Positions 1 through 64,000 of a stretch of DNA of 64,000 bases are shown here, one piece after another. The notes below the pieces were generated by a model. It had not been told where the DNA came from, made no database searches, and was given only the letters and a program-made list of their open reading frames with translations. The stretch spans positions 3,076-67,075 of the forward strand of contig JACDGK010000001.1 in the NCBI GenBank assembly GCA_013815345.1. The letters are read 5' to 3'. This DNA is from Patescibacteria group bacterium (GTDB lineage: Bacteria; Patescibacteriota; Minisyncoccia; Phycocordibacterales; Phycocordibacteraceae). The translations under genes and the position numbers were made by a program. Within the stretch, counting starts at the first letter, position 1. Every line of letters starts with the position of its first letter.

Positions 1-737
1 AGACCGTCATTCGCACAATAGAATTCTGCACTTACATCACTGCTGCTATTGCTGAAAGGAGTGAATTCCTGTGGAAGAACTTCACGTAGTTTGATTTCCG
101 TGAGGTTACTAATGTCTACAGTGGTTGTTGCTACACCATTAGTACCTGTGAAGGTTGTATAGCCATGATTGTAGGGACCGGTAGCATCGCCGGGGCTTCG
201 TGGTGCATTCTGATTGCCCCATTCAAAATCCCAATTCTTATCGATTGCAAGATGGCAATCGTGATGAGTGGCTAGAAACGTAGGGACGGTTGATGCGTCA
301 GTGTTGTGAAACGATCCTCCTAGATTCGGAAGTGCTTCCTCGTCATTACACACAATGCTGCTCGCAATAATCGTTACCATGCTGCTGCTTGACGCAACGA
401 CTGAGGTAGGAGGAGTCGAAGTTGCAGGCGCTATTGGTGCGACTGGGTCAGTGGGTGCCGTAGGATCGGTTGGAGCAGTAGTGCTCGCAACTGGATCCGG
501 GGAAGTTACCTCCACCGGAGCAACCACGGGAGTAGGGGCTACGACTGGATCAGGAATAGCAACCGAAGAATCGGTACCCGAAGATACCTCAGTAGTTGAA
601 CCTGAATTTGTATGTCCCGCTTTAGCAAAAGCATAGTTTGGAACATTTGATACCATCATCCCGAGTAAAAGGATGCTGGCGGAAAGTAGTCCGAGACCTT
701 TGGTCAATCTCGGAAAGCGAGTCTGTAGATATTTCAT
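1..737 (-). CDS. Partial secreted protein (5' end of the gene; continues past the window start). Signal peptide MKYLQTRFPRLTKGLGLLSASILLLGMMVS followed by a Thr/Pro/Val/Ala-rich linker.
   Basis: Manual translation of the minus strand from ATG at 737..735 is open to position 1. It has a signal-peptide-like N-terminus. The listed + ORF 355..636 is its low-complexity antisense shadow. Confidence 0.45.
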   Translation of the reverse strand, partial: MKYLQTRFPRLTKGLGLLSASILLLGMMVSNVPNYAFAKAGHTNSGSTTEVSSGTDSSVAIPDPVVAPTPVVAPVEVTSPDPVASTTAPTDPTAPTDPVAPIAPATSTPPTSVVASSSSMVTIIASSIVCNDEEALPNLGGSFHNTDASTVPTFLATHHDCHLAIDKNWDFEWGNQNAPRSPGDATGPYNHGYTTFTGTNGVATTTVDISNLTEIKLREVLPQEFTPFSNSSSDVSAEFYCANDG

Positions 738-930
738 GATAAATAAGTGATGCATCAAACTGATGCGACGATGAATAAGTAATAGTATTTCTGTGCCCGG
801 TAGCAGTGACTTCAGGATGCCCTGTCAGGAGTCTCTTCTATCCATATTTAGTCATACAGTTAAACTGTAAAAAAGTCAAGGCCCTGCTACCCTCTTCTTT
901 TAAAAATACCTTAATTTCATGAAGAATCGA

Positions 931-1857
931 TTAATTATCCCCCGCAACCAGCGTCGTCCCTAGTAAAGCGCTGATGCGCTCTGCGATAGGTGGATGGGTG
1001 GAAAAAAGCTTGTCGATCCAGTCCGTTGGCTTCGGTCCAAAAGGATCACCTATAAAAAGGTGCGCAGTCGCATGACTCGGTCTTTGCATTGGTGAGGAAT
1101 TTCCGATCTTTTGAAGCGCCGATGCCAATCCTTCCGGATAACGGGTGAGCAGCGCGCCTGAGGCGTCGGCAAGATATTCTCTGCGACGGGAAATTGCGAG
1201 CTCGATGAGCTTTGCTGCAAGAGGAGCAAGAACGATAGCAACGATACTAAAAACAAGAAGAAACATTCCTCCCCCACCGCGATCATCGCTGCGTCCACGC
1301 ATGCCTCCTCCCCAAAAAGAAATTCTCAAAAAGATGTCGGCGATGATGGCTACAAAACCAGCGAGCACTACCGCCACCGTCATGAGCAAGATGTCGCGAT
1401 TGCGAATGTGGGAGAGCTCGTGAGAAATAACCCCTTCGAGCTCGGGTCGAGTCATTATCCCCAAAAGGCCCGTGGTGGCGCAGACAACGGCATGTTTTTC
1501 GTCCCTCCCGGTAGAGAAGGCGTTCGGGGAAGGATCAATTATAACATAGAGCTTGGGCATGGGAATACCTGCTGTAATAGCGAGGTTTTCAGTCACTGTA
1601 TAGAAATCAAAGAATTCTTCCTTTGTTGCGGGTCGGGCATTCGTCATCGAGAGCACTTGTTTATCGGAGAACCAGTAGCTATAGAAATTCATCCCGATCG
1701 CAAAAGCGATTGCGACATACAGAATCGCTGAAGAATTGTAATAGTAGGAAACAGCAAAGCCGATCGCGATGACCACAACTAAAAAGCCGGTCATAAGAAA
1801 CGCAGTACGCCATATATTGCTGGATCGTTCTTGATATAAGGTTGGAGGATTTGCCAT
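931..1857 (-). CDS. htpX: HtpX-family M48 zinc metalloprotease
   Basis: HEXXH motif (HELSHIRNRD) and N-terminal TM helices. The C-terminal 'THPPIAERI' region is typical of HtpX. Confidence 0.85.
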   Translation of the reverse strand: MANPPTLYQERSSNIWRTAFLMTGFLVVVIAIGFAVSYYYNSSAILYVAIAFAIGMNFYSYWFSDKQVLSMTNARPATKEEFFDFYTVTENLAITAGIPMPKLYVIIDPSPNAFSTGRDEKHAVVCATTGLLGIMTRPELEGVISHELSHIRNRDILLMTVAVVLAGFVAIIADIFLRISFWGGGMRGRSDDRGGGGMFLLVFSIVAIVLAPLAAKLIELAISRRREYLADASGALLTRYPEGLASALQKIGNSSPMQRPSHATAHLFIGDPFGPKPTDWIDKLFSTHPPIAERISALLGTTLVAGDN

Positions 1858-1875
1858 AGTGATTTCAAAAATAAT

Positions 1876-2394
1876 TTACCGCGTAAGACGTTCGTTAACC
1901 AATGTTATTTCGTGATCGATACCTTGGATGAGTTCGTACTTCGAAATCTCCTCAACGGTTATCCACGCATACTCGGTCGCGTCATTGTCCAAAATTACTT
2001 CTCCGTCGATGTATTTACAATAAAAACTGAGAACAATGGCGGGCACACCATCGGGTCGAATGAACGCCACGTCGAGAAGATATTCGATGTTTTCGACTTC
2101 GAGTCCTACCTCTTCTTTGATCTCTCGCCGCAGAGCTTTCTCGACGGCGTTATACCATTGCGGACTCTCATCATTCTGGTGAGTTGCTTTAGTCTTGAGA
2201 TAATCGTCTACATTCAGACCTCCTCCGGGAATGGTCCATTTGTTTGGCCACGCTTTTTTATGCGGCGAACGTTTGGTGATGAGATAGGAATAGATTCCCT
2301 TTTCATCCTTCTTCCAGATAATTCCCGTGATCGCGATGCGATGCAACTCCTGATGAATTGGACTTGGCGCTGCGGATACAGGGGCCGTCGCCAT
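1876..2394 (-). CDS. NUDIX hydrolase
   Basis: Nudix box PGGGLNVDD...EKALRREIKEEVGLEV. Confidence 0.8.
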   Translation of the reverse strand: MATAPVSAAPSPIHQELHRIAITGIIWKKDEKGIYSYLITKRSPHKKAWPNKWTIPGGGLNVDDYLKTKATHQNDESPQWYNAVEKALRREIKEEVGLEVENIEYLLDVAFIRPDGVPAIVLSFYCKYIDGEVILDNDATEYAWITVEEISKYELIQGIDHEITLVNERLTR

Positions 2395-2401
2395 AGATAA
2401 T

Positions 2402-2962
2402 TTAGAAACTAACCTTTACTGGTTCCCTTGCTGCAGCATCGGTGTCACCCAATTCAAAGAGATCCATTTTGCCAATATGGAATGAGGAGGCAATGATATT
2501 TCCCGGGAACTGTTCGATAGCGATGTTGAGATCACGCACGTTACTATTGTAGAAGCGACGAGCAGCTTGAATTTTGTCCTCAGTATCGCCGAGCTGCTGC
2601 TGGAGTTGAAGGAAGTTCTGATTAGCTTTGAGATCAGGATAAGCTTCCGAAACAGCGAAGAGAGATTTGAGTGCCCCGGTAAGCATATTTTCTGCTTGAG
2701 CTTTGTCCGCAGTAGTGCCTGCTTGCATAGCCTGCGAGCGTGCTTTCGTTACATTTTCAAATACAGCGCTTTCGTGCGACGCATATCCTTTGACGGTCTC
2801 GACCAGATTAGGAATGAGATCATAGCGGCGCTTGAGCTGCACGTCGATGTCTGCCCATGCTTCTTTGGTGCGATTTACGCGCGAAATGAATCCGTTGTAT
2901 GACACTGCGATCCAGAGCAGGATGAGAACGACGAGTGCGATGATGACGTAAAGAATGATCAT
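2402..2962 (-). CDS. lemA: LemA family membrane protein
   Basis: N-terminal TM helix followed by a conserved LemA core (NRTKEAWADIDVQLKRRYDLIPNLVETVKGYASHE). Confidence 0.8.
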   Translation of the reverse strand: MIILYVIIALVVLILLWIAVSYNGFISRVNRTKEAWADIDVQLKRRYDLIPNLVETVKGYASHESAVFENVTKARSQAMQAGTTADKAQAENMLTGALKSLFAVSEAYPDLKANQNFLQLQQQLGDTEDKIQAARRFYNSNVRDLNIAIEQFPGNIIASSFHIGKMDLFELGDTDAAAREPVKVSF

Positions 2963-3055
2963 AGGTGTGCGTTAGTGAGTGCCATAAGTATAGCACTTTT
3001 CTGGACTTGTCAATAGTTTGGAATGAGGTATAGTGTAGGTGGAAAGGAGGTCCCC

Positions 3056-3199
3056 ATGATCTTGAAAAATTGTTTCCGCGCTGCCACGGGAGTGCTCGGA
3101 CTTGCTCTCCTCGGCACCGTTGGGTTGTTTCTCTGCGCCCTCGCGCCGCTCTTGGTGAGCCGGGATGACCTGAGCGCTGCCGGCGTTCTGTGGAAATAG
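3056..3199 (+). CDS. Small hydrophobic protein (47 aa) MILKNCFRAATGVLGLALLGTVGLFLCALAPLLVSRDDLSAAGVLWK
   Basis: Strong Shine-Dalgarno GGAAAGGAGG lies 6 nt upstream of the ATG. It has a single TM-like segment and is followed by a GC-rich hairpin plus T-tract. It is below the ORF-track length cutoff. Confidence 0.4.
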   Translation: MILKNCFRAATGVLGLALLGTVGLFLCALAPLLVSRDDLSAAGVLWK

Positions 3200-3213
3200 A
3201 CTATCGCGCGAAA

Positions 3214-3249
3214 GCGCCGCGGCCCTTCGGGACCGCGGCGCTTCTTTCT
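3214..3249 (+). terminator. Rho-independent terminator (GCGCCGCGGCCC-TTCG-GGACCGCGGCGC followed by TTCTTTCT)
   Basis: GC-rich imperfect 12-bp stem, tetraloop and a T-rich tail directly after the small ORF. Confidence 0.5.
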
Positions 3250-3269
3250 ATACTTACACCTGAAGGTTT

Positions 3270-4940
<1,671 letters not shown>

Positions 4941-5255
4941 CTATTTGGTAATGACTGCGAGAATGCTGGACTCAGAAAGGATATAGTACTCCTGCTCGTC
5001 TACTTTGACTTCGTCATAGCCATATTTTGAAAAGAGAACGGTTTGTCCGACCTTAACCCCCATTGCCACGAGCTTCCCGTCTTCGGTCTTGCCAGGTCCC
5101 ACGGCGACCACGGTGCCTTTTGCGGGGCGTTCTTTGTCTGCAGTGTCAGGGATGATGATACCGAACGTTGATGTTTTTTCATCATTCTTTGATGATGGCT
5201 TCACGACGACACGATCTCCAAGAGGTGAAATCGAAAGAGTGTCTGCTTTTGGCAT
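4941..5255 (-). CDS. groS: Co-chaperonin GroES (Hsp10)
   Basis: 104 aa, ISPLGDRVVVK...GTVVAVGPG pattern, immediately upstream of groL. Confidence 0.9.
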   Translation of the reverse strand: MPKADTLSISPLGDRVVVKPSSKNDEKTSTFGIIIPDTADKERPAKGTVVAVGPGKTEDGKLVAMGVKVGQTVLFSKYGYDEVKVDEQEYYILSESSILAVITK

Positions 5256-5410
5256 AATTAAGAGATGAAATTACCGATCGTTTATAAAAATCGACGTGAA
5301 TGGCTACACGTGTGTACTATTTACCCCGGTTCGACACCGGTCGTATCTGCATTATAGAGACCTAGAATAGTCCGGTCAAGGAATGGTCCAATCTTTCTAT
5401 TTTAGATACT

Positions 5411-5450
5411 TAAAAAAATAAAAAGTGCCACCCGAAGTCTGGGGCGGCAC
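5411..5450 (-). terminator. Rho-independent terminator of the response-regulator gene
   Basis: On the minus strand GTGCCGCCCC-loop-GGGTGGCAC is followed by TTTTATTTTTTT, directly after the stop at 5456. Confidence 0.55.
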
Positions 5451-5455
5451 TGAGT

Positions 5456-5842
5456 TCACACAAGATGAAGGCGGCAGGTCGACCGCAAAGAGGAGTTGAT
5501 CTCGTCGACTATTGAAAGAAGATTTGCTAGCCGCTCCGCCTTATCGACGAATTCTCCTCCAAGTTTCCGCACCTCCGGCCGATGTTCAGCGTTCCCGCTA
5601 AAAAGTATGATCTGAAGCTTCTCGTGCCTCACATCTGCCCGGATGCGACGTATTGCTTCGATTCCAGTGATCGCGGGCATATCGTTATCCGTGATCAGGA
5701 GATCGAATTTCTCACTCGAGTGGAGCGTATCGATTAGATCCTGCCCATTCTCCACCCCTTCCACTTCATATCCCCTATTCTGCAGGATTCGCCTTATGAG
5801 GTTTCTGAGATTGGTATCGTCATCGGAGATGAGTATTCTCAT
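5456..5842 (-). CDS. Single-domain response regulator (CheY-like receiver)
   Basis: Receiver-domain pattern: MRILISDDD..., LLITDNDMP phospho-acceptor Asp region and a conserved Lys near the C-terminus. Confidence 0.8.
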   Translation of the reverse strand: MRILISDDDTNLRNLIRRILQNRGYEVEGVENGQDLIDTLHSSEKFDLLITDNDMPAITGIEAIRRIRADVRHEKLQIILFSGNAEHRPEVRKLGGEFVDKAERLANLLSIVDEINSSLRSTCRLHLV

Positions 5843-5964
5843 TTTTCCTTCCTCCCTTACGTGACTTTACGAAGAGCCAGAGTAAATTTCCATCCTTACA
5901 ATGCCACAGCTACTCTATTTAGTAAAGCGAGGGTCTCAGCGGTTCTTGCTCGGCATAGAGTGCC

Positions 5965-6216
5965 GTGGTAAGGTTTTTCCTACAGATGGAGACACTCAAG
6001 GCACTACTGCCCTACGCAGAAATAACACTCGCGCTCCTCCTCATCATCGGTGTCGTGCTCCAGCAGCGCGGCGCCGGCCTCGGAGGAGCCTTTGGTGGTG
6101 ACAATTTCGCCTCGACATTCTACAAACGACGCGGCGCAGAGAAATTCCTATTCAATGCAAGCATCGTGATTGCTGTCCTTTTCGTGGCGACGGCAATTGC
6201 CGGGTTTCTCATCTAA
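5965..6216 (+). CDS. secG: Preprotein translocase subunit SecG (start may be the internal METLK at 5986)
   Basis: About 75 aa with two TM helices and the Gly-rich loop QQRGAGLGGAFGG characteristic of SecG. Confidence 0.7.
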   Translation: MVRFFLQMETLKALLPYAEITLALLLIIGVVLQQRGAGLGGAFGGDNFASTFYKRRGAEKFLFNASIVIAVLFVATAIAGFLI

Positions 6217-6230
6217 TCCATCCAACCACC

Positions 6231-7955
6231 ATGAAGGAGCGCCTACAAAAGCTCCGCACTTTTCTCTTTGCGCGGCATTCCGTGCCGTTCTTCGCAGATT
6301 TTGCGGATTATTTGAGAGTATTGCCCCCCAGCGACCGATTCATTTTTGGTATTCTCGGTGTGCTTATTGCCGGGTTGAGTCTCATAAGCGTCTACGCGCT
6401 TGAGAAAAAAATTCTTATAACCGAACCGGTATATGGAGGGGGCCTCACCGAAGGAGTTGTCGGATCGCCTCGATTCATTAATCCCCTACTCGCGCTCTCT
6501 GATGCCGATCGGGATATTAGTGCGCTCACCTATGCAGGACTTATGGGCGAAGGTCCGGATGGCGCTCTTATTCCCGTACTCGCCGAAAGTTATATCGTAT
6601 CGCCTGATGGTAAGACGTATCAGTTCACCCTCCGAAATAATGCAAAATTTTCGGACGGCTCTCCCGTGACGGCAAACGATGTCGTCTTTACTATTCAGAA
6701 AGCGCAAGATCCTGCTTTGAAGAGTCCTGAGTACGCCAATTGGAGCAATGTCGCAGTTACCGCTATTGATTCACGTACCGTCCAGTTCACCTTATCTGCT
6801 CCGTACGCACCTTTTCTGGAAGATACGACGCTCGGTATATTGCCGGCGCATCTCTGGCGTACCGTAACCAATGATGAATTTCCTTTTTCAGACCTCGAAG
6901 TAAGGCCCGTCGGTGCAGGACCATTCATACCGAGAGAAATTGTGCGCAACAAGAATAATTCGATTACCAGCTATACGGTGACGAGCAATCCAAACTATCC
7001 TCTTGGCCGGCCGTATCTTGATTCTTTACACTTTGTATTTTTTGGAGATCAATCCTCGCTTCAAAATGCGGTCACTTCTCACGCCGTTGAGAGTGCCTCG
7101 GGGGTTACCGCTAAAAGGGTTGTCACTGCTCCGTATGCGCGCGTCTTTGCTGTATTCTTCAATCCAAAATCAGGTGACCTTTTTGCAAAGCAGCCTGCGC
7201 GGGAGGCGTTATCGGTTGCGGTAGATCGACAGGTGATCGTGAAAAATTTGCTTGGTGGCTATGCGACAGCGATTGCTGGCCCCGTGCCTCCAGGTCAAGG
7301 GGTGGTGAGTCTTCCAGTGCCCTCATCAGAAAATCGCATCGCGAGCTCCACAGCAATTCTTGAAAAGGGTGGGTGGAAACTCGATGCGGGCACGCATGAG
7401 TGGAAAAACGCTTCCGGGGAAACACTGTCGGTCACGCTTAAGACTGCGAACGTTCCCGAGTTGAAAAGGATTGCCGAAGCGGTACAAACTGACTGGAAAG
7501 AGCTGGGGATACCGACTTCACTGCAGCTCTATGAGTCGGGGGATCTCAATCAGAGCGTCATCCAGCCGCGTGCTTACCAGGCACTCCTTTTCGGCATGGT
7601 AGTAGGTAAAAGCGATGATCTGTATGATTTTTGGGATTCAAAAGAACAAGCGAGTCCCGGATTGAATCTCACCGCCTATAACAACCCTGCCGTAGATACC
7701 TTATTGACGAAGATTCGCGCGGAAACTGATCCTGCCACCCGAGTCAAAGATCTTTCAGAGGTGAATGCCTTGATCGCTGCCGATTATCCAGCGGCCTTTA
7801 TTGAATCCCCGGATTTTGTCTACGCCGTGCCAAATGATCTTAAAGGAGTTATACTGCCACAGATAACGTCGCCTGCGGACCGTTTCGCAAATGTCGAAAA
7901 CTGGTACCGACGCACTGAATCTGTGTGGCCATTTTTAGCCCGCAGTTCACGCTAA
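6231..7955 (+). CDS. ABC transporter substrate-binding protein, family 5 (oligopeptide/dipeptide type)
   Basis: N-terminal TM/signal anchor and an SBP_bac_5-like core (YQFTLRNNAKFSDGSPVTANDVVFTIQ), about 570 aa. Confidence 0.75.
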   Translation: MKERLQKLRTFLFARHSVPFFADFADYLRVLPPSDRFIFGILGVLIAGLSLISVYALEKKILITEPVYGGGLTEGVVGSPRFINPLLALSDADRDISALTYAGLMGEGPDGALIPVLAESYIVSPDGKTYQFTLRNNAKFSDGSPVTANDVVFTIQKAQDPALKSPEYANWSNVAVTAIDSRTVQFTLSAPYAPFLEDTTLGILPAHLWRTVTNDEFPFSDLEVRPVGAGPFIPREIVRNKNNSITSYTVTSNPNYPLGRPYLDSLHFVFFGDQSSLQNAVTSHAVESASGVTAKRVVTAPYARVFAVFFNPKSGDLFAKQPAREALSVAVDRQVIVKNLLGGYATAIAGPVPPGQGVVSLPVPSSENRIASSTAILEKGGWKLDAGTHEWKNASGETLSVTLKTANVPELKRIAEAVQTDWKELGIPTSLQLYESGDLNQSVIQPRAYQALLFGMVVGKSDDLYDFWDSKEQASPGLNLTAYNNPAVDTLLTKIRAETDPATRVKDLSEVNALIAADYPAAFIESPDFVYAVPNDLKGVILPQITSPADRFANVENWYRRTESVWPFLARSSR

Positions 7956-8022
7956 TTCATAGCGCGTAAAAATACACGTGAATAAAATATTAAAAATTAG
8001 AATCTAACCTACTTACAACTCC

Positions 8023-10065
8023 ATGACTTCCGCACCAGCTCCGGCACCTGCCCCTGGCAACAATTCCCGCACCCCTCAAAATAATGAAGACCATACAATC
8101 TCGTCAGTGCATCCTTCTCGAAATGACAGCCGATCCCCGCGGCCGCCGATGCGCGGCGGGAGATCCGACGGCCCAGGCGGCAATCGCGGTCCGCGCGGAC
8201 CACGGCCTCCTTTCAGAAATAACGGTCCTCGACCACCCGCTTCTTCGAACGGACGCCCGGGAGGCGCACGCAGTACTAATTCATCCAGCCGTCCCGGACG
8301 CGTGAGCAGACAAATACAGCGAACGTTGCGGAGACTTCCAGCTCCCAACTCCGTCGCAAAGAAACTCGCTGATTATTTTCCTGACATCGCTCCGGACAAT
8401 GTCGTTCGTGTCATTCCCCTTGGCGGTGTCGAGGAAGTGGGACGCAACATGATTGCGGTAGAGACGCAAGGCGAGATATTTGTTTTTGACGCTGGTTTTC
8501 AATTTACCTCTGAAGACACTTCTCCCGGTGTCGACTATATTCTTCCAAATACAAAGTATCTTGAGCACAACGCTGACCGTGTAAAGGCGGTATTTATTAC
8601 GCACGGACACCTCGACCACATCGGTGCTATTCCATTTATCATGAACCGTTTCGGCAATCCACCGATTTACACGCAGAATCTTTCTGCAGTCATGATTCAG
8701 AAACGGCAAGAGGAATATCCCGACATGCCTGCACCAAATCTTGTCGTTGTCGAGCCAGGCTCAACGCACACCATTGGTAAGACCCGGGTGAAATTCTTCC
8801 CCGTCACTCACTCAATACCTGATTCGATGGGCATCGCCATCGAAACACCATATGGCAATGTCATCGCAACGGGCGACCTGAAGCTCGACCATGAAAATGG
8901 TATTCCAGTCGAACACGAGCAAAAGAAATGGGGCGAGCTTGGCGCTCAAAAGAACCTTATGTTCATTGCGGACTCAACCAATGCCGAACGCGATGGGTTC
9001 TCGATTCCCGAACGCCGTGTGACTGAGACACTCGAAGAGATCATCAAAACTGTCCAGGGTCGCCTTATCATCGGTACCTTCGCTTCGCAATTTGACCGCA
9101 TGGTGCATATCATCGAGAGCGCAGAAAAGTATGGCAAAAAGATCGTAACTGAAGGACGCTCGATAAAAACTAATCTCGAAATCGCTCAGCAAACCGGGCT
9201 TCTAAAGATCGACAAAGGCACGCTTATCAGTTCACAAGACATGGCCGACTACCCGCCGGATAAAATCGTTATTCTCGCAACGGGCGCGCAAGGTGAGGAA
9301 TTTGCAGCACTCATGCGCATCGCGACCAAACAGCACAAGTTCGTGCAGCTCACGCCCCGTGACACTATCGTGCTTTCATCCTCCGTTATCCCAGGCAACG
9401 AAATCTCCGTACAAAAACTCAAAGATAATCTGTATCGAAATGGCGTTACGCTCATTCATTACAAATCATCTGACGTGCACTCGACCGGGCATGGCAATAC
9501 AGGTGAGCTGGTCTGGATCAATAAGCAAGTAAATGCGACATTCTTCATGCCTGCCTATGGCTATTATTCTATGACTTCCTGTCATGCAAAAGCTGTGGAG
9601 CAATCAGGACGACCTCGTGAATCAATTATTCTTGCTGACAACGGCATGGTCATTGATATGATCGACGGTGAAAAGCTTTTCATTCATAAAGAGAAAGTAC
9701 CTTCTGCGCCACTCATCGTAGATGGCTTTGCTATCGGCGACATGCAGGAAGTGGTAATTCGTGATCGTCAGGCGCTTTCAAAGGATGGCATGTTCGTCAT
9801 TATCGCGACGGTGAATCTAAAGACTGGCAAACTTCGAAAGTCACCGGACATTATTTCCCGCGGATTCATTTACCTTCGTGAATCCCAAGAGCTCTTGAAC
9901 ACGGCACGACTTCTTATTAAGAAGACGGTTGAGGACTCGACGCGCAATATGAACCCCGTTGATCTCGACTTCGTAAAGAATGAGATCTCGGATGTGATGG
10001 CGGGATATCTTTTCCAAAAGACCAACAAGGCGCCGATGGTTATTCCGGTGCTGATCGGAGTGTAG
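8023..10065 (+). CDS. rnj: Ribonuclease J (metallo-beta-lactamase/beta-CASP) with a roughly 120-aa Arg/Gly/Pro/Ser-rich N-terminal extension
   Basis: HGHLDHIG motif, RVIPLGGVEEVGRNM start of the core, beta-CASP and C-terminal domain. The N-terminus PAPAPAPGNNSRTP...RGGRSDGPGGNRGPRGPRPPFRNNGPRPP is low-complexity. Confidence 0.85.
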   Translation: MTSAPAPAPAPGNNSRTPQNNEDHTISSVHPSRNDSRSPRPPMRGGRSDGPGGNRGPRGPRPPFRNNGPRPPASSNGRPGGARSTNSSSRPGRVSRQIQRTLRRLPAPNSVAKKLADYFPDIAPDNVVRVIPLGGVEEVGRNMIAVETQGEIFVFDAGFQFTSEDTSPGVDYILPNTKYLEHNADRVKAVFITHGHLDHIGAIPFIMNRFGNPPIYTQNLSAVMIQKRQEEYPDMPAPNLVVVEPGSTHTIGKTRVKFFPVTHSIPDSMGIAIETPYGNVIATGDLKLDHENGIPVEHEQKKWGELGAQKNLMFIADSTNAERDGFSIPERRVTETLEEIIKTVQGRLIIGTFASQFDRMVHIIESAEKYGKKIVTEGRSIKTNLEIAQQTGLLKIDKGTLISSQDMADYPPDKIVILATGAQGEEFAALMRIATKQHKFVQLTPRDTIVLSSSVIPGNEISVQKLKDNLYRNGVTLIHYKSSDVHSTGHGNTGELVWINKQVNATFFMPAYGYYSMTSCHAKAVEQSGRPRESIILADNGMVIDMIDGEKLFIHKEKVPSAPLIVDGFAIGDMQEVVIRDRQALSKDGMFVIIATVNLKTGKLRKSPDIISRGFIYLRESQELLNTARLLIKKTVEDSTRNMNPVDLDFVKNEISDVMAGYLFQKTNKAPMVIPVLIGV

Positions 10066-10073
10066 TTGCGCGT

Positions 10074-10173
10074 CGCAGGCATAGCCATAAAAAGGTACGC
10101 ATAATTTTCTGCTGAAAATTTGCTCGCTCTCGCGCGGTCACGCTCCGAGAGCCCTTTTTATGGCTATGCCTGC
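10074..10173. repeat. Long inverted repeat (21-bp arms GCAGGCATAGCCATAAAAAGG / CCTTTTTATGGCTATGCCTGC, about 58-nt spacer containing a nested GC-rich palindrome)
   Basis: Read directly in the gap between the convergent rnj (+) and glycosylase (-) genes. Probably a bidirectional terminator or structured element. Confidence 0.5.
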
Positions 10174-10191
10174 TTCGCTCCCCTCGATATC

Positions 10192-11064
10192 CTAGTGCGG
10201 CAGTCGGAAGTGACTTCCATTCTTCTGTATTAAATGCTCACTCTCAAGTCTTTGGATTTGTATTTTTATTTGGTCCTTCCGGTCATGACCCAACAATCTA
10301 GAAAGTTGAGCCACAGTTTGAGGACCGGAAATAAGAGCTCTGAGAATTGCGCCGCGGACTTCTCGATTTGAACCCGCGAATGTTGATTGTTTTGTATAGG
10401 TGGTGCTTTTAGTATTGTTGCGAACTCCCGAACGTTTCAGGTGAGCGCCATAGTCCATGAGCGCGGAGTACCATTCGCGGGCATTTCCTTTCGGGAGTGC
10501 TTTCGCTAAAATCGCCAGAATATCTTTATCTGCGACTTCTTTCTGATCATGAAAAAAATGATGCGTGATGACCGTACGCACGTTTGTTTCGATACATACG
10601 ACATCTAAATTGTACGCGAAAGTGGCCACTGCTCGGGCCGTATAGGGACCGACCCCTCGTAACGATTCCAGCTCCTCGACCGAGTCAGGAAGTTTTCCTT
10701 TATATTCACTTACTATCTGTTTCGCTGCTTCATGCAGCATTTTTGCGCGACGATTGTACCCAAGCCCTTGCCACTCTTTTAGGACATCCCCGAGCGATGC
10801 TTTTGCGAGGGCATGAACCGTTGGAAATTTTTTGAGAAATTCTTTATAAAACGGCTTTACTCTATCAACTTGTGTCTGCTGCAGCATCACTTCAGACACC
10901 AAAATCTTATAGGGATCCGTTGTCTTCCGCCACGGCAAATCATGTCTCCCTTCTTTCTCATAGTATTTCCAGACGATTCGCTGAAAATCTCGAATGTTGC
11001 CAGAGGATCCTTTTACCATGTTCCGAGGAGGGGCTCTCGGAGCTGGTCTGGCTTGGCCCGCCAT
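10192..11064 (-). CDS. HhH-GPD DNA glycosylase (MutY/EndoIII-like) lacking the 4Fe-4S Cys motif, with a C-terminal winged-helix-like tail
   Basis: HhH-GPD core LQQTQVDRV...LRGVGPYTARAV. Only one Cys in the region where MutY/Nth carry C-X6-C-X2-C-X5-C. Confidence 0.65.
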   Translation of the reverse strand: MAGQARPAPRAPPRNMVKGSSGNIRDFQRIVWKYYEKEGRHDLPWRKTTDPYKILVSEVMLQQTQVDRVKPFYKEFLKKFPTVHALAKASLGDVLKEWQGLGYNRRAKMLHEAAKQIVSEYKGKLPDSVEELESLRGVGPYTARAVATFAYNLDVVCIETNVRTVITHHFFHDQKEVADKDILAILAKALPKGNAREWYSALMDYGAHLKRSGVRNNTKSTTYTKQSTFAGSNREVRGAILRALISGPQTVAQLSRLLGHDRKDQIKIQIQRLESEHLIQKNGSHFRLPH

Positions 11065-11157
11065 TCTGATGGCGGCAGACCGGCGAGAGGGAGCGCGACT
11101 CTCCGCAGGAAAGAGTCGACGCGTACCCCCGCAGGAATAGGGGAAAAGATTCCTCTT

Positions 11158-11883
11158 TTAAACATCGTAAATAACATCTTTGCGCTCCACGACCACCTTC
11201 CACTCATTTTGTTTCGCATGTCGATATAAAAGTCGGTTCGGATTGAAGGCAATCGGTGTCTCGACAAGATCAAGCATCGAAATGTCACTTTCCGTATCAC
11301 CCACGCCGTAGGATCCCATGAGGGTAAGGTTTTCTTTCTCAACCGCGCGCTTCAATATAGCGCTTTTGTTCATGATCAAATGCTCATCGGTCACTACACC
11401 GGTAAAACGATCGCTGGCTCCCGTCTCATACAACGTTCCGTATGTTTTATTAAAACCAAGCTCGTACCCAAAGCCATCAACAATAAACTTTGGCGAGTGA
11501 GATACGCCGAGCAAATAGTATCCATTGCTTTTTAAATCATGAATCAGGTCCCGCGTGTAGCGATACACGCGATGTTTCTTTTGCTCGATAATCTCGCCCG
11601 CCACATCAGCAACGTCACTATAGAGCGTGCCTTTCACATGATGTGCAAACGCCTCAACAACCTTTTTAATAAATGGTCCGTATTCACCATTTCGATTCAG
11701 CCATTCAACTTGAGCCGGCTCATATACTTGACGAGCGTCAGCAGGAAATATTTCCCGCTCGATTAACGCATCAACCAACTCTATTAAAAGAGAAGCGCGG
11801 AAAACCGTTCCATCAATATCAAAAACTGCCACAGGTTGCTTTTCTGTCGGATCTTTAGTCATAACTCTATGGTACCTCCACAT
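11158..11883 (-). CDS. HAD-superfamily hydrolase (subfamily IB-like)
   Basis: Motif I DIDGTV and motif IV GDTESD. Start could be the internal MTKDP. Confidence 0.75.
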   Translation of the reverse strand: MWRYHRVMTKDPTEKQPVAVFDIDGTVFRASLLIELVDALIEREIFPADARQVYEPAQVEWLNRNGEYGPFIKKVVEAFAHHVKGTLYSDVADVAGEIIEQKKHRVYRYTRDLIHDLKSNGYYLLGVSHSPKFIVDGFGYELGFNKTYGTLYETGASDRFTGVVTDEHLIMNKSAILKRAVEKENLTLMGSYGVGDTESDISMLDLVETPIAFNPNRLLYRHAKQNEWKVVVERKDVIYDV

Positions 11884-12157
11884 CCGCTAAAACAGAAAAC
11901 GCCCCCAGAATTTGGAAGCGTCTTTTCGAAAAAGAACTATAAAAAATGAGCTTGGCCCAGTCCCAAGAAGCACAGCAGGTGGCTATAAAATGCCAGGTTT
12001 CCCTGGAATGCCCTGTGACCACGCACCTCATTAGGCTCCGGGGAGAGCGCACAAAGGTGAATACGAGCCATACCCCGTGGACTTTCTTGTCACCGCTTGA
12101 TTCAAGGAACTGGGACCTCGAAGACTATACTCCGGATAGAATATTTTTGCAAACTTT

Positions 12158-12844
12158 CTACTTAGCTTTTGGCCAGCGCTCGGCAGCAGGGGGCCAGATC
12201 TTGGTAAGGGGGTGTTCGTCACAGGCGTGCGGAAGAGCGGGACATACGTAGCGACCATATAGAACGAATCCGTTATTTACATATTTCCAATCTTCTTTTG
12301 GCATAAGTGCTTCAAGGTCTTTCGAGATTTTCGTGAGGTCAGTATTGCTCGTGAGATCGAAACGAAGCGATAAGCGTCGTACATGCGTGTCGGTCGGGAT
12401 ACCTTCCCAGATATTGTAAAGTTCACCGAGTATGACGTGTGAAGATTTGTACGCAACACCGGGCAAGCGAATCAATTCCTCAAGCGTTTTAGGAATCTCG
12501 CCCCCAAACTCATCTTGAACGAGTTTTCCGGCGGCAATGACATTCTTTGCTTTCGCTGCAGGAAATGTTATCGAAGAAATCTCACGTACAAACATATCAA
12601 AATCAGCATTCGCAAAGTCACGTGCGGTTCGATATTTCTTATACAATGTGTCGGTAACATGATTTACTTTCTTATCCGTGCACTGTGCAGAAAGCATTAC
12701 TGCGGCCACGAGTTGGAAAGGTGTTTCGTAGGTGAGCTCGGTAACCGGCGTAGGGTAGGTTTTTTTAAGATACGCAAGAATAAGTCGTGCGCGCTGCACG
12801 CGTTCTTCAGTCGTTGAGAGGACAGGAAGCAGCAATGCGCTCAT
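12158..12844 (-). CDS. nth: Endonuclease III-like HhH-GPD glycosylase (Nth family) with an incomplete Cys cluster
   Basis: HhH motif LIRLPGVAYKSSHVIL and a catalytic Lys/Asp region. The C-terminus has only C-X6-C (CPALPHAC) instead of four Cys. Confidence 0.7.
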   Translation of the reverse strand: MSALLLPVLSTTEERVQRARLILAYLKKTYPTPVTELTYETPFQLVAAVMLSAQCTDKKVNHVTDTLYKKYRTARDFANADFDMFVREISSITFPAAKAKNVIAAGKLVQDEFGGEIPKTLEELIRLPGVAYKSSHVILGELYNIWEGIPTDTHVRRLSLRFDLTSNTDLTKISKDLEALMPKEDWKYVNNGFVLYGRYVCPALPHACDEHPLTKIWPPAAERWPKAK

Positions 12845-12866
12845 AGTACTTTGACTTTAGATGCAA

Positions 12867-14054
12867 TTAAAATTCAGAAAGATCCCGCGAGTATTTCCGG
12901 AATGCAAATTGATAGAGAAGCGAGAGCAATACCCCGCCTGCGGTAGCACCCAAGACTATCTCAACAACCGACCCAATCACAGGAACAAGACCGATGAGGT
13001 AGAGCACTAGGACTCCCAGAATTGCGGTGCGCCACGAAACGTTTCTTTTTTTACGCAACGCTCGCATGAGCGCTGCCCCAGCGAGCACGGCAGCATACAC
13101 ATACGAAAGAAGGAGGAAAAGAATATATGCGGCGCCGATGATAAAGGCTATACCGATCCCCACGAACGAAACGATGAGGAAAAGGAATAAGACCGGTACG
13201 GCAACAAATGCCGCAAATCCAAGCAAAGTCATGAGAATAAATCGTTCAGGGGTGCGGGTGAGCGCTGCCTCTACCACCCGATCAGTAAGCAACGGAAAGA
13301 GTCCCGCAATGAGCCCTACCGCGACAAGTGCTGCAGTAATACGAACAAGAACAAATACCCAAAATCCGGCGAGGGCAAATGTCTTCGCCTGCTGTGCCGT
13401 TGGAAGGTAGGGTTCTGCGCCGATGTAGGTTACTCCTTTATCTACCATCGCTGAAGCAGCTATATCCGCCTGTGCCGGTGCGTTATATTTTAATGCACCA
13501 TGGATGATTGTTCCTGGACCCACTGACACACGATCCGATGCGACCACTTGCACGTCGCCATTGAATTCACCCGAGAGAGATACGGTGGCACCATAAATAG
13601 TTACGGGACCGTTCGAGCCGTTGGTCATTTGCACCGTGCCTCCTCCAATGTATGTGTTCTTTGCTTTTCCCGATACATTTACGATGCCTCCTGCTGCCAT
13701 AAAGTCGCCGTTGACCGTGTCCTCAAGATTTATACGGCCACCAATAACCCGCACGTCTCCTGCTATGGGTTTATGAATATCAATAGTTCCGCCAGCAAGC
13801 AGTGCGTCGCCTTGTATCGGTGCGGAAAGAGTAAGCGTACCGCCGATGGCGCTCAAATCTGCTAACAGAGGAACGTTTATCGTCACTTGACCGCCGGCAT
13901 AGTACGCGTTATTCGGAGTTGATGAGGAAACCTCGATGACGCGGGCACCTTCTACTGTTTGAGCCTGAGAAAGCTCCGGAATAACGAACATGAGCAGGGC
14001 AAATGTACCTACTAAAACGACGCGGGCACTGAGGATTATCGTCTGAGGCTTCAT
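12867..14054 (-). CDS. Membrane protein: signal peptide plus Gly-rich beta-helical (bactofilin/DUF583-like) repeats fused to a C-terminal polytopic TM domain
   Basis: Repeating GG[TR]I/V..G.. units (GGTLTLSAPIQGDALLAGGTIDIHKPIAGDVRVIGGRINL...) followed by 5-6 hydrophobic helices. Confidence 0.55.
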   Translation of the reverse strand: MKPQTIILSARVVLVGTFALLMFVIPELSQAQTVEGARVIEVSSSTPNNAYYAGGQVTINVPLLADLSAIGGTLTLSAPIQGDALLAGGTIDIHKPIAGDVRVIGGRINLEDTVNGDFMAAGGIVNVSGKAKNTYIGGGTVQMTNGSNGPVTIYGATVSLSGEFNGDVQVVASDRVSVGPGTIIHGALKYNAPAQADIAASAMVDKGVTYIGAEPYLPTAQQAKTFALAGFWVFVLVRITAALVAVGLIAGLFPLLTDRVVEAALTRTPERFILMTLLGFAAFVAVPVLFLFLIVSFVGIGIAFIIGAAYILFLLLSYVYAAVLAGAALMRALRKKRNVSWRTAILGVLVLYLIGLVPVIGSVVEIVLGATAGGVLLSLLYQFAFRKYSRDLSEF

Positions 14055-14156
14055 ATGCCGTATGGTATCACGCAGCCAGAACCCTCACTACCGATACGAG
14101 CATTGTAACCGTTACCATGTATGGTATACTTTACATATATCTAATCGATACTATCT

Positions 14157-14576
14157 ATGCCAAACGTTGAAAAAACAGAAGAAGAGTGGAAGAAGGAACT
14201 CACCCCCGAAGAATACCGCGTGCTTCGTGAGAGCGGCACCGAAGCTCCTTGGAAAGGTGCATTCGTCGACAATCACGAAACAGGGATGTATAGCTGCAAA
14301 GCGTGTGGCGCAAATCTTTTTTCTTCTGACACAAAGTTTGACTCTAAGAGCGGCTGGCCTTCCTTTACCGATGCCGCAGTTGCTGAAAACGTCGGCACTC
14401 GGTCAGATGATGCGCTCGGTATGCATCGCACCGAAGTCTTTTGTAAGAACTGTGGCGGCCATCTTGGGCATCTTTTTGATGACGGGCCCGTGGAAGCAGG
14501 CGGCAAACGTTACTGCATAAACTCCGTCTCTCTTGCATTTGAAAAAGAAGGTGAGCAAAAGACCGATGCTTCATAA
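14157..14576 (+). CDS. msrB: Peptide-methionine (R)-S-oxide reductase MsrB
   Basis: CxxC...CxxC zinc motif pairs (CKACGANLF, CKNCGGHLGHLF) and RYCINS. Confidence 0.9.
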   Translation: MPNVEKTEEEWKKELTPEEYRVLRESGTEAPWKGAFVDNHETGMYSCKACGANLFSSDTKFDSKSGWPSFTDAAVAENVGTRSDDALGMHRTEVFCKNCGGHLGHLFDDGPVEAGGKRYCINSVSLAFEKEGEQKTDAS

Positions 14577-14579
14577 AGT

Positions 14580-15134
14580 ATGAATGATTCTCAAAAACAA
14601 ACGGCTGTATTTGGTGGTGGATGTTTCTGGTGCACCGATGCAGTATTTAAAATGCTTAAGGGCGTTGAATCCATAACATCAGGCTACGCAGGCGGCACGA
14701 CCGAAAATCCTACCTATCGTGAGGTGGGCGGTGGGCGGACGGGTCATGCGGAAGTTATTAGTATAGATTTCGACTCCTCACAGATTTCTTTCCGCGATCT
14801 CATGACCGTGTTTTTCGCGACGCATGACGCAACGCAATTAAACCGACAAGGTGCAGATGTCGGTACCCAGTATCGTTCAATCATTTTATACACGAACGAA
14901 GAGCAAAAGACCGAAGCCGAAGCCTTTATAAAGGAGCTCAATAATTCAACTGGTGAGGGTGATCCCGTGGTGACGGAAGTCGCACCACTGACGAAATTCT
15001 ATTCGGCGGAAGACTATCATCAAGACTATTTCACTCAGAATCCTAACCAGAGCTATTGTCAGATTGTCATCGCTCCAAAGCTCCAGCATGCTCAGAAAGA
15101 ATTTGCAGCCCTCCTGAAAACACAAAGCAGCTAG
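14580..15134 (+). CDS. msrA: Peptide-methionine (S)-S-oxide reductase MsrA
   Basis: GGGCFWC active-site motif, 3 nt after msrB. Confidence 0.9.
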   Translation: MNDSQKQTAVFGGGCFWCTDAVFKMLKGVESITSGYAGGTTENPTYREVGGGRTGHAEVISIDFDSSQISFRDLMTVFFATHDATQLNRQGADVGTQYRSIILYTNEEQKTEAEAFIKELNNSTGEGDPVVTEVAPLTKFYSAEDYHQDYFTQNPNQSYCQIVIAPKLQHAQKEFAALLKTQSS

Positions 15135-15166
15135 GCGTTCCACCTAGCTGCTTTGTGTAAATTTTT
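15120..15166. terminator. Bidirectional terminator hairpin (ACACAAAGCAGCTAGG-loop-CCTAGCTGCTTTGTGT followed by AAATTTTT)
   Basis: Perfect 16-bp inverted repeat overlapping the msrA stop codon, between convergent genes. Confidence 0.55.
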
Positions 15167-15206
15167 CCCGTTCGTTTTTATCGTCACGTTAGCCCATTCG
15201 ACGATT

Positions 15207-15416
15207 TTACTCTGCAGGTGTCGCGTCCCATTTCTTTTTAAATTCATCTCCCCATTTATTCGGATCTTCAGCGTGCATCTCTTCCATCTTCTTTGCCGTA
15301 TCTGGATGATTTTCCATAACATGCGCGGTCATTTTTTTAACCATCTCCTCAGAAGTCTCCGCCGTCATTGCTGCGTCACATTCACCTCCGAGCTCCTTGC
15401 AGGTCATTGTTTTCAT
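15207..15416 (-). CDS. DUF1059-family small protein (start taken at MKTMTCKELGGECD)
   Basis: C-x5-C at the N-terminus and His-rich ...MTAHVMENHPD... typical of DUF1059. The listed ORF extends 20 codons further upstream. Confidence 0.6.
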   Translation of the reverse strand: MKTMTCKELGGECDAAMTAETSEEMVKKMTAHVMENHPDTAKKMEEMHAEDPNKWGDEFKKKWDATPAE

Positions 15417-15512
15417 AGGGTTATATATGTAAGTGAATAATGTATCAGTATTAAAGATCGCATATGAAGCATGCATGAGCAGTATCGATAGGCATTTTTA
15501 AAGCGCTATTAT

Positions 15513-16241
15513 TTATGGAATAAGTCGTTTGACTTCTTTTATGAGCTTTTCTGTAGGAATATCTTCTCTGCTGCGTGGGCGCGAAAATGAAATAGGAACC
15601 TTATGAGAAATCGTCCCCCCAGAAAAAACAAGTATCTCATCCGCAAGAAGCACTGCATCCTCGATACTATGCGAGACCATGAGCATGGTGATATTTCGAT
15701 CGGCGAATATTTGCAGTAGTTCTCGTGAGAGATGTTCAGTTGTTTCGACGTCGAGTGCAGAAAAAGGTTCGTCGAGTAAGAGAAGTTCTGGGTCAGATAC
15801 GAGCGCACGAGCAATACCGACCCGCTGTCTTTGTCCGCCTGAAAGATCCCGAGGATACACGTGTGCAAAGTCCGTGAGGCCGAGGTTTGTGAGCTCCTCA
15901 TGAACACGTTTCGCGTGTTCATGCTTTGTGCCCGGTGTATCACTAAACCCTAAATGCACATTCTGTTGTACGGTACGCCAGGGCAAGAGTGCGCCATTCT
16001 GGAAGATCATACGCGTGCGCGCGGTATTCGTAACGGTTCCTTTTAGCGGTTTCTCCAGACCCACACTAAGGCGCAAAAGTGTCGATTTACCGCCCCCCGA
16101 GGGCCCAACAATAGCGGTAAAAGAGCGAGGGGCGAGTGTAAATGAGACCTCATGCATCACCACCGGTAGATGCGGTTCATAGGCAAAAAAAACATGATCA
16201 AAGGAGAGTACGAATTTTGAGGGGTCAGCAGCCATATTCAT
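15513..16241 (-). CDS. ABC transporter ATP-binding protein (NitT/TauT aliphatic sulfonate/nitrate family)
   Basis: Walker A GPSGGGKST, signature LSGGQRQRV and Walker B LLLLDEP. Confidence 0.85.
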   Translation of the reverse strand: MNMAADPSKFVLSFDHVFFAYEPHLPVVMHEVSFTLAPRSFTAIVGPSGGGKSTLLRLSVGLEKPLKGTVTNTARTRMIFQNGALLPWRTVQQNVHLGFSDTPGTKHEHAKRVHEELTNLGLTDFAHVYPRDLSGGQRQRVGIARALVSDPELLLLDEPFSALDVETTEHLSRELLQIFADRNITMLMVSHSIEDAVLLADEILVFSGGTISHKVPISFSRPRSREDIPTEKLIKEVKRLIP

Positions 16242-17056
16242 TACTCAAACTTATAACGTTCTGCACGGGCAAGAAGCGGCTGCCAGAGGAACAGATTGAT
16301 CGCAGTGATGGCAGCTATGAGTATTGTAATAGCGGCAAGAAGCGCGCCATTGTCCCCTGCCGAGGCAGCCGTCACGAGGATGCTGCCAATACCGAAAAGA
16401 TCAGACGCGTGGGAAGACTGGGGCGCATACGCGTGAAGAGCTTCAGCAACGATAAGAATGTTCCATCCTGCCGCAAGCGCGAGGATTGAACCAGTCACAA
16501 GTGGCGGAAAAAGTGCGGGAAGAGTAATTTTCGTAAAGCGTTCCCACTTCGATAAACCGAAAACATAGCCGACTGCTTTTACATCTCGGGGAATAGTTTT
16601 TAATCCTCCGATAGCATTGAAAACAATGCTCCAGATCATCGTGAAGAAGAGCATAAAGATCGCTGCTCCTTCGAGAAATCCTGAACGCACGAAAAAAATA
16701 ATAATGACGGGAAAGAATGCCAGTATAGGAATTGACTCGAGTACGTCATAGATAGGAAGCAGAATGCTTTCCACGGTGCGACTTTTCTCGACGAGGAGCG
16801 CAAGAAGCACCGCAAAAATAAGTGAAAACGTGTAAGCAACCAATAGTCGTAAAAGGGATGAACCTAGCGCGAGAAGCAATATGCCGAATTGCAGTTTGTA
16901 GGGCAACGGAATAAATAATGCGCCGGTAGCAAAGAATGAGGCAAGAACAATGAGAAAGAGCGGCAGTATGATTCCACTTCCAAGTCTTCGAAGAAGTGTG
17001 GTCGGGTGCTTGCGACGTCCGCGATGGCTATAGTAGTGCAAACGCGTCTTTCGCAT
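16241..17056 (-). CDS. ABC transporter permease (binding-protein-dependent family)
   Basis: Six TM helices and an EAA-like loop (EALHAYAP). The start overlaps the ATPase stop (ATGA). Confidence 0.8.
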   Translation of the reverse strand: MRKTRLHYYSHRGRRKHPTTLLRRLGSGIILPLFLIVLASFFATGALFIPLPYKLQFGILLLALGSSLLRLLVAYTFSLIFAVLLALLVEKSRTVESILLPIYDVLESIPILAFFPVIIIFFVRSGFLEGAAIFMLFFTMIWSIVFNAIGGLKTIPRDVKAVGYVFGLSKWERFTKITLPALFPPLVTGSILALAAGWNILIVAEALHAYAPQSSHASDLFGIGSILVTAASAGDNGALLAAITILIAAITAINLFLWQPLLARAERYKFE

Positions 17057-17112
17057 AGATAGTTCTATTCTAGCATCACACTCTAGTCACCTGCCGTAAC
17101 CTTGAAAGTAGC

Positions 17113-17604
17113 TTAGAGACTGTCTTGAGATTGTCGCGGGCTGCGGAATTGCCAAATGTTTTGCAGTACAAAGAGAACGATAGATAGCGCGCCAAGCGTA
17201 TTCACGAGAAGAAGCGCTTTTGCATATGCATTCAGAGGAAGATACAAAGGATTGAGCGCAAAAATCATGATGCTATTAAGCAAAAGACTTGGCGGATCGA
17301 GCACGAGACCTTGAAAACTTCCCGGCATGGCGACCGAAAAGTACCAGTATTGAAAAGCAAAGAAAACTATGAACTCGGTAATAACGGCAGAGAGGAGAAA
17401 AAGCATGTGGTCAGCATTGCGCACCTCTCGTATCACCTCGGTCGAAATGATCACAATGCCAAGCGCTCCTCCGAGAGAAAAGAATACGATAACGCCTGCA
17501 GTAAATGGAGAGTTTCCGAAAAGGAAAAGTATACCGGCTTCGACGACAACGAGCAACGCAATACCTACTATCGAGTGCATTAGATTAAATCGTTTTCGCT
17601 TCAT
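17113..17604 (-). CDS. Hypothetical polytopic membrane protein (start at MKRKRF)
   Basis: Four or five hydrophobic helices and no recognised motif. Confidence 0.45.
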   Translation of the reverse strand: MKRKRFNLMHSIVGIALLVVVEAGILFLFGNSPFTAGVIVFFSLGGALGIVIISTEVIREVRNADHMLFLLSAVITEFIVFFAFQYWYFSVAMPGSFQGLVLDPPSLLLNSIMIFALNPLYLPLNAYAKALLLVNTLGALSIVLFVLQNIWQFRSPRQSQDSL

Positions 17605-17611
17605 AGGATAA

Positions 17612-17992
17612 TTAAAGTGCTGCGAAAATATCGACCATGTAACCATCAGGGTCAGCAATGATCGCGTAGCGCTGTCCCCAAAACGCGTCCCACGGTTCTT
17701 TGATGATGGTGAATCCTTTCTCCGCTATCTTTTTTGTCACCGCATCTACTTCGCTCGGACTGTCGCATTTGAGAGCAAACGAAGAGTGGTTCGCTGGTAG
17801 TGGGTCCTTACCCGTAATACTTTTGATGAGTTCATGATCATCGATCATTAAACGAACAGATCCCGTCTCGGTTATTGGCTCAAGATGCTTTTCCTCTGCA
17901 TCAAAGTCAGGAAACGTGAATCCGAGGAGAGAATAAAATTCAGCACTTTTCTTTAAATCCTTACTGGTAACTGCGACCGCGTCGAGTTTCAT
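17612..17992 (-). CDS. VOC/glyoxalase-bleomycin resistance family protein
   Basis: MKLDAVAVTSKDLKKSAEFYSLLGF... fits the VOC fold N-terminal beta-alpha-beta module. Confidence 0.7.
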   Translation of the reverse strand: MKLDAVAVTSKDLKKSAEFYSLLGFTFPDFDAEEKHLEPITETGSVRLMIDDHELIKSITGKDPLPANHSSFALKCDSPSEVDAVTKKIAEKGFTIIKEPWDAFWGQRYAIIADPDGYMVDIFAAL

Positions 17993-18024
17993 AAAACTAT
18001 TGTATACCACAACAAACAAGCATT

Positions 18025-19854
18025 CTAGCTCGAGCGTTTGCCATGCAGGAGAAGCTCGACGGCATGTTCCATAGAGCCTGCGGGAGTGAGCGTGCCACCA
18101 TTTACGAAGAAAATCTCGTCGGCATTTTGGATAGTGTTGAGACGGTGCGCGATGATGACTTTCGTGGTTGAAGCCGGCAACTGGTCAAGAATTTCTTCGA
18201 GAAGCTGTTCGGTGACCGTATCGATGTTTGCTGTTGCCTCGTCAAGGATAAGAATCTCCGGGTCACGAAGTGCCGCACCCATGAAGGCGATTAGCTGTTT
18301 CTGGCCGAGCGAAAGCGCGTCGCCGCTCGCGGCGACTTTTGTGGCGAGACCCTCTTCGAAACGAGAGACGAGCTTCGTGAGATGCGCTTCTTCTATGACT
18401 TTTGTAAGCTGTTCATCTGAGCAGTCAGTATAGGCTGCGTTTCCATACACGATGTTGTCACGCACCGTGCCACTAAAAAGGAATGGTTCTTGGAGAATGA
18501 ACCCAATCTTCTGCACGCGATCAGAAGGTTCGTACGAACGTACATCCTTTCCATCAAGAAATATGGTGCCGCTGGTCGGGTCATAGAGACGTGCCATGAG
18601 CGAAGCGGTCGTGGTTTTTCCGCCGCCCGTCGGCCCGACTAGTGCATACGTCTTCCCTCTTTCGAGAGTGAAACTAACATTGTTCAGCACGGTCTGCCCA
18701 CCAGGGTATCCAAAGGAGACATCTTTGAATGCAAGTACCGCATTTTCATCGCTCGTTTCGCCTTCGGGAATCACTTGCATATTGGACTGTAGCGCAAGCA
18801 CATCCTGAATACGGTCGAGCGAGGCGAGTGCGAGTTGAAGCGAAGACCATACGGCCGCTAATTGACGAAGAGGATTGTAGAAATTGTTGACATACAATAT
18901 ATAGCCGATAAGGAGACCGACCGTTAAGTGTCCGCTGAGAATGAGGTACAGGCCAAAGGCAAGCACAATGAGCTGACCCAGATTGCTCGCGAGTCCATAA
19001 AGTGGTGTGAAAAGATTCGAAGCAATCCCCGCCTCTATTGAGGCCTTGTAATTCGCTTGGTTTGCTCCGTCAAATTTCTCACGAAAATAATCGAGACGAT
19101 TGAATGCAACAATGACTTTAAAATTATTCAGACTTTCTTGAATCTCTGCACTCATCGCTCCGAGACTTTGCAATCCGGCACGACTTTTCCTTTTTACCCA
19201 GCCAGAAATGAACTGCGTGATGACAAGGACAAGGAGTGCAGGAATAAGTGCGGCAAGACCGAGTTTAAAATTAAGCGCGAGCAAGAAAATACCGGCTCCG
19301 CCGATCAGAAATGCGCTTCCCGCAAACTGCACAAGTGCCTGAGCAAAGAATTGATTTAATTTGTCCGTATCGCTGTTGATTCGGGAAATAAGATCACCCG
19401 TTTTATTTTGATTAAAGAATGCAATTGGAAGCTCTTGGAGCTTCGTGAAAAGCTCGTTGCGCATCTTGAAAAGCACACTGCGGCCCACGAGTCCCATTCG
19501 CTTCGTTTGAAAATAGGCTGCAAATAATCCAACCACATATACGACAAGAAGAAGGAGCGAGAAGATCAGAATACCATCAAAGTTTCCATGCGTAATATAT
19601 ACATCCACTACATGTGCGATGATGACCGGCGCAAGCAACGTCGAAAGCGCGTTTATAACGATAGCAACAAGCGCAATGGTGAGATTCCCTCTTTGATCAC
19701 TCAGCAACGGTGCGAGGCTTTGATATGCCCGTACAAATGTACCTTTTCCCTTCCCTTTTGAGTCGGTTGGGAGTACGTAGCTTACTATTTCATTTTTTGA
19801 TGAGGATTTATTCATAACTTTCGGTGCTCTTCTGTGAATCGTATATCTGTACAT
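18025..19854 (-). CDS. ABC exporter, fused TMD-NBD (MsbA/multidrug type), partner 1
   Basis: Six-TM N-domain, Walker A GPTGGGKTT, signature LSLGQKQLIA and Walker B ILILDEATA. Confidence 0.85.
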   Translation of the reverse strand: MYRYTIHRRAPKVMNKSSSKNEIVSYVLPTDSKGKGKGTFVRAYQSLAPLLSDQRGNLTIALVAIVINALSTLLAPVIIAHVVDVYITHGNFDGILIFSLLLLVVYVVGLFAAYFQTKRMGLVGRSVLFKMRNELFTKLQELPIAFFNQNKTGDLISRINSDTDKLNQFFAQALVQFAGSAFLIGGAGIFLLALNFKLGLAALIPALLVLVITQFISGWVKRKSRAGLQSLGAMSAEIQESLNNFKVIVAFNRLDYFREKFDGANQANYKASIEAGIASNLFTPLYGLASNLGQLIVLAFGLYLILSGHLTVGLLIGYILYVNNFYNPLRQLAAVWSSLQLALASLDRIQDVLALQSNMQVIPEGETSDENAVLAFKDVSFGYPGGQTVLNNVSFTLERGKTYALVGPTGGGKTTTASLMARLYDPTSGTIFLDGKDVRSYEPSDRVQKIGFILQEPFLFSGTVRDNIVYGNAAYTDCSDEQLTKVIEEAHLTKLVSRFEEGLATKVAASGDALSLGQKQLIAFMGAALRDPEILILDEATANIDTVTEQLLEEILDQLPASTTKVIIAHRLNTIQNADEIFFVNGGTLTPAGSMEHAVELLLHGKRSS

Positions 19855-21526
19855 ATTCAGGGGATGTTGTGAGCAGTTCTTGGTGGGTACCCACTGCGAG
19901 CACTTCGCCTTCCATAAGAAGTATGATTTGATCGTATTTTTCGATCGGTGCGATCTTTTGTGTCACAGAGATGAGAGTAAGATCAGGATAATTCTTTGCA
20001 ACATTCGCCAAAATCTTGTGCTCGGTATTCGTATCAACCCGTGCGGTAAAATCATCGAGAAGCAGGATTTTAGGATTAAGCGCAAGTGCGCGTGCCAGCA
20101 TAATGCGTTGTTTCTGGCCACCTGAAAGCGATAGACCACGTTCTGAAACGATAGTATTAAGACCATCGGGTAAGGTGCCAATGAAGTCATGCAGTTCAGC
20201 GGTGTCGATTGCTTTTTGCAGATCGTCGTCGTTCACGGTATTGCTAAAGGCAATATTCTCCCGAAGTGTAAGGTTAAAAATGATACTGTCCTGAAAGACA
20301 AAACCGATCTGCTCGTGAAGTTTTTCTTTTTTGTAACTATCGATCGGCTCATTATCATATTCCACCAACCCGGTGGTCGGCTTCAAAAGTCCCGTAAGCA
20401 GATAGAGAAGCTGTGTCTTTCCTGCGGCCGTCGGCCCAATGATGGCATTTTTGGTTTTCGGTTGAACGGTAAAGGTAACCTCTTGGAGTGCTTTTCGCTC
20501 ACCGTAATGCACGGAGACATTTTTAATCTCAACCGCTCCTGAAAGCTCGTTTGTAAGCGTGCCGCTATCTGGAACATCTGCAGCGTTCAAGACATCTACA
20601 ATGCGTGCATAGGAAGCGCTTGCTTGTGCAATAACATTGCTCATAAAACCGATAATAATGATCGGGAAGATCAAAATGAGCAGGTAGCTATTGAATGCCG
20701 TAAAATTACCCAGACTCATCGAGCCATGAATGACGAAATACCCGCCGAGCACAAGAATAATAAGGGCGGCAAGATTTGAAATGAAAGTAATAGCGGGTAT
20801 GAGAAGCGCGAAATAGCCAATGATCTTTATACCGAGTTCGCGTGATGCCCCAGAAGCAGCTACAAATTTGGTGTATTCGAGATTACGAGAATCCACAAGG
20901 CGGATAAGTGAAGAACCTAAAATACTTTCACTAATAACTTTGTTCAGCCAGTCAAGTATTTCCTGAGCTTTTTTAAAGAGCTGTCGAACACGGGAGAGTA
21001 CGATGTAAAAAGTTACACCGATGATCGGAAGTATGGTGATTACGGCAAGGGCAAGACGCCAGTTAATAAGTAGGAGCAGCGTGCACGCACCAATAATAAG
21101 AAAGACCGAGGAAATGAGGGCTGCAATTGCTTGCGAAACAAAGGTTTTTACTGCATCCACATCGGAAGTGAGATTGGTCAGAAGTTTTGCGGGAGTGATG
21201 GTTTCTATCGTCGCATTTGCCTGTACCGATATTTTTGCCGCGACACGAGTGCGCAGGTCACGCGCAACTCGCTCCGAAGCAACGGTCTGCACAATGCTTT
21301 GGAAATAGGTAAAAATAAAAATACCGACCGCAATAAGAAAGAAGTCGAGAATGACGGTAGTGAGTACTAGATTTCCTCTCGTATAAGCATCAATCGCTCG
21401 TGAGGTGACCTGCGGTACCACGAGACTCAAACCGTTCGCAAGAATCGTGAGAATGGTTAGCAAAAAGATCCACCCTTTATAGGGCTTGAGGAGGCTTATG
21501 AGACTTGGTGGTTTTTTCTCTTTCAT
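19808..21526 (-). CDS. ABC exporter, fused TMD-NBD, partner 2 (heterodimeric pair)
   Basis: Signature LSGGQKQRIMLARAL and Walker B LLLDDFTA. Overlaps partner 1 by 47 nt. Confidence 0.85.
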   Translation of the reverse strand: MKEKKPPSLISLLKPYKGWIFLLTILTILANGLSLVVPQVTSRAIDAYTRGNLVLTTVILDFFLIAVGIFIFTYFQSIVQTVASERVARDLRTRVAAKISVQANATIETITPAKLLTNLTSDVDAVKTFVSQAIAALISSVFLIIGACTLLLLINWRLALAVITILPIIGVTFYIVLSRVRQLFKKAQEILDWLNKVISESILGSSLIRLVDSRNLEYTKFVAASGASRELGIKIIGYFALLIPAITFISNLAALIILVLGGYFVIHGSMSLGNFTAFNSYLLILIFPIIIIGFMSNVIAQASASYARIVDVLNAADVPDSGTLTNELSGAVEIKNVSVHYGERKALQEVTFTVQPKTKNAIIGPTAAGKTQLLYLLTGLLKPTTGLVEYDNEPIDSYKKEKLHEQIGFVFQDSIIFNLTLRENIAFSNTVNDDDLQKAIDTAELHDFIGTLPDGLNTIVSERGLSLSGGQKQRIMLARALALNPKILLLDDFTARVDTNTEHKILANVAKNYPDLTLISVTQKIAPIEKYDQIILLMEGEVLAVGTHQELLTTSPEYVQIYDSQKSTESYE

Positions 21527-21544
21527 TACTGCTGGGCCTCTTGA

Positions 21545-21691
21545 TTATTTTGATGTTGAAACTGAAGGAAGGTTATTCATTGATTTCTCGATCTGCATGC
21601 CCAGATAGATACCGAGCACGAATACGCCTATGAAAAGCACTATCGCCACTGCCTGTGAGACAGGCGTCACGTGATTCCAATCGACTTTCAT
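21545..21691 (-). CDS. Possible small single-TM protein (48 aa) MKVDWNHVTPVSQAVAIVLFIGVFVLGIYLGMQIEKSMNNLPSVSTSK
   Basis: Manual translation. It sits directly upstream of the ABC exporter pair and has a weak RBS. Confidence 0.25.
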   Translation of the reverse strand: MKVDWNHVTPVSQAVAIVLFIGVFVLGIYLGMQIEKSMNNLPSVSTSK

Positions 21692-21755
21692 TCCCCTAGT
21701 GTACCAAATTGGACTGATTTACGGAATAAATGCTGCTGCTGCATAACGAAGTTTT

Positions 21756-23105
21756 TCAATTCTTATTTTGCAAGCTATCTTGAATGGAAACGAGTGTGGC
21801 AAGAAGCGCGGCTGCACTCCACGCTTGCGTACGACACGCGCTTTGTCCGCTTGGTCCTCGGTATTCTTCAAAACCTTCATCCCCATACGCAAAAAGTTCG
21901 ATAGGCGTCTCAAAATGTGCATATGAATTTAAGAGAGCGACTCGCACTCTCTGAGCTTCATCGGTATACCCAAATCGTTCTAATCCCTCTGCTATGATTC
22001 CCGTGTCATGTGGCCATATCGAACCGTTGTGGTAACTATTTACCTCAAAATGTGATGAGAGAGATGAAAGGGTACGAATGCCTGCCTGCGGAATAAAAAG
22101 ATCTTGCTGCATCAGCCTTTCAACGATTCCCGAAACATGTGCAGAGTCGAGAATGCTTTGGGGAAGTTCCCCATGAAGAATCGGGGCTGCCCAAAGACAG
22201 TGTCCCATCGATGATCGTACGGAAGTCAGTAACGTTTCCGTTCCATCTACACCCGCAGCGAGCGCGGTTTTCCCGGTATCGGTGCGAACGAAAATCTCGA
22301 TGAATCTTTTTTTCAACATTCCCGCTTGTTCACTCAATATCTTTGCATATTGAGGATCTTCGATTGCAAAATAAACACCCCACCCAACGAATGCAGCATA
22401 GCTATAGGCTTGCACTTCTACCGAAGCGATCGGGTATGAAGGCCGAGTGTCATTATCCTCAAAAAAAAGTGACTCCGAGCTATCCATCCAGCTTTGTACC
22501 GCCAAACCGCCAAACCGCCGATCCTGATGGAAACGATAATCAATAAAAGCGTCATTATTAGTGTCGCCATAAATAGAAAGCCAGGAAAGCGAAGCGCGTA
22601 CGTACGGTAATATTTCATCCAAAAATGCCGCATCTTCGCTCACCTCGAAATATTCTTTACACGCCATAAGAAAAAGCGGTGTCGCATCGACCGTATCGTA
22701 GTTACGCATGATGTTATCGTCATACACATACCAAGGTTGAGTCAGATGCTTCGTGAGATGCTCATGGTTGCCGGGTCGGAACTCATGAATGTTTTTTCCG
22801 GGTTCTTCCCCGCTTTCTTGATTCACTTTCGTGCCCTGCAGTTTCCCTAAATTTATCAGAATCTTTCGTACGAGGGACAAGAAATACGTATCTTTTGTCT
22901 TTTTGTATACCTTCAAAAGCAAGAGGCTTGTGATAAGAGAGTCACGACCGAATACACAGCCATATACCTCATCTCGCCCCGAGGCAAGAATTCCTTCAGG
23001 TACTTCCAGCGATTGAATGGTGCGCATGCCGATATCCCACAAACGGCTACGCCGTTCGTTGCTTATGAGCTGTTCCTCGGGTAACCCGACCGGTAATGAT
23101 TCCAT
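21756..23105 (-). CDS. Six-hairpin glycoside hydrolase (amylo-alpha-1,6-glucosidase GDE_C/GH63-like)
   Basis: VFGRDSLITSLLLL motif typical of the GDE C-terminal/(alpha/alpha)6 domain, 449 aa. Confidence 0.6.
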   Translation of the reverse strand: MESLPVGLPEEQLISNERRSRLWDIGMRTIQSLEVPEGILASGRDEVYGCVFGRDSLITSLLLLKVYKKTKDTYFLSLVRKILINLGKLQGTKVNQESGEEPGKNIHEFRPGNHEHLTKHLTQPWYVYDDNIMRNYDTVDATPLFLMACKEYFEVSEDAAFLDEILPYVRASLSWLSIYGDTNNDAFIDYRFHQDRRFGGLAVQSWMDSSESLFFEDNDTRPSYPIASVEVQAYSYAAFVGWGVYFAIEDPQYAKILSEQAGMLKKRFIEIFVRTDTGKTALAAGVDGTETLLTSVRSSMGHCLWAAPILHGELPQSILDSAHVSGIVERLMQQDLFIPQAGIRTLSSLSSHFEVNSYHNGSIWPHDTGIIAEGLERFGYTDEAQRVRVALLNSYAHFETPIELFAYGDEGFEEYRGPSGQSACRTQAWSAAALLATLVSIQDSLQNKN

Positions 23106-23117
23106 AGTAGTAGCATC

Positions 23118-23819
23118 CTACACCAAAGGACGCGTGATCGGCTCGGTATGGGATACCGTGTCGTAGTGATACAGGGTTCGATACAGCGGGATAGCAAATG
23201 ACACAGCAAGCCAAAACGCACCAAGCATAAAGCCTCCCAAGACATCGGTCAGATAGTGGTAGTTCAGAACGATACGCGAGACCCCCACCAAAAGAATAAT
23301 AAGGGTCGGCACGATAATCGCGGCAATTTTCGCTGGTCTCGACTTCGCATGTATAAAAAGGAGTACGCCAAGAAATCCATACAGCACCATGCTTTCATTT
23401 GAGTGACCGCTCGGAAATGAGTAGGAGTGTATCGCCTGAAGTCCGGCAAGCGTTGTGGGTCGTGCGCGATGAAGTAATTCTTTTATGTACTCTCCTGAAA
23501 TCGTAGCGCCGAGAAGTGCGAGCAGCAGTCGAGCAATAATATCCGGCCGGTGTCGGTAGAGATAGGCGATAACAAGAAAGACTGCGATGACCGCCTCCGT
23601 GCTCCCAAAAGTGGTGATCACCACGAATACGTTTGACCACCCTGGAGTCTGTAGGGGTATGGCGAGGGTATGCACAAAGGTATCAACCACCGATAACGTG
23701 ACGGGGAAAAGGGTTATGAGCGCCGCGAGTAGTATGAATACGGTGGCGAAGCCGAATGCTGAATGCGGTAAATAGCGTTTCATTCTATAAAGTGTACCGT
23801 ATCCAAGAACAGGCGCCAC
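23118..23819 (-). CDS. PAP2 family phosphatase (phosphatidic acid/undecaprenyl-PP phosphatase-like)
   Basis: KX6RP (KELLHRARP), PSGH (SFPSGHS) and SRX5HX3D (SRIVLNYHYLTD) motifs plus multiple TM helices. Confidence 0.8.
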   Translation of the reverse strand: MAPVLGYGTLYRMKRYLPHSAFGFATVFILLAALITLFPVTLSVVDTFVHTLAIPLQTPGWSNVFVVITTFGSTEAVIAVFLVIAYLYRHRPDIIARLLLALLGATISGEYIKELLHRARPTTLAGLQAIHSYSFPSGHSNESMVLYGFLGVLLFIHAKSRPAKIAAIIVPTLIILLVGVSRIVLNYHYLTDVLGGFMLGAFWLAVSFAIPLYRTLYHYDTVSHTEPITRPLV

Positions 23820-23855
23820 GAGGGCGCCTGTTCTTGGACCTGGATAAAGATAAAA

Positions 23856-24614
23856 TTATTTCTTCAGCAAAGCATCGACTGCTGCCGAAACGGTTGGGTA
23901 ACTCTGCCCTCCTTGAAGAAGGGTCGTGCCGACAATAATACTTGGCGTGCCCTGAATACCGAAGGCTGCTCCCTCAGTTCGATCAGCAGCGATCGCCGTG
24001 TCGTACTGCGCTTTCTTTTGTGTCATGAGCGCAGTAACTTTTGCTACATCAACACCAGGAATGCCTGCCGTAAGTTTCTGAATCGAAGCAAGATCACCGA
24101 AACCACTATTCTCATCATCTTGAGCGTTAAACATTGCCGTGAGCCATGGGTAGTATTGGCTTGGATAGACTTCCCACATTGCGCGGCCAAATTCTGCAGC
24201 GGTCGTAGAGTCATCACGACCCGCGATTGGCGAACGTTCGCCAAGGAATTGGAAATCCTTGAAGACGATCTTTAACTTTCCTGCCTGCACGTAGTTTGTG
24301 TTCAGCTGCGTGATAACCGTTTGGTCGAGCTGCTTACAATATGGGCACTGGTAGTCAAACCACACTGCCATAGTGACAGGCGCGCTTGCGTTGCCAATAT
24401 ATGGCCCGCCATCCATCTTCACTTTTTGTATGTCTACGGCTACTGCTTGTTGGCCAGTATCTCCCGAAGAAGGTTGATTGGGAGCGATCTTGCCGTGTCC
24501 ATACACGAGGGCACCCGCTAATATGACCGCCCCGAGAAGAACCGCGATCGGCGTTAGGTAACGTTCGGTGAAGACGTTGCTTGAAGTATTGTTTGAGTTG
24601 TTATGTTCTGCCAT
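23856..24614 (-). CDS. DsbA-family thiol:disulfide oxidoreductase with an N-terminal membrane anchor
   Basis: CPYC active site (FDYQCPYCKQ) in a thioredoxin fold. Confidence 0.8.
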   Translation of the reverse strand: MAEHNNSNNTSSNVFTERYLTPIAVLLGAVILAGALVYGHGKIAPNQPSSGDTGQQAVAVDIQKVKMDGGPYIGNASAPVTMAVWFDYQCPYCKQLDQTVITQLNTNYVQAGKLKIVFKDFQFLGERSPIAGRDDSTTAAEFGRAMWEVYPSQYYPWLTAMFNAQDDENSGFGDLASIQKLTAGIPGVDVAKVTALMTQKKAQYDTAIAADRTEGAAFGIQGTPSIIVGTTLLQGGQSYPTVSAAVDALLKK

Positions 24615-24642
24615 ACCAAATGCACTTAGGGTAATGGGACTA

Positions 24643-25137
24643 TTATCGCTTTTTTGCGGCCTTTTTGGAAGCCTTCTTTGGAGCAGCTTTTTTCACTTTC
24701 TTTGCGACTTTTTTGGCTGCTTTTTTTGCTTTGGAGCGGCCTTTCTTAGCTGCTTTTTCCACCTTTCCTGCAGGTTTTAGTTCTGCTTCAATCTTTTGCC
24801 AATTTTGCTTGAGTTCATTTGCAGCACGCACAAGATCTTCGCGACGAACGCTACGGACACTTTGGTATGCCTTTGCGGTCTCGTCGACGATAGCAGCTAC
24901 TGCTTGTCTATCGAGCTTTTGAACTTTCTTTGCTTCTTTGATCACTTCTTTCTTCATATCATTTGCCCATTTTGCAGCTTGACGACGATGCTTAGGTGCC
25001 TTCGCCGTTCCGTAAAAATAGTATCCAGCTCCTGCTGCAGCCGCGGCGGCGAGTACTCCTGCGCCGATTTCAGCGGCGAGCATTTTATTATTATTTTTCT
25101 TACTAGCCTTTTTCTGAACTTTTTTCTTTTGAGCCAT
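24643..25137 (-). CDS. Histone H1-like Lys/Ala-rich protein (start at MAQKKK)
   Basis: N-terminal KKKVQKKASKK, a central hydrophobic GAGVLAAAAAAGAG segment and a C-terminal KKAAKKVAKKVKKAAPKKASKKAAKK repeat tail. Confidence 0.55.
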   Translation of the reverse strand: MAQKKKVQKKASKKNNNKMLAAEIGAGVLAAAAAAGAGYYFYGTAKAPKHRRQAAKWANDMKKEVIKEAKKVQKLDRQAVAAIVDETAKAYQSVRSVRREDLVRAANELKQNWQKIEAELKPAGKVEKAAKKGRSKAKKAAKKVAKKVKKAAPKKASKKAAKKR

Positions 25138-25156
25138 GAATATACAATTTGAGTTA

Positions 25157-25441
25157 TTAAGAGCTGCGTTTCTTCTTTGTGAGAAGGCGCTTTTTAGTCT
25201 TGTCCGCAAATCCTAAGAGAGACAAGAGACTGGATCCCCCACGCTTGATGGTTGCTCGTGCTTCATCAAGGTCTCCCTTGAGTGCTTCTGCTTCATCTTC
25301 CACCGTGTGAGCAATTGAGTCGAGTGTTCGCAACAGTCTAATCACATAGAAAATTGCTATACCTACAAGTATCGTAAGCACGACAAGACCGATCGTTGCT
25401 ACAACGAAAAAGATGTCCATCTTGAGAAATTCCTGGGGCAC
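25157..25441 (-). CDS. Small membrane protein (DUF948-like; start may be the internal MDIFF)
   Basis: One TM helix followed by a coiled-coil-like charged region. Confidence 0.45.
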   Translation of the reverse strand: MPQEFLKMDIFFVVATIGLVVLTILVGIAIFYVIRLLRTLDSIAHTVEDEAEALKGDLDEARATIKRGGSSLLSLLGFADKTKKRLLTKKKRSS

Positions 25442-25480
25442 CTCTTTAGTGTAGCATCCTCAAAAAGTGCAAATGGGTAA

Positions 25481-25527
25481 AGTGCAATACAAAAAGACCC
25501 CCAAAAGGGGTCTTTTTGTATTGCACT
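25481..25527. terminator. Perfect 22-bp-stem palindrome AGTGCAATACAAAAAGACCCCC-AAAA-GGGGGTCTTTTTGTATTGCACT
   Basis: Read directly. It lies immediately downstream of the DEAD-box helicase stop (minus strand). The A/T runs inside the arms make it act in both orientations. Confidence 0.7.
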
Positions 25528-25556
25528 TAGTGCTAGCTCCAGAGGTGGCCGTTTAT

Positions 25557-26849
25557 TTAAATAAACGTTAGCGCCTTCCCCGCGAGTCCCGCACGGCCGG
25601 TACGACCGATACGGTGGGTATAATCTTCGTACGTAGACGGTAGATCGTAGTTGATGACATGCGAAACACCCGAGATATCGAGGCCACGAGCTGCAACATC
25701 AGTCGCGACGAGCACCTGGACATGGTCCTGTTTGAAAAGACCAAGTGCCTTCTGGCGACGACCGTGTGTTTTGTCGCCATGAATCGAGTCTGCGCGGATA
25801 CCGCGAGAACCGAGATCTTTCGCAAGACGCTCAACCCCGTGCTTCGTGCGTCCGAAAACCAATACCTTACTAAACGTAGGATCATTTTTGAGCATACCGA
25901 CGAGTATCTCGAATTTCGACTCACCGTTACCGACACGAATAACGTCCTGATCGATAGTGCGAGCTGTATCGCGGGTCTTCACTGAAACGCGCGCGGGCTT
26001 GTTGAGAAATTCACCAATAAGTCCTTCGATCTCCCGCGACAAGGTCGCTGAAAAGAAGAGCGTATGACGTTTCTTCGACATTTTCGCCATGATGAAGCGC
26101 ATGTCAGGGATGAATCCCATGTCGAGCATACGGTCAGCCTCGTCGAGGACGACGGTTTGAAATACGGAAAGCTCAAGCTCGCCACGTTCCATAAGGTCTT
26201 TCAAACGTCCCGGGGTTCCAATAACGAAATTCGGCTTACGACGTAGCACGCGGATCTGAGGCTCGATGCCTGCTCCACCCACGCAACAGACGGCATTGAT
26301 TTGGAGGCCTTTTGCAAAGCCGTAGAATTCTTGTTCGATTTGAATAGCGAGTTCTCGTGTCGGCACCATGATGAGCGCTCGTTCGTTTCGATCATTCAGC
26401 ACTTTGTCGATAAGAGGAAGCAGAAACGCTGCTGTTTTGCCCGTTCCGGTATTCGCGATACCCACGATGTCCTCCCCATCAAGCACGTGAGGGATTGATT
26501 TATCTTGGATAGGCGTCGGCGTGATGTAGCCTTTTTTCGCTACATTCTCTTTGAGACGGCCGTCCAGAGCAAAATCACTGAACTGATGTTCAGGGATAAA
26601 TACCTCCGGTGCTTCGCCCACAACTGCTTTATTAATAAGTTTTGAGAGGTCGATAGACATCTCTTGGAATCCGCGCTTGCCTTTTGGACGTGCTTGCGAA
26701 TGAGATGAAAAGCTTCCACGACTACTGTTTCCGCCGAAGCTTGAACGATTGCCGTATGAGTGTGATGAAGAACGGCCATAGCCGCTGCTTCGTCCGCCTG
26801 TTTGCGGAGCGCGACGTCCATCAGTGCGCCGTATATACGTTGTTGCCAT
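25557..26849 (-). CDS. DEAD-box ATP-dependent RNA helicase with an Arg/Gly/Ser-rich N-terminal extension
   Basis: Q motif, Walker A AxTGTGKT, PTRELA, DEAD (VLDEADRMLDMGF), SAT, ARGLD and HRIGRTGRAG. N-terminus RRTDGRRAPQTGGRSSGYGRSSSHSYGNRSSFGGNSSRG. Confidence 0.9.
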   Translation of the reverse strand: MATTYIRRTDGRRAPQTGGRSSGYGRSSSHSYGNRSSFGGNSSRGSFSSHSQARPKGKRGFQEMSIDLSKLINKAVVGEAPEVFIPEHQFSDFALDGRLKENVAKKGYITPTPIQDKSIPHVLDGEDIVGIANTGTGKTAAFLLPLIDKVLNDRNERALIMVPTRELAIQIEQEFYGFAKGLQINAVCCVGGAGIEPQIRVLRRKPNFVIGTPGRLKDLMERGELELSVFQTVVLDEADRMLDMGFIPDMRFIMAKMSKKRHTLFFSATLSREIEGLIGEFLNKPARVSVKTRDTARTIDQDVIRVGNGESKFEILVGMLKNDPTFSKVLVFGRTKHGVERLAKDLGSRGIRADSIHGDKTHGRRQKALGLFKQDHVQVLVATDVAARGLDISGVSHVINYDLPSTYEDYTHRIGRTGRAGLAGKALTFI

Positions 26850-27304
26850 TTAATTATTCTGTATGAGTTTGTGCGCAGCGTCTGTGCCCGTATGAAAAAG
26901 GCCTGTCGCGAATCCGCGCGGATTTATATAAGAAACCGAAGGAGTCAAAAAATTGCACGCCTCAGGCTTGACCGATCTCGAGAGTTTGCAGGTTCGTGTC
27001 CATTTACACGTGAACGTTGCTTTGCCACCTGGTCCTGAGCGACTCTCAAGACGATAAACCGTGGAGAACTGGTTAGCTACACAATAGCATACCTCGTTAG
27101 TTTTGCAAGCTCCTTATCAAGGAGCTAAACGTATCGACCCCCGGCTTGATAAATCAAGTCGGGGGTCAGGCTCATCCGGTGAGCGGCCGAAAGGTCAGAC
27201 GGCGGCGGCGCTGTTGTGCAGGCCGGGCACCGGGGCGGCGGCGGTCAGGTCGATGAGGATCACCTTCCCGAACCCGACTTGCGTCCGCCGCCTAGGGGAG
27301 CGGT
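26850..27304 (-). promoter_or_regulatory. Long GC-rich structured 5' leader/promoter region of the DEAD-box helicase gene (candidate regulatory RNA)
   Basis: 455 bp without a credible ORF, locally well above the window's GC content, with several hairpins (GACCCCCGGCTTGAT-AAA-TCAAGTCGGGGGTC; AGCTCCTT-ATCA-AGGAGCT; GGCGGCGG repeats). Confidence 0.3.
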
Positions 27305-27457
27305 TTATACGATAGGATTTTTTCCTTGAATGAGACGAATGAGAATCAAGATGATGGCAACCACAAGTAGAATGTGGATAAAGCCTCCAATCGTATATGA
27401 AGTTACCAGACCAAGGGCCCAAAGTATGAGCAAGATAACGGCGATCGTGATAAGCAT
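27305..27457 (-). CDS. lmo0937-family small membrane protein (50 aa) MLITIAVILLILWALGLVTSYTIGGFIHILLVVAIILILIRLIQGKNPIV
   Basis: Manual translation. The ..LIILW..G......GG.IHILLV.AII..LIRLI.G pattern matches the lmo0937 family. The listed 75-aa ORF 27195..27422 is in a different frame. Confidence 0.55.
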   Translation of the reverse strand: MLITIAVILLILWALGLVTSYTIGGFIHILLVVAIILILIRLIQGKNPIV

Positions 27458-27542
27458 AAATATAGATTTTAGTGTGTAAGGCGAGCTACGCTTCAGTAGA
27501 ATATATATACACTTACCAGTATGAAGACTTTATGAAATAGCG

Positions 27543-29336
27543 TTATTTCTGTTTGTTTCGTGCTTTGACACGCTCGCTCTCATTCAAAAACTGTTTACGC
27601 AAACGCACACTGAGTGGAGTAATCTCAAGGTATTCATCTTCTGCCATTATTTCGAGGCCGCGTTCGATAGTGAGCGTAAAAGGAGGAACAAGATTGATCG
27701 CTTCGTCGTTACCGGAAGAGCGCACGTTTGTGAGATTCTTTCCTTTCGTAGGGTTCACCATCATTTCCTCGCCCTTTGACGTATTGCCGATAACCATACC
27801 TTCATATACTTCAATGGCCGGCATAATATACATAACTCCCCGCTCTTGAAGGCCCCACAGTGCATAGCCGAGTGCCTTGCCTGGCGCCATCGAGATCATC
27901 GAGCCCACCTGACGCTTCTTGATGTCTCCTGCGTACAGCTTAAAGCCGAGCACGCGCGATGAAAGGATACCCTCCCCTTTTGTGTCGATAACGAATTGGT
28001 TGCGATACCCCAGAAGTCCGCGGGTCGGCCCTTCGAACGTAAGGCGGACGAGATCGTCGCTCTGAGTAAGGTTTTGAAGCACAAATGCTCGGGTACCGAG
28101 TCGTTCAATGATCGCACCTTGGAATTCACTTGGTGTATCAATAATCACTTCTTCGAATGGCTCAAGTTTTTTGCCTTCCTCTTCACGGATAATGACCTGC
28201 GGCTGCGAGACCTGGAGCTCGTATCCCGACCGCCGCATGTTTTCGAGAAGTATCGCAATGTGAAGTTCACCACGTCCTGATACTTTGAACGAGTCAGGGG
28301 AAACGAAGTCAATTTTGAGTCCCACGTTTACTTCAAGTTCACGTTCAAGATACTCGCGAAGTTGGCGAGAAGTGACAAATTTTCCTTCACGTCCCGCAAA
28401 AGGAGAGTTGTTCACAAGGAAGTTAAGCGTAATGGTCGGTTCGTCGATAGCGATTGCCGGAAGTGCTTCGGCATTTTGGTCGGTGGTGATCGTTTCGCCG
28501 ATGAAAATGTCCGAGAGGCCCGCAAGCAACACAATATCCCCTGCCTGTGCTTCAGCCACCTCCACACGCTCAATTCCCTTGAAAGAGAAAATCTTGGTGA
28601 GTTTTCCTGTACGGGTTTCACCATCTGGCTTTTTTACAAATACCTGCTCGCCTACATGAACAACACCCTCGTAAATGCGAGCGACAGCAAGACGACCAAG
28701 GAAATTGTCATAGCCAAGGTTAAAGGATTGGATACGAAGAGGCTGTGCAATGAGCTCAGGCGTTGCCGCAGACGCCACATGCTCAAGAATGACGTCGAGA
28801 AGCGGGGTAAGGTCTTTTCGTTCATCATCAAGGCTGCGCATTGCTACCCCCTCACGGCCTATTGAATAAACAGTGGTGAAATTCGCCTGTTCATCCGAAG
28901 CACCGAGCTCGAGAAAGAGTTCGAGCACCTGTTCCTCTGCCCAAGCAGGATTAGCGGCAGCCTTATCTATTTTATTTAAAACGACAATGGGTTTAATGCC
29001 GAGTTCCAGTGACTTTTTGAGTACAAATCGTGTTTGTGGCATCGGACCTTCTTGCGCATCAACGACGAGAAGCACAGAATCAATAGAACGAAGTACGCGT
29101 TCGACTTCAGAACCGAAATCCGCGTGGCCCGGTGTATCGACAATATTGATTTTGGTTCCTTTATATTCTATTGAAGTATTTTTGGAGTAAATGGTGATGC
29201 CGCGCTCTAGCTCGATAGAGTTCGAGTCCATGGAAATACCCTCAACCGCCGCACCTGTTTGACGCATCAAAGCATCCGTCAAGGTAGTCTTGCCGTGGTC
29301 AACGTGCGCGATAATCGCGATGTTTCGGATTTCCAT
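27543..29336 (-). CDS. typA: Translational GTPase TypA/BipA
   Basis: AHVDHGKTTL G1, DTPGHADF G3 and NKID G4. Length and domain order match BipA. Confidence 0.9.
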   Translation of the reverse strand: MEIRNIAIIAHVDHGKTTLTDALMRQTGAAVEGISMDSNSIELERGITIYSKNTSIEYKGTKINIVDTPGHADFGSEVERVLRSIDSVLLVVDAQEGPMPQTRFVLKKSLELGIKPIVVLNKIDKAAANPAWAEEQVLELFLELGASDEQANFTTVYSIGREGVAMRSLDDERKDLTPLLDVILEHVASAATPELIAQPLRIQSFNLGYDNFLGRLAVARIYEGVVHVGEQVFVKKPDGETRTGKLTKIFSFKGIERVEVAEAQAGDIVLLAGLSDIFIGETITTDQNAEALPAIAIDEPTITLNFLVNNSPFAGREGKFVTSRQLREYLERELEVNVGLKIDFVSPDSFKVSGRGELHIAILLENMRRSGYELQVSQPQVIIREEEGKKLEPFEEVIIDTPSEFQGAIIERLGTRAFVLQNLTQSDDLVRLTFEGPTRGLLGYRNQFVIDTKGEGILSSRVLGFKLYAGDIKKRQVGSMISMAPGKALGYALWGLQERGVMYIMPAIEVYEGMVIGNTSKGEEMMVNPTKGKNLTNVRSSGNDEAINLVPPFTLTIERGLEIMAEDEYLEITPLSVRLRKQFLNESERVKARNKQK

Positions 29337-29553
29337 AATAAAAAGGGGCGCCGCTTGTGACGGGCCGTTATATATAAAGTAACCTTATATTCGCTTTCCG
29401 TCAACAAATATTCGATATGATACGCCGGCAAGGAGGATTGAACTCCTGGGATGTGATTTGATAGATCTATCCTGTCACCAGACCGCCGGCTCTGTGAGCA
29501 TAGCGAATTAGTGATAAAGAATTCCTGGAGAAAAAATCTAGATTGTATTAAAG

Positions 29554-29581
29554 AAAAACGCCGGCTTTCGCCGGCGTTTTC
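29554..29581. terminator. Rho-independent terminator AAAACGCCGGC-TTTC-GCCGGCGTTTT
   Basis: Perfect 11-bp GC-rich stem flanked by A- and T-runs, downstream of the GH18 gene (minus strand). Confidence 0.6.
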
Positions 29582-29669
29582 CCATCACATCCTATCTGAT
29601 GACTAAGTAGATCTATCACCTATAATAATATTCCTCTCGAAGAAGAATGTCAAACGTCTTGAAAAGATT

Positions 29670-30950
29670 TTATTTACTTGGCAAAATGTTCCAAAGATTT
29701 TGATCTTCTCCTCCGTCTAGTTTAAAAATGGCTACTCCGCGAATACCGAGCTTTTTCGCGAGCGCGATCTTTTGCGCAATTGAGGTCGCATCGCTCCAGG
29801 TCATATAGCGGAACGTTCCGGGAAGCGCGTTTGTACTTTCCGCAGCTTGCGCAACCGCTACGCCGGCCGAAGCCGTCAAAAAATTTGCTGTCGTTGAGGT
29901 CGCAGGGGAGGTTCCTGCTGGTAGTACCGCCGGTGTCGTAGTCGGTATATAGGAAACCGCCATTTCTCCTACGCTATTACGCAGGGGCGTCTTATTGAAT
30001 GCACTGGCGAGCTGTGTTGCATATTTGAGGTTAAACGACCATAAAAGATTGTAGAGATAGCCACTCCCCTTTGCGTACGGTGTTACGTCATATTCGTAGC
30101 CGTAGGTAGCAACGCCCATTTCCATTTTGCTTGGCGCGATGCTTTTCTCCATAAGCTGCACCACGGAGGTGATCCACGCCGGATCAGCTACTGGTGTGTA
30201 GATAGTATTCCCTGCTGCCGCATTCAGTTTTTTGTCGGCTGATTCTTGATCATACGTCATAATACGGACTCGATCGCAGTATTTGTTTATAGCTGAAAGA
30301 TCATTGGCGTATTGAAACTGGCCAAGCGGCTTAGTCGTATTAAGTTCTTCAGGAGGCGTACGAGCTTCGATGGTGCACATAACCCACTTACTGCCCATTG
30401 CAGTATAAAGCTGTTTTAAGAACTGTGAGAAATAATTTATATCTGAAGCTTTTTTGCCCTCATAATCAATATCGACGCCGTCAAAGTTGTTTTGTTTCAC
30501 CATTGCAACGATAGCTGCGACATGCTGCGCGCGAAGTGTGGGGCTACTCAATATGTGGTCGATCGCATTTGTATTACTCCACATTACCGTGGGAACAACC
30601 CGCACATGCTGCGCATGTGCGGCCGTAATAAGTGGTGCCCAGGTTGACGTCGCACTGTTGAGATTCGCCGCATCAAAAAGCGTGCCGTCAGTTTTCACCG
30701 TATAGCCAAAAGGATTAATTTCCGTGAGTTTATTTAAATGTGGCAAGACGTCGGCTGTGGAAGTAGCCACTCGCCAATACGGAAGCCAGCCAGAAACCTC
30801 GAATGGCCGCGTGGTGGTAGCGGCGAACGCTAGCGAGGGCATGCTATTTCCGAGCAGCACTGCCAGAAATAGAATGAGGCAAGCAGGAATGTTCCCTAGA
30901 CCCATTTTCAAAAGAAGCGATTTGACCATGATACCTATAGTATACGGCAA
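29670..30950 (-). CDS. Secreted glycoside hydrolase family 18 (chitinase/spore-cortex-lytic-like)
   Basis: Signal peptide and GH18 catalytic motif FDGVDIDYEG (DxxDxDxE). Confidence 0.75.
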   Translation of the reverse strand: MPYTIGIMVKSLLLKMGLGNIPACLILFLAVLLGNSMPSLAFAATTTRPFEVSGWLPYWRVATSTADVLPHLNKLTEINPFGYTVKTDGTLFDAANLNSATSTWAPLITAAHAQHVRVVPTVMWSNTNAIDHILSSPTLRAQHVAAIVAMVKQNNFDGVDIDYEGKKASDINYFSQFLKQLYTAMGSKWVMCTIEARTPPEELNTTKPLGQFQYANDLSAINKYCDRVRIMTYDQESADKKLNAAAGNTIYTPVADPAWITSVVQLMEKSIAPSKMEMGVATYGYEYDVTPYAKGSGYLYNLLWSFNLKYATQLASAFNKTPLRNSVGEMAVSYIPTTTPAVLPAGTSPATSTTANFLTASAGVAVAQAAESTNALPGTFRYMTWSDATSIAQKIALAKKLGIRGVAIFKLDGGEDQNLWNILPSK

Positions 30951-30992
30951 AATAAGCTCTCAATGAAATAATTCTGAAGAATATCTAAATCT

Positions 30993-31970
30993 TTATTTCA
31001 AATATTTATTCACGTTTGCCACCTGTCCTTTGTAAGTAACCGAGCAATGAATCTGCCCATTAGTGTCATGCAAGTAGAAGATACAATCAGTCTTTTGAGG
31101 GTTCAGTACCGCGTTAATGGCGGTAAGACTTGGCTCGTCGATAGGATGCGGTGGCAAGCCCACGTGTCGGTAGGTATTAAAAGGCGACTCAATAAATTTA
31201 TCAGCTGAAGTTGGCACTGGCCACCAATTCGATTCGTCGCCTTTCACGTATTGCAACGTGTCATCAAGCTGTAATGCCATGTGGTGATCGAGTCGATTCC
31301 ATAAGATTCCCGCAATGATGGGCATATCTTTCGGACCGGCTGCTTCACGTTCGATAAGGGAGGCAAGATTCACTACCATGGTCCATGGAATATTTTGCTG
31401 TTCGGCTTGAATAGCGAAAGGTGCGAATACCTGCTGAAAACGATCCCTGAAACGTTGGGCAACTAGTGCGGGTGACTGGTCAGAAGGAATGAGGTATGTA
31501 TCAGGATAGTAGACACCTTCTACGAAAGAAGGCGATGGTGCGGTATCTATATTTATCCATTCGGTTTTTTGGGCCGCCGTCCACGCAAACGTGCTCGCAA
31601 GTTTTTCAGCAATCTGCTCCTTACGCCATCCTGGAGGAAATTTAAAAAACACCAGATAGGGTGGCTTTGTGAGCAGCGACGCAATGGTCCATATATCCAT
31701 GCTTGCCGAAATCTCATACCCGCCGGGACGAATCTGCCTTCCGATAAGCGCACCCCCTATGGCGATTTGGAATGCAAGTCGGCTTCGAATGAAGCCTTCT
31801 CTCTTCAGATTATTATTTATTTGGTCAGTGGTTTGTCCTTCAGTAACAATAAACTCAGTCTGCGTAGCATACCGGTCAACAGGACCAAAAAAATGTGAAT
31901 ACGTGAGTGCGAATCCAATGAGCAAGACCACGAACCCACCTACACCGACATATATTAAGCGCTTCCTCAT
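30993..31970 (-). CDS. mltG: Endolytic murein transglycosylase MltG (YceG family)
   Basis: N-terminal TM, YYPDTY and ASLIEREA motifs. Confidence 0.85.
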   Translation of the reverse strand: MRKRLIYVGVGGFVVLLIGFALTYSHFFGPVDRYATQTEFIVTEGQTTDQINNNLKREGFIRSRLAFQIAIGGALIGRQIRPGGYEISASMDIWTIASLLTKPPYLVFFKFPPGWRKEQIAEKLASTFAWTAAQKTEWINIDTAPSPSFVEGVYYPDTYLIPSDQSPALVAQRFRDRFQQVFAPFAIQAEQQNIPWTMVVNLASLIEREAAGPKDMPIIAGILWNRLDHHMALQLDDTLQYVKGDESNWWPVPTSADKFIESPFNTYRHVGLPPHPIDEPSLTAINAVLNPQKTDCIFYLHDTNGQIHCSVTYKGQVANVNKYLK

Positions 31971-31979
31971 TTGCCGTAC

Positions 31980-32121
31980 CTATTTCGCACTTTCTCCCTC
32001 CCAATACTGGAGACTTTCTCCAACCTTTCCTAAGAAGGCAAAACCTTCGGGTGCCTTTCCCATCGCCGCTGGACGAGGCAGATACTCCAATTCCTTAAGG
32101 TTTATGATTGATTCTTGTTCC
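31980..32121 (-). CDS. Possible small ORF (47 aa) MEQESIINLKELEYLPRPAAMGKAPEGFAFLGKVGESLQYWEGESAK
   Basis: Manual translation directly upstream of mltG, with no other support. Confidence 0.2.
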
Positions 32122-32280
32122 ATATTTGTATTCTATCATTATTCTTATTGCCAACGCTTTGTTTTTCCACGAGATAAAAAATTAATGAATTTAAAATAAA
32201 GATTATCTGTACAAGTTGTCCCATTGTTTTTTCCTAAAATTCCTTGTTACCGTCATTGTGGTTGCTACAATCAAAAAACC

Positions 32281-32952
32281 ATGCGAGCACTCGTTATCGA
32301 TGACGAAGAAGGAGTACGAAATATTCTATGTCAACATTTGCGTTCAGAATGTTTTGCCGTCGATGCTGCAGAAAATGGTACGAAAGGTTCCTATCTCGCT
32401 CGCACCAATGACTACGACATTATTATTCTCGATAATATGATGCCGGAGAAATCAGGGGTGCAAGTATGTGAAGAGATACGACGAACCGGCCGCACCATGC
32501 CCATACTCGTATTATCCGTTCTTGGAGAGACCCGTCAAAAGGTAGAACTTATCAATGCGGGAGCAGATGATTATATGATCAAACCTTTCTCTTTTGATGA
32601 GCTCATGGCTCGAGTTCGCGCGCTTATGCGACGTCCACCAAACCTCGAGGGCGATCTTCTAAGCATTGATGATCTTACCCTCGATACGAAGCAACAGAAG
32701 GTGCAACGTGGAGAGAAAGGCATATATCTTACGCGTAAAGAATTCATGCTTCTTGAATACCTTATGCGTAATGAGGGTGCGGTGCTCTCGCGTGGAATGA
32801 TCATGGAACATGTATGGGATATGTCGAGTGACCCTTTTTCAAATACCATTGAATCTCACATTTTGAGTTTGCGTAAAAAGATCGGTGATGTTGCTGGCTC
32901 TCGATTAATAAAAACGGTGCCAGGACGTGGATATACCATAGGTCTTTCATAA
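32281..32952 (+). CDS. OmpR/PhoB-family response regulator (receiver plus winged-helix DNA-binding domain)
   Basis: MRALVIDDEEG..., DYDIIILDNMMP Asp region and C-terminal trans_reg_C motifs (LTRKEFMLLEYL..., RLIKTVPGRGY). Confidence 0.85.
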   Translation: MRALVIDDEEGVRNILCQHLRSECFAVDAAENGTKGSYLARTNDYDIIILDNMMPEKSGVQVCEEIRRTGRTMPILVLSVLGETRQKVELINAGADDYMIKPFSFDELMARVRALMRRPPNLEGDLLSIDDLTLDTKQQKVQRGEKGIYLTRKEFMLLEYLMRNEGAVLSRGMIMEHVWDMSSDPFSNTIESHILSLRKKIGDVAGSRLIKTVPGRGYTIGLS

Positions 32953-33064
32953 AACTTCATAAGTATTTTATCTTTCTTTGAGAATTCATATATCTTCCAC
33001 TTGCTAACTTTCTCTATAGATCGTTCTTTGTAAGCTGTTTGTCAGCAAAAAAAGGAATTATTCG

Positions 33065-34036
33065 ATGAACGTCATAGAATTTATCGACATTCCGAAGTCA
33101 CTAAAGAGAGGATGTGTGCTGCGATTCATACCGAGAAACCCCGATCCTAAGTATTACGCTCAAAGAATCGATCGTAATCTGGGAGTGATAACGGGGGAAG
33201 AGCAAGAAATTCTTCGTAATTCAGTAGTGGGTATTGCGGGGACGGGAGGGATGGGAGGTCTCATCGCTGCTCAGTTAACCCGAGTTGGCATTGGTGAAAT
33301 TCGAATTGCCGATAGCGAAACATTCGATGTTTCGAACATTAACCGACAATTTGGTGCACTTCGCACCAATATCGGTAAATCGAAAGCTCTTGAGACAGCG
33401 CGGATGATACGGGCTATCACTGATGACGTGACCCTTGAGGTATACCCTCAGGGAATTACGGAAGAAAGCGTAAAGACTTTCGTTAGTGGTTGTGACGTTA
33501 TCTGCGACGAAATAGAGTTTCTCGCCATCGACGCTCGCATCCTTCTGCATCAGCAGGCACGTACCCACAATGTCTCGCTTCTCAATTGTAATTCGGTCTG
33601 GTTCGGTTCTTATCTCTTTCTCTATACACCGCAAAGCATGACGATGGAAGAAGCTATCGGCTTATCGTATGAAAAAGCAAAAGAGTTGCGATACAAAGCA
33701 ATGACCGGAGACATTGAGGCTGCTGCGCTTATTATCAAAAGAATGACTCGGGCGGTAGCTCCAGGGCTGCCGGAATACCGACCACATGCGACAGAAACGG
33801 ATCATCAGGCATTTTCCCGAAGACTTTACGAAGAAGGAAGGGTGCCCATTTTAGGCACTAATCCTCTCTTTGCTGCAGGATTCTTAGCTGATCGACTCGT
33901 CTTGTATCTTTTACGGAAATCGGGAACACCGCGAGAGATTAGACTCCTTCCCGAAATGCCAGGATATCTCTATATGGATGCAGCCTGCGTAGAGGGAAAA
34001 TTCAGCACGAAAGGGTGGTTTGATGATGTCTGTTAG
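33065..34036 (+). CDS. ThiF/MoeB-family E1-like adenylyltransferase
   Basis: Rossmann GIAGTGGMGG, NINRQ and D..V..SN motifs. It has no CxxC zinc pairs and a roughly 45-aa N-terminal extension. Confidence 0.75.
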   Translation: MNVIEFIDIPKSLKRGCVLRFIPRNPDPKYYAQRIDRNLGVITGEEQEILRNSVVGIAGTGGMGGLIAAQLTRVGIGEIRIADSETFDVSNINRQFGALRTNIGKSKALETARMIRAITDDVTLEVYPQGITEESVKTFVSGCDVICDEIEFLAIDARILLHQQARTHNVSLLNCNSVWFGSYLFLYTPQSMTMEEAIGLSYEKAKELRYKAMTGDIEAAALIIKRMTRAVAPGLPEYRPHATETDHQAFSRRLYEEGRVPILGTNPLFAAGFLADRLVLYLLRKSGTPREIRLLPEMPGYLYMDAACVEGKFSTKGWFDDVC

Positions 34037-34586
34037 TAACCCATTAATCACAGCTTCCATTGTCGTGACCCAAAAGGAACATGATGAGGCTATTGTCTAC
34101 ATAGAGAGTTCTATGAGAAAGATATTTCGCTGCGAACCGCCGCCCACGCGCGGAGCCATCTGTATCGCTCGAATCCATGACAGAATCGTCGGGAGCTTGG
34201 TGCTGCAGAGCACCAAGCACGATTGCCCATTCCCGATCGAAGATCACTACGATTTCGACCCAAAAGAGATGCCATTTCCTTTCTCTCGAAGCGAGGTGGT
34301 TCAGGCTACAAGGTGGATAGCTACGGAACCGGGCGTCTCTCTTCGCGTTGTAAAGGCATGTGGGTGGATTGCGCACGGTTTCGAGAAACGATACATGTTT
34401 ATCGAAGCCAAACCGTATTCCGTAGAACGCCTTTGTGAATTAGGACTTGATTGCCGGATTGTCAAAAATGCCGTCCTTGTACCCGAACGGGTACGAGAAT
34501 CAGTCGGTGAAGCAGGGATATTCTACTACACCGAACATCCTTTACCAACTCTCTGTATATTTCCGATTGCACCTCTTCTTATCTAG
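34020..34586 (+). CDS. Hypothetical 188-aa protein, possibly a GNAT-fold LuxI/N-acyl amino acid synthase-like acyltransferase
   Basis: Pattern ...AICIARIHDRIVGSLVL..., ...SEVVQATRWIA... and ...ERLCELGLDCRIV resembles the Acetyltransf_5/autoinducer-synthase fold. It overlaps the E1-like gene by 17 nt. Confidence 0.35.
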   Translation: MMMSVSNPLITASIVVTQKEHDEAIVYIESSMRKIFRCEPPPTRGAICIARIHDRIVGSLVLQSTKHDCPFPIEDHYDFDPKEMPFPFSRSEVVQATRWIATEPGVSLRVVKACGWIAHGFEKRYMFIEAKPYSVERLCELGLDCRIVKNAVLVPERVRESVGEAGIFYYTEHPLPTLCIFPIAPLLI

Positions 34587-34625
34587 TCGTGCATTAATCA
34601 CAGTAGTATGAGTAACTGCATACTT

Positions 34626-34655
34626 CGTCCTCGGCATGCCGAGGACGTCCTTTTA
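34626..34655 (+). terminator. Rho-independent terminator CGTCCTCGG-CATG-CCGAGGACG followed by TCCTTTT
   Basis: Perfect 9-bp stem plus a T-tract after the 188-aa gene. Confidence 0.55.
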
Positions 34656-34669
34656 AAAAACTATGGTGA

Positions 34670-36733
34670 ATGCGAAAATATGAAAGACTCTTTAGCTCAA
34701 TGATCACTCTCGGGCAAGCGCTCCTCCTTTCTATCAATGCCGTTAATCTCGGTATCGGTCTATGGGTTCTTATCAAAAATCCGCGGCAGCGAGTTAATCT
34801 TTCATTCTTTATTTTTATCTTGGGTATCACGGCGTGGTCGGTAGGAATATCGCTGCTCTACATTACCCATGATTTTCAGTACGACAAACTTGCTCTAGGA
34901 GGAGGACTGCTTATGCTTTTCGGACTCACGTTTTTCGCACGTGTTTTCGCAAATGACAAACCACTCACCGCCCGATTCTTTGTGCTTTTCACTCCTCTTA
35001 TCGTTGGTGTTGCGTGTCTTCCTTTCAATGTATTCATACGAGGTATGACCGTAGATGCCCAGGGTTTCATTCAGCCGGTAAATGGTCCTCTGTTCCCTTT
35101 TTATCTCTTACTCGCTGTCGGCTATTTTTTAATAGGGTTCTATCTTTTTGCCTATAATTTCGTTCATTCGACCGGAAAAGCGAAACTACAAATGCGTTAT
35201 CTGGCGACGGGCATTATAATTTTTATGAGTGCGGTACTGCTATTCAATGTGTTTCTTCCTTCTTTTGGCATCTATCGATTAAATCTTTTTGGACCCGCTG
35301 GTTCCGTCGTGTTCGTAACACTGACCAGCTATACTATCGTGCGCCACCAACTCATGGACATACGGGTTGCTATACAACGAGGCGCCTTTTATTCATTGCT
35401 TGTTTCGCTTATTGTATCCGCCTATGTAGCCCTGCTCATGGTTATGGTGGAGCTATTCGATACCGGAGAACGAGTCGCGATACTGGTATCGGCAACCATC
35501 ATAACCATCTTCGGTATCGTGACGGTTCCTCCTATTGAAAGATATTTTCAAAAGGTGACCGATCGATTCTTTTTTAAAAACAAATATAACTACGCACTTG
35601 CTCTTGAGAAATTAAGTGTCGTCTTAAAAGATAATATACGATTTTCTCGACTTGTTCCTCTCATTTTGCGCTCACTTCAGGATATTCTAAAACCAACTTT
35701 TATTGAGTTTGCTCACGCAAGCACAGGCAAGGTGTTTGATCTTGAAAATCATACTTCCGCACGACGTGCTCCTCGCGGTATGTCAAACAATGGCTTACAA
35801 ATATCGATTGTGTCACGTAAACGCAGCGTCGGCACTTTTACCTTCGGTCCCAAACGATCGGGAGATCCCTATACAAGCGAAGACCATATGTTATTGCGCA
35901 CATTTGCGAGCCAAGCCTCGGTTGCATTCGAAAAGGCTGAGCTGTACCAGGAGCTCCAAACCTACTCCGAATCTCTCGAACAGAAAGTGGGTGAGCGCAC
36001 ACAGAGGATTCTTAAACTTCAAGAGCAGCAACGTCAACTTTTTGACGATATTTCACATGCACTTCAAACACCTCTTACCGTACTCAAGAGCGCCTTGGAA
36101 TCAATGAATCGAGAAAAGATAGTGTCGGAGAAACGTGCGGTGGAGTGTATGGAGCACAGTCTCGACGACCTTTCAGCCAGAATACGAAATCTCCTTCAAC
36201 TTGCTCGCATTGATGCCGTTCCGATGGATGAGCAAAAAGAATGTGTTGATATAGGACTTTTAGTTGCAGCTGTTATTGAATACGTTGAAGTGATCTGTCG
36301 AGAAAAGGATATTACTGTACGGGTTACTCTTGAACCTGGTCTCATTATATTTGGAAACAAAAAACAAATTGAGGAACTGATCACGAATCTACTAAGCAAT
36401 GCCGTGCGCTATACAGGATCATGCCTCATACGAGAGATAAGCGTGGCAGTGAGAGCAAGAAAGAAGGATGTTGAATTCGCTTTAACTGATACGGGCATAG
36501 GCATTGCGAAAGATCGACTTCCTTATATCTTCGATCGTTTTTATCGTGCGGGTGATACAGATTCCGCCTCTGGGGGATATGGTCTCGGTCTCGCGATTAG
36601 TAAAAGTATTGCAGAAAGAAACGCAGGTACTATATCAGTGAGTAGTACCTACGGCAAAGGCACACGTTTTATAGTACGTTTCCCTCGAGTGTTTCCGGGA
36701 AAAGATCTAGTAAAAGACGTCGCGAATGGATAA
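34670..36733 (+). CDS. Sensor histidine kinase with an N-terminal polytopic (about 7 TM) domain, HisKA and HATPase_c
   Basis: H-box FDDISHALQTPLT, N-box LLSNAVRYT, G1 DTGIGI and G2 GGYGLGLAIS. Confidence 0.85.
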   Translation: MRKYERLFSSMITLGQALLLSINAVNLGIGLWVLIKNPRQRVNLSFFIFILGITAWSVGISLLYITHDFQYDKLALGGGLLMLFGLTFFARVFANDKPLTARFFVLFTPLIVGVACLPFNVFIRGMTVDAQGFIQPVNGPLFPFYLLLAVGYFLIGFYLFAYNFVHSTGKAKLQMRYLATGIIIFMSAVLLFNVFLPSFGIYRLNLFGPAGSVVFVTLTSYTIVRHQLMDIRVAIQRGAFYSLLVSLIVSAYVALLMVMVELFDTGERVAILVSATIITIFGIVTVPPIERYFQKVTDRFFFKNKYNYALALEKLSVVLKDNIRFSRLVPLILRSLQDILKPTFIEFAHASTGKVFDLENHTSARRAPRGMSNNGLQISIVSRKRSVGTFTFGPKRSGDPYTSEDHMLLRTFASQASVAFEKAELYQELQTYSESLEQKVGERTQRILKLQEQQRQLFDDISHALQTPLTVLKSALESMNREKIVSEKRAVECMEHSLDDLSARIRNLLQLARIDAVPMDEQKECVDIGLLVAAVIEYVEVICREKDITVRVTLEPGLIIFGNKKQIEELITNLLSNAVRYTGSCLIREISVAVRARKKDVEFALTDTGIGIAKDRLPYIFDRFYRAGDTDSASGGYGLGLAISKSIAERNAGTISVSSTYGKGTRFIVRFPRVFPGKDLVKDVANG

Positions 36734-37034
36734 GAGACTCGAGCATAAAGGTTAACTGCTGTTCGTCATCTAACGTGTATCGCTTTTGCACATTCCCAAA
36801 ATTCTTCAGTTCTTCCTGAAACTTGTAGATACCGGCACCAAAATAGCTCGGCAGGGAGTGTGGACCAAATTCTTCCCACAAACGATCGTCGACTACGTCG
36901 AGCATTAATTCATCTCGCAAAAGTCCAAACACTTTTGCATAGGGTGAACATATAGCTACTCTTCCCTCCTGATTTGAACGCCGATAGGTCTGTACTACGT
37001 TTTCATTCTTCGCATCGTGAGACATCATTTTCAT
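36669..37034 (-). CDS. Hypothetical protein (121 aa)
   Basis: Protein-like composition immediately downstream of RadC on the same strand. It overlaps the kinase 3' end by 65 nt, which lowers confidence. Confidence 0.35.
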   Translation of the reverse strand: MKMMSHDAKNENVVQTYRRSNQEGRVAICSPYAKVFGLLRDELMLDVVDDRLWEEFGPHSLPSYFGAGIYKFQEELKNFGNVQKRYTLDDEQQLTFMLESLIHSRRLLLDLFPETLEGNVL

Positions 37035-37051
37035 AGAGTAGTGATATTAGA

Positions 37052-37813
37052 TTATTCATGAGTAGGAATACTCGTAAAGTTTTCGGCGGTAATAATCACA
37101 TGGTCAATAAGATCGATACCGAGAAGAGTTCCGGCTTCACTCAATTGGCGGGTAACCTCCCGATCGGCAGTACTCGGTTCACCATTTCCGGAAGGATGAT
37201 TGTGGACCAGAATGACTGCTGCAGCCGAATGAGCCAGGGCGGGTCGAAATACTTCACGCGGATGAACGATGTTTGCATCGATCGTACCGATGGATATCGT
37301 CTCGTCATGCACGAGTTGATAATGAGTATTAAGGTATAAGCCCCGCAAATGTTCTTTCGAAAGATTTCGCATATCGAGAGTATATTCGAAGACATCTTTA
37401 GCGGTACGTATGACTGGTGCCCCGTTCCTGCTTCTGCGAAAATACCGGCGACCGAGTTCTCCACACGCTACTATTTGTGCCGCTTTTCCTAGGGGAACGT
37501 CCAAATCTTCCGCGAGTGCTTTTGCATCAGTCGAAAGTAAAACACTTTGCTCACCATATTCTTGCATGATTCGGTTTGCCATGGTGAGAATTTCTTCTTT
37601 TTTAGTACCGGTGGTAAGAACAACTGCCAGCAATTCAGCGGTGGAGAGCACTCCGGGACCTTCAGCGAGAAGTCGTTCTCGTGGTTTTTTCTCGGTGGGT
37701 AAATCACGAACACGAAGTACGTATCGCTTTCCTAGCTTCTCCTCTCTCCCGGTGACTATGCCTGATTCGTCAAGAATCATGGGCGAGAGAATCATTTTGT
37801 AGAGTGTTTCCAT
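37052..37813 (-). CDS. radC: RadC-like JAB/MPN domain protein
   Basis: JAMM motif HNHPSG...D plus an N-terminal HhH-like region (RERLLAEGP). Confidence 0.8.
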   Translation of the reverse strand: METLYKMILSPMILDESGIVTGREEKLGKRYVLRVRDLPTEKKPRERLLAEGPGVLSTAELLAVVLTTGTKKEEILTMANRIMQEYGEQSVLLSTDAKALAEDLDVPLGKAAQIVACGELGRRYFRRSRNGAPVIRTAKDVFEYTLDMRNLSKEHLRGLYLNTHYQLVHDETISIGTIDANIVHPREVFRPALAHSAAAVILVHNHPSGNGEPSTADREVTRQLSEAGTLLGIDLIDHVIITAENFTSIPTHE

Positions 37814-37852
37814 AGGTTTCAGTATACACGGAAGATATTAGTAGTACGGACA

Positions 37853-38896
37853 TTATTTACAGCCTAACCGTTGGTTTGCAATGCAATACGTTGCCATAGT
37901 CCAATGACCATTCGTGATTATTCTACTTTTAATAATCCCGTTTCTCATGAGTGATGTGAGATAATCCGCCTGAAAACTCCGCACTGCCGTTTCTGTCATT
38001 TTTCCGAAATAAGTAGTTGTGCGATCTTGCTTCATAAAGCCGGCGCTCATCAGAAATGCTTGTATGACTTTTATTTGAGTACTTCGGGAACCGCGGACGA
38101 ACGTCCGTGAAAAATAAGGACAGAGCGGCGGATAGGTGATAGTAGGTTGATCTGCATTTATCTTCTGGGTGGTGCTTCCCACAGAGAACATGGTTTGTGT
38201 GTTGACTGGAGAATTCTTTGACATAAATGCATTGCCACTAGAATTACTGAAGCTGCTTCCTGCTCCTCCACTTCCCGAAAATGGGATACCCGGAATTGAA
38301 GGAGCGATTGAAACGATACTGGTTGAACTCTCTGACTGAGTGTCTACAGGAGCAACAGGCGTATTCGTCGCTTCGACAGACGTTGATGAAGATGAAACGA
38401 GTACAATGTTGTCGAAGTTGAAATTCGAAAGCGCCAATAAGGGTAGTTCAAATCCATATCTCATCACGGTGCTATGTGTTGAGGTCGCGGTTTGCTCCAG
38501 ATTTATCGTTACTTGAGTCCATTCGTTCGCAGGTACGGAAGGAAGAGGGTACGAATTCGTACTACTCCCGAGTGATTGAATATCAGAGAAAAGATCAAAA
38601 TGTATCTCACCTAAATCTACCAAGCGACTACTTCGTATCCAGAGACTGATACCGGTGTAATTCGACCAGTCGTGTGGGACATCGAAACCAAAATAGAGTG
38701 TTCCTACTCTGTCACCATTTGTGACACTCGCCTTTAAACTTCCGAGTCCTTGCACTTTTTGGATTGAGTCGGTGAAGAATGATATGAATGAGGGTGTATT
38801 CGTATTCCATGCCGTTGTCGAATCCAAAGAATCAAGAACTAAGACCGTCGTACTACCTTCATCTGCATGTACCGCTTGTGTCGGTATAAAGAACAC
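37853..38896 (-). CDS. Protein with a C-terminal peptidoglycan-binding (PG_binding_1-like) domain. The N-terminal signal peptide appears split by a frame break (ATG at 38943).
   Basis: GSRSTQIKVIQAFLMSAGF...YFGKMTETAVRSFQ matches the PG-binding domain. Main-frame translation starts only at GTG 38896, right after a TAG. An ATG at 38943 in the -1 frame encodes MSFTLRLFSAALFF. Confidence 0.6.
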   Translation of the reverse strand: MFFIPTQAVHADEGSTTVLVLDSLDSTTAWNTNTPSFISFFTDSIQKVQGLGSLKASVTNGDRVGTLYFGFDVPHDWSNYTGISLWIRSSRLVDLGEIHFDLFSDIQSLGSSTNSYPLPSVPANEWTQVTINLEQTATSTHSTVMRYGFELPLLALSNFNFDNIVLVSSSSTSVEATNTPVAPVDTQSESSTSIVSIAPSIPGIPFSGSGGAGSSFSNSSGNAFMSKNSPVNTQTMFSVGSTTQKINADQPTITYPPLCPYFSRTFVRGSRSTQIKVIQAFLMSAGFMKQDRTTTYFGKMTETAVRSFQADYLTSLMRNGIIKSRIITNGHWTMATYCIANQRLGCK

Positions 38897-39085
38897 ACCC
38901 TAAAGAACAAGGCTGCACTGAACAATCGTAACGTAAAGGACATAACGAAAAGAGTTAAGTCTTATAACCCCTTTCCCGCTGACTAGTATAAAAAGAATCA
39001 CCTCACCGACTTCTCAAGAAAATCTAAAATCTTTATGAAATTTATTACTGCGATTCGTTGCAGTCACTTTCACAACAGTAGGCGA

Positions 39086-39886
39086 CTATTTTTTCGGAAA
39101 CCAGGGCAAGAACACACTTGTTTTTGCTTTATACGCTTCCCAGGCAGGATTACCAGCAAAGTGCGTTTCGAGCATTGGCACGCCCGATACTTTTAGAAGC
39201 AAAAAGGTAATGAGTATGGGCCCAATAAACGGCAGAAGGGCGAGCAGAACGTTTCCGGTCACAAGAAGCGTACCGAAAGAGATAAGCGCAATGCCCCACC
39301 ACATGAGCGATTCTCCGTAGTAATTTGGATGACGTGTGTAGTGCCATAGTCCTTTATCCATAATTTTGCCTTTGTTTGCAGGATCACGCATAAATCGCGT
39401 AAGCTGCCAGTCTCCAACAGTCTCAAAAAAGAAGCCTTTTATCCAAATAAGGAGTCCGAGGAGTGCGATCAGATCGGGAATACTTCCAAGAACGATAGGA
39501 CCACTGTAGAGATTCACCAGTGACACCGGCAATACCACGAGAAAAATCACGAGTCCTTGCAGCATATATACCTGCAAAAAACTACGCAGGACGAACGTTT
39601 TCCCCCACTCTTCACGCCAGGTACGATAACGAAAATCCTCCGGTTTGCCGCGGTTACGCAAGTAGATGCGTATCGAGAGCCGCGCAGCCCAAATAGTCGC
39701 CAACCCCGTTACGAGGAAGCCGTGAAATGATTGAGTGCCGAGGATGTAGGTAACGCAAGCCACGAGGACAAATCCCCAGCCATAGGCAATGTCAGCCGTA
39801 CCATTGTCTTTACGAATTAAAGAAATGATAAAGGCGAAGCACATGTACAGAAAAAGACAGCTAAGTGCAATCAGTAGAGGTATCAT
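39086..39886 (-). CDS. DUF1295/ICMT-like polytopic membrane protein (steroid reductase/methyltransferase superfamily)
   Basis: RHPNYYGE motif and multiple TM helices. Confidence 0.7.
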
Positions 39887-40149
39887 GGCGTAAGTATAGC
39901 AGCGAAAAGCTGAAGCTTTTCGCTTCTGGTTAACTGCTTCAGCGCGTACTCTCTCCTTTGCGCTTCTTCTTTTGTTTTAAAATTTTCTGAATATTTCAGT
40001 ACGACGGGCCGTCGGGGCTTCGTATATTTAGCACCTTTCTTTGAACCATTATGCTCCTCGAGACGCCGCACAATGTCAGTCGTCCACCCCGCATAGAGCG
40101 TTCCGTCGGCGCATTCAAGCAAATAGGCGATATATACGACGTGTGCCAT
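39883..40149 (-). CDS. GIY-YIG nuclease superfamily protein (UPF0213-like)
   Basis: [31 protein letters not shown]...GAKYT matches the GIY-YIG core. It overlaps the DUF1295 gene by 4 nt. Confidence 0.75.
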
Positions 40150-40154
40150 CAGTG

Positions 40155-41606
40155 TTATTTCTCAAGATCAAGGATATCATCGATACGAATCTGGAAGACA
40201 AATTCTGGCACGTGACTCACGAGTAGCATTGTTCCCTCATACTCATCAAGAGCTTTTGCGATAAGCGGAAGATGTCGGAAATTAATATGGTTTGTCGGCT
40301 CATCAAAGATTAAAAGCCCTGGTTTCAGCAACACCAACTGCGCAAATGCCACTAATCCCTTTTGGCCCTCAGACAGACTGCCTATTTTGCTCTTGATGAC
40401 TTCTCCACTAATGAGAAACCCTGCCGCCACACTGCGCATATGGTGCTCATCTGGTTTCTTCATAACCGACTGCAGCGACTCGTATACGGTATCTTCAAAA
40501 TTCAATGTCGAAAAATCTTGGCGATAATAACCAACCGTTACTCCGGCAGCAATCTTTGCCCCTTCCGTCGTACCGGTTGCTATCGCTTCGAGTAAGGTGC
40601 TTTTCCCTATGCCATTGGGGCCTTTCAACAAAAGATGGGTATTCTTGCGGAGCTCAAGTGCTACTTTGTGAACTTTCGGTTTATGCGCTTTGAGGGTCGT
40701 AAAAGACGTAATCGCGAGTACCGTACCTCCCAGATCAACTTGCATAGGAATCGTGAAGGGTCGTATAGTGCGGTCTTCTTTACGCACGTCCACTTTTTCT
40801 TCCTCCATTTCCTCGGCTTCGGTACGCATACGCTTGGCAACCAAACGCATCTTCCCTCCTTTTTGTGCAAAAAAGTTTGCCTTGTCTTTATTTTCTTGAA
40901 TCTTCTTCTCCAGTTGGGCGTTCTTTCGGTTTTCTTTCTCGATACGCGCAGTTATCTCTTTCAGCACGTCCATATAGGTACCGGAATATTGTTCGATTTT
41001 CTTAGTGAAAACATCGAGATAGAGCACGCCGTCAGTAAAAGCATTCAAGAACTTCGCATCGTGAGAAATCACGATGCAGGTCTTTTTGTAATTGATGAGG
41101 AAATCGGTGAGGTGCTCGATACCTGCCTTGTCGAGATTGTTGGTCGGTTCATCGAGCAAAAGGAGGTCCGGGTCCTGGATGAGTGCCGAGGCAAGAAGCA
41201 GTCGGGCCTGTTGGCCTCCGGAAAATGACTTGATAATTCGATCATGTGGCGCCGCGAGATGCACAACCTCGAGAACGGCATCGATTTTTGGATCGATATC
41301 ATATATCTTTTTCGTAAAAGATTTCTCGAAGAATTCACGTACAGTGAGCTGAAGATGTTCTCGAGGAATAACCTGTGCGGACGTTGCGATGGTCGTTCCT
41401 GCCATAATCTGTACTTTTCCTGACTCGGGTTTTGTTGTCCGCGTAATCAAGCTGAACAACGTGCTTTTCCCAGCACCGTTCTGTCCCATAATCGCCACCT
41501 TGGTGTTGCGGCGCACGGAAAAATCTACCGATGTAAGAATCGGTTTGTTGGGGCCATACTCAAAGCTCACTTCCTCGAAGCGAAGCGTGGATTCATCACG
41601 TGACAT
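40155..41606 (-). CDS. ABC-F family ATPase (tandem ABC domains, no TMD; translation-factor type)
   Basis: Two Walker A motifs ([18 protein letters not shown]), two signature motifs ([18 protein letters not shown]) and two Walker B motifs. Confidence 0.85.
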
Positions 41607-41635
41607 ATATAGAACCTACCGTACTTGCGGGTATA

Positions 41636-41672
41636 TGTAAAAAAGAGAGGTATACGCACTCTCACCTCTCTG
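41636..41672 (-). terminator. Rho-independent terminator (AGAGAGGT-loop-ACCTCTCT, T-run on the minus strand)
   Basis: 8-bp stem. The minus-strand reading is followed by TTTTTTACA, downstream of the IPT/TIG gene. Confidence 0.5.
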
Positions 41673-41674
41673 GT

Positions 41675-42202
41675 TTAAAATTCACTTACCGTAAAGGAGG
41701 TTGCCTTACTTGCCGCATAACCGTTACTCACTGAAACGGGATATGAACCTGGAGTTATGCGGGTTGCAGAAACACCGATGCAGTGATTCAACGAGTCACA
41801 AAGGAGACCACTCGGACCACTTGCTGGCACGGTAAAGGTAACGGTTATGCCATCAGGAGAAGGAACTGTTGCTATTACGTTGTCCGGAGTACCGTCCGGA
41901 CGATGTCGCCCGTTTGACGTCCCGAAGAATAGATAGTTTCGCACACGGTCGAAACCGGTTCCGATGATTGTGACCGACGATCCAACACTTGCCGTGGCGG
42001 GAGTGAATTTAGTAACGGTTGGCGTTACCTTTGGCGCTACTGGTTGAGGTGCCGGGCTCGCCGTCGTATTTGCGGGTGCTGTTGTCTTCGCATTTCCTGT
42101 TGACACATTCGATCCCGTTGACGTTGCGGTAGTCGATGCAACGAGACCAGGAAAGAGATTGTTCGTATCACTGCTAAGGAACTTCGAGCCCAGAGCAATC
42201 AC
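41675..42202 (-). CDS. Secreted IPT/TIG-domain protein. The listed ORF starts at GTG. An upstream ATG at 42248 sits one frame off across an A5 run and would add a signal peptide.
   Basis: IPT/TIG-like FTPATASVGSSVTIIGTGF. An in-frame upstream HEKPLYPLGIAIVVVLVIALGS hydrophobic segment has no in-frame ATG. ATG AAA AAC... is +1 relative to it. Confidence 0.5.
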   Translation of the reverse strand: MIALGSKFLSSDTNNLFPGLVASTTATSTGSNVSTGNAKTTAPANTTASPAPQPVAPKVTPTVTKFTPATASVGSSVTIIGTGFDRVRNYLFFGTSNGRHRPDGTPDNVIATVPSPDGITVTFTVPASGPSGLLCDSLNHCIGVSATRITPGSYPVSVSNGYAASKATSFTVSEF

Positions 42203-42293
42203 GAGAACAACGACGATAGCAATGCCTAAAGGATATAGAGGTTTTTCATGGTGAAATTATATCATTCAATATTTTTCGAAAAGGCACTCTCCA

Positions 42294-43592
42294 CTAGTGA
42301 GGAAGAATGGTCGTATACAGGAGTGCAGCGCCGGAAAGACCCATCACGCCGAATGTTAGCCATACGAACGTTTGCGAAAGCATACCGCCCTTTTTATCGC
42401 CCAAGATCTTCACGTTCCCATTAATTTTCGCAATGAGAAAAAGAAGCGGCACAGCGGCAATACCATTGAATACTGCTGTAAAGACGAGCGCTTTGATCGG
42501 ATTGATACCAATGAAGTTGAGCAGGAGTCCTACGAGCGTCGAAAAAATAATGACACCATAAAAAGCCTTCGCTTCACTAAATTTTTTCGAGAGACCTTCT
42601 TTCCATTTAAATGCTTCAGATAGCGCATAAGCAGCGGAGCCCGCGAGCACGGGTATTCCCAACAGACCGAGTCCAACGATTCCTACTGCAAAGATATATT
42701 TAGAGATAAGCCCTGCATCTGGAAAAGACTGCACGAGAGGCTCGATCGCTTTCGCGGCGTCTGCAGCTGTCGCAATGGTGGTCACCCCATGACTAAAGAG
42801 CACCGTTGCGGTCGTAATGATGATGAACCATTGAGCGACTTCTGCTGCAAGCATACCGATCGTAGTATCAATACGGACATCCTTCAGATAATTACGAGGG
42901 AGAATCGGTTTTCCTTTTTTATTTACAGCAACTCCATCAGCGATCTCTTGTTCAACTTCTTGAGAAGCCTGCCAGAAAAACATGTAGGGTGAAATAGAGG
43001 TGCCAAAGACACCCGTAATGATAAAAAGAAAGGCGAAGGTGAATTCTATATGGGGAACGAACGTGGCGTACAGTATCTGCGACCATGGCTCATGAATGAT
43101 AAGTGCCGTCACCGGGTATGAAAGGAGCGCGAGCGCGAGCCATTTTAAAACCTGTGTGTAGTGCTTATAACTTACAAGAACTTCCAGAAGAACCACGACG
43201 AGTGCGGTGAGTACTGCAAGAAACCAGAATGGTACGTTTATCACGAGTCGACTCGCGGCCGCGACGGCGCCGATATCGGCGCCGATATTTATTGTATTTG
43301 CGACCACCACCAAAAAAACCATCGCAAAAAGAATCTTTCGGCTATAGTATTTTTTTATAACCCCCGCAAGACCCTGGCCGGTCACGGCGCCAATGCGCGC
43401 GCAGGCTTCTTGCACTGCAAGAAGCAGCGGTATCTGGTAGAGCGCCGTCCAGAGCATGCCATAGCCAAACTGTGCCCCCGTTTGCGAGTATGTGGCGATA
43501 CCTGAAGGATCATCATCTGCTGCGCCGGTAATAAGTCCTGGCCCGAGAATCTTCAGAAAACGTTTGAGTGGCGAGGGCTTTTTTTCTTCCAT
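42294..43592 (-). CDS. mntH: Nramp-family divalent metal (Mn2+/Fe2+) transporter
   Basis: GPGLITGAADDDPSGIATYSQTGAQFGY consensus and about 11 TM helices. Confidence 0.85.
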   Translation of the reverse strand: MEEKKPSPLKRFLKILGPGLITGAADDDPSGIATYSQTGAQFGYGMLWTALYQIPLLLAVQEACARIGAVTGQGLAGVIKKYYSRKILFAMVFLVVVANTINIGADIGAVAAASRLVINVPFWFLAVLTALVVVLLEVLVSYKHYTQVLKWLALALLSYPVTALIIHEPWSQILYATFVPHIEFTFAFLFIITGVFGTSISPYMFFWQASQEVEQEIADGVAVNKKGKPILPRNYLKDVRIDTTIGMLAAEVAQWFIIITTATVLFSHGVTTIATAADAAKAIEPLVQSFPDAGLISKYIFAVGIVGLGLLGIPVLAGSAAYALSEAFKWKEGLSKKFSEAKAFYGVIIFSTLVGLLLNFIGINPIKALVFTAVFNGIAAVPLLFLIAKINGNVKILGDKKGGMLSQTFVWLTFGVMGLSGAALLYTTILPH

Positions 43593-43607
43593 ATAACGTG
43601 CCGAGAA

Positions 43608-44129
43608 TTATGGCTGGCTTTCTTTCTGAAGTGCTTCATGTTTCAGATTTTCCGCTTTCCAACCAATCATGTTTGCCACAATCTGAACAAACGACGACAC
43701 TCCGGCCACCGCAAGAAAGAGAATGATGAACCAACTCCACGTAAATTCAAAGTAAGAAAAAGTCACAATGAGTGCCGACCACATACCGATGCACCAGGGA
43801 CAATTTACTAATTCATGCAGTGTCCCACGAAGTCCATGAGTATAAGGGATAATTTCAACCCAACTCTTTCCTTCTCGGCTAACTTCTTTTTTCTGTACAA
43901 ACCACTCACGAAAGAACCGAGTTACTTTGTCATACACGACAAGACGGGTGATACGAAACGAAGCTAAAATAAGCAGTAATACGTCGAAGAATGAAATCGA
44001 ACTCGGCAAGCGTTCGCGGGTAATGTAAAGAAATGCAAGAGAACAAAAAAGCACGAGGACGAAAAAAATAGAAAAAACAAAATTCCAGAAATTTTGGTCT
44101 TCTTTCGGACGCGAGCGGGTTGGTGTCAT
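43608..44129 (-). CDS. DUF1360-like membrane protein
   Basis: CPWCIGMW motif within TM helices. Confidence 0.55.
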   Translation of the reverse strand: MTPTRSRPKEDQNFWNFVFSIFFVLVLFCSLAFLYITRERLPSSISFFDVLLLILASFRITRLVVYDKVTRFFREWFVQKKEVSREGKSWVEIIPYTHGLRGTLHELVNCPWCIGMWSALIVTFSYFEFTWSWFIILFLAVAGVSSFVQIVANMIGWKAENLKHEALQKESQP

Positions 44130-44138
44130 AGATACGAA

Positions 44139-44423
44139 TTATATATTTGGGAAGATTCTCTTTCTTTTGGTCGTATAGTACCACCATGGTCGTGCCGAGG
44201 CACCATTCATAAAGTCGACCGCTGCCATAAAAGTATCGAGTACGCACGGGTCCTGCCGTACATGGGTCATGGTGCAAAGTTTCTTATATAACGTCAGTGG
44301 ATCTTTCTCGGTGAGCTCTTGCGAATTTTTAAGACCAAGCCGTTTAAAATCATTGGCCATGCTTGGCCCGATGTTAGGGATATCAACAAATCGAGCAACG
44401 TCTTTTGCCTTCGCTGCTTTCAT
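44139..44423 (-). CDS. Small helix-hairpin-helix protein (TfoX-C/Cdd1-like)
   Basis: FVDIPNIGPSMANDFKRLGL HhH-like motif. The 3' end abuts the next gene. Confidence 0.45.
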   Translation of the reverse strand: MKAAKAKDVARFVDIPNIGPSMANDFKRLGLKNSQELTEKDPLTLYKKLCTMTHVRQDPCVLDTFMAAVDFMNGASARPWWYYTTKRKRIFPNI

Positions 44424-45035
44424 TTATTGAAGTGGATGTTCCTTGAGCAGTTGCGCATACGAAACGAGGTTTTTCGCTGTCATCTGCGCCATTTTATCGA
44501 CCGCGGGATTTTTGCGACGTCTTTCGCTGTCGGTCTTTGGATCCATCCCGACTTCCCCCACCCAATATGTACAGCACTGCGGCGGCATAGTGAAGTTCAA
44601 AAATGACAATACCTCCATAATCGAAGCCATGACCGCCTGTGCGCCGTCTTCGCTTCCTGTAATGACAATACCGGCCACTTTATTTGTGATCGCAGGATGA
44701 CCAGCGCTCGCTTCTTCATCAAATGCATCCATGCGTTCGATGATACGTTGCATGAGACTCGAGCGGCCTCCCCACCATATTGGTGTCGCAAAAATAACCA
44801 CGTCAGAGGCCTTAATGTGCTCAGCAATACTCGGCCACTCGTCGTCCTCGCTTTCCCTATATTTGAGTCCGACGGGGATGTTTTTGTCTGACAACCGAAC
44901 CTGTGTGATGTGTATCTCACCGTGCTCTTTCATGTGGTCAAGGACGAGATTGGTAACCTCTTCGGTGCTTGATACTTCCGGACCATGTTTGAGAGAAGCA
45001 TTGAGCACAAGCACATTCAAGGGTTCCGTATCCAT
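44424..45035 (-). CDS. Flavodoxin-like NAD(P)H-dependent FMN reductase
   Basis: LVLNASLKHG..., VVIFATPIWWGG and GSEDG match the FMN_red/flavodoxin_2 fold. Confidence 0.7.
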   Translation of the reverse strand: MDTEPLNVLVLNASLKHGPEVSSTEEVTNLVLDHMKEHGEIHITQVRLSDKNIPVGLKYRESEDDEWPSIAEHIKASDVVIFATPIWWGGRSSLMQRIIERMDAFDEEASAGHPAITNKVAGIVITGSEDGAQAVMASIMEVLSFLNFTMPPQCCTYWVGEVGMDPKTDSERRRKNPAVDKMAQMTAKNLVSYAQLLKEHPLQ

Positions 45036-45045
45036 ACGTACTGAT

Positions 45046-46182
45046 TTATTGATATTGAATAAACAGTGGCTGCGGCGATAATTTCAAGACCTCAGCAGGA
45101 GTGAGCATTCGAGTGCTTGGCGGCTTCAGATCGTTCACATAAAACAGCTTGAATCCCGCAAACTGAATCGGTTCATTATGTACGAATTGGGTAAACGTAT
45201 TTATTTTTTTTGCCGGTGATCCCCACCCATCCATATCCATGACAATCTGCACTTCCGGCAACGGGTTTATATTCTGATATCCCGTAACCATATGTTCGGT
45301 GAAGCGATGGACCACGAGAATTTTCGGAGGAAGATTATTTTCCTGCACGAGTTTTGCAAGATAATTCGCAGCAAAGTTTATATCACTAGAGCTCATGGTA
45401 CCGATAACAGTGCCAGGCTTCGCTCCCGTCTTCATATCAAATTCCGGATCAAGAGCAAGCTCCACATTTGGCAGCTTCAAATACGGCTCGAGTAACGGCA
45501 CTTCGGTCTGTACAGAGCTGAGTCCTACCTGAATATCAAGAATAACGATGCCGTGCACCTGTGCGGCAAGATCAAGTGCTTCTTGAATCTGACTTGCGGG
45601 CATACGGAATCGATATTTTCCATCTGCACCCGGACTTCCCTGCGCGGTGATGGCGATATAGTCGATTGCAGGAATGACCGGTGTACTTGGATCGGCTGCT
45701 TGCCATTTTGCTGCCGCTGCTTGCAGCATAGGAATCATTTGTGCCGGAGGATATTTACCGAGCACCCCCATTTTAGTTGAGTAAAAGTTTCCATAGTATG
45801 CGACGATACGGTGAAATGGCAAAAGTGCGCCGGCGAGCGGATATGGCGCTTTTGTAGGCCACAGTCGTGCAGTGGTAGAAGAAGTTGTCGAAGCATAGTT
45901 TGCGAGCGAAAGCATTTTCGCATCGTAGGCAACAGTATCAAGGGGCATGACCACGGGTACGGTGGCCGTCGTGCCTTCCGTAGGAGTAGTGCTCGCGGTC
46001 GCTGACTTCGCTTGAAAATCAGCACGACTGTACTGAACGGAAAAAATATTAGAAAAACTAAGGGTGCCGAGAAGAATCAGGTATACGCTAAACGCGCAGG
46101 CACCGCTCACGAAGAGCGAACGCTGCTGGTCGTTATCTTGTTTTTTCGATGGATGCTTTGTGGAATTTTTTGACATGAACAT
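45046..46182 (-). CDS. Membrane-anchored extracellular protein (putative glycoside-hydrolase-like TIM barrel, DUF4015-like)
   Basis: Lys-rich cytoplasmic N-terminus, one TM helix and a Thr-rich linker. Functional assignment is weak. Confidence 0.45.
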   Translation of the reverse strand: MFMSKNSTKHPSKKQDNDQQRSLFVSGACAFSVYLILLGTLSFSNIFSVQYSRADFQAKSATASTTPTEGTTATVPVVMPLDTVAYDAKMLSLANYASTTSSTTARLWPTKAPYPLAGALLPFHRIVAYYGNFYSTKMGVLGKYPPAQMIPMLQAAAAKWQAADPSTPVIPAIDYIAITAQGSPGADGKYRFRMPASQIQEALDLAAQVHGIVILDIQVGLSSVQTEVPLLEPYLKLPNVELALDPEFDMKTGAKPGTVIGTMSSSDINFAANYLAKLVQENNLPPKILVVHRFTEHMVTGYQNINPLPEVQIVMDMDGWGSPAKKINTFTQFVHNEPIQFAGFKLFYVNDLKPPSTRMLTPAEVLKLSPQPLFIQYQ

Positions 46183-46235
46183 TCCTCGCTCCGAGGTACA
46201 GTCAAGTCTACCACAAGGGTAGAAGGAGATAGCAA

Positions 46236-46264
46236 AAAGCACCTATGTAGGTGCTTTTTGCTAT
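46236..46264 (-). terminator. Terminator hairpin AAAAAGCACCT-ATGT-AGGTGCTTTTT
   Basis: Palindrome with flanking A/T runs downstream of the 46289..47164 gene. Confidence 0.45.
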
Positions 46265-46288
46265 CTCCGAAGCTAGGGCGACTCTTAA

Positions 46289-47164
46289 TTAGCGAGCCTT
46301 AACAGAAGCGGTAGATGAAGCAGTAATTCCAAAGCTTTTTAGCCCATTGACGATTGTTTGTGCGTCTGCACGTGCGGCCTTAAGGTCGGTCTCTGCAGCT
46401 GCAGTATCAGCACGCCCTTTTTCAAGTGCCGCTTTGTTAGAAGCGATCACCGTTGCGTTTCCTTGGTCAGGAACGAGGCCCGAAACACCCGCGGTTACCG
46501 CGGCAGAATGGATTCCTGCAGAAGTTACTTTGGCGTTCATGTCACTAAGCGCTGCTTGCAGCGCGACGACGTTATGTCCGGCATTTCCTGCAGCGGTTAT
46601 ACGCGTTTGAAGTGCGGTGCTCAGATTGTTCATCATGCCGTCGATGGTCACGACGCGATCAGCAGCCGCAAGTTCATATCCTTTAGGAATGACAACTAGG
46701 TAAACACGGAATGAGCCGAATATAGATTTGTAGTCGGTCGCAAGAATCGATGCGTCGGTTTCTCCATCAATTTTTGTCTTGAGAGCAGTCAAGCCATTGA
46801 TGTTAGTGGTGACGTTTGCTTGAAACCCTGCTATCTGGGTTGCGGAGAGATGCTGGAGAGTTGCAAAACGTGCGGAGACTGACTGAAGAGAGGTGAGACG
46901 TTGATTGATTGCCGCATCACTTCTCAGTTTAATATCAGCAGGACGTGTCGTGCTGCTTACCGTAACAGCATTGACGTTCATATTGGCATGTATGCCATTT
47001 CCCGTGTTCGCCTCAATGTGAACGGCATTCAAGATATTACTTGAAGTGTGAGTTGAAATGTCGATGTTTTGTGCATGCGCATTTGCAGAGAGTCCAAAGA
47101 ATGCGACCAGCGCTACAAGTGACAGTGCTGAGGTTTTAAAGTGTGTATGTATCATGAATGTTTT
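46289..47164 (-). CDS. Secreted Ala/Thr/Asn-rich protein (signal peptide MKTFMIHTHFKTSALSLVALVAFFGLSANAHA)
   Basis: Clear Sec signal with AHA cleavage site. No enzymatic motif. Confidence 0.5.
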   Translation of the reverse strand, partial: KTFMIHTHFKTSALSLVALVAFFGLSANAHAQNIDISTHTSSNILNAVHIEANTGNGIHANMNVNAVTVSSTTRPADIKLRSDAAINQRLTSLQSVSARFATLQHLSATQIAGFQANVTTNINGLTALKTKIDGETDASILATDYKSIFGSFRVYLVVIPKGYELAAADRVVTIDGMMNNLSTALQTRITAAGNAGHNVVALQAALSDMNAKVTSAGIHSAAVTAGVSGLVPDQGNATVIASNKAALEKGRADTAAAETDLKAARADAQTIVNGLKSFGITASSTASVKAR

Positions 47165-47211
47165 CATTAGTTGATAACCTGTACGTATATAACGTACGAA
47201 GAGCTCCATTC

Positions 47212-47538
47212 TTACTGACTCTCTATGGCGCTATTTGCACTCGTTGAATCAGATTTAAGTCCACCCATTTGTGCATCGATGTTAGCGAGGTCTTGCTGAA
47301 GAGCTGCATCTGAAGTGTTCGTTGCAGAAACATTCGTATTGCCGCCTCCTTGAGAAACGGAAGCGTTTTGCGCCGCCTGTGTGCGAGTTGCGTTCTGAAC
47401 CGCTGCCTCATTCTGATCTGAAGAAAAAGTAGTAGAGGAAAGCACCGAGCCAGACTGCATCCCAAAGTACCACCACGAACCAGCTCCTAGTACTACCACG
47501 CCGAATACCACCAGCAATATCTTTAGGTTTTGTGTCAT
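47212..47538 (-). CDS. Small membrane-anchored Ser/Thr/Gln/Ala-rich protein
   Basis: N-terminal TM helix and a low-complexity ectodomain. The stop is 3 nt from the next gene start, so it is likely co-transcribed. Confidence 0.45.
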   Translation of the reverse strand: MTQNLKILLVVFGVVVLGAGSWWYFGMQSGSVLSSTTFSSDQNEAAVQNATRTQAAQNASVSQGGGNTNVSATNTSDAALQQDLANIDAQMGGLKSDSTSANSAIESQ

Positions 47539-47630
47539 GTGTTAATTAAAATAAGCACTAGTAATCTCTCAGAGAGAGTATAGAACATAAAAGTATGACG
47601 TTTGAGTCGGGTGTTGATTACCAATCCTCG

Positions 47631-48338
47631 TTAAAAACTCGCGAGCTGGATCGCTCCATATATCACTCCTGCTCCGAGGACGGTCATTATGCTTGTTAAA
47701 AAACGAGGATGTCTATGATGGCTATCGGGAAGAAGCTCACTTGCACCGATGTAAAGGAAAAATCCAGAAAATAGAGAGAGGATAATCGACAAAGATTGCT
47801 CAGGAATTGCAAAGAGTAGCGATACGCCGATACCAACCAAAGGAGCGAGGGCATCTGCAAAAAGCCATAGTCGGGCAACCTTCGGTTTTCCTGTTCCGAC
47901 AAGACTGAGATTTACGGTGTTTATGCCATCGGAAAAATCATGCACAAGAACGGCAACCGCTACGATTGCACCGAGTGCCGGAGAAACTTGAAAAGCAAGA
48001 CCAATACCAAGTCCGTCGAGAAAACTGTGTATCGTGAGACTGCCTGCCCCCACATGACCGCGATGACCGCTTTCTTTACTCGTGACGAGGGGAATCGTAC
48101 GATCGAGGATCATGTATGCCATAAAACCGATAGCGATGAACGTTGTGAGAGTTCCCACGGTATGAAATTTCTGTCCGATATCGATGGCTTCGGGAAACAA
48201 ATCGAACAATGCTACGCCAATAACGGCACCAGCACTGAATCCGAGAATAAGGTGTATCTGGTTCTTGAAACGAAGTGCAAGTGAGCCACCCACGAATGTA
48301 GAGATGCCAGTGGCAATGCCAATAAGTAAAAGGGTCAT
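47631..48338 (-). CDS. zupT: ZIP-family zinc/iron permease (ZupT-like)
   Basis: HSFLDGLGIG and LVHDFSDG His/Asp-rich TM motifs, with 7-8 TM helices. Confidence 0.75.
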   Translation of the reverse strand: MTLLLIGIATGISTFVGGSLALRFKNQIHLILGFSAGAVIGVALFDLFPEAIDIGQKFHTVGTLTTFIAIGFMAYMILDRTIPLVTSKESGHRGHVGAGSLTIHSFLDGLGIGLAFQVSPALGAIVAVAVLVHDFSDGINTVNLSLVGTGKPKVARLWLFADALAPLVGIGVSLLFAIPEQSLSIILSLFSGFFLYIGASELLPDSHHRHPRFLTSIMTVLGAGVIYGAIQLASF

Positions 48339-48790
48339 ATGTCTTTATTAGTATACGATAATGCGAGCTTGTCCTTATACAGATTTAAAAAGTTGGGAGT
48401 CTGTGAATGAAGTGGTGTAGGAAGGGCGTCAAGCGTAAACCATCCGATTTCGTCAAATTTGTGCGGTTCTCCATTTTTTGTTTTTGAGCGATCTACAAGA
48501 ACCTTAAAATCAAGAGCAATCCAGTGCGTTTTCTTTCCGTTATTCTCACGATGAACGTCTCGATAGCCTAGGAACTCATACTCAATCACGTCTGTACAGT
48601 ATTCCTCAGCGATCTCCTTGCGAAGAGTGTCTTCAACGGTGTCTCCGAACTCAAGTCCACCGCCGCCCTGGTCCCAGGTTCCTTGTTCATCTCTGCACTG
48701 CATTCCCCTCTTATTAAAGAGGAAGTTACCTTTTCCATCGTGACACGCGTAGACAATAGTTACCCCCGTATAATCTTCTCCTTTTTTCAT
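48335..48790 (-). CDS. NUDIX hydrolase
   Basis: Nudix box GGGGLEFGDTVEDTLRKEIAEEYC. Confidence 0.75.
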   Translation of the reverse strand: MKKGEDYTGVTIVYACHDGKGNFLFNKRGMQCRDEQGTWDQGGGGLEFGDTVEDTLRKEIAEEYCTDVIEYEFLGYRDVHRENNGKKTHWIALDFKVLVDRSKTKNGEPHKFDEIGWFTLDALPTPLHSQTPNFLNLYKDKLALSYTNKDI

Positions 48791-48828
48791 GGATAATCAA
48801 AGTATATAACTTCTTTGTGTAATAATGT

Positions 48829-49254
48829 TCATGGTTTTTGAAGGGATTCAAACACTTTTCGTGTAGTTTGAATGAGGGGAAGTTTGGAATACTCATCAAA
48901 AGATACCCCTTGGAAGTCGTCAAAATCTTCTCCGAGTGTAAACTCTGATCCTGCTGGCTCACACATAAAAAAGATGCCGATGATCTGAATCTGTTCACCT
49001 TTCACCGTTGGCCACCATTCGTCAACAAAAAATGGCTTACCAATTTTCACACTCATGCCAACCTCTTCTCTCACCTCTCTTTCAATCGCTTCTGTAATAG
49101 ATTCGCCAATTTTTACCTTACCACCAGGAAAATCGTATTTACCGTGATTGGTGCCTCCCTCATATTTGTTTGACTCACGAATGATTAAAATCTTTTCGTC
49201 TTTTACAATAACTGACCGCACGGCGAGAAATTGTTTTTGAATCACCTTTTCCAT
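48829..49254 (-). CDS. NUDIX hydrolase
   Basis: Nudix box FPGGKVKIGESITEAIEREVREEVGM. Confidence 0.75.
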   Translation of the reverse strand: MEKVIQKQFLAVRSVIVKDEKILIIRESNKYEGGTNHGKYDFPGGKVKIGESITEAIEREVREEVGMSVKIGKPFFVDEWWPTVKGEQIQIIGIFFMCEPAGSEFTLGEDFDDFQGVSFDEYSKLPLIQTTRKVFESLQKP

Positions 49255-49266
49255 ACTGAGAGTGTA

Positions 49267-50796
49267 TCAGAGCTCGGCTCTTGTCGTTTTAGACGGTGCA
49301 CTACGTAAAGGAATTTCTTTTAAAAAGAAGGCGATGACGAAGGCGATGAGCATAACCGGTACAGCATAAAAAAATATATCATCAAAGGCGAGCGTAAACG
49401 CTTGCAACACCGGGGCCGCAATAGCAGGAGGGAGCATTCGAAGTTGTCCTATATTCTTCCCAAGCGTCGTCGCTCCGTTCCCTACCGTTGGTAAAAGAGA
49501 GGTGAGGTGGGTAGCGAATCGAGAAATAAGCAGGGCACCAAAAATCGATGTGCCGAATGAGCTTCCCATGGTACGGAAGAATGTTACGGTGGAGGTGGCA
49601 GTGCCAAGATCGCGATGGTCAGTAGCATTCTGTACCGCAAGTGTCATTACTTGCAGGAAAAAACCAATGCCGATACCCGTAATCAGCATCCAAAGTGAGA
49701 GCCACCATTGGGAGGTATCCACGGATAGTCTACTCAAAAGAAGAAGTCCGATAGCGCTTATCATCGTCCCGATAATAGGAAAGATGCGGTAACGGCCGGT
49801 TGCTGAGATGATGCGGCCGGAAGCGATGGACGCCCCAAGAAGCCCGACGACGAGCGGCAACATAAGAAGCCCAGACTTTGTCGCTGAATAGCCACGCACC
49901 ACTTGCTGATATTCTGGAAGATAAATGATTGCCGTGAACATTGCTACGCCTGAAATAAATGAGAGGAGTGAGGAAACCGTAAATATGCTGCTTTTAAATA
50001 GTCGGAATGGGATGAGCGGTTCCTTTGCCTTGGTCTGCCACCATATAAATGTATAACCAAATGTGGCACCCAACCAAAAGAGCCACAATATAGGAAGTGA
50101 ACTCCACGCGTAGGTCGTACCTCCCCAGACAGATGCAAGAAGAAATGATATGACACTTACCGAGAGCAAAAAGGCCCCAAGGTAATCAATAGAGTGTTCC
50201 CGTTTATGAACAGGCACATGCAAGCGGGTTGCGATGGCAAATAGTGCTAAAAGTCCGAGCGGAATATTTATATAAAAAATCCATCGCCACGAAAACTGAT
50301 CGGTAAAGAATCCCCCGAGAAGCGGGCCAGCAATACTTGCAACGCCAAATACTGCACCAATTAATCCTTGATACTTTCCTCGTTCGCGGGGGGGTACCAC
50401 GTCGCCGATAGTTGCAAGCACGAGTGTTATAAGTCCACCAGCACCAATACCCTGGATAAAGCGGAAAAGTATGAGCTCACCAATATTTTGTGAAAGACCC
50501 GCGAGTATTGATCCAATAAGGAAAATGATGACCGCAATGATTAACATGCGTTTGCGACCAAAAATATCACTTAGCTTTCCGTAGAGAGGTGTAGTGACAG
50601 CACTCGCGATGAGGTAGGCGGTGACGACCCACGAAAGTTCGTTCAATGCGTTGAAATCGCTGGCTATTTTGGGGAGAGCGGTAGCCACAATGGTTTGGTC
50701 GAGTGCAGCCAAAAGTATGGTGAGCATGAGCGCTCCCATAATGAGTATGATGCTCCCCTGCCCTTTTTGCGGGGCTTTTTTGTCTTGTGTGTCCAT
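49267..50796 (-). CDS. MFS transporter, DHA2 (EmrB/QacA) 14-TM drug:H+ antiporter type
   Basis: LDQTIVATALPKIASDF motif, GRKRM loop and about 14 TM helices. Confidence 0.85.
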   Translation of the reverse strand: MDTQDKKAPQKGQGSIILIMGALMLTILLAALDQTIVATALPKIASDFNALNELSWVVTAYLIASAVTTPLYGKLSDIFGRKRMLIIAVIIFLIGSILAGLSQNIGELILFRFIQGIGAGGLITLVLATIGDVVPPRERGKYQGLIGAVFGVASIAGPLLGGFFTDQFSWRWIFYINIPLGLLALFAIATRLHVPVHKREHSIDYLGAFLLSVSVISFLLASVWGGTTYAWSSLPILWLFWLGATFGYTFIWWQTKAKEPLIPFRLFKSSIFTVSSLLSFISGVAMFTAIIYLPEYQQVVRGYSATKSGLLMLPLVVGLLGASIASGRIISATGRYRIFPIIGTMISAIGLLLLSRLSVDTSQWWLSLWMLITGIGIGFFLQVMTLAVQNATDHRDLGTATSTVTFFRTMGSSFGTSIFGALLISRFATHLTSLLPTVGNGATTLGKNIGQLRMLPPAIAAPVLQAFTLAFDDIFFYAVPVMLIAFVIAFFLKEIPLRSAPSKTTRAEL

Positions 50797-50869
50797 ATAT
50801 AACTTTGTAGTTATAGTACAACTGGCGATTTAAAGCTAGCTTGAAGATTATTAAGTATTTCGGTAACTC

Positions 50870-52117
50870 TCACGCGTTCTCACCTGCGACAAAGCCCGTG
50901 GTCCAGCAGAGCTGGAGAGAGAAGCCGCCCGAAGGGCGGCTAATATGGAGGAGATCTCCCACAATGAAAAGATTTTCAATTTTGTGCGAGCGCATCGTAC
51001 GCATGTCGATTTCCGTGAGTAGCACGCCGCCGTCGGCGACCACGGCCTTCTCGAATCCCATAAGTCCGGTGATTGTCAGCGATACACCTTTGAGTAGCTC
51101 GACGAGCGTTCGCCGCTGATCTCTGGTCACACTATGCACTTTGGCATCTCCGCTTATATCAGGAATCATTTCAAGAAGCACCGTACTCATGCCAGCTGGT
51201 GCGAAGGTCTTGAACACATTCTTTAATACTTTATTTTTGTTTTGTTCAAAAAGTTCGGTGAGTTGCTGATCCAAATTTCCGATATCGATGTGCGGAAAAA
51301 AATCTAAGTGAGCAGTCACCTCACCCTCTTGAAACAGCGGAGAAACTTTTCCTGAAGAATTCAGTATCGTTGGTCCTGAGATGCCCGTATGGGTAAAAAG
51401 AATCGGACCTGTTTTTGAGAACGCACGTACGTTATCGACGAGAAAAGTAATCTTCATTTCCGGAATCGTTACGCCAGCTACATCTTTCAGCCATTTTTCT
51501 TTTACTTTGAGTGGCACGATAGTGGGTGTGGGCGGGTCGCAACGGTGACCGAGTTCTTGTAACCATTTGAAGCCGTCGCCCGTTGAGCCAGTTTCGGGTC
51601 GCGAAAGTCCACCCGTTGCTAAAATGTACGAGTCAGCGCTGTGGGTCATTCCGCCGCTTTCTACATACTCGATGTGGTCTCCTTTGCGTTTGATTCGGTC
51701 GACTGCTGACCGCAATTTTATATGCACGCCTCCCCTTGCGAGATAGGCTCGAAGAATATTCACCACATCTACTGCCCTTTGGCTTGCCGGAAACGCTCGC
51801 TTTCTTGCTTCTACTTTGAGCGGCAAGTCGAGAGATTCAAATAATGCATAGGTCTTTCGCATCCCAAATTTTGAGAACGCTGAATAAAGAAATTGGTTTG
51901 CTCTGCCGAAGTTCGCGAGTAGCTTCTTCTCGTCTTCCTCAGCATTCAAAATATTGCATCGTGTACCTCCTGAGATCGCCAATTTTTCGCCGAGTTTGGC
52001 ATTTTTCTCCAAAAGCAGCACTTTCTTTCCCCGCGCTGCTGCGGTACCCGCGGCCATCATGCCGGCGGCTCCGCCGCCGATAACAATTACGTCATATTTT
52101 TGAATCCCGGATTTCAT
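50870..52117 (-). CDS. HI0933/BaiN-like FAD-dependent oxidoreductase
   Basis: YDVIVIGGGAAGMMAAGTAA dinucleotide-binding motif and HI0933 family layout. Confidence 0.8.
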   Translation of the reverse strand: MKSGIQKYDVIVIGGGAAGMMAAGTAAARGKKVLLLEKNAKLGEKLAISGGTRCNILNAEEDEKKLLANFGRANQFLYSAFSKFGMRKTYALFESLDLPLKVEARKRAFPASQRAVDVVNILRAYLARGGVHIKLRSAVDRIKRKGDHIEYVESGGMTHSADSYILATGGLSRPETGSTGDGFKWLQELGHRCDPPTPTIVPLKVKEKWLKDVAGVTIPEMKITFLVDNVRAFSKTGPILFTHTGISGPTILNSSGKVSPLFQEGEVTAHLDFFPHIDIGNLDQQLTELFEQNKNKVLKNVFKTFAPAGMSTVLLEMIPDISGDAKVHSVTRDQRRTLVELLKGVSLTITGLMGFEKAVVADGGVLLTEIDMRTMRSHKIENLFIVGDLLHISRPSGGFSLQLCWTTGFVAGENA

Positions 52118-52209
52118 GCACCGTAAGTGTACCTCACGGCATACGTCTGATAAGTAAAGACTCTTAATAAAGGTTTCATACTAAGGGAGAAGTGATAGAA
52201 TAAGACCAT

Positions 52210-54153
52210 ATGGCACATCTCAATAAAAAAACACTAGCTACAAAAATGACAAGCGTGCTTGGCATCATCCTTTTTATTATTCCTCTTTTTGGCAGTTTTT
52301 CTCCCCTCCCTGCACACGCAACCGCACCAGTGGTGTCGATAGGCGGCTCAAACGACGTCCAGTATTCGACGGTTCTTGATTATTCAGCAAATACTATTCT
52401 TCTCAAACAAGGCGGATATGTCGCTACCTCGACCTACACCTGTGTGATCGCTACGCAAGGCTGCGTGCTCGTTCCTTCATCCACGACAACCCTCGCTCCC
52501 AGCGCACTCGCGAGTACTTCTAATTTCGTAAGTCCGGACTACAGCGAAGCATTAGTTACCACCTACGTTGCAAACTCCAACCCCACGGAGCAGCTTTATG
52601 GTATTCAAAATAATGTTCTCGCTCCTCAAGCTACCCTTCCCGCTCTGAAGGGTCTTATCACAAACGTACACTGGTCGGGCGACAATACCGTTCTCATCAT
52701 AAAAGAAAGTGACGGCTCAACACAAAAATATAATCGCACCACTAATACCCTCACAACTTTAAAGACGTCGCTCCCCAGCGGGGCTGCCTGGATAACGCTT
52801 TCTGCTGATGGTCGATACATCGCCTACTACATTCCGGCAGTTATTTCGACCGGCAAGCGCACGTTTGGCGTGATAGATACGAATCTAGATATCGGTTATA
52901 CGCTCGAGTCTACTATTTCTTACTGGGATTTGCTTTCTGAAGGAGTTCGTATCTTTGCCTTCTCTCCGGATAGCACCAGGCTTCTCTATCTCGATGATCG
53001 GAGCGGATACCAAACCTTGTACGCAGTGAATATGAAAGATCTTGCGACTACAGGCCTCACCGGCACACAGGTAACTGCAAAGAAATATACGATCGAAGAT
53101 ATGCAGTGGGAAGATAACTCCTCGATTGTCTTCAGTGCAAACCGAGATAACCCTATGCAATGGTCGCTGTATGAGCTCAACCTCGGCACCTACACCCTAA
53201 AGAAAATTGTTGACTCTCCCGCCTACAATCAACCGATGCATGCTTTAGGTTCAAACATTCTGTTCCAGACAGCTGACGCTAATGGCCGTCTCACCAAAGT
53301 CTTTAACACGCTCACAAAGACTGTTTCAGCCTTCCAGACTCTGGGTCTTGATCAATCGAAAGTAGGCACGACGAATCAAGTCGTGCAGCAGGGTGGTGTC
53401 TATGGCGCCTACCTTCCGACTACCGTTGCTACTTCTACCCTTCTGGTGTGGCTTCATGGAGGTCCTGATCGCCAGACCAGCCTCGACTACAACTCTTACA
53501 TGAGCTATGGCGGCTATGACTGGGTGCTGAACAAAGTACAAGCATCAGGTGTTCCGGTATTAAAACTCGATTACCCAGGAAGCATAAATCACGGCACTGC
53601 CTTTGCGCAGTCGATTAAAAACGGCGTGGGCACGGTTGACGCAAGCACCACTATGCAAGCGATAAAAGATTTCTCCGCAGCCCACGGTTTCAAGAACGTC
53701 TATGTGATGGGTAACAGCTATGGTGGCTATCTAGCACTCAAACTCCTTGTTTCTTATCCATCCCAAATCAAAGGTGCCTATTCCCTCTCTGGTGTTACCG
53801 ACTGGCAAACACTACTCACCAATATTCCTTCATCTATCTTTAGTCTCGACTTCAATGGCTCACCAAATCCACTGAATCAAGCGTTGTACAACAAAGCGTC
53901 GATCGTTGCGAATATTCCTAACATCGGTACTCAAAAAGTCATCGTCACTCAGGGAGACGCCGACAGTGAAGTTCCATACGCACAGTCACAACTCATTGAT
54001 GAAGCCCTTGTCGCCGCAGGAAAAAATGTCGAGTACAGCACACTTGCCGGCGAAGACCATATCTACAAACTCCCTTCTTCCTACACACTCGTGTGTAACC
54101 AAGCTCTTGAGCTTGTCGGTCTTCCAAGCAATTCACTCTGCACGATGCATTAG
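52210..54153 (+). CDS. Secreted S9 family serine peptidase (prolyl oligopeptidase/acylaminoacyl-peptidase type) with an N-terminal beta-propeller
   Basis: Signal peptide, GxSxG nucleophile elbow (MGNSYGGYL) and a C-terminal Asp/His region. Confidence 0.75.
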   Translation: MAHLNKKTLATKMTSVLGIILFIIPLFGSFSPLPAHATAPVVSIGGSNDVQYSTVLDYSANTILLKQGGYVATSTYTCVIATQGCVLVPSSTTTLAPSALASTSNFVSPDYSEALVTTYVANSNPTEQLYGIQNNVLAPQATLPALKGLITNVHWSGDNTVLIIKESDGSTQKYNRTTNTLTTLKTSLPSGAAWITLSADGRYIAYYIPAVISTGKRTFGVIDTNLDIGYTLESTISYWDLLSEGVRIFAFSPDSTRLLYLDDRSGYQTLYAVNMKDLATTGLTGTQVTAKKYTIEDMQWEDNSSIVFSANRDNPMQWSLYELNLGTYTLKKIVDSPAYNQPMHALGSNILFQTADANGRLTKVFNTLTKTVSAFQTLGLDQSKVGTTNQVVQQGGVYGAYLPTTVATSTLLVWLHGGPDRQTSLDYNSYMSYGGYDWVLNKVQASGVPVLKLDYPGSINHGTAFAQSIKNGVGTVDASTTMQAIKDFSAAHGFKNVYVMGNSYGGYLALKLLVSYPSQIKGAYSLSGVTDWQTLLTNIPSSIFSLDFNGSPNPLNQALYNKASIVANIPNIGTQKVIVTQGDADSEVPYAQSQLIDEALVAAGKNVEYSTLAGEDHIYKLPSSYTLVCNQALELVGLPSNSLCTMH

Positions 54154-54166
54154 TCAAGATATCAGA

Positions 54167-54202
54167 AAAATCGTACCTGTCTGAAAGAGCCAGGTACGAT
54201 TT
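54167..54202 (+). terminator. Terminator hairpin AAAATCGTACCTG-loop-CAGGTACGATTT
   Basis: 12-bp stem directly after the S9 peptidase stop. Confidence 0.45.
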
Positions 54203-54317
54203 CTCTATATAAATTGAAGAGTTGGACTCTTCAGAAACAAAGTGTAATCTTCAGACAGAGCGGCACTTGGCCGCTAGTTCTATTCGTTTCTGAATCTCAC
54301 TCAAGGGAGAAAGTCCT

Positions 54318-55460
54318 ATGATCGATACATTCAAGAAAGCGGCGCCAGAAGTGCTCACCGGAATTCGCGAAGAAATGGCTGTCCGGCGTACGACCGAAGT
54401 TTTTCTGCTGTTCGTTAATGGCAGCCAGTTCGACCATCTCATCTTCCAGACCACAAGCAAGCTCGGCGTCTACTGTCTTGTGGCCGATCCTGCGTCGGTT
54501 ACGTCAGAGGATGTGCGAGCTCTGAGTCCGAAGGGCATCATTCTGTCAGGAGGCCCGGCGTCAGTCGTTTCCGAACCACCGCGTTTCGACAACGCGATCT
54601 TTGATCTCGACATTCCGGTACTCGGAATCTGCCTCGGCTTTCAAATGTGGGCAAAGTATGCCGGCATCCAAGTGGTGGAAGGGACGAGTAAGGAGTTTGG
54701 CATGAATGACTTGCGCGTCTTAAACCCCAGCGGCTTGCTCGAAGACTTCGAGCAAAACACAACGACTCCCGTTCTTCAAAGTCACGGTGATCAAGTACTG
54801 CTGGATGAACGACTCACCCTTCTCGGCTCCACCACCTTCCATGGTGATGCAGTCGCGGTGTCTGCGGCTTCACTCGGACATCTTCACGGTGTCCAGTTCC
54901 ATCCCGAAGTCACCGAGACTTTGAAGGGTTCGAAAATTTTCGAGAACTTCTGCTTTGGTATCTGCGGCGCAAGGGATCGATTTTCGGCCCATAATATTGC
55001 CGAACAAAAAATTGCGACTCTTCAGAAAAAAATCGACGACAAGAAAGTACTACTCGCTCTCTCAGGTGGTGCTGACTCGTCGACGGTTGCCTATCTTCTG
55101 AAGCATGCCACCATCGGACGAGGCAACAGATACAACGGGGTGATTCCATTCACTCGGCATATGAGCATGGAGGCTTGCTGCGGCAAGAATCCTGTCTACC
55201 ACGTAGGCAAGCTTTACACCGCCATCTGCTCTCTCATTTCCGATGAGATTCATCGTCTTGTAGGACTTGAGACATACGTGTATCTGACCTCTCAGATGGG
55301 CAGAAGTCTGTCGGACCCATGGTCTGCATGCGTGGAGGTATGCGGCGGAGATACAACATCTGCGCAACGTCAGATGATTGAAGCAATCCTCGAGCGCAAC
55401 TTGGCAAATGCCAACGAAACTACCCAGAAAATCGTGAAAGGAGAATTGAACCTATTCTGA
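54318..55460 (+). CDS. guaA: GuaA-like protein: class I glutamine amidotransferase plus the start of a PP-loop ATP pyrophosphatase. The C-terminal half is not GuaA-like, so this is possibly a pseudogene.
   Basis: GATase GICLGFQMW and VQFHPEV, PP-loop LLALSGGADSSTVAYLL. After LLKHA the sequence no longer resembles GuaA and stops at 380 aa. A +2 frame shows a GGLLRQES fragment resembling the GuaA VDNGLLRLNE motif. Confidence 0.55.
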   Translation: MIDTFKKAAPEVLTGIREEMAVRRTTEVFLLFVNGSQFDHLIFQTTSKLGVYCLVADPASVTSEDVRALSPKGIILSGGPASVVSEPPRFDNAIFDLDIPVLGICLGFQMWAKYAGIQVVEGTSKEFGMNDLRVLNPSGLLEDFEQNTTTPVLQSHGDQVLLDERLTLLGSTTFHGDAVAVSAASLGHLHGVQFHPEVTETLKGSKIFENFCFGICGARDRFSAHNIAEQKIATLQKKIDDKKVLLALSGGADSSTVAYLLKHATIGRGNRYNGVIPFTRHMSMEACCGKNPVYHVGKLYTAICSLISDEIHRLVGLETYVYLTSQMGRSLSDPWSACVEVCGGDTTSAQRQMIEAILERNLANANETTQKIVKGELNLF

Positions 55461-55474
55461 AGGGATCGATCCTC

Positions 55475-55510
55475 AGTACCCATGTCGTAACGACATGGGT
55501 ACTTTTTTTA
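55475..55510. terminator. Bidirectional terminator AGTACCCATGTCG-TAA-CGACATGGGTACT followed by TTTTTTT
   Basis: Perfect 13-bp stem between the convergent guaA-like and S51 genes. Confidence 0.6.
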
Positions 55511-55511
55511 T

Positions 55512-56207
55512 TTACAGATTGAAAGATTCTTCAGGATTAAGTTCCCTTTTTGTTCCATCTGCAAGATAAATAACACACGACTTTGTGCCAGCGCATAAAG
55601 CGCTGCCATTTTCTATAACTAGACCACTTTCTTCTGGTAAGCAAACAATCGGCAAGTTATTATCAATTGCCCAAGTTCTAAATCTGTCATTCTGTTCATC
55701 CTTAAAGTGACAGGCTACCGAAAAATTATTTAGAAGATTAAATCCCGATACGTCTTCCAGACCTATTTTATTTTCATCATCATGAGTATTAATTTTCTTA
55801 CCCATTATGATTGCACCGGCACTGCCTCCGTAAACTTGACCACCAGCTTCAATGTATTGAATTAAAATATCAGCAAATCCAGAATTTTTAAGCTCCTGCA
55901 TAAGGCTCCATGTATTGCCGCCTCCGATATAAATCCCATTAAATTCTTTAAGGGTTTCGAGAGTATATTTTGATGGGTCGTCTACCGTTTCGAACTGAGT
56001 ATCCGCTCTTTCATGAAGTTCGGTAATGCTGTTCATCCACAAATGCGCGGTAGGATATAGCTTGTGTCCGCGGAGAGCTATGGGTATGTATAAAAAGCGT
56101 CCATTTTTTGGTAATGTACTAAAAAAAAATTTGTCGAGGGGGAATGATTGCTTCTCATTACCACCCCCCGACAAATATATTCGGTTGTTCTCCTTTATGT
56201 TTTGCAT
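55512..56207 (-). CDS. Peptidase S51 family (dipeptidase E/cyanophycinase-like)
   Basis: GGGNTWSL...GGSAGAII matches the S51 catalytic Ser region. Confidence 0.75.
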   Translation of the reverse strand: MQNIKENNRIYLSGGGNEKQSFPLDKFFFSTLPKNGRFLYIPIALRGHKLYPTAHLWMNSITELHERADTQFETVDDPSKYTLETLKEFNGIYIGGGNTWSLMQELKNSGFADILIQYIEAGGQVYGGSAGAIIMGKKINTHDDENKIGLEDVSGFNLLNNFSVACHFKDEQNDRFRTWAIDNNLPIVCLPEESGLVIENGSALCAGTKSCVIYLADGTKRELNPEESFNL

Positions 56208-57382
56208 GTTTGTATCGCTTTGCGCAGCTCGTAAATGTTAGCGTTACAAATATACACCAAGCGGTCGAAATAGGCTTGACTCGTCTCACTACTTCGAGGT
56301 GGCGGAAGCCCTAACGTCTCACAGACCCTCAGATTAACGAACCTTTCGATCTCCAAGAGGGCAAGCTGGACGGCGGCCTCGCGGTTAATCGACGGCTTGA
56401 TGAATTGCGCCCAATAATCGAAATAATACGCAAGGATGCTATATACATCCGAACCGTAGTACTTCTCACTGAGCACTTTCGCAAACCGCCTGAACTGGAG
56501 ACCTGAACCCTTGTTTGCAACTTGGACGCCGCATAGCACCAAGAGCGCAATCGTCCGACATGAGTCGAACATTTCTCGCGTCCCATTAGCAGTCCATGGC
56601 ATAAGCACATCGAAGTAGGAATCGGTTTTGTTTATGGCCCATGCCATTCTTTCAAGACCGAAGCCGATATCGCTGATTGGAATCGCCGGACGGTTCGCTT
56701 GGGGAATAAGAAGATAAGCGGCATCTCCAAGCTCAAGCCCCCCGTAGGAAAAAAAGAGCTCAAGTGCCGAAAATTTCCCGGTTCCCCAATCATTAACGGA
56801 TGTTCTCATGACGACAATGAAGTCGTTCATATGAAGACCGAGCTTTGAAAGAATTGTGCACCAGTGGTCTACTGACCGCAGATGCTCTGCAAACTCTGCC
56901 CCCATCTTTTCCGTGCAAACGTTCACGAAGGAGGTTGATGTCCCTTCTTGCGACTCGACATGCGGTTGAAACTGCATACGAACACATGGCTGCGCCACAA
57001 ACACTTTGTCATTTCTGATTTTTTGATTGCGATGAATGACATCATCAAACATCTGCACACCAGCAATGACCAGGTCAGTCTGACCCTCGAAATTCGCAAT
57101 GTTGCGCGGAGGTGCCAGATCAAAGCCTACCGAACGAAAGTATTCGCTCATCCGTGTGCTGATTTGTACAGGGGTCAGCATCTTCTTCCGCTTGGTATAT
57201 GTGCGGAAAGGATAACCTCCTTTGTCGCACTTATGCCAGCCGCAGACCGAGACATCCATTTTGGTAGATGGCTTAGAGAAAAAAGTTCTGTCACAGGAGC
57301 TACACGAGCGCCCCTGCCATCCTCTTTCGGCCATGAATTCATTCACGGCCTTAGAGGTATCCACAATTGTTGTTTCAGACAT
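56195..57382 (-). CDS. Stand-alone alanyl-tRNA synthetase catalytic-domain paralog (AlaRS-N-like) with a Cys4 insertion
   Basis: LVIAGVQMFDDV (AlaRS motif 1 region FTNAGMNQFKDV), QPCVRMQ (QRCVR), DIGFGLERMAWAINK (DTGMGLERL motif 3) and RTIALLVLCGVQVANKGSGLQFRR (start of the tRNA-recognition domain). It lacks the editing and C-Ala domains. Insertion CSSCDRTFF...CGWHKC. Confidence 0.6.
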   Translation of the reverse strand: MSETTIVDTSKAVNEFMAERGWQGRSCSSCDRTFFSKPSTKMDVSVCGWHKCDKGGYPFRTYTKRKKMLTPVQISTRMSEYFRSVGFDLAPPRNIANFEGQTDLVIAGVQMFDDVIHRNQKIRNDKVFVAQPCVRMQFQPHVESQEGTSTSFVNVCTEKMGAEFAEHLRSVDHWCTILSKLGLHMNDFIVVMRTSVNDWGTGKFSALELFFSYGGLELGDAAYLLIPQANRPAIPISDIGFGLERMAWAINKTDSYFDVLMPWTANGTREMFDSCRTIALLVLCGVQVANKGSGLQFRRFAKVLSEKYYGSDVYSILAYYFDYWAQFIKPSINREAAVQLALLEIERFVNLRVCETLGLPPPRSSETSQAYFDRLVYICNANIYELRKAIQTCKT

Positions 57383-57470
57383 GGGTGTATCTCCAGTTAA
57401 GGTTTCAATGTTCTAAATCTGTACTCTGCCTACAAACTAACGATAATTCTCTTTTTTGTCAATATAGACC

Positions 57471-57499
57471 TTGACTAAATCAATAATTGATATTAATAT
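57471..57499 (+). promoter_or_regulatory. Putative sigma70-type promoter for serS (TTGACT - 17 nt - TAATAT)
   Basis: Consensus-like -35/-10 spacing about 60 nt upstream of the serS ATG. No T-box leader was seen. Confidence 0.3.
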
Positions 57500-57560
57500 T
57501 CCGACCTGTCATCTAAACGTAGTTCATTGAAACCAACAACCCTTTTTAGGAGACAAAGTT

Positions 57561-58850
57561 ATGCTCGATATCCGATTCATTCTCGACAACGTCGAACTGG
57601 TCAGACAAAACACGCAGGACCGGAACGCCAACGCTGATGTTGACAAGACAGTTGCTCTATACGGGCAATTGAAGCAGAAAAGACAGAGTCTCGAAGAGGC
57701 TCAATACCGATCCAACCAGATCTCTGGACAATTCAAGGGTGCCGACGAAGTGACCCGCGAACAACTTAAGACAGAGGTTGCAGGTCTCAAACAGATCATG
57801 GCAACACTTAAGGAAGAGATCGCGGTCATCGAAAAGGAGTACACCGAGGAAGTGCTCAAGATTCCCAATCTTGTCGCTCCCGATGTTCCTTCCGGCAAAG
57901 ATGAGCATGGCAACGTGCCCATCAAGCATGTCGGTGAGCCCACCAAGTTTGGCTTCAAGCCACTCGATCATGTCGAGCTCGGCAAAAAGTTGGACATCCT
58001 GGACTTTGAGGCGGCGGCGAAAGTCACTGGCTCGAAGTTCTACTTCTTGAAGAACGAAGCTGTTCTTCTCGAACTCGGTCTCATCCGCTTCGCACTGGAC
58101 CTGGCGATCAAGCACGGCTTTACGCCGGTGACAACGCCAGAACTTGCTCGTGACGAGATCATCACAGCTTCTGGATTCTCTCCGCGAGGACCCGAAAGCC
58201 AGATCTACTCCCTTACAGAAGGAGACCTGAGCCTTATCGGTACCGCCGAGATCACCATCGGTGGTTATCTGGCCAAGACCGTGATTCCAGAAGAGGATCT
58301 TCCGATCAAGATCTCCGGCGTCAGTCATTGCTTCAGAACTGAAGCTGGTAGCGGCGGTCGTGAGAGCAAGGGACTTTATCGGGTACATCAGTTCAGCAAG
58401 GTCGAACTCTACCAATTCGTTCATCCCGACAAGAGCGCAGCCGCTCACGAAGAGATGCTCGCAATCGAGGAAGAGTTTTATCAAGCCCTGAAACTTCCCT
58501 ACCGCGTTTTGCTCATGTGCAAGGGCGATCTGGGAACCCCCGCGTACCGGAAGTACGACATCGAGGCGTGGATGCCTTTTGTCGGCGAAGGTGGCGGATA
58601 TGGTGAAGTGACGTCCGCGTCAAACTGCACCGATTTCCAAGCACGACGCTTGAACACCAAGTTCAAGAACAGTGCTTCTGGTAAGACTGACTTCGTCCAC
58701 ACCCTCAACGGCACAGCTGTTGCTGTTACTCGAACGATGCTCGCCATCCTCGAGAACAACCAGCAGGCCGACGGTACGGTACTCATTCCCGAAGTGTTGC
58801 ATCCCTACGTTGGGGTGCAGAGCATCAAACCAAAAAACAAGAAATTCTAA
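57561..58850 (+). CDS. serS: Seryl-tRNA synthetase
   Basis: N-terminal coiled-coil arm, class II motif 2 HCFRTEAGSGGRESKGLYRVHQF and motif 3 GTAVAVTRTMLAILENN. Confidence 0.9.
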   Translation: MLDIRFILDNVELVRQNTQDRNANADVDKTVALYGQLKQKRQSLEEAQYRSNQISGQFKGADEVTREQLKTEVAGLKQIMATLKEEIAVIEKEYTEEVLKIPNLVAPDVPSGKDEHGNVPIKHVGEPTKFGFKPLDHVELGKKLDILDFEAAAKVTGSKFYFLKNEAVLLELGLIRFALDLAIKHGFTPVTTPELARDEIITASGFSPRGPESQIYSLTEGDLSLIGTAEITIGGYLAKTVIPEEDLPIKISGVSHCFRTEAGSGGRESKGLYRVHQFSKVELYQFVHPDKSAAAHEEMLAIEEEFYQALKLPYRVLLMCKGDLGTPAYRKYDIEAWMPFVGEGGGYGEVTSASNCTDFQARRLNTKFKNSASGKTDFVHTLNGTAVAVTRTMLAILENNQQADGTVLIPEVLHPYVGVQSIKPKNKKF

Positions 58851-58858
58851 ACCCTATT

Positions 58859-58892
58859 CCCTTAGCAACTGAGTTGCTAAGGGAATTTTTTA
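58859..58892 (+). terminator. Rho-independent terminator CCCTTAGCAAC-TGA-GTTGCTAAGGG followed by AATTTTTTATT
   Basis: 11-bp perfect stem 9 nt after the serS stop. Confidence 0.6.
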
Positions 58893-58931
58893 TTCACAAG
58901 ACTAAAGTGGTAAATTTATACTCCAACTTAA

Positions 58932-59100
58932 CCTAGGACTCGAACCAAATAAATGGCTTCAGATATTGATTTTCTGATTTTGTGCAAAATAGGAAAAGTT
59001 CGAGCCCATGACTCGTTCAAAAACTATGTTGAGAAATATGACCGATTTAGCCGTCTAGGTAGGTCTCACATGACTGCTGCCGCAAAAGGATTCGAACTGT
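58932..59100 (-). other. Two decayed tRNA T-arm-like fragments (CCTAGGACTCGAACC at 58932-58946 and GGATTCGAACT at 59089-59099) without complete cloverleaves
   Basis: Reverse complements contain the canonical GGTTCGAGTCC / GTTCGAATCC T-loop box. The first shares an exact 14-mer with the tRNA-Gln at 61834-61847. Neither has a pairing acceptor or T-stem. Confidence 0.3.
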
Positions 59101-59237
59101 CTCGGTCGCCCTTGACTGCTATGGCTTAGAATATAGGTTTTTTGGTAAAAATGTCCAAAATCGCTTCGCGAGTAAAAATCAAAGGGTCAAAGTATCCAAG
59201 GGCCAAAGAATCAAAATAATACAAAAATACAAAAGTT

Positions 59238-61079
59238 CTAAGCTTCAACCTTGCGGAAACGGAACACAAACTCACGGCCAGAATCCCACCCGCTGCCAGG
59301 CTCCGCCCAACTGCGGTCGAGCCACAAACCGCCGTCATACCGGCGCAGGCGGAAGACGCTCGGGTCGCCATCGCGAGCCGCAATTTGCTTCATACCAATA
59401 TGTACGTATTCTCTTAAGGGTTGGTCTTTATATTTGAGACGATAGTTAGGTCCTGTATCTGGGGGACAGAGTTCCAGTCCGAGGGCTTCCGCTCGTTCAT
59501 AAATCTGATCAGTAGTAGCGTTTGTCTTAAATCCAAGATCGGCGACAGTGAGGCGAACAAGCTTCGCTTCTTCGCGATTTTCGGAAACGGTAAAATCAGG
59601 ATTCCCCATCATTGATTTTGCATAATCAGAGATGTTGATTCCAGCCGATTCCATTTCGGCAATGAGTTGCTCTTTTGACTTTCCTCCTATTTCCACGCTA
59701 TCTCTCCTAATTTTCTTTTCGGGAAATGAGGTATAGACATGTTCTAGATGTTCCGACAATTTTTGAAAAATGCCCGGTTCGAGTTGTCCGACATACGCTT
59801 TAGTTTTTTCAGTTATTTCGCTCGGCACATGAGCGATCTCGTCTCTGGTACATTCAAATATGACAAGCATATCTTCCTCAGTATTTCTCCCTTCCCGAAG
59901 TTCGTCGATACGAGGGTCTTTATCATATCCGAAGCCCTCGATAGTTCCGTTGATTTCGTAAAGAAAGGTTAAGTCGTCTTTAGTAAACGGTTCCTCTTTT
60001 TCACGTTTTTGGTCAAGAGCGGTCAATATTTTCATGTCATTACTCTTCTTGCGATATGAATCAGCTTCGCCACCAAAATCTTGAAGTTTTGCATCAAGTG
60101 CTTCTTGCATGATCGGCTCTACTCCTTGGTGTGGCAAAATACCTCGCACTTCGCCAATCTTGTTCTCTCCATTCATACGGATAGCGAGGCGGGGTTGGGT
60201 CGGCTCGCCTGATGAATCGTTAGTGTAATACACATAAAAATCGCCTGATTCTATCTGCGTCTCGGCCGTCGAACGTCCGGCAGTACACCAGCCAGTGCCC
60301 TTGCCTTCTAGAGATTCAAATAATTGCTCTGCATCACCATTTCTTCCTTGCTGATATTTTTTCCATTCACCCCTGACTTCTTCACGACCTTCCATTGAGG
60401 CTGCGAGAGATTTTGAAATGAGTTCAGCATAAAGAGTTGGAAACTTCTTAGAGAACGCTTCTTTGATTTCTGGTTCCCTGAGGTGCTTGTTATCCTCTTT
60501 TACTTTTAAGTAAATATCGGCAATTTGGGCAAGCGGTTCGCGGTAGATATCCGGATATGGAGCGACTGTTGTACTAGTTCGCTTTTTGAATTCACCTCGT
60601 TCTTTGTCGAATTGGGAAAGCTTGGTGACCTGGTTCCAAGCGTAGTATTTAAACCAAGCAGGATATACCGCATCATTTGAAGAAAGATAGTCAATCCAGG
60701 CATCAAGCGAGTGCTTCTGGTCTTCGATCGCCACGCTCATCATCTGCTCGCGGACGTTTTCTGGAATTTCTTCTACCGCTTGACCTCGCTCACGAGCAAT
60801 ACGTTGCTGGAGCTCGAAATATGATTCTGGAAAGTTCTCTTTCTTGATGATGAATGCGTCGTATATCTTATTCCGAAACATGTCTAGGTTTCGTTCACGA
60901 ACTCGCTCGTCTGGATTGAGAAAAACATTCTCCAAGCGATCCATATACGCCTCAACGCGTTCCGCAGGATCATTTGGTATTTTTTCTTCGGTCTGTCTCT
61001 CTTCTCGCTCCACGGCTCGATTTACCTCAGGAGAGGTTTGGAGTTCTGGGTTTTTGAGATGAAGCGGATGTTTTTCCAT
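59238..61079 (-). CDS. Large hypothetical cytoplasmic protein (613 aa), no recognised domain
   Basis: Long charged ORF (Glu/Lys/Arg-rich), no TM helix, no nucleotide-binding or nuclease motifs found by eye. Confidence 0.6.
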   Translation of the reverse strand: MEKHPLHLKNPELQTSPEVNRAVEREERQTEEKIPNDPAERVEAYMDRLENVFLNPDERVRERNLDMFRNKIYDAFIIKKENFPESYFELQQRIARERGQAVEEIPENVREQMMSVAIEDQKHSLDAWIDYLSSNDAVYPAWFKYYAWNQVTKLSQFDKERGEFKKRTSTTVAPYPDIYREPLAQIADIYLKVKEDNKHLREPEIKEAFSKKFPTLYAELISKSLAASMEGREEVRGEWKKYQQGRNGDAEQLFESLEGKGTGWCTAGRSTAETQIESGDFYVYYTNDSSGEPTQPRLAIRMNGENKIGEVRGILPHQGVEPIMQEALDAKLQDFGGEADSYRKKSNDMKILTALDQKREKEEPFTKDDLTFLYEINGTIEGFGYDKDPRIDELREGRNTEEDMLVIFECTRDEIAHVPSEITEKTKAYVGQLEPGIFQKLSEHLEHVYTSFPEKKIRRDSVEIGGKSKEQLIAEMESAGINISDYAKSMMGNPDFTVSENREEAKLVRLTVADLGFKTNATTDQIYERAEALGLELCPPDTGPNYRLKYKDQPLREYVHIGMKQIAARDGDPSVFRLRRYDGGLWLDRSWAEPGSGWDSGREFVFRFRKVEA

Positions 61080-61170
61080 ACATTGATTTTAGCAAAAATG
61101 AACCTTTTTCGCTATACTATTTTCAGATTGGTTTCATTGAACGGTTACGGCTTTTCAAGACCATTCCGAT

Positions 61171-61665
61171 TCACATATGCTGAGAGCGCAGCCGGAGGGT
61201 CTTAGTTAGAAAGATTGAAACGGATGCGAAAAGTGCAAATCCCGCTCCAAGCAGGATTAGCACATCAGGAGATAGAAATGAGGCTATAGCGCCAGAAATT
61301 ATGCCAGGTAAAGCAGATGCCAGAGATTGCACACTAGCATTTATCCCTAATACTTCTCCTTGCGTATCATTGCCAGTGCTACTGCTTAAAAGACTGGTGA
61401 TCATCGTATAAGACAGGGCGACGCCCAGAGCGATGATAGGTGTGGCAATCAGTAACCAGCCCCATTGGGGAGCCCGTGGTTCCTCATACCTTTCCTTAAA
61501 ACTAGGGTACTCAAAAAACAAGCGTGTGAATTTGTTTTGCTCTTCCTTTGTGGCTGATTTAAGTAGCGCATCCGTAACAAAGTAAACGTTATCGATTCCT
61601 TGGGGATTTTTGGAGAGACGTATTATAGCTAGCAAAACCCGCAACTCTAAGAGTTTCCGCATCAT
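61171..61665 (-). CDS. Hypothetical membrane protein (two or three TM helices)
   Basis: Hydrophobic C-terminal half and no motif. Confidence 0.45.
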   Translation of the reverse strand: MMRKLLELRVLLAIIRLSKNPQGIDNVYFVTDALLKSATKEEQNKFTRLFFEYPSFKERYEEPRAPQWGWLLIATPIIALGVALSYTMITSLLSSSTGNDTQGEVLGINASVQSLASALPGIISGAIASFLSPDVLILLGAGFALFASVSIFLTKTLRLRSQHM

Positions 61666-61822
61666 ACTAGAAGAATGAGTAGTAAGCAGTCACGCCTGTA
61701 TTCTAACGTGGAAAGAAGCAGAATACCATTAGATACCTATAGATACCTACAAAGCTATTTTGAGGCTTTACTCAATCATATTGCGAATCTATAACTTGCT
61801 AGCATCTCGGACTAGCTCAAGT

Positions 61823-61896
61823 TGGCTGCGAGACTAGGACTCGAACCTAGATAACGACCTCCAGAGGGTCGCGTCCTACCATTAGACGATCTCGCA
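61823..61896 (-). tRNA. tRNA-Gln (anticodon CUG), CCA encoded
   Basis: Manual cloverleaf: acceptor UGCGAGA/UCUCGCA (U1-A72), D-arm GUCU-AAUGGUA-GGAC, anticodon arm CGACC-CUCUGGA-GGUCG, variable loop UUAU, T-arm CUAGG-UUCGAGU-CCUAG, discriminator G, CCA. Confidence 0.8.
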
Positions 61897-61917
61897 AGGT
61901 GGCTCTGTGGGCCTTGA

Positions 61918-61937
61918 TAGGCGCGGCTTTGCCGCGC
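61918..61937. terminator. GC-rich hairpin GGCGCGGC-TTTG-CCGCGCC downstream of pyrG
   Basis: 7-8 bp perfect stem between pyrG (minus) and the tRNA. The T-tract is weak. Confidence 0.35.
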
Positions 61938-62018
61938 CATTTGTCTTCTCTATTTAACACTCAACCTACAGACGATACGGGAAAATCACTAAAGAAACAA
62001 GGCCGGAAAGGGCTAGCG

Positions 62019-63686
62019 TTATGATTTCGCTGACTCTTTTCTCTCGAGCGCTGCCTTCAGGAAAGCAGTGAAAAGTGGGTGCGGCGTGAGCGGGCGCGCT
62101 TGGAGTTCAGGGTGGAACTGCGTACCGAGATAGAAGGGGTGCTTTTCACGAGGAAGCTCGGCTATTTCCATGAGCACGCCGTCGGGAGAAACTCCAGAGA
62201 ATACAAGGCCAGCATTTGTAATCTGCTCGATGTAGTCAGGATTGATCTCGTAGCGGTGACGATGACGTTCTTCCACGGACGCGGCGCCGTAGGCGCCGCG
62301 TGCAACCGTTCCCTCTTTCAGGTCTGCTGTATACACCCCGAGTCGCATTGTGCCGCCATACTTTCCTTCTTTAATAAGCGTTGCTTGCTCAGGCATAACG
62401 TCGACAACCGGATTCGTTGTCGTGGGATTGATCTCTACCGTATGCGCATCTTTGAGACCAATCACATTTCGTGCGTATTCGATCACGAGCATGTGCATGC
62501 CGTAGCAGAGACCGAAATACGGAATTTGATGTTCGCGCGCATATTTTGCTGCAAGTATCTTGCCCTCGATACCGGTTTCTCCGAAGCCGCCGGGAACGAT
62601 GATGCCGTCATATTTCGCAAGCGTTTCAATGTCCGTGCCACCACCCGTTTCTTTTGCAAAATCCTTCGCGTTCACCCACTCGATCTTCGGCTTCACGCCG
62701 ATCTCTGCACCGGAAAATTTAAGCGCCTCAATCACCGAAAGATACGCGTCAGAAAGCACGAAGTCGCCCGTATCAAAATACTTACCCACAATACCGATCG
62801 TGAGAACCTTATCACTTTTCTTTGAACGTTCAACGAAGTTTCGCCAGTCACGCATGTCAGCAGGGACTTCTTTTGAAAGTGCGAGTGCGTCAAGCAGCAG
62901 ATCGCCGAAATGATCCTTCTCAAAGTTTAGTGGCACGTCATAAATACTTTCGACATCGGGTGCCGAGATGATGTGGTCAGGACGGACGTTACACCAAATA
63001 GCGAGTTTCTCTTTTCGCTTCTCATCCATCGAAGTATTCGAGCGAGCGATAATGAAGTCGGGCTGTACACCGTATGAATTTAACTCGCGCACTGCAGTCT
63101 GCGTTGGCTTGGTTTTCATTTCACCAATAGTGTTCGGAACCGGTAAATACGAGACGAGCAAGTAGCGCACGTCGTCAGGATGCTTAAGACGCATTACACG
63201 AGCAGCTTCGATGAAAAGCGCATTCTGAAAATCTCCAACCGTTCCCCCTATTTCGATGACAGAAATTTGGCTGCCGTTGTGGGCAGCCGCAGCTTCAATG
63301 CGTTGAATGATTTCATCTCGCACGTGCGGAATCGCCTCAACGAATTTTCCGTTGTATCCCAAACTACGCTCTCTGGTGATAACCGCCTGATATACCATGC
63401 CACTCGTCATGTAGTCTTCGGGCGTAAGATCACGGCCGAGAAACCGTTCGTAGTTTCCCATGTCCTGATCGGTTTCAAGCCCACTACGAAGCACAAAAAC
63501 TTCGCCATGCTCGGTGGGGTTCATCGTGCCGGCATCGACATTCAAATACGGATCGATCTTTACGAGATTTACCCCGAAGCCGCGCTCCTTCAGAATGAGG
63601 CCCGTTGAAGAAGTCACGATGCCTTTCCCGACGCCTGACATCACCCCGCCCAGTACGAAAATATATTTATGACCTTCCGTTGCCAT
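62019..63686 (-). CDS. pyrG: CTP synthase
   Basis: N-terminal KYIFVLGGVMSGVGKG amidoligase P-loop and a C-terminal GATase domain (GLCYGMH). Length 555 aa. Confidence 0.95.
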   Translation of the reverse strand: MATEGHKYIFVLGGVMSGVGKGIVTSSTGLILKERGFGVNLVKIDPYLNVDAGTMNPTEHGEVFVLRSGLETDQDMGNYERFLGRDLTPEDYMTSGMVYQAVITRERSLGYNGKFVEAIPHVRDEIIQRIEAAAAHNGSQISVIEIGGTVGDFQNALFIEAARVMRLKHPDDVRYLLVSYLPVPNTIGEMKTKPTQTAVRELNSYGVQPDFIIARSNTSMDEKRKEKLAIWCNVRPDHIISAPDVESIYDVPLNFEKDHFGDLLLDALALSKEVPADMRDWRNFVERSKKSDKVLTIGIVGKYFDTGDFVLSDAYLSVIEALKFSGAEIGVKPKIEWVNAKDFAKETGGGTDIETLAKYDGIIVPGGFGETGIEGKILAAKYAREHQIPYFGLCYGMHMLVIEYARNVIGLKDAHTVEINPTTTNPVVDVMPEQATLIKEGKYGGTMRLGVYTADLKEGTVARGAYGAASVEERHRHRYEINPDYIEQITNAGLVFSGVSPDGVLMEIAELPREKHPFYLGTQFHPELQARPLTPHPLFTAFLKAALERKESAKS

Positions 63687-63691
63687 ATGCC

Positions 63692-64000
63692 CTACACGTG
63701 AAGATAGCGACGAACGGCAAGATAGCTGGCGAAACCGCCGAGCAAAATACCTGAACCGAGAACAATACCTCCTACTCTAAGGAAGTTTGCGGTGTAGTAC
63801 GCGAAGAGATCAAAACCACCGAGCCAATTCGAAAGATGGGTGCCCGCATACCACGTTGCAGGTGTAAAAAGGAGAAGGGCCAGAATGGCAGATAGCACGC
63901 CGGCGAGGACGCCGGCGACAATAAACGGCCCCCGAATATAGGCATTGGAAGCGCCCACGAGGCGCATAACCGCAATTTCGTCTCGTGCGCTGTAGATAGC
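63692..64000 (-). CDS. ftsX: Cell-division ABC permease-like protein FtsX (3' part; the gene continues beyond the window end)
   Basis: The C-terminal FtsX signature ...DEIAVMRLVGASNAYIRGPF... reads through the listed ATG, and the frame is open to position 64000. Confidence 0.75.
   Translation of the reverse strand, partial: AIYSARDEIAVMRLVGASNAYIRGPFIVAGVLAGVLSAILALLLFTPATWYAGTHLSNWLGGFDLFAYYTANFLRVGGIVLGSGILLGGFASYLAVRRYLHV

Follow-up and report, generated by a model that had tools for sequence, protein, structure and literature searches.

An AlaRS-like protein linked to an S51-family hydrolase in a Patescibacteria group bacterium

Gene content around the AlaRS-like gene

The window, by which we mean the whole stretch of 64,000 nucleotides analyzed here, carries on the minus strand at 56195..57382 an AlaRS-like gene with an ATG start, encoding a stand-alone protein of 395 aa that combines a class-IIc aminoacylation core with a helical domain of the tRNA-recognition type. 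An earlier sequence-only reading had given the open reading frame exactly these coordinates and this length. The deposited annotation of the genome truncates the gene. Alignments divide the protein into an N-terminal Cys4 element of the archaeal-AlaRS type (C27, C30, C47, and C52; 57227..57304, minus strand), a catalytic core (aa 69-265; 56588..57178, minus strand), and a C-terminal helical domain (aa 266-395; 56198..56587, minus strand), the last being the equivalent of the AlaRS tRNA-recognition domain to approximately residue 405.

The AlaRS-like gene is followed on the same strand by a gene for a Peptidase_S51-family serine hydrolase of 231 aa (55512..56207), whose start codon lies 13 nt inside the 3' end of the AlaRS-like gene, and a similar short overlap of the two genes is present in relatives. 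The hydrolase matches PF03575 with 86.7 bits (cutoff, 23.9), and its triad S129/H167/E192 is found in 74/74, 74/74, and 71/74 of the S51 partners, respectively. Since it scores below both the PepE and the cyanophycinase equivalog cutoffs, we assign it to a separate subfamily. Convergent on the S51 gene lies the remnant of an archaeal-type SAM synthetase (MAT) gene, encoding the last ~118 aa (55104..55460, plus strand), with a terminator-like hairpin, a 13-bp stem followed by a T-run, between the two genes (55475..55503). The remnant and the 5' half of guaA form a single in-frame fusion ORF (54318-55460), and relatives have an intact MAT at the equivalent position. Given the truncation in the window, either the cassette does not strictly need an intact MAT beside it or the assembly is in error at this point.

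On the other side, a 178-nt spacer (57383..57560), in which no Rfam element was found, separates the AlaRS-like gene from the divergently oriented serS (57561..58850, plus strand). This recurrent cassette neighbor encodes a canonical bacterial-type SerRS of 429 aa that, with 481 bits (cutoff, 302), resembles a normal housekeeping enzyme. The link to serS proposed earlier is real, with the adjacency being conserved across relatives. The idea that the two genes share a divergent promoter region holds with respect to their arrangement, serS lying 178 nt upstream on the opposite strand, but the promoter-like hexamers present on both strands of the spacer are no more frequent than in shuffled sequence.

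With respect to linkage, after de-replication at 60% identity we observe an adjacent S51 in 28/33, an adjacent MAT in 25/27, and an adjacent SerRS in 13/18 informative clusters, and after de-replication at 45% identity in 11/15, 10/12, and 7/10, respectively. The archaeal-type SAM synthetase and, in most cases, SerRS remain neighbors over deep divergence. Natural fusions join the AlaRS-like protein to S51 in one case (P0200) and to a SAM methyltransferase in two (P0214 and P0217). The window subfamily has only the minimal cassette of AlaRS-like, S51, MAT, and SerRS genes, with no sugar or cyclitol genes adjoining. MAT and SerRS are of the housekeeping type, and inherited synteny could account for some of their linkage. 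We looked for a nearby tRNA gene dedicated to the cassette, and none was consistent across loci; likewise, Rfam gave no match to a regulatory RNA, such as a riboswitch or T-box, in the surrounding sequence.

Homology, fold, and residue conservation

The AlaRS-like protein is genuinely homologous to AlaRS, though very distantly, with a similarity well beyond chance at an identity of only ~15-17%. A search of the PDB with the family profile matched A. fulgidus AlaRS (E = 1.1e-10), and profile-profile comparison with CPR AlaRS gave a probability of 96.8% (E = 3e-10; 286 columns). In Foldseek, the AF2 model (pLDDT, 89.5) matched archaeal AlaRS with E = 4e-16 and TMq of 0.70-0.74, and its top matches were AlaRS without exception. 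GlyQ (bacterial GlyRS alpha) was considered as the closest match and rejected, since GlyRS-alpha structures reach a TMq of ~0.35-0.41, compared to 0.51-0.74 for AlaRS structures. Scores nevertheless lie far under the curated thresholds for canonical AlaRS, with 32.5 bits (E = 2.7e-8) for TIGR03683, the NCBIfam model of archaeal AlaRS (cutoff, 744.7), and 19.1 bits for TIGR00344 (cutoff, 457). The profile that had been suggested for checking the assignment, PF01411, has no match in the protein in a Pfam search.

The four motif pairings with AlaRS made by eye in the sequence-only reading are all recovered in the profile and structure alignments: AGVQMFD with the AGM.QF region, QPCVR, DIGFGLER, and NKGSGLQFRR with the N..GY.LRR region. 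R135 of motif 2 and GLER245 of motif 3 (G.G.ER) are aligned and invariant, in agreement with a class IIc fold. The alignment to AlaRS residues 1 to ~400 proposed at the same time covers the right region, except that it is only residues 69-361 of the protein that match bacterial AlaRS 1-405. The absence of the editing and C-Ala domains stands, as the protein stops at the equivalent of AlaRS residue ~405, where the alignment also ends, and has no Pfam match to the editing domain PF07973. Residues 15-68, with the four cysteines, align Cys-for-Cys to the extension that archaeal AlaRS carries at its N terminus (A. fulgidus RCPKC...ICGDPPC), so that what had been taken for a Cys4 insertion is instead an archaeal-type AlaRS feature. 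C27, C30, C47, and C52 are invariant in 29 subfamily members, and the element is kept in about two thirds of the superfamily representatives and gone in some subfamilies; it probably forms a zinc ribbon.

Of the 73 near-invariant AlaRS positions that align, 31 are retained in the protein, including the motif-2 Arg R135, the adenine-stacking Phe F152, E217, D238, G240, and GLER245, as well as N290-K291, G294, and R298-R299. The core as a whole keeps motif 2 (QPCVR135), W199, E217, and D238-I-G240-F-G-L-E-R245, together with STSF152-V-N154 as a family signature, and the C-terminal helical domain additionally keeps D273 and has W324 and E344 as family-specific invariants. The residues replaced are those of the AlaRS pocket and motif-2 loop: N206->D220 (29/29 subfamily members), V208->A222, M86->N154, H80->G147, D71->F138, and, as a further change in the loop, E85->V153. 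We take the alanine pocket of E. coli AlaRS (M92, N212, V214, D235, and G237) to correspond to M86, N206, V208, D229, and G231 of CPR AlaRS; at these positions, D238 and G240 are kept, but D220, A222, and N154 differ from AlaRS. Because the loop is without the AlaRS-invariant His and Asp (H80->G147 and D71->F138), ATP-dependent activation is not assured.

Among 137 superfamily representatives, Q131, P132, R135, F152, D238, G242, E244, and R245 are essentially invariant, and pocket positions 220, 222, and 240 differ by subfamily. An invariant core with a subfamily-variable pocket is what one would expect if the enzymes are active and their substrates have diversified, and we infer on this basis that these proteins may be catalytically active. 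In the helical domain, which ends near AlaRS 405, N290-K291, G294, and R298-R299 are kept in the window subfamily, and R276, G294, and R298 are conserved superfamily-wide. N290, the equivalent of a G3:U70-reading residue, varies across the superfamily and is kept in 55/137 representatives; the second G3:U70 reader in AlaRS is an Asp (E. coli D400). The retained acceptor-stem motif is equally compatible with a tRNA acceptor.

Distribution and proposed function

The AlaRS-like proteins constitute a large separate family that is unnamed, labelled "hypothetical" throughout, and invisible to Pfam and NCBIfam. The superfamily consists of 491 representatives at 50% identity, almost all of 360-420 aa, from CPR bacteria and other organisms, and its members score at least 243 bits, compared to at most 95 bits for real CPR AlaRS. 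In a pattern-limited scan the family was rare, being found in 26 of ~185,000 species representatives. It evolves faster than the SerRS and MAT of the same genomes, with identity ranges of 51-69% for the AlaRS-like proteins, 70-80% for SerRS, and 65-74% for MAT. Overall identity across distant subfamilies is only 25-35%. Those subfamilies are found in tight operons with radical-SAM enzymes, a DegT aminotransferase, a GFO/IDH/MocA oxidoreductase, a DHQ-synthase-like cyclase fused to an aminotransferase, MIPS, GT1/GT2, a deacetylase, a histidine phosphatase, and methyltransferases, and at one locus (L034) the operon that holds the AlaRS-like gene also contains a type-2 SerRS. In L082, a relative of the window protein at 34% identity, the AlaRS-like and S51 genes share an operon with MIPS, MAT, GT1-like, and methyltransferase genes.

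Several other contexts were considered and set aside. A partnership with a radical-SAM aminomutase, following EpmB-like logic, was rejected as the radical-SAM proteins that recur are similar to MoaA, viperin, and enzymes of the SPASM type and not to lysine aminomutases. Viral contigs contained no relatives, which speaks against a phage origin, and a role in anti-phage defence was dropped after PADLOC gave no match for either the AlaRS-like or the S51 protein. A literature search for the AlaRS-like/S51 gene pairing returned nothing specific.

Could the protein be the organism's alanine-charging enzyme, as the alpha half of a split AlaRS of the Nanoarchaeum kind, which the sequence-only reading had considered, or as a mini-AlaRS with editing supplied elsewhere? 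Its span corresponds to the aminoacylation and tRNA-recognition region of AlaRS, its N terminus is archaeal-type, and its neighbors serS and MAT are of the housekeeping type. In addition, Pfam and NCBIfam searches of all large ORFs in the 64-kb window found no canonical alaS and no editing/C-Ala gene, and no AlaRS is present in the ~4 kb past one window end. Still, we regard this role as very improbable. The AlaRS-invariant residues of the alanine pocket are replaced, the family is rare and diverges more quickly than SerRS and MAT, and its fusions are to S51 and methyltransferases instead of AlaRS domains. CPR bacteria possess their own AlaRS of 570-650 aa that includes an editing domain. We also probed ~1.17 Mb of loci by tblastn with AlaRS from E. 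coli, A. fulgidus, and CPR, and observed one genuine AlaRS that does not adjoin a cassette; an editing/C-Ala or beta-half gene lies beside the AlaRS-like gene in 0 of ~120 loci. The one genuine enzyme belongs to a relative, L082, whose AlaRS-like protein is 34% identical to that of the window: it has 618 aa (PF01411, 448 bits; PF07973, 48 bits) and is encoded 8 kb from the AlaRS-like gene on the same contig, and this coexistence argues against either a split or a sole AlaRS. The altered pocket, the constant S51 and MAT partners, the CPR AlaRS, and the types of fusion all point in the same direction, and the AlaRS-like protein is thus probably not the alanine-charging enzyme of the cell.

A catalytically dead pseudo-synthetase, in other words a HisZ-like regulatory or scaffold subunit that might, for example, control S51, MAT, or SerRS in response to an amino acid or to uncharged tRNA, would be in line with the remodelled motif-2 loop (positions 138, 147, and 153) and with the tight coupling to S51 through gene overlap and fusion. 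It is nonetheless very unlikely, given that across a superfamily with only 25-35% overall identity both class-II arginines, the Phe that stacks, the Glu of the Mg site, and the Asp for the alpha-amino group are near-invariant, a conservation that is difficult to account for unless the adenylate site is catalytic or at least binds a ligand. Somewhat less unlikely, although still improbable, is a non-canonical aaRS in the strict sense, which would use ATP to activate an amino acid other than alanine and load it onto a tRNA or tRNA-like acceptor stem, for nonribosomal use or recoding, with S51 as a trans-acting deacylase or proofreader. The subfamily keeps the residues for ATP and the alpha-amino group as well as the acceptor-stem motif, of which G294 and R298, along with R276, extend superfamily-wide, and the architecture is that of a minimal AlaRS fragment recognizing the acceptor helix; the viral mini-AlaRS core has been shown to be able to charge tRNA (PMC10036535). 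However, N290 is kept in just 55 of the 137 superfamily representatives, the cassette has no accompanying tRNA gene, and distant members reside in clusters of the small-molecule type.

On balance, we favor the interpretation that the AlaRS-like gene encodes an AlaRS-derived enzyme working outside translation, forming one unit with S51 within a module that uses SAM and is usually linked to SerRS. The probable activity of the protein is transfer of an amino acid to an acceptor that is not a translation tRNA. Aminoacyl transfer by a paralog outside translation had been the other alternative raised earlier, and it fits the altered pocket, the S51 and MAT partners, the separate AlaRS of L082, and the fusions. 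In the mechanism we propose, D238 would bind the alpha-amino acid in a pocket (N154, D220, and A222) predicted to exceed the AlaRS pocket in size and polarity, and serine would be the leading candidate for the window subfamily. Between SerRS adjacency and pocket residues there is only a weak trend, which is subject to sampling bias. The amino acid would either be activated with ATP, as in MshC, or be drawn from the Ser-tRNA of the neighboring SerRS, as in AcmF or VlmA. The acceptor of the aminoacyl group would not be tRNA-Ala; most likely, a metabolite of the sugar, cyclitol, or nucleoside type that SAM-dependent enzymes tailor would receive it on an amine or hydroxyl. Because the window cassette has no sugar or cyclitol genes, this acceptor is extrapolated from subfamilies that are only 25-35% identical. 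The S51 protein, presumably translationally coupled to the AlaRS-like protein through the overlapping gene, may serve in processing, recycling, or proofreading by hydrolyzing the amide or ester bond so formed or a related one, and the dedicated archaeal-type SAM synthetase would supply the SAM that the module needs.

A broader and more tentative reading, which we judge to be possible but somewhat short of likely, is that these proteins represent an unrecognized and widespread AlaRS-derived superfamily (~500 clusters at 50% identity) with an obligate S51 partner, a dedicated MAT, and often a SerRS, carrying out a new kind of aminoacyl transfer. Catalytic-core paralogs of aaRS have repeatedly founded new chemistry, as in MshC, EpmA/PoxA, AsnA, the amino-acid:carrier-protein ligases, and AcmF. 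If this reading is true, the reaction could, for example, attach serine to a cellular macromolecule or to a sugar, cyclitol, or nucleoside metabolite that is tailored with SAM, and the cassette would be a minimal conserved pathway in reduced CPR genomes. Such genomes are generally thought to keep few dispensable pathways, and conservation of the family there suggests that the product may matter for the symbiotic lifestyle. The set of partners is unusually clear and testable: S51, SAM synthetase, and SerRS, and elsewhere radical-SAM enzymes, aminotransferases, and glycosyltransferases. In marker-gene or aaRS-inventory analyses, AlaRS-like proteins should not be tallied as AlaRS.

Comparison with known systems

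Archaeal AlaRS (A. fulgidus, 2ztg/3wqy; P. horikoshii, 2zze) is the best match to the AlaRS-like protein in both sequence and structure, sharing the Cys4 N terminus, the QPC(V/I)R motif 2, the D.G.GLER motif 3, and the N...G.G...RR acceptor-stem motif. Unlike archaeal AlaRS, the window protein has no remainder of the tRNA-recognition domain, no beta-barrel, no editing domain, and no C-Ala, and its alanine pocket and motif-2 loop are altered. The Nanoarchaeum split AlaRS and the viral mini-AlaRS are described as true alanine-charging enzymes, the split form of which needs its beta subunit. Both the N. equitans and the viral enzyme (PMC10036535) are likewise catalytic modules without editing and C-Ala domains, but they differ from the window protein, whose pocket is altered and whose constant partner is an S51 hydrolase. 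The CPR "small AlaRS" consists of catalytic, tRNA-recognition, and editing domains in ~600 aa (bioRxiv 10.1101/2023.05.29.542759). It is a protein of the same phylum, scores highest after the family itself (at most 95 bits), and is alignable over residues 1-405, but unlike the window protein it keeps all alanine-pocket residues and the editing domain.

Two biosynthetic pathways resemble the proposed module in their logic. In valanimycin biosynthesis (VlmL/VlmA), a cluster-encoded SerRS feeds Ser-tRNA to a transferase, VlmA, that is not aaRS-like; a SerRS within the cluster is echoed in the L034 operon, whereas the SerRS of the CPR cassette looks housekeeping. MshC, the mycothiol cysteine ligase, is a CysRS paralog that adenylates its amino acid and joins it through an amide to an aminosugar-inositol, in a pathway whose other components include MIPS, a GT1/GT4 glycosyltransferase, a phosphatase, and a deacetylase. 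All four have counterparts that adjoin distant members of the family, not the minimal cassette of the window, and as MshC has a non-homologous class I fold, the likeness is one of pathway logic only.

AcmF from ascamycin biosynthesis is a truncated AlaRS-like protein that acts outside translation as an Ala-tRNA-dependent aminoacyl transferase, is reported to have lost most residues for ATP and alanine activation (N219Q and D232E), and clusters with a dedicated aaRS, AcmD, and an aminoacyl-removing hydrolase, AcmE, its acceptor being an adenosine derivative (PMC12945691). AcmF is a bacterial-type Streptomyces protein and the window family has an archaeal-type N terminus. The AcmF neighbors AcmD and AcmE parallel SerRS and S51 here, an analogy of gene content and not functional proof, with the partner hydrolase of AcmF belonging to another fold family than S51. 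AcmF and the window protein nevertheless have the same architecture, consisting of the aminoacylation and tRNA-recognition domains alone, and unlike AcmF the window family keeps R135, F152, E217, D238, and R245, with changes only in the motif-2 loop and the pocket.

A distant, archaeal-type AlaRS homolog

The AlaRS-like gene is present at 56195-57382 on the minus strand, as the sequence-only reading had it, with an ATG start and 395 aa. In the source, a Patescibacteria (CPR) metagenome-assembled genome, the identical deposited protein (P0016, [quoted passage not shown]) is only 328 aa long, its internal Met start omitting the conserved N-terminal 67 residues that bear a Cys4 element. Since these residues, the four Cys included, are conserved in homologs, the 395-aa ORF is the correct call.

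The window protein is AlaRS-like, but very distantly. A Pfam search returned no significant match, and in NCBIfam the archaeal AlaRS model TIGR03683 (E = 2.7e-8, 32 bits against a cutoff of 745) and the bacterial AlaRS models matched only below threshold. Against PDB sequences, Archaeoglobus fulgidus AlaRS was matched at E of about 5e-3 by a single-sequence search and at E = 1.1e-10 by a profile of 29 family members, and profile-profile alignment with 20 genuine CPR AlaRS gave 96.8% probability (E = 3e-10, 286 columns), pairing AlaRS residues 1-405, the aminoacylation and tRNA-recognition domains, with residues 69-361 of the window protein. From the family alignment, AlphaFold2 produced a confident model (pLDDT 89.5, pTM 0.88) that is structurally closest to archaeal AlaRS (E = 4e-16, TMq 0.70-0.74); catalytic fragments of bacterial and human AlaRS come next (TMq 0.51-0.59), followed by GlyRS alpha (about 0.4). 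The likeness to AlaRS proposed by eye is thus upheld by the sub-threshold NCBIfam matches, both kinds of profile comparison and the modeled structure, and all of the by-eye motif pairings were recovered. The Cys4 element had been read as an insertion, which it is not: A. fulgidus AlaRS carries four Cys in its N-terminal extension that align with C27, C30, C47 and C52, and this makes the N-terminus one of archaeal AlaRS type. The element is missing in about one-third of superfamily representatives, and the core function of the family therefore does not require it. Among distant members, it is C-C-C-H at locus L032 (1501-2703), and no Cys occupies those positions at L033 (138-1283).

A first search yielded 180 relatives, all of about 394 aa, "hypothetical" and without Pfam domains, mostly from Patescibacteria MAGs. 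The exhaustive profile search, covering 1.84 billion cluster representatives, retrieved 491 representatives at E ≤ 1e-3 and 236 at E ≤ 1e-30, nearly all of 360-420 aa, with no full-length AlaRS among the best 150. A profile of distant members scored the family at 243 bits or more and the next matches at no more than 95 bits, the latter being 570-650 aa PF01411+PF07973 proteins of Patescibacteria named alanine--tRNA ligase, which correspond to the "small AlaRS" described for CPR (bioRxiv 10.1101/2023.05.29.542759). In a pattern-limited scan of species-representative genomes, members of the window's subfamily were rare, at 26 loci. The AlaRS-like gene evolves faster than the neighboring housekeeping genes: in the same genome pairs, its product is 51-69% identical, SerRS 70-80% and MAT 65-74%. 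Two superfamily members, P0211 (674 aa) and P0347 (662 aa), carry extra C-terminal domains of about 270-290 aa without a Pfam match, which may be further fusion partners.

Retained core and altered pocket

At the 73 alignable positions where CPR AlaRS is invariant or nearly so, the window protein has 31 identical and family-conserved residues, among them the catalytic-core residues Q131, R135 (motif 2 Arg), F152, W199, E208, E217, D238, G240 and G242-L-E-R245 (motif 3), as well as D273. Also kept are N290-K291, G294 and R298-R299, corresponding to the N-K-x-x-G-Y-x-x-R-R acceptor-stem contact motif of AlaRS. At the other 42 positions the residue differs, and in many cases the replacement is itself invariant (D71 to F138, H80 to G147, E85 to V153, N206 to D220, V208 to A222 and Y307 to L295, CPR AlaRS position first), and the profile-profile alignment adds M86 to N154. 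From work on Escherichia coli and Aquifex aeolicus AlaRS, we take the alanine pocket to be lined by N206, V208 and M86 (E. coli N212, V214 and M92), and D229 and G231 (D235 and G237) to hold the alpha-amino group and restrict side-chain size. Read in this way, the protein has kept its alpha-amino anchor and ATP arginines, while the side-chain pocket is predicted to be larger and more polar than that of AlaRS. The comparison shows what is, judged by sequence, an AlaRS-derived catalytic core with its adenylate-site arginines and alpha-amino anchor intact, its pocket altered and its acceptor-stem motif retained.

Across 137 superfamily representatives, Q131, P132, R135, F152, D238, G242, E244 and R245 are essentially invariant, and other positions depend on subfamily (D/V/E/I at 220, N/S/V/G/I/A at 222, G/S at 240). 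Active enzyme families whose substrates have diversified typically show such a pattern, which would not be expected of a decayed AlaRS fragment.

Linkage to S51, MAT and SerRS

At the gene level, the AlaRS-like protein is firmly coupled to an S51 serine hydrolase and linked to MAT and SerRS. In the window, its last 13 nt overlap the start of the 231-aa Peptidase_S51 gene (55512-56207), a distant S51 member that falls under the PepE and cyanophycinase equivalog cutoffs and has Lmo0363 as its closest structure. The triad is conserved among the S51 partners (Ser129 and His167 in 74/74, Glu192 in 71/74). The gene next to S51 in relatives, in convergent orientation, encodes an archaeal-type SAM synthetase that matches solved archaeal MATs over its full length (E = 6.5e-74); SerRS is a few kilobases away at most, in varying position and orientation. 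When AlaRS-like proteins were de-replicated at 60% identity, adjacency was found in 28/33 informative clusters for S51, 25/27 for MAT and 13/18 for SerRS; at 45% identity, the counts were 11/15, 10/12 and 7/10. Linkage persists in members merely 29-39% identical (L029-L033) and at L034, where a different, type-2 SerRS stands in a tight operon with radical SAM, MAT, DegT aminotransferase, GFO/IDH/MocA oxidoreductase and AlaRS-like genes. This L034 region (4018-11179) joins radical SAM/SPASM to the methanogen-type SerRS, with PqqD and a second radical SAM nearby and a short additional match to an AlaRS N-terminus at 14137-14346. Natural fusions join the AlaRS-like protein to S51 (P0200) or to a class-I SAM methyltransferase (P0214, P0217).

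The cassette MAT is broken in the window genome, as only its last ~118 residues (96% identical to relatives) remain. They are joined, without a frame break, to the 5' half of guaA in a plus-strand ORF (54318-55460), in which residues 34-265 correspond to the N-terminal half of GMP synthase (GATase and the start of the ATP-PPase domain). No relative has guaA at this position, and the chimera reflects either recent deletion/fusion or an error in MAG assembly. Between the MAT remnant and the convergent S51 gene, a hairpin with a perfect 13-bp stem and a T-run (55475-55503) is likely a terminator. Elsewhere in the window, minus-strand ORFs of 613 aa (59238-61079, just past serS) and 449 aa (21756-23105) have no Pfam/NCBIfam match, and two tandem MsbA-like ABC exporter genes (18025-21526, minus strand), 35 kb from the cassette, give strong yet sub-threshold matches to a "cyanophycin metabolism-associated ABC transporter" model; S51 includes cyanophycinase.

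Three operon types recur in the distant subfamilies. Type A is (radical SAM)-MAT-AlaRS-like-S51-GT1-like (~349 aa)-methyltransferase (192 aa). Type B is radical SAM (~310 aa, nearest to MoaA, viperin and twitch/SPASM enzymes)-AlaRS-like-histidine phosphatase (alpha-ribazole-phosphatase-like)-S51, with SerRS nearby. The third, a high-GC-looking subfamily, sits within large co-directional clusters that encode UDP-sugar dehydrogenase, polysaccharide deacetylase, methyltransferases, radical SAM/SPASM, DegT aminotransferase, epimerase/dehydratase, GT2, GT1 and MAT (L118, L120) or a DHQ-synthase-like cyclase fused to an aminotransferase (L119). MAT is nearly always present, as would follow if radical-SAM and methyltransferase reactions of the pathway use up SAM. 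Such gene neighborhoods look like those of sugar, aminocyclitol or nucleoside tailoring, in which an amine would be made and then acylated. The cassette showed no association with PADLOC defense models, viral contigs, Rfam elements or dedicated tRNA genes.

Candidate function and known systems

The proposal of an aminoacyl-transfer paralog stands as regards the AlaRS-derived core; as to the transfer, we infer that an amino acid, activated with ATP or taken from Ser-tRNA, would be moved onto an acceptor other than tRNA-Ala, and that S51 may cleave the same bond or a precursor bond. For the window's subfamily, the polar pocket (N154, D220, A222) and the linkage to SerRS make serine our best guess. 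A true tRNA acceptor, with which the kept acceptor-stem motif would be compatible, is a serious if unlikely rival to such transfer. That the protein is a dead regulatory subunit is harder still to credit, given that key adenylate-site residues are essentially invariant across the superfamily.

Least probable is a housekeeping or split AlaRS. The window protein fails to qualify as an AlaRS on curated thresholds, pocket residues and editing/C-Ala domains, and the N-terminal half of a split enzyme is an improbable reading, as about 120 loci show the cassette without an accompanying editing/C-Ala gene and a relative has a complete AlaRS. The 31-kb contig L082 encodes a 618-aa "small AlaRS" (160-2016; PF01411 at 448 bits plus tRNA_SAD; 44-46% identical to annotated CPR AlaRS) and, eight kb downstream (7689-13489), MIPS, MAT, AlaRS-like (392 aa), overlapping S51, GT1-like and methyltransferase genes. 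Because this AlaRS-like protein is only ~34% identical to the window protein, coexistence with a genuine AlaRS is established for the superfamily and probable by extension for the window's subfamily.

Stand-alone aaRS-core paralogs with non-translational chemistry are a known kind, and the transfer reading has parallels among them. In mycothiol synthesis, where MshC acts, an amine is created and then acylated, a logic that the distant-subfamily contexts appear to share. The AlaRS-derived, archaeal-type, S51-coupled and SAM-linked superfamily itself appears undescribed in the literature searched. In ascamycin synthesis, the truncated AlaRS-like enzyme AcmF moves Ala from Ala-tRNA to an adenosine derivative, and the cluster encodes both an AlaRS supplying the Ala-tRNA and a hydrolase that takes Ala off again (PMC12945691). 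The window protein resembles AcmF in architecture and gene-context logic but does not share the loss of ATP-site residues that is reported for AcmF.

What the first reader, a model, noticed from the sequence alone, without database searches (positions are those of the whole stretch)
58932..61896. tRNA-Gln plus decayed tRNA T-arm fragments bracketing a 2.9-kb segment with orphan genes (possible integration scar or islet)
An intact tRNA-Gln(CUG) lies at 61823-61896 (minus). The exact 14-mer CTAGGACTCGAACC from its T-arm recurs in direct orientation at 58933-58946. A second T-loop-like box (GGATTCGAAC) lies at 59089-59099. Neither fragment folds into a tRNA. Together with the intact tRNA they flank the 613-aa orphan protein and a small membrane protein. 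Partial tRNA 3' copies in direct repeat are the classic footprint of elements integrated at tRNA genes. No integrase remains, which suggests an old or decayed islet.
Basis: partly seen in the sequence, partly recalled or inferred. Interest (0 to 1): 0.55.

Follow-up and report, generated by a model that had tools for sequence, protein, structure and literature searches.

The report
Decayed DGR islet beside tRNA-Gln
The 2.9-kb stretch next to tRNA-Gln is the leftover of a small mobile element that normally carries a diversity-generating retroelement (DGR); the hypervariable target gene and the element's tRNA-derived joining site remain, but the mutagenic machinery is absent.

Summary
In detail: tRNA-Gln(CTG) lies at 61823-61896(-), the exact 14-mer recurs at 58933-58946, and GGATTCGAAC is at 59088-59097.

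The reading as a decayed islet at a tRNA gene is largely right, but three details change.

1. The 613-aa ORF is not an orphan. It has more than 2,355 homologues at 75-85% identity across Patescibacteria, and it is the target (variable protein) of a DGR. In 35+ related loci a reverse transcriptase (RT) and a template repeat (TR) sit beside it, and TR/variable-repeat (VR) mismatches fall almost only on TR adenines (21/21, 24/24).

2. Intact elements such as L160 (about 3.9 kb) read: tRNA-Gln, 143-nt trailer, RT, Avd, TR, target, then an exact 24-nt repeat of the tRNA 3' end.

3. This is a head-to-tail junction of the element's two ends. RT, Avd and TR (about 1.7 kb) are missing from all 64 kb.

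Close relatives lose synteny exactly at the tRNA 3' end and at the serS stop. At the same tRNA site relatives carry serine-recombinase elements, or a solo target flanked by a direct repeat.

It is a new member of a known kind, of moderate interest.

The parts
61823..61896 (-). Intact tRNA-Gln(CTG). It is the left boundary and a recurrent integration site in relatives.
   Evidence: The tRNA is identical in L164, where homology with the window ends at 61825 and a large serine recombinase gene abuts the tRNA 3' end.
61171..61665 (-). 164-aa ORF, an MFS transporter gene fragment (NCBI H0X32_00345). It fills the place where RT-Avd-TR lie in intact elements.
   Evidence: It matches MFS_1 profile positions 84-172 of 347, below the curated cutoff. 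Only one other homologue exists (61% over 57%). No DNA match to any related locus.
61080..61195 (-). Conserved block upstream of the target gene, probably its promoter/5'UTR. This is the left end of the element-derived DNA.
   Evidence: Conserved in more than 30 loci. The homology with L160, L168, L022/L023 and L030 starts at 61195; with other loci it starts up to about 60 nt further in.
59238..61079 (-). 613-aa DGR target (variable protein) gene, full length (NCBI H0X32_00340).
   Evidence: More than 2,355 homologues at 75-85% identity, with no Pfam, PHROG, NCBIfam or PDB sequence hit. RT and TR lie adjacent in related loci.
59251..59371 (-). Variable repeat (VR), encoding about the last 45 residues.
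   Evidence: Patterned hypervariability in alignment A1. It aligns to the L160 TR at 77.7%. 16 of 27 TR-invariant adenine columns are changed, against 5 of 70 non-adenine columns.
59141..59237 (-). Conserved 3'UTR of the target, including a small GC hairpin CTCGCGAAGCGAT at 59160-59172.
59099..59136 (-). 'P-arm', the element's right-end sequence (ATATTCTAAGCCAT...GACCGAGAC).
   Evidence: Conserved in L160 attR, the L014, L163 and L036 right ends and L168.
59076..59098 (-). 'Core': the 23-nt 3' fragment of a tRNA-Gln-type gene (AGTTCGAATCCTTTTGCGGCAGC), comprising T-loop, T-stem, acceptor 3' strand and discriminator.
   Evidence: It aligns with the exact 24-nt direct repeat of L160 (8036 and 11980) and with the 3' ends of intact tRNA-Gln(TTG) genes.
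58933..59075 (-). 143-nt 'trailer'. In intact elements it lies between the tRNA 3' end and the RT stop codon.
   Evidence: nhmmer E=4e-43. The same 143-144 nt length is found in L160-L163 and L014. Inverted repeat. Terminator-like hairpin.
58934..58936 (+). TAG at the position of the RT stop codon of intact elements. This is the right end of the element-derived DNA; the RT coding sequence itself is gone.
   Evidence: L160 8037-8201 matches window 59097..58933, and the called RT gene of L160 ends at 8198-8200. tblastn with two RTs finds nothing in the window.
58856..58886 (+). serS terminator hairpin, part of the host right flank. serS is 57561-58850(+).
   Evidence: Synteny with L080 (84% nt) ends at 58854.

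Best explanation
Window 58933-61195 is the remnant of a small integrative element of Patescibacteria whose cargo is a diversity-generating retroelement (DGR).

Intact relatives are about 3.9 kb and sit at the 3' end of a tRNA gene, here tRNA-Gln. Their order is: tRNA 3' core, 143-nt trailer with a terminator-like hairpin, RT, Avd, template repeat (TR), promoter block, 613-aa target gene whose last ~45 codons are the variable repeat (VR), 3'UTR, P-arm, and a second copy of the 21-24-nt tRNA 3' core.

In those elements the RT copies TR RNA with misincorporation at adenines, and the cDNA overwrites the VR. This diversifies the C-terminal domain of the target protein.

The window retains only the recipient half (promoter block, intact target gene, 3'UTR, P-arm, core), followed directly by the trailer. 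That is, the two ends of the element are joined head to tail through the core, as in an excised circle or a tandem array. The 1.7-kb RT-Avd-TR half is replaced by chromosomal DNA: the serS terminator on one side, and an MFS gene fragment plus tRNA-Gln(CTG) on the other.

The islet lies at tRNA-Gln(CTG), a site that related genomes use for serine-recombinase elements and for a direct-repeat-bounded solo-target islet.

What is shown: the homology map, the TR/VR adenine bias in relatives, the att repeats in relatives, and the synteny breaks.

What is inferred: that the window's copy arrived by site-specific integration and later lost RT-Avd-TR, and that its VR is now frozen.
For: Target family:
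- More than 2,355 homologues. The whole protein is about 80% conserved except a patterned hypervariable C-terminus.
- TR/VR pairs in 35+ loci have mismatches almost only at TR adenines, e.g. L003 21/21, L004 24/24, L160 18/18.
- RT, bAvd and TR are adjacent in the closest homologues L160-L163.
- L160 and L162 are 21.8 kb from two different metagenomes. They differ at 3 positions, all in the VR.

Att structure:
- L160-L162 have an exact 24-nt repeat of the tRNA-Gln 3' end on both sides of the cassette.
- L017 has an exact 21-22-nt copy of the tRNA-Ser 3' end. L034, L014, L036 and L168 have repeats of the tRNA 3' end plus flank.
- 12 of 33 cassettes have a tRNA within 1.5 kb with its 3' end facing the cassette. 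The background is 0.04 tRNA per kb.

Window map:
- L160 9885-12003 matches window 61195..59075, and L160 8037-8201 matches window 59097..58933. The two blocks overlap at the core. L160 8202-9884 (RT, Avd, TR) is absent.
- No RT, Avd, TR or recombinase is found anywhere in the 64 kb.
- The window VR keeps the adenine signature: 16 of 27 adenine columns changed, against 5 of 70 others.

Islet status:
- Synteny breaks fall at 61825/61812 and at 58854.
- GC is lower than in the flanks.
- L168 has the same site and the same block-target-P-arm-core, bounded by a repeat of its own tRNA-Gln(CTG) 3' end. Its pyrG is only 61% identical to the window's, while the target is 85% identical.
Against: - The window has no clean direct repeat of its own tRNA-Gln(CTG) 3' end. 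The core matches it at only 16 of 23 positions, and the 14-mer match stops at the T-stem. Integration at this particular tRNA is therefore inferred from relatives, not shown.
- The MFS fragment and about 630 nt between the tRNA and the element DNA are unexplained.
- 20 of 33 related cassettes have no tRNA nearby.
- Only 64 kb of a 193.5-kb contig could be examined. An RT/TR elsewhere in the genome cannot be excluded.
- No recombinase lies inside the direct repeats of the 3.9-kb elements, so the enzyme and mechanism of mobility are unknown.
- 21-24-nt exact repeats are not typical of large serine recombinases (own knowledge).
Confidence: 0.8

Rival explanations
1. The locus is not decayed. The 613-aa gene is a live remote target, diversified in trans by a DGR (RT, Avd and a matching TR) located elsewhere in the same genome, outside the 64-kb window.
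For: The ORF is full length and aligns end to end with active homologues. The VR shows the adenine-specific pattern. The 3'UTR and its hairpin are retained. About half of the related loci with 10-kb flanks also lack an adjacent RT. Remote targets are known and are missed by standard pipelines (Roux 2021, PMC8144416).
Against: No RT, Avd or TR is present in 64 kb. The window VR has 5 of 70 changes at TR-invariant non-adenine positions, against 1-2 of 70 in VRs with a resident TR. This fits drift after loss of the TR. The 3'UTR hairpin has lost one stem pair. This rival changes only the 'frozen' part of the main explanation, not the identity of the element.
Confidence: 0.3
2. The arrangement is not an integration product. 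It is the scar of a chromosomal rearrangement between two DGR islets, one at tRNA-Gln(TTG) near serS as in L160/L163 and one at tRNA-Gln(CTG) near pyrG as in L003/L168. That event joined two synteny blocks and deleted RT-Avd-TR.
For: serS and pyrG are not neighbours in any relative examined. In L160-L163 serS lies 6-7 kb from a tRNA-Gln(TTG) islet. The window's core and trailer are of the TTG type, while the adjacent intact tRNA is CTG.
Against: The orientation of the trailer relative to serS is opposite to that in L160, so no single inversion or deletion gives the observed order. L168 shows block-target-P-arm-core already sitting at tRNA-Gln(CTG) with its own direct repeat, without serS nearby.
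Confidence: 0.25
3. The T-loop-like boxes are chance or generic T-loop matches, and the 613-aa gene is an ordinary native gene. There is no islet.
For: The exact identity to the window's tRNA extends only 3-4 nt beyond the universal T-loop box. The 14-mer alone has modest significance.
Against: There is a 165-nt homology (E=1e-42) to tRNA 3' end plus trailer in four other genomes. Att repeats are seen in relatives. Synteny breaks fall on both sides. The target is 85% identical to its L168 homologue while pyrG is only 61% identical.
Confidence: 0.03
4. Window 58900-59140 encodes an unannotated structured RNA, such as a tmRNA-like, permuted or intron-containing tRNA, rather than att debris.
For: The intergenic region is about 350 nt and holds two T-loop-like boxes. 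The trailer length is invariant, and it holds an 11-bp inverted repeat and a terminator-like hairpin. Group I introns hide some tRNA genes in Patescibacteria (PMC13011429, seen, not read).
Against: ARAGORN (tRNA and tmRNA) and all 4,227 Rfam models at E<=10 find nothing there. The consensus fold of four trailers shows almost no covariation. The sequence is found only next to DGR cassettes.
Confidence: 0.05

Closest known systems
Diversity-generating retroelements of Patescibacteria/CPR (DGR 'clade 2' of Roux et al. 2021, PMC8144416; Paul et al. 2017, cited there)
   Same: Homologous loci have RT, Avd, TR and a target with a C-terminal VR and adenine-specific TR/VR mismatches. The target has no recognisable domain, signal peptide or TM segment, as reported for CPR targets.
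   Different: The window holds only the target half, with no RT, Avd or TR. Avd is called on the strand opposite to RT and TR in L160-L162. I did not find the tRNA-linked att structure described in the papers I could search.
tRNA-integrated genomic islands and integrative elements. One example is the Legionella pneumophila Corby genomic island said to carry a DGR; the only link seen here is that the paragraph on the Corby DGR in Wu et al. 2018 (PMC5758913) cites a paper on integrase-dependent excision of Legionella genomic islands, and the island's tRNA integration is own knowledge, not checked
   Same: An intact tRNA at one end, a direct repeat of the tRNA 3' end at the other (exact 21-24 nt in L160 and L017), absence from the same site in close relatives, and lower GC.
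   Different: The elements are tiny (about 3.9 kb) and usually have no recombinase inside the repeats. The window copy lacks a clean repeat of its own tRNA and preserves an attP-like head-to-tail junction.
Remote or orphan DGR targets (VR not next to an RT)
   Same: An intact target gene with a VR showing the adenine signature and no adjacent RT or TR. Many homologues are likewise solo.
   Different: Here the flanks show how the solo state relates to the full element: the same promoter block and the same P-arm/core, with RT-Avd-TR excised. Whether a trans-acting DGR exists is unknown.
Large serine recombinase (LSR) prophages and islands integrated at tRNA-Gln(CTG) in relatives (L164, L165, L003)
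   Same: They occupy the same attachment site as the window's islet. In L003 the LSR element carries the same DGR.
   Different: No LSR gene or remnant is present in the window. The long exact repeats seen in L160 and L017 are unlike typical LSR sites (own knowledge).

Membership tests
Diversity-generating retroelement (DGR) | DGR-type reverse transcriptase encoded at the locus | tested here: not met
   tblastn with the RTs of L003 and L160 finds nothing in the 64-kb window. The feature is met in about 33 homologous loci.
Diversity-generating retroelement (DGR) | TR/VR repeat pair differing almost only at TR adenines | tested here: not met
   There is no second copy of the VR in the window. 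Indirectly, against five heterologous TRs the window VR differs at 16 of 27 invariant adenines and at 5 of 70 other invariant positions. The feature is met in 35+ relatives.
Diversity-generating retroelement (DGR) | Target gene with the VR at its 3' end | tested here: met
   The VR covers the last ~45 codons, 59251-59371.
Diversity-generating retroelement (DGR) | VR-bearing domain adopts a C-type lectin / FGE-like fold | tested here: inconclusive
Diversity-generating retroelement (DGR) | Accessory protein (Avd) | tested here: not met
   There is no Avd in the window by tblastn. bAvd PF22296 is present in L160-L162.
tRNA-integrated genomic islet | Intact tRNA gene at one boundary, with synteny to relatives ending at its 3' end | tested here: met
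   Homology with L164 ends at 61825, and with L165-L167 at 61812.
tRNA-integrated genomic islet | Direct repeat of that tRNA's 3' end at the other boundary | tested here: inconclusive
   In the window there is only the 14-nt T-arm identity and a 23-nt tRNA-Gln-type core matching at 16 of 23 positions. Clear repeats exist in L160 (24 nt exact), L017 (21-22 nt exact) and L168.
tRNA-integrated genomic islet | Integrase or recombinase gene | tested here: not met
   There is none in the window. Serine recombinases lie at the same tRNA site in L003, L164 and L165.
tRNA-integrated genomic islet | Absent from the same site in close relatives; atypical composition | tested here: met
   L164 (pyrG 93%) and L080 (serS 94%) have other DNA there. 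GC is 0.43-0.46 against 0.50-0.55 in the flanks.

The most novel reading that the evidence does not exclude
DGR cassettes of Patescibacteria may be mobile as recombinase-less mini-islets of about 3.9 kb. On this reading they excise as circles and re-integrate at the 3' ends of tRNA genes through a 21-24-nt core flanked by conserved arms (P-arm and the 143-nt trailer), using a recombinase supplied in trans. The window would then preserve the circle or tandem junction (P-arm, core, trailer). The target-only half could persist, or even move, as a separate module that a resident DGR can diversify in trans. That would make the 613-aa variable protein a horizontally traded, pre-diversified gene cassette.
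Probability: 0.25. Interest if true: 0.7.

Novelty: new member of a known kind. Interest (0 to 1): 0.5.

Why it matters
DGRs are the commonest reverse transcriptases in CPR bacteria (PMC8632793), yet their targets and their spread are poorly understood.

This locus and its relatives show three things:
- One 613-aa protein of unknown function is a major DGR target. By top-hit identity ranges it is about as conserved as the housekeeping enzyme CTP synthase across Patescibacteria.
- The cassette often behaves as a small islet at tRNA genes, with recognisable att repeats and conserved arms.
- Target-only remnants like the one in this window are common.

This gives concrete sequences (core, P-arm, trailer) with which to test how DGRs move between ultrasmall bacteria. 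It also gives a way to recognise 'orphan hypothetical' genes as former or remote DGR targets.

For the window itself the result is mostly clarifying. An apparent orphan gene beside odd tRNA fragments is explained by a known kind of element.

Tried and rejected
- tmRNA, permuted tRNA or another known RNA in 58.9-59.2 kb: ARAGORN and Rfam at E<=10 found nothing.
- A TR copy or RT in the window: sensitive blastn and tblastn were negative.
- A serine recombinase remnant between the tRNA and the target: negative.
- Exact-sequence look-up of the source contig to read beyond the window: serS and the 613-aa protein are 'not on record'. The window's genome is also not a GTDB species representative. The remaining 130 kb of the contig could therefore not be checked.
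- Function of the target by sequence: there are no Pfam, PHROGs, NCBIfam or PDB hits.
- Function of the target by structure: there are only weak C-type-lectin/FGE-like and GNAT-like hits. The C-terminal-only model was too poor to search.
- An empty site in close relatives: none is clean, because serS and pyrG are not neighbours in any relative.
- The idea that the 164-aa ORFs of the window and of L080 are the same gene: rejected.
- Covariation support for a trailer RNA structure: four sequences are too few and too similar.
- Paul et al. 2017 could not be read, as it is not held.
Full report
**1. Observation**

The window holds one tRNA gene, tRNA-Gln(CTG), at 61823-61896 on the minus strand (ARAGORN; Rfam tRNA 60.5 bits). 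The 14-mer CTAGGACTCGAACC occurs exactly twice, at 58933-58946 and inside the tRNA at 61834-61847, both on the + strand. It has no other hit with up to two mismatches, against 0.32 expected. GGATTCGAAC is at 59088-59097. Neither fragment is called as a tRNA, tmRNA or any Rfam family at E<=10.

Between them lie a 613-aa ORF (59238-61079, minus) and a 164-aa ORF (61171-61665, minus). serS (57561-58850, +) and pyrG (62019-63686, minus) flank the segment. GC is 0.43-0.46 inside against 0.50-0.55 in the flanks.

**2. The 613-aa 'orphan' is a DGR target**

- It has no Pfam, PHROG, NCBIfam or PDB sequence match.
- It has more than 2,355 homologues. The best 120 are 75-85% identical over the full length and come from Paceibacteria, Sungbacteria, Minisyncoccia and other Patescibacteria.
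- In an alignment of 35 homologues the protein is about 80% conserved throughout, except for the last ~45 residues. There, fixed and free positions alternate: DSxGxPxVFxLxRxxDGLWLxxxWAxPxxxWxPDxxFVFRLRK.
- In locus L003 the 3' end of the gene has an inverted 135-nt imperfect copy next to a reverse transcriptase gene. All 21 mismatches are adenines in that copy.
- The same holds in 35+ loci: 24/24 in L004, 20/20 in L009, 18/18 in L160, and so on.
- The closest homologues with context (L160-L163, 84-85% aa) encode an RT (RVT_1), bAvd (PF22296) and TR beside the target.
- L160 and L162 are contigs from two different metagenomes, 21.8 kb at 99.96% identity. They differ by three substitutions, all inside the VR.

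This is therefore the variable protein of an active DGR family. Roux et al. 2021 place CPR DGRs in a clade restricted to Patescibacteria, whose targets lack recognisable domains (PMC8144416).

**3. Anatomy of intact elements**

In L160-L162 the order is:
- tRNA-Gln(TTG)
- a 143-nt 'trailer'
- RT (opposite strand)
- Avd
- TR
- a conserved ~115-nt block
- the target gene
- a conserved 3'UTR with a small hairpin
- a 'P-arm' (ATATTCTAAGCCAT...GACCGAGAC)
- an exact second copy of the last 24 nt of the tRNA (GGTTCGAATCCCTGTCGGGCAGCA, at 8036 and 11980)
- a hairpin typical of a tRNA terminator

That is the layout of an element integrated at the 3' end of a tRNA gene, about 3.9 kb long and with no recombinase inside the repeats.

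Other loci show the same logic with other tRNAs:
- L017 has an exact 21-22-nt copy of the tRNA-Ser(GCT) 3' end just beyond the RT.
- L034, L014 and L036 have repeats of the tRNA 3' end plus flank.

Of 33 RT+target cassettes, 13 have a tRNA within 1.5 kb, and in 12 of them the tRNA 3' end faces the cassette. The background is 0.04 tRNA per kb. Some versions carry a serine recombinase (L003, L004, L009, L032, L034, L042, L052). The association is frequent but not universal, since 20 of 33 cassettes have no tRNA nearby.

**4. The window mapped onto the intact element**

- L160 9885-12003 matches window 61195..59075 (78.5% over 2,126 nt). This covers the block, target, 3'UTR, P-arm and core.
- L160 8037-8201 matches window 59097..58933 (82.4% over 165 nt). 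This covers the core and trailer, up to the RT stop codon.
- The two blocks overlap at the core. In the window, therefore, the right end of the element runs through the core straight into its left end. This is the order expected at the junction of an excised circle or between tandem copies.
- L160 8202-9884 (RT, Avd, TR; 1,683 nt) has no counterpart.
- Nothing in the 64 kb resembles an RT, Avd, TR or serine recombinase.
- Where RT would be, the serS terminator begins (58856-58886).
- Where Avd-TR would be, there is a 164-aa ORF that matches only part of an MFS profile. It has a single partial homologue in the protein collection, so it is a gene fragment.
- L014 also has P-arm, core and a partial trailer after its target. 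Such junctions are therefore not unique to the window.

**5. What the two boxes are**

The second box lies inside the 23-nt core, 59076-59098 (AGTTCGAATCCTTTTGCGGCAGC in tRNA sense). This is a T-loop, T-stem 3' strand, acceptor 3' strand and discriminator of a tRNA-Gln-type gene. It is near-identical to the cores of L168 and L036, but matches the window's own tRNA at only 16 of 23 positions.

The 14-mer is the last part of the trailer. The trailer is 143-144 nt long, without indels, in the window, L160-L163 and L014, and it is found nowhere else among the loci fetched. It contains a terminator-like hairpin (59001-59015), and an 11-bp inverted repeat of which the 14-mer box is one arm.

The trailer's last ~35 nt resemble a shortened P-arm plus the start of a core. 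The 14-mer is thus probably an older tRNA T-arm relic carried within the element (inference). It is not a repeat generated from the present tRNA-Gln(CTG).

**6. Islet status at tRNA-Gln(CTG)**

- The closest relative by pyrG is L164 (93% aa), with ftsX-pyrG-tRNA-Gln(CTG) and an identical tRNA. Homology with the window stops at 61825, and L164 continues with a large serine recombinase gene ending at the tRNA.
- L165-L167 (85-86% aa) lose homology at 61812. L165 then has HEPN_AbiU2, a large serine recombinase and a terminase.
- L003 has tRNA-Gln(CTG), a serine recombinase and the full DGR.
- On the other side, L080 (serS 94% aa) loses homology at 58854 and continues with an IS transposase and a type I restriction subunit.
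- L168 encodes the closest target homologue whose context could be read (85% aa). Its order is pyrG, two genes, tRNA-Gln(CTG), 146 nt, block, target, 3'UTR, P-arm, core, a hairpin, and then GGATCGAGATTCCTAGCCCAGTAGCAA. That last sequence is a direct repeat of L168's own tRNA 3' end (GGTTCGAGTCCTAGCCCAGCAGCAA). L168 has no RT, Avd or TR.
- pyrG of L168 is only 61% identical to the window's, whereas the target is 85% identical.

The same cargo at the same tRNA site in distantly related genomes, and different cargo at that site in close relatives, point to site-specific horizontal acquisition.

**7. Mechanism and state**

Shown in relatives: adenine-directed rewriting of the VR from the TR by RT/Avd, and integration next to tRNA 3' ends with core repeats.

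Inferred for the window:
- An element of this family came to lie at tRNA-Gln(CTG).
- It lost RT-Avd-TR, either through tandem copies followed by deletions or through a circle recombining via that region.
- It left an intact, promoter-bearing target gene.

The window VR differs from five TRs at 16 of 27 invariant adenines, but also at 5 of 70 other invariant positions. VRs with a resident TR differ at only 1-2 of 70 such positions. This fits a VR that was diversified and has since drifted.

I cannot exclude a trans-acting DGR elsewhere in the genome, because only 64 kb of a 193.5-kb contig is visible and exact look-ups failed.

**8. Function of the protein**

**9. Novelty**

DGRs in CPR, remote targets, DGR-bearing islands and tRNA-linked islets are all known. 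The window is a decayed member of these kinds.

I did not find the following described in the literature I could search: the compact recombinase-less islet form, its conserved arms, and the head-to-tail junction relic. Paul et al. 2017 was not readable.

Interest is moderate.

Noticed in passing
L160 vs L162 (whole 21.8-kb loci); differences at target-gene positions 1802, 1808 and 1822: Two contigs from different metagenomes are 99.96% identical. Their only three substitutions lie in the VR of the DGR target, a direct sign of ongoing diversification.
   Followed up: partly
L004 9573-15205: There is a tandem duplication of TR plus target. The two VRs are 100% identical over 185 nt, and a single RT serves both.
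   Followed up: no
L160 9232-9579 (+), likewise L161 and L162: The bAvd gene is called on the strand opposite to RT and TR, between them. This is an unusual cassette layout.
   Followed up: no
window 59160-59172; also L160, L163, L036, L168, L169 about 65-80 nt after the target stop: A conserved small hairpin, CTCGC-GAAG-GCGAG, lies downstream of the VR. It may be the DGR target-recognition hairpin. The window copy has lost one stem pair.
   Followed up: partly
window 58933-59075 and L160 8059-8201, L163 8069-8211, L014 8045-8188: The 143-nt trailer is length-invariant. It holds an 11-bp inverted repeat 51 nt apart and a terminator-like hairpin. Its function is unknown.
   Followed up: partly
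window 54318-55460 (+): A 380-aa ORF combines a class-I glutamine amidotransferase domain with the C-terminal ~115 residues of archaeal-type AdoMet synthetase (PF01941) and a short NAD-synthase-like stretch. This is an odd fusion.
   Followed up: no
window 55400-56000: There is a local GC trough of 0.37, against about 0.50 nearby, over the peptidase S51 gene (55512-56207, minus).
   Followed up: no
window 56195-57382 (-): A 395-aa ORF has no Pfam domain and only a weak N-terminal match to alanine-tRNA ligase models.
   Followed up: no
L165 12098-19644: Downstream of tRNA-Gln(CTG) lie HEPN_AbiU2, a 438-aa large serine recombinase and a terminase fragment. This is a prophage-like element at the same attachment site.
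   Followed up: no
L080 3782-8251: In the closest serS relative, serS is followed by an NDK-like ORF, an IS transposase (rve) and a type I restriction R subunit. The serS 3' flank is therefore a variable region in this lineage.
   Followed up: partly
window 58953-59129 (+): This 58-aa ORF overlaps the trailer and core, has no family match and is most likely spurious. A similar spurious call covers the attR region in L160 (11937-12254).
   Followed up: partly
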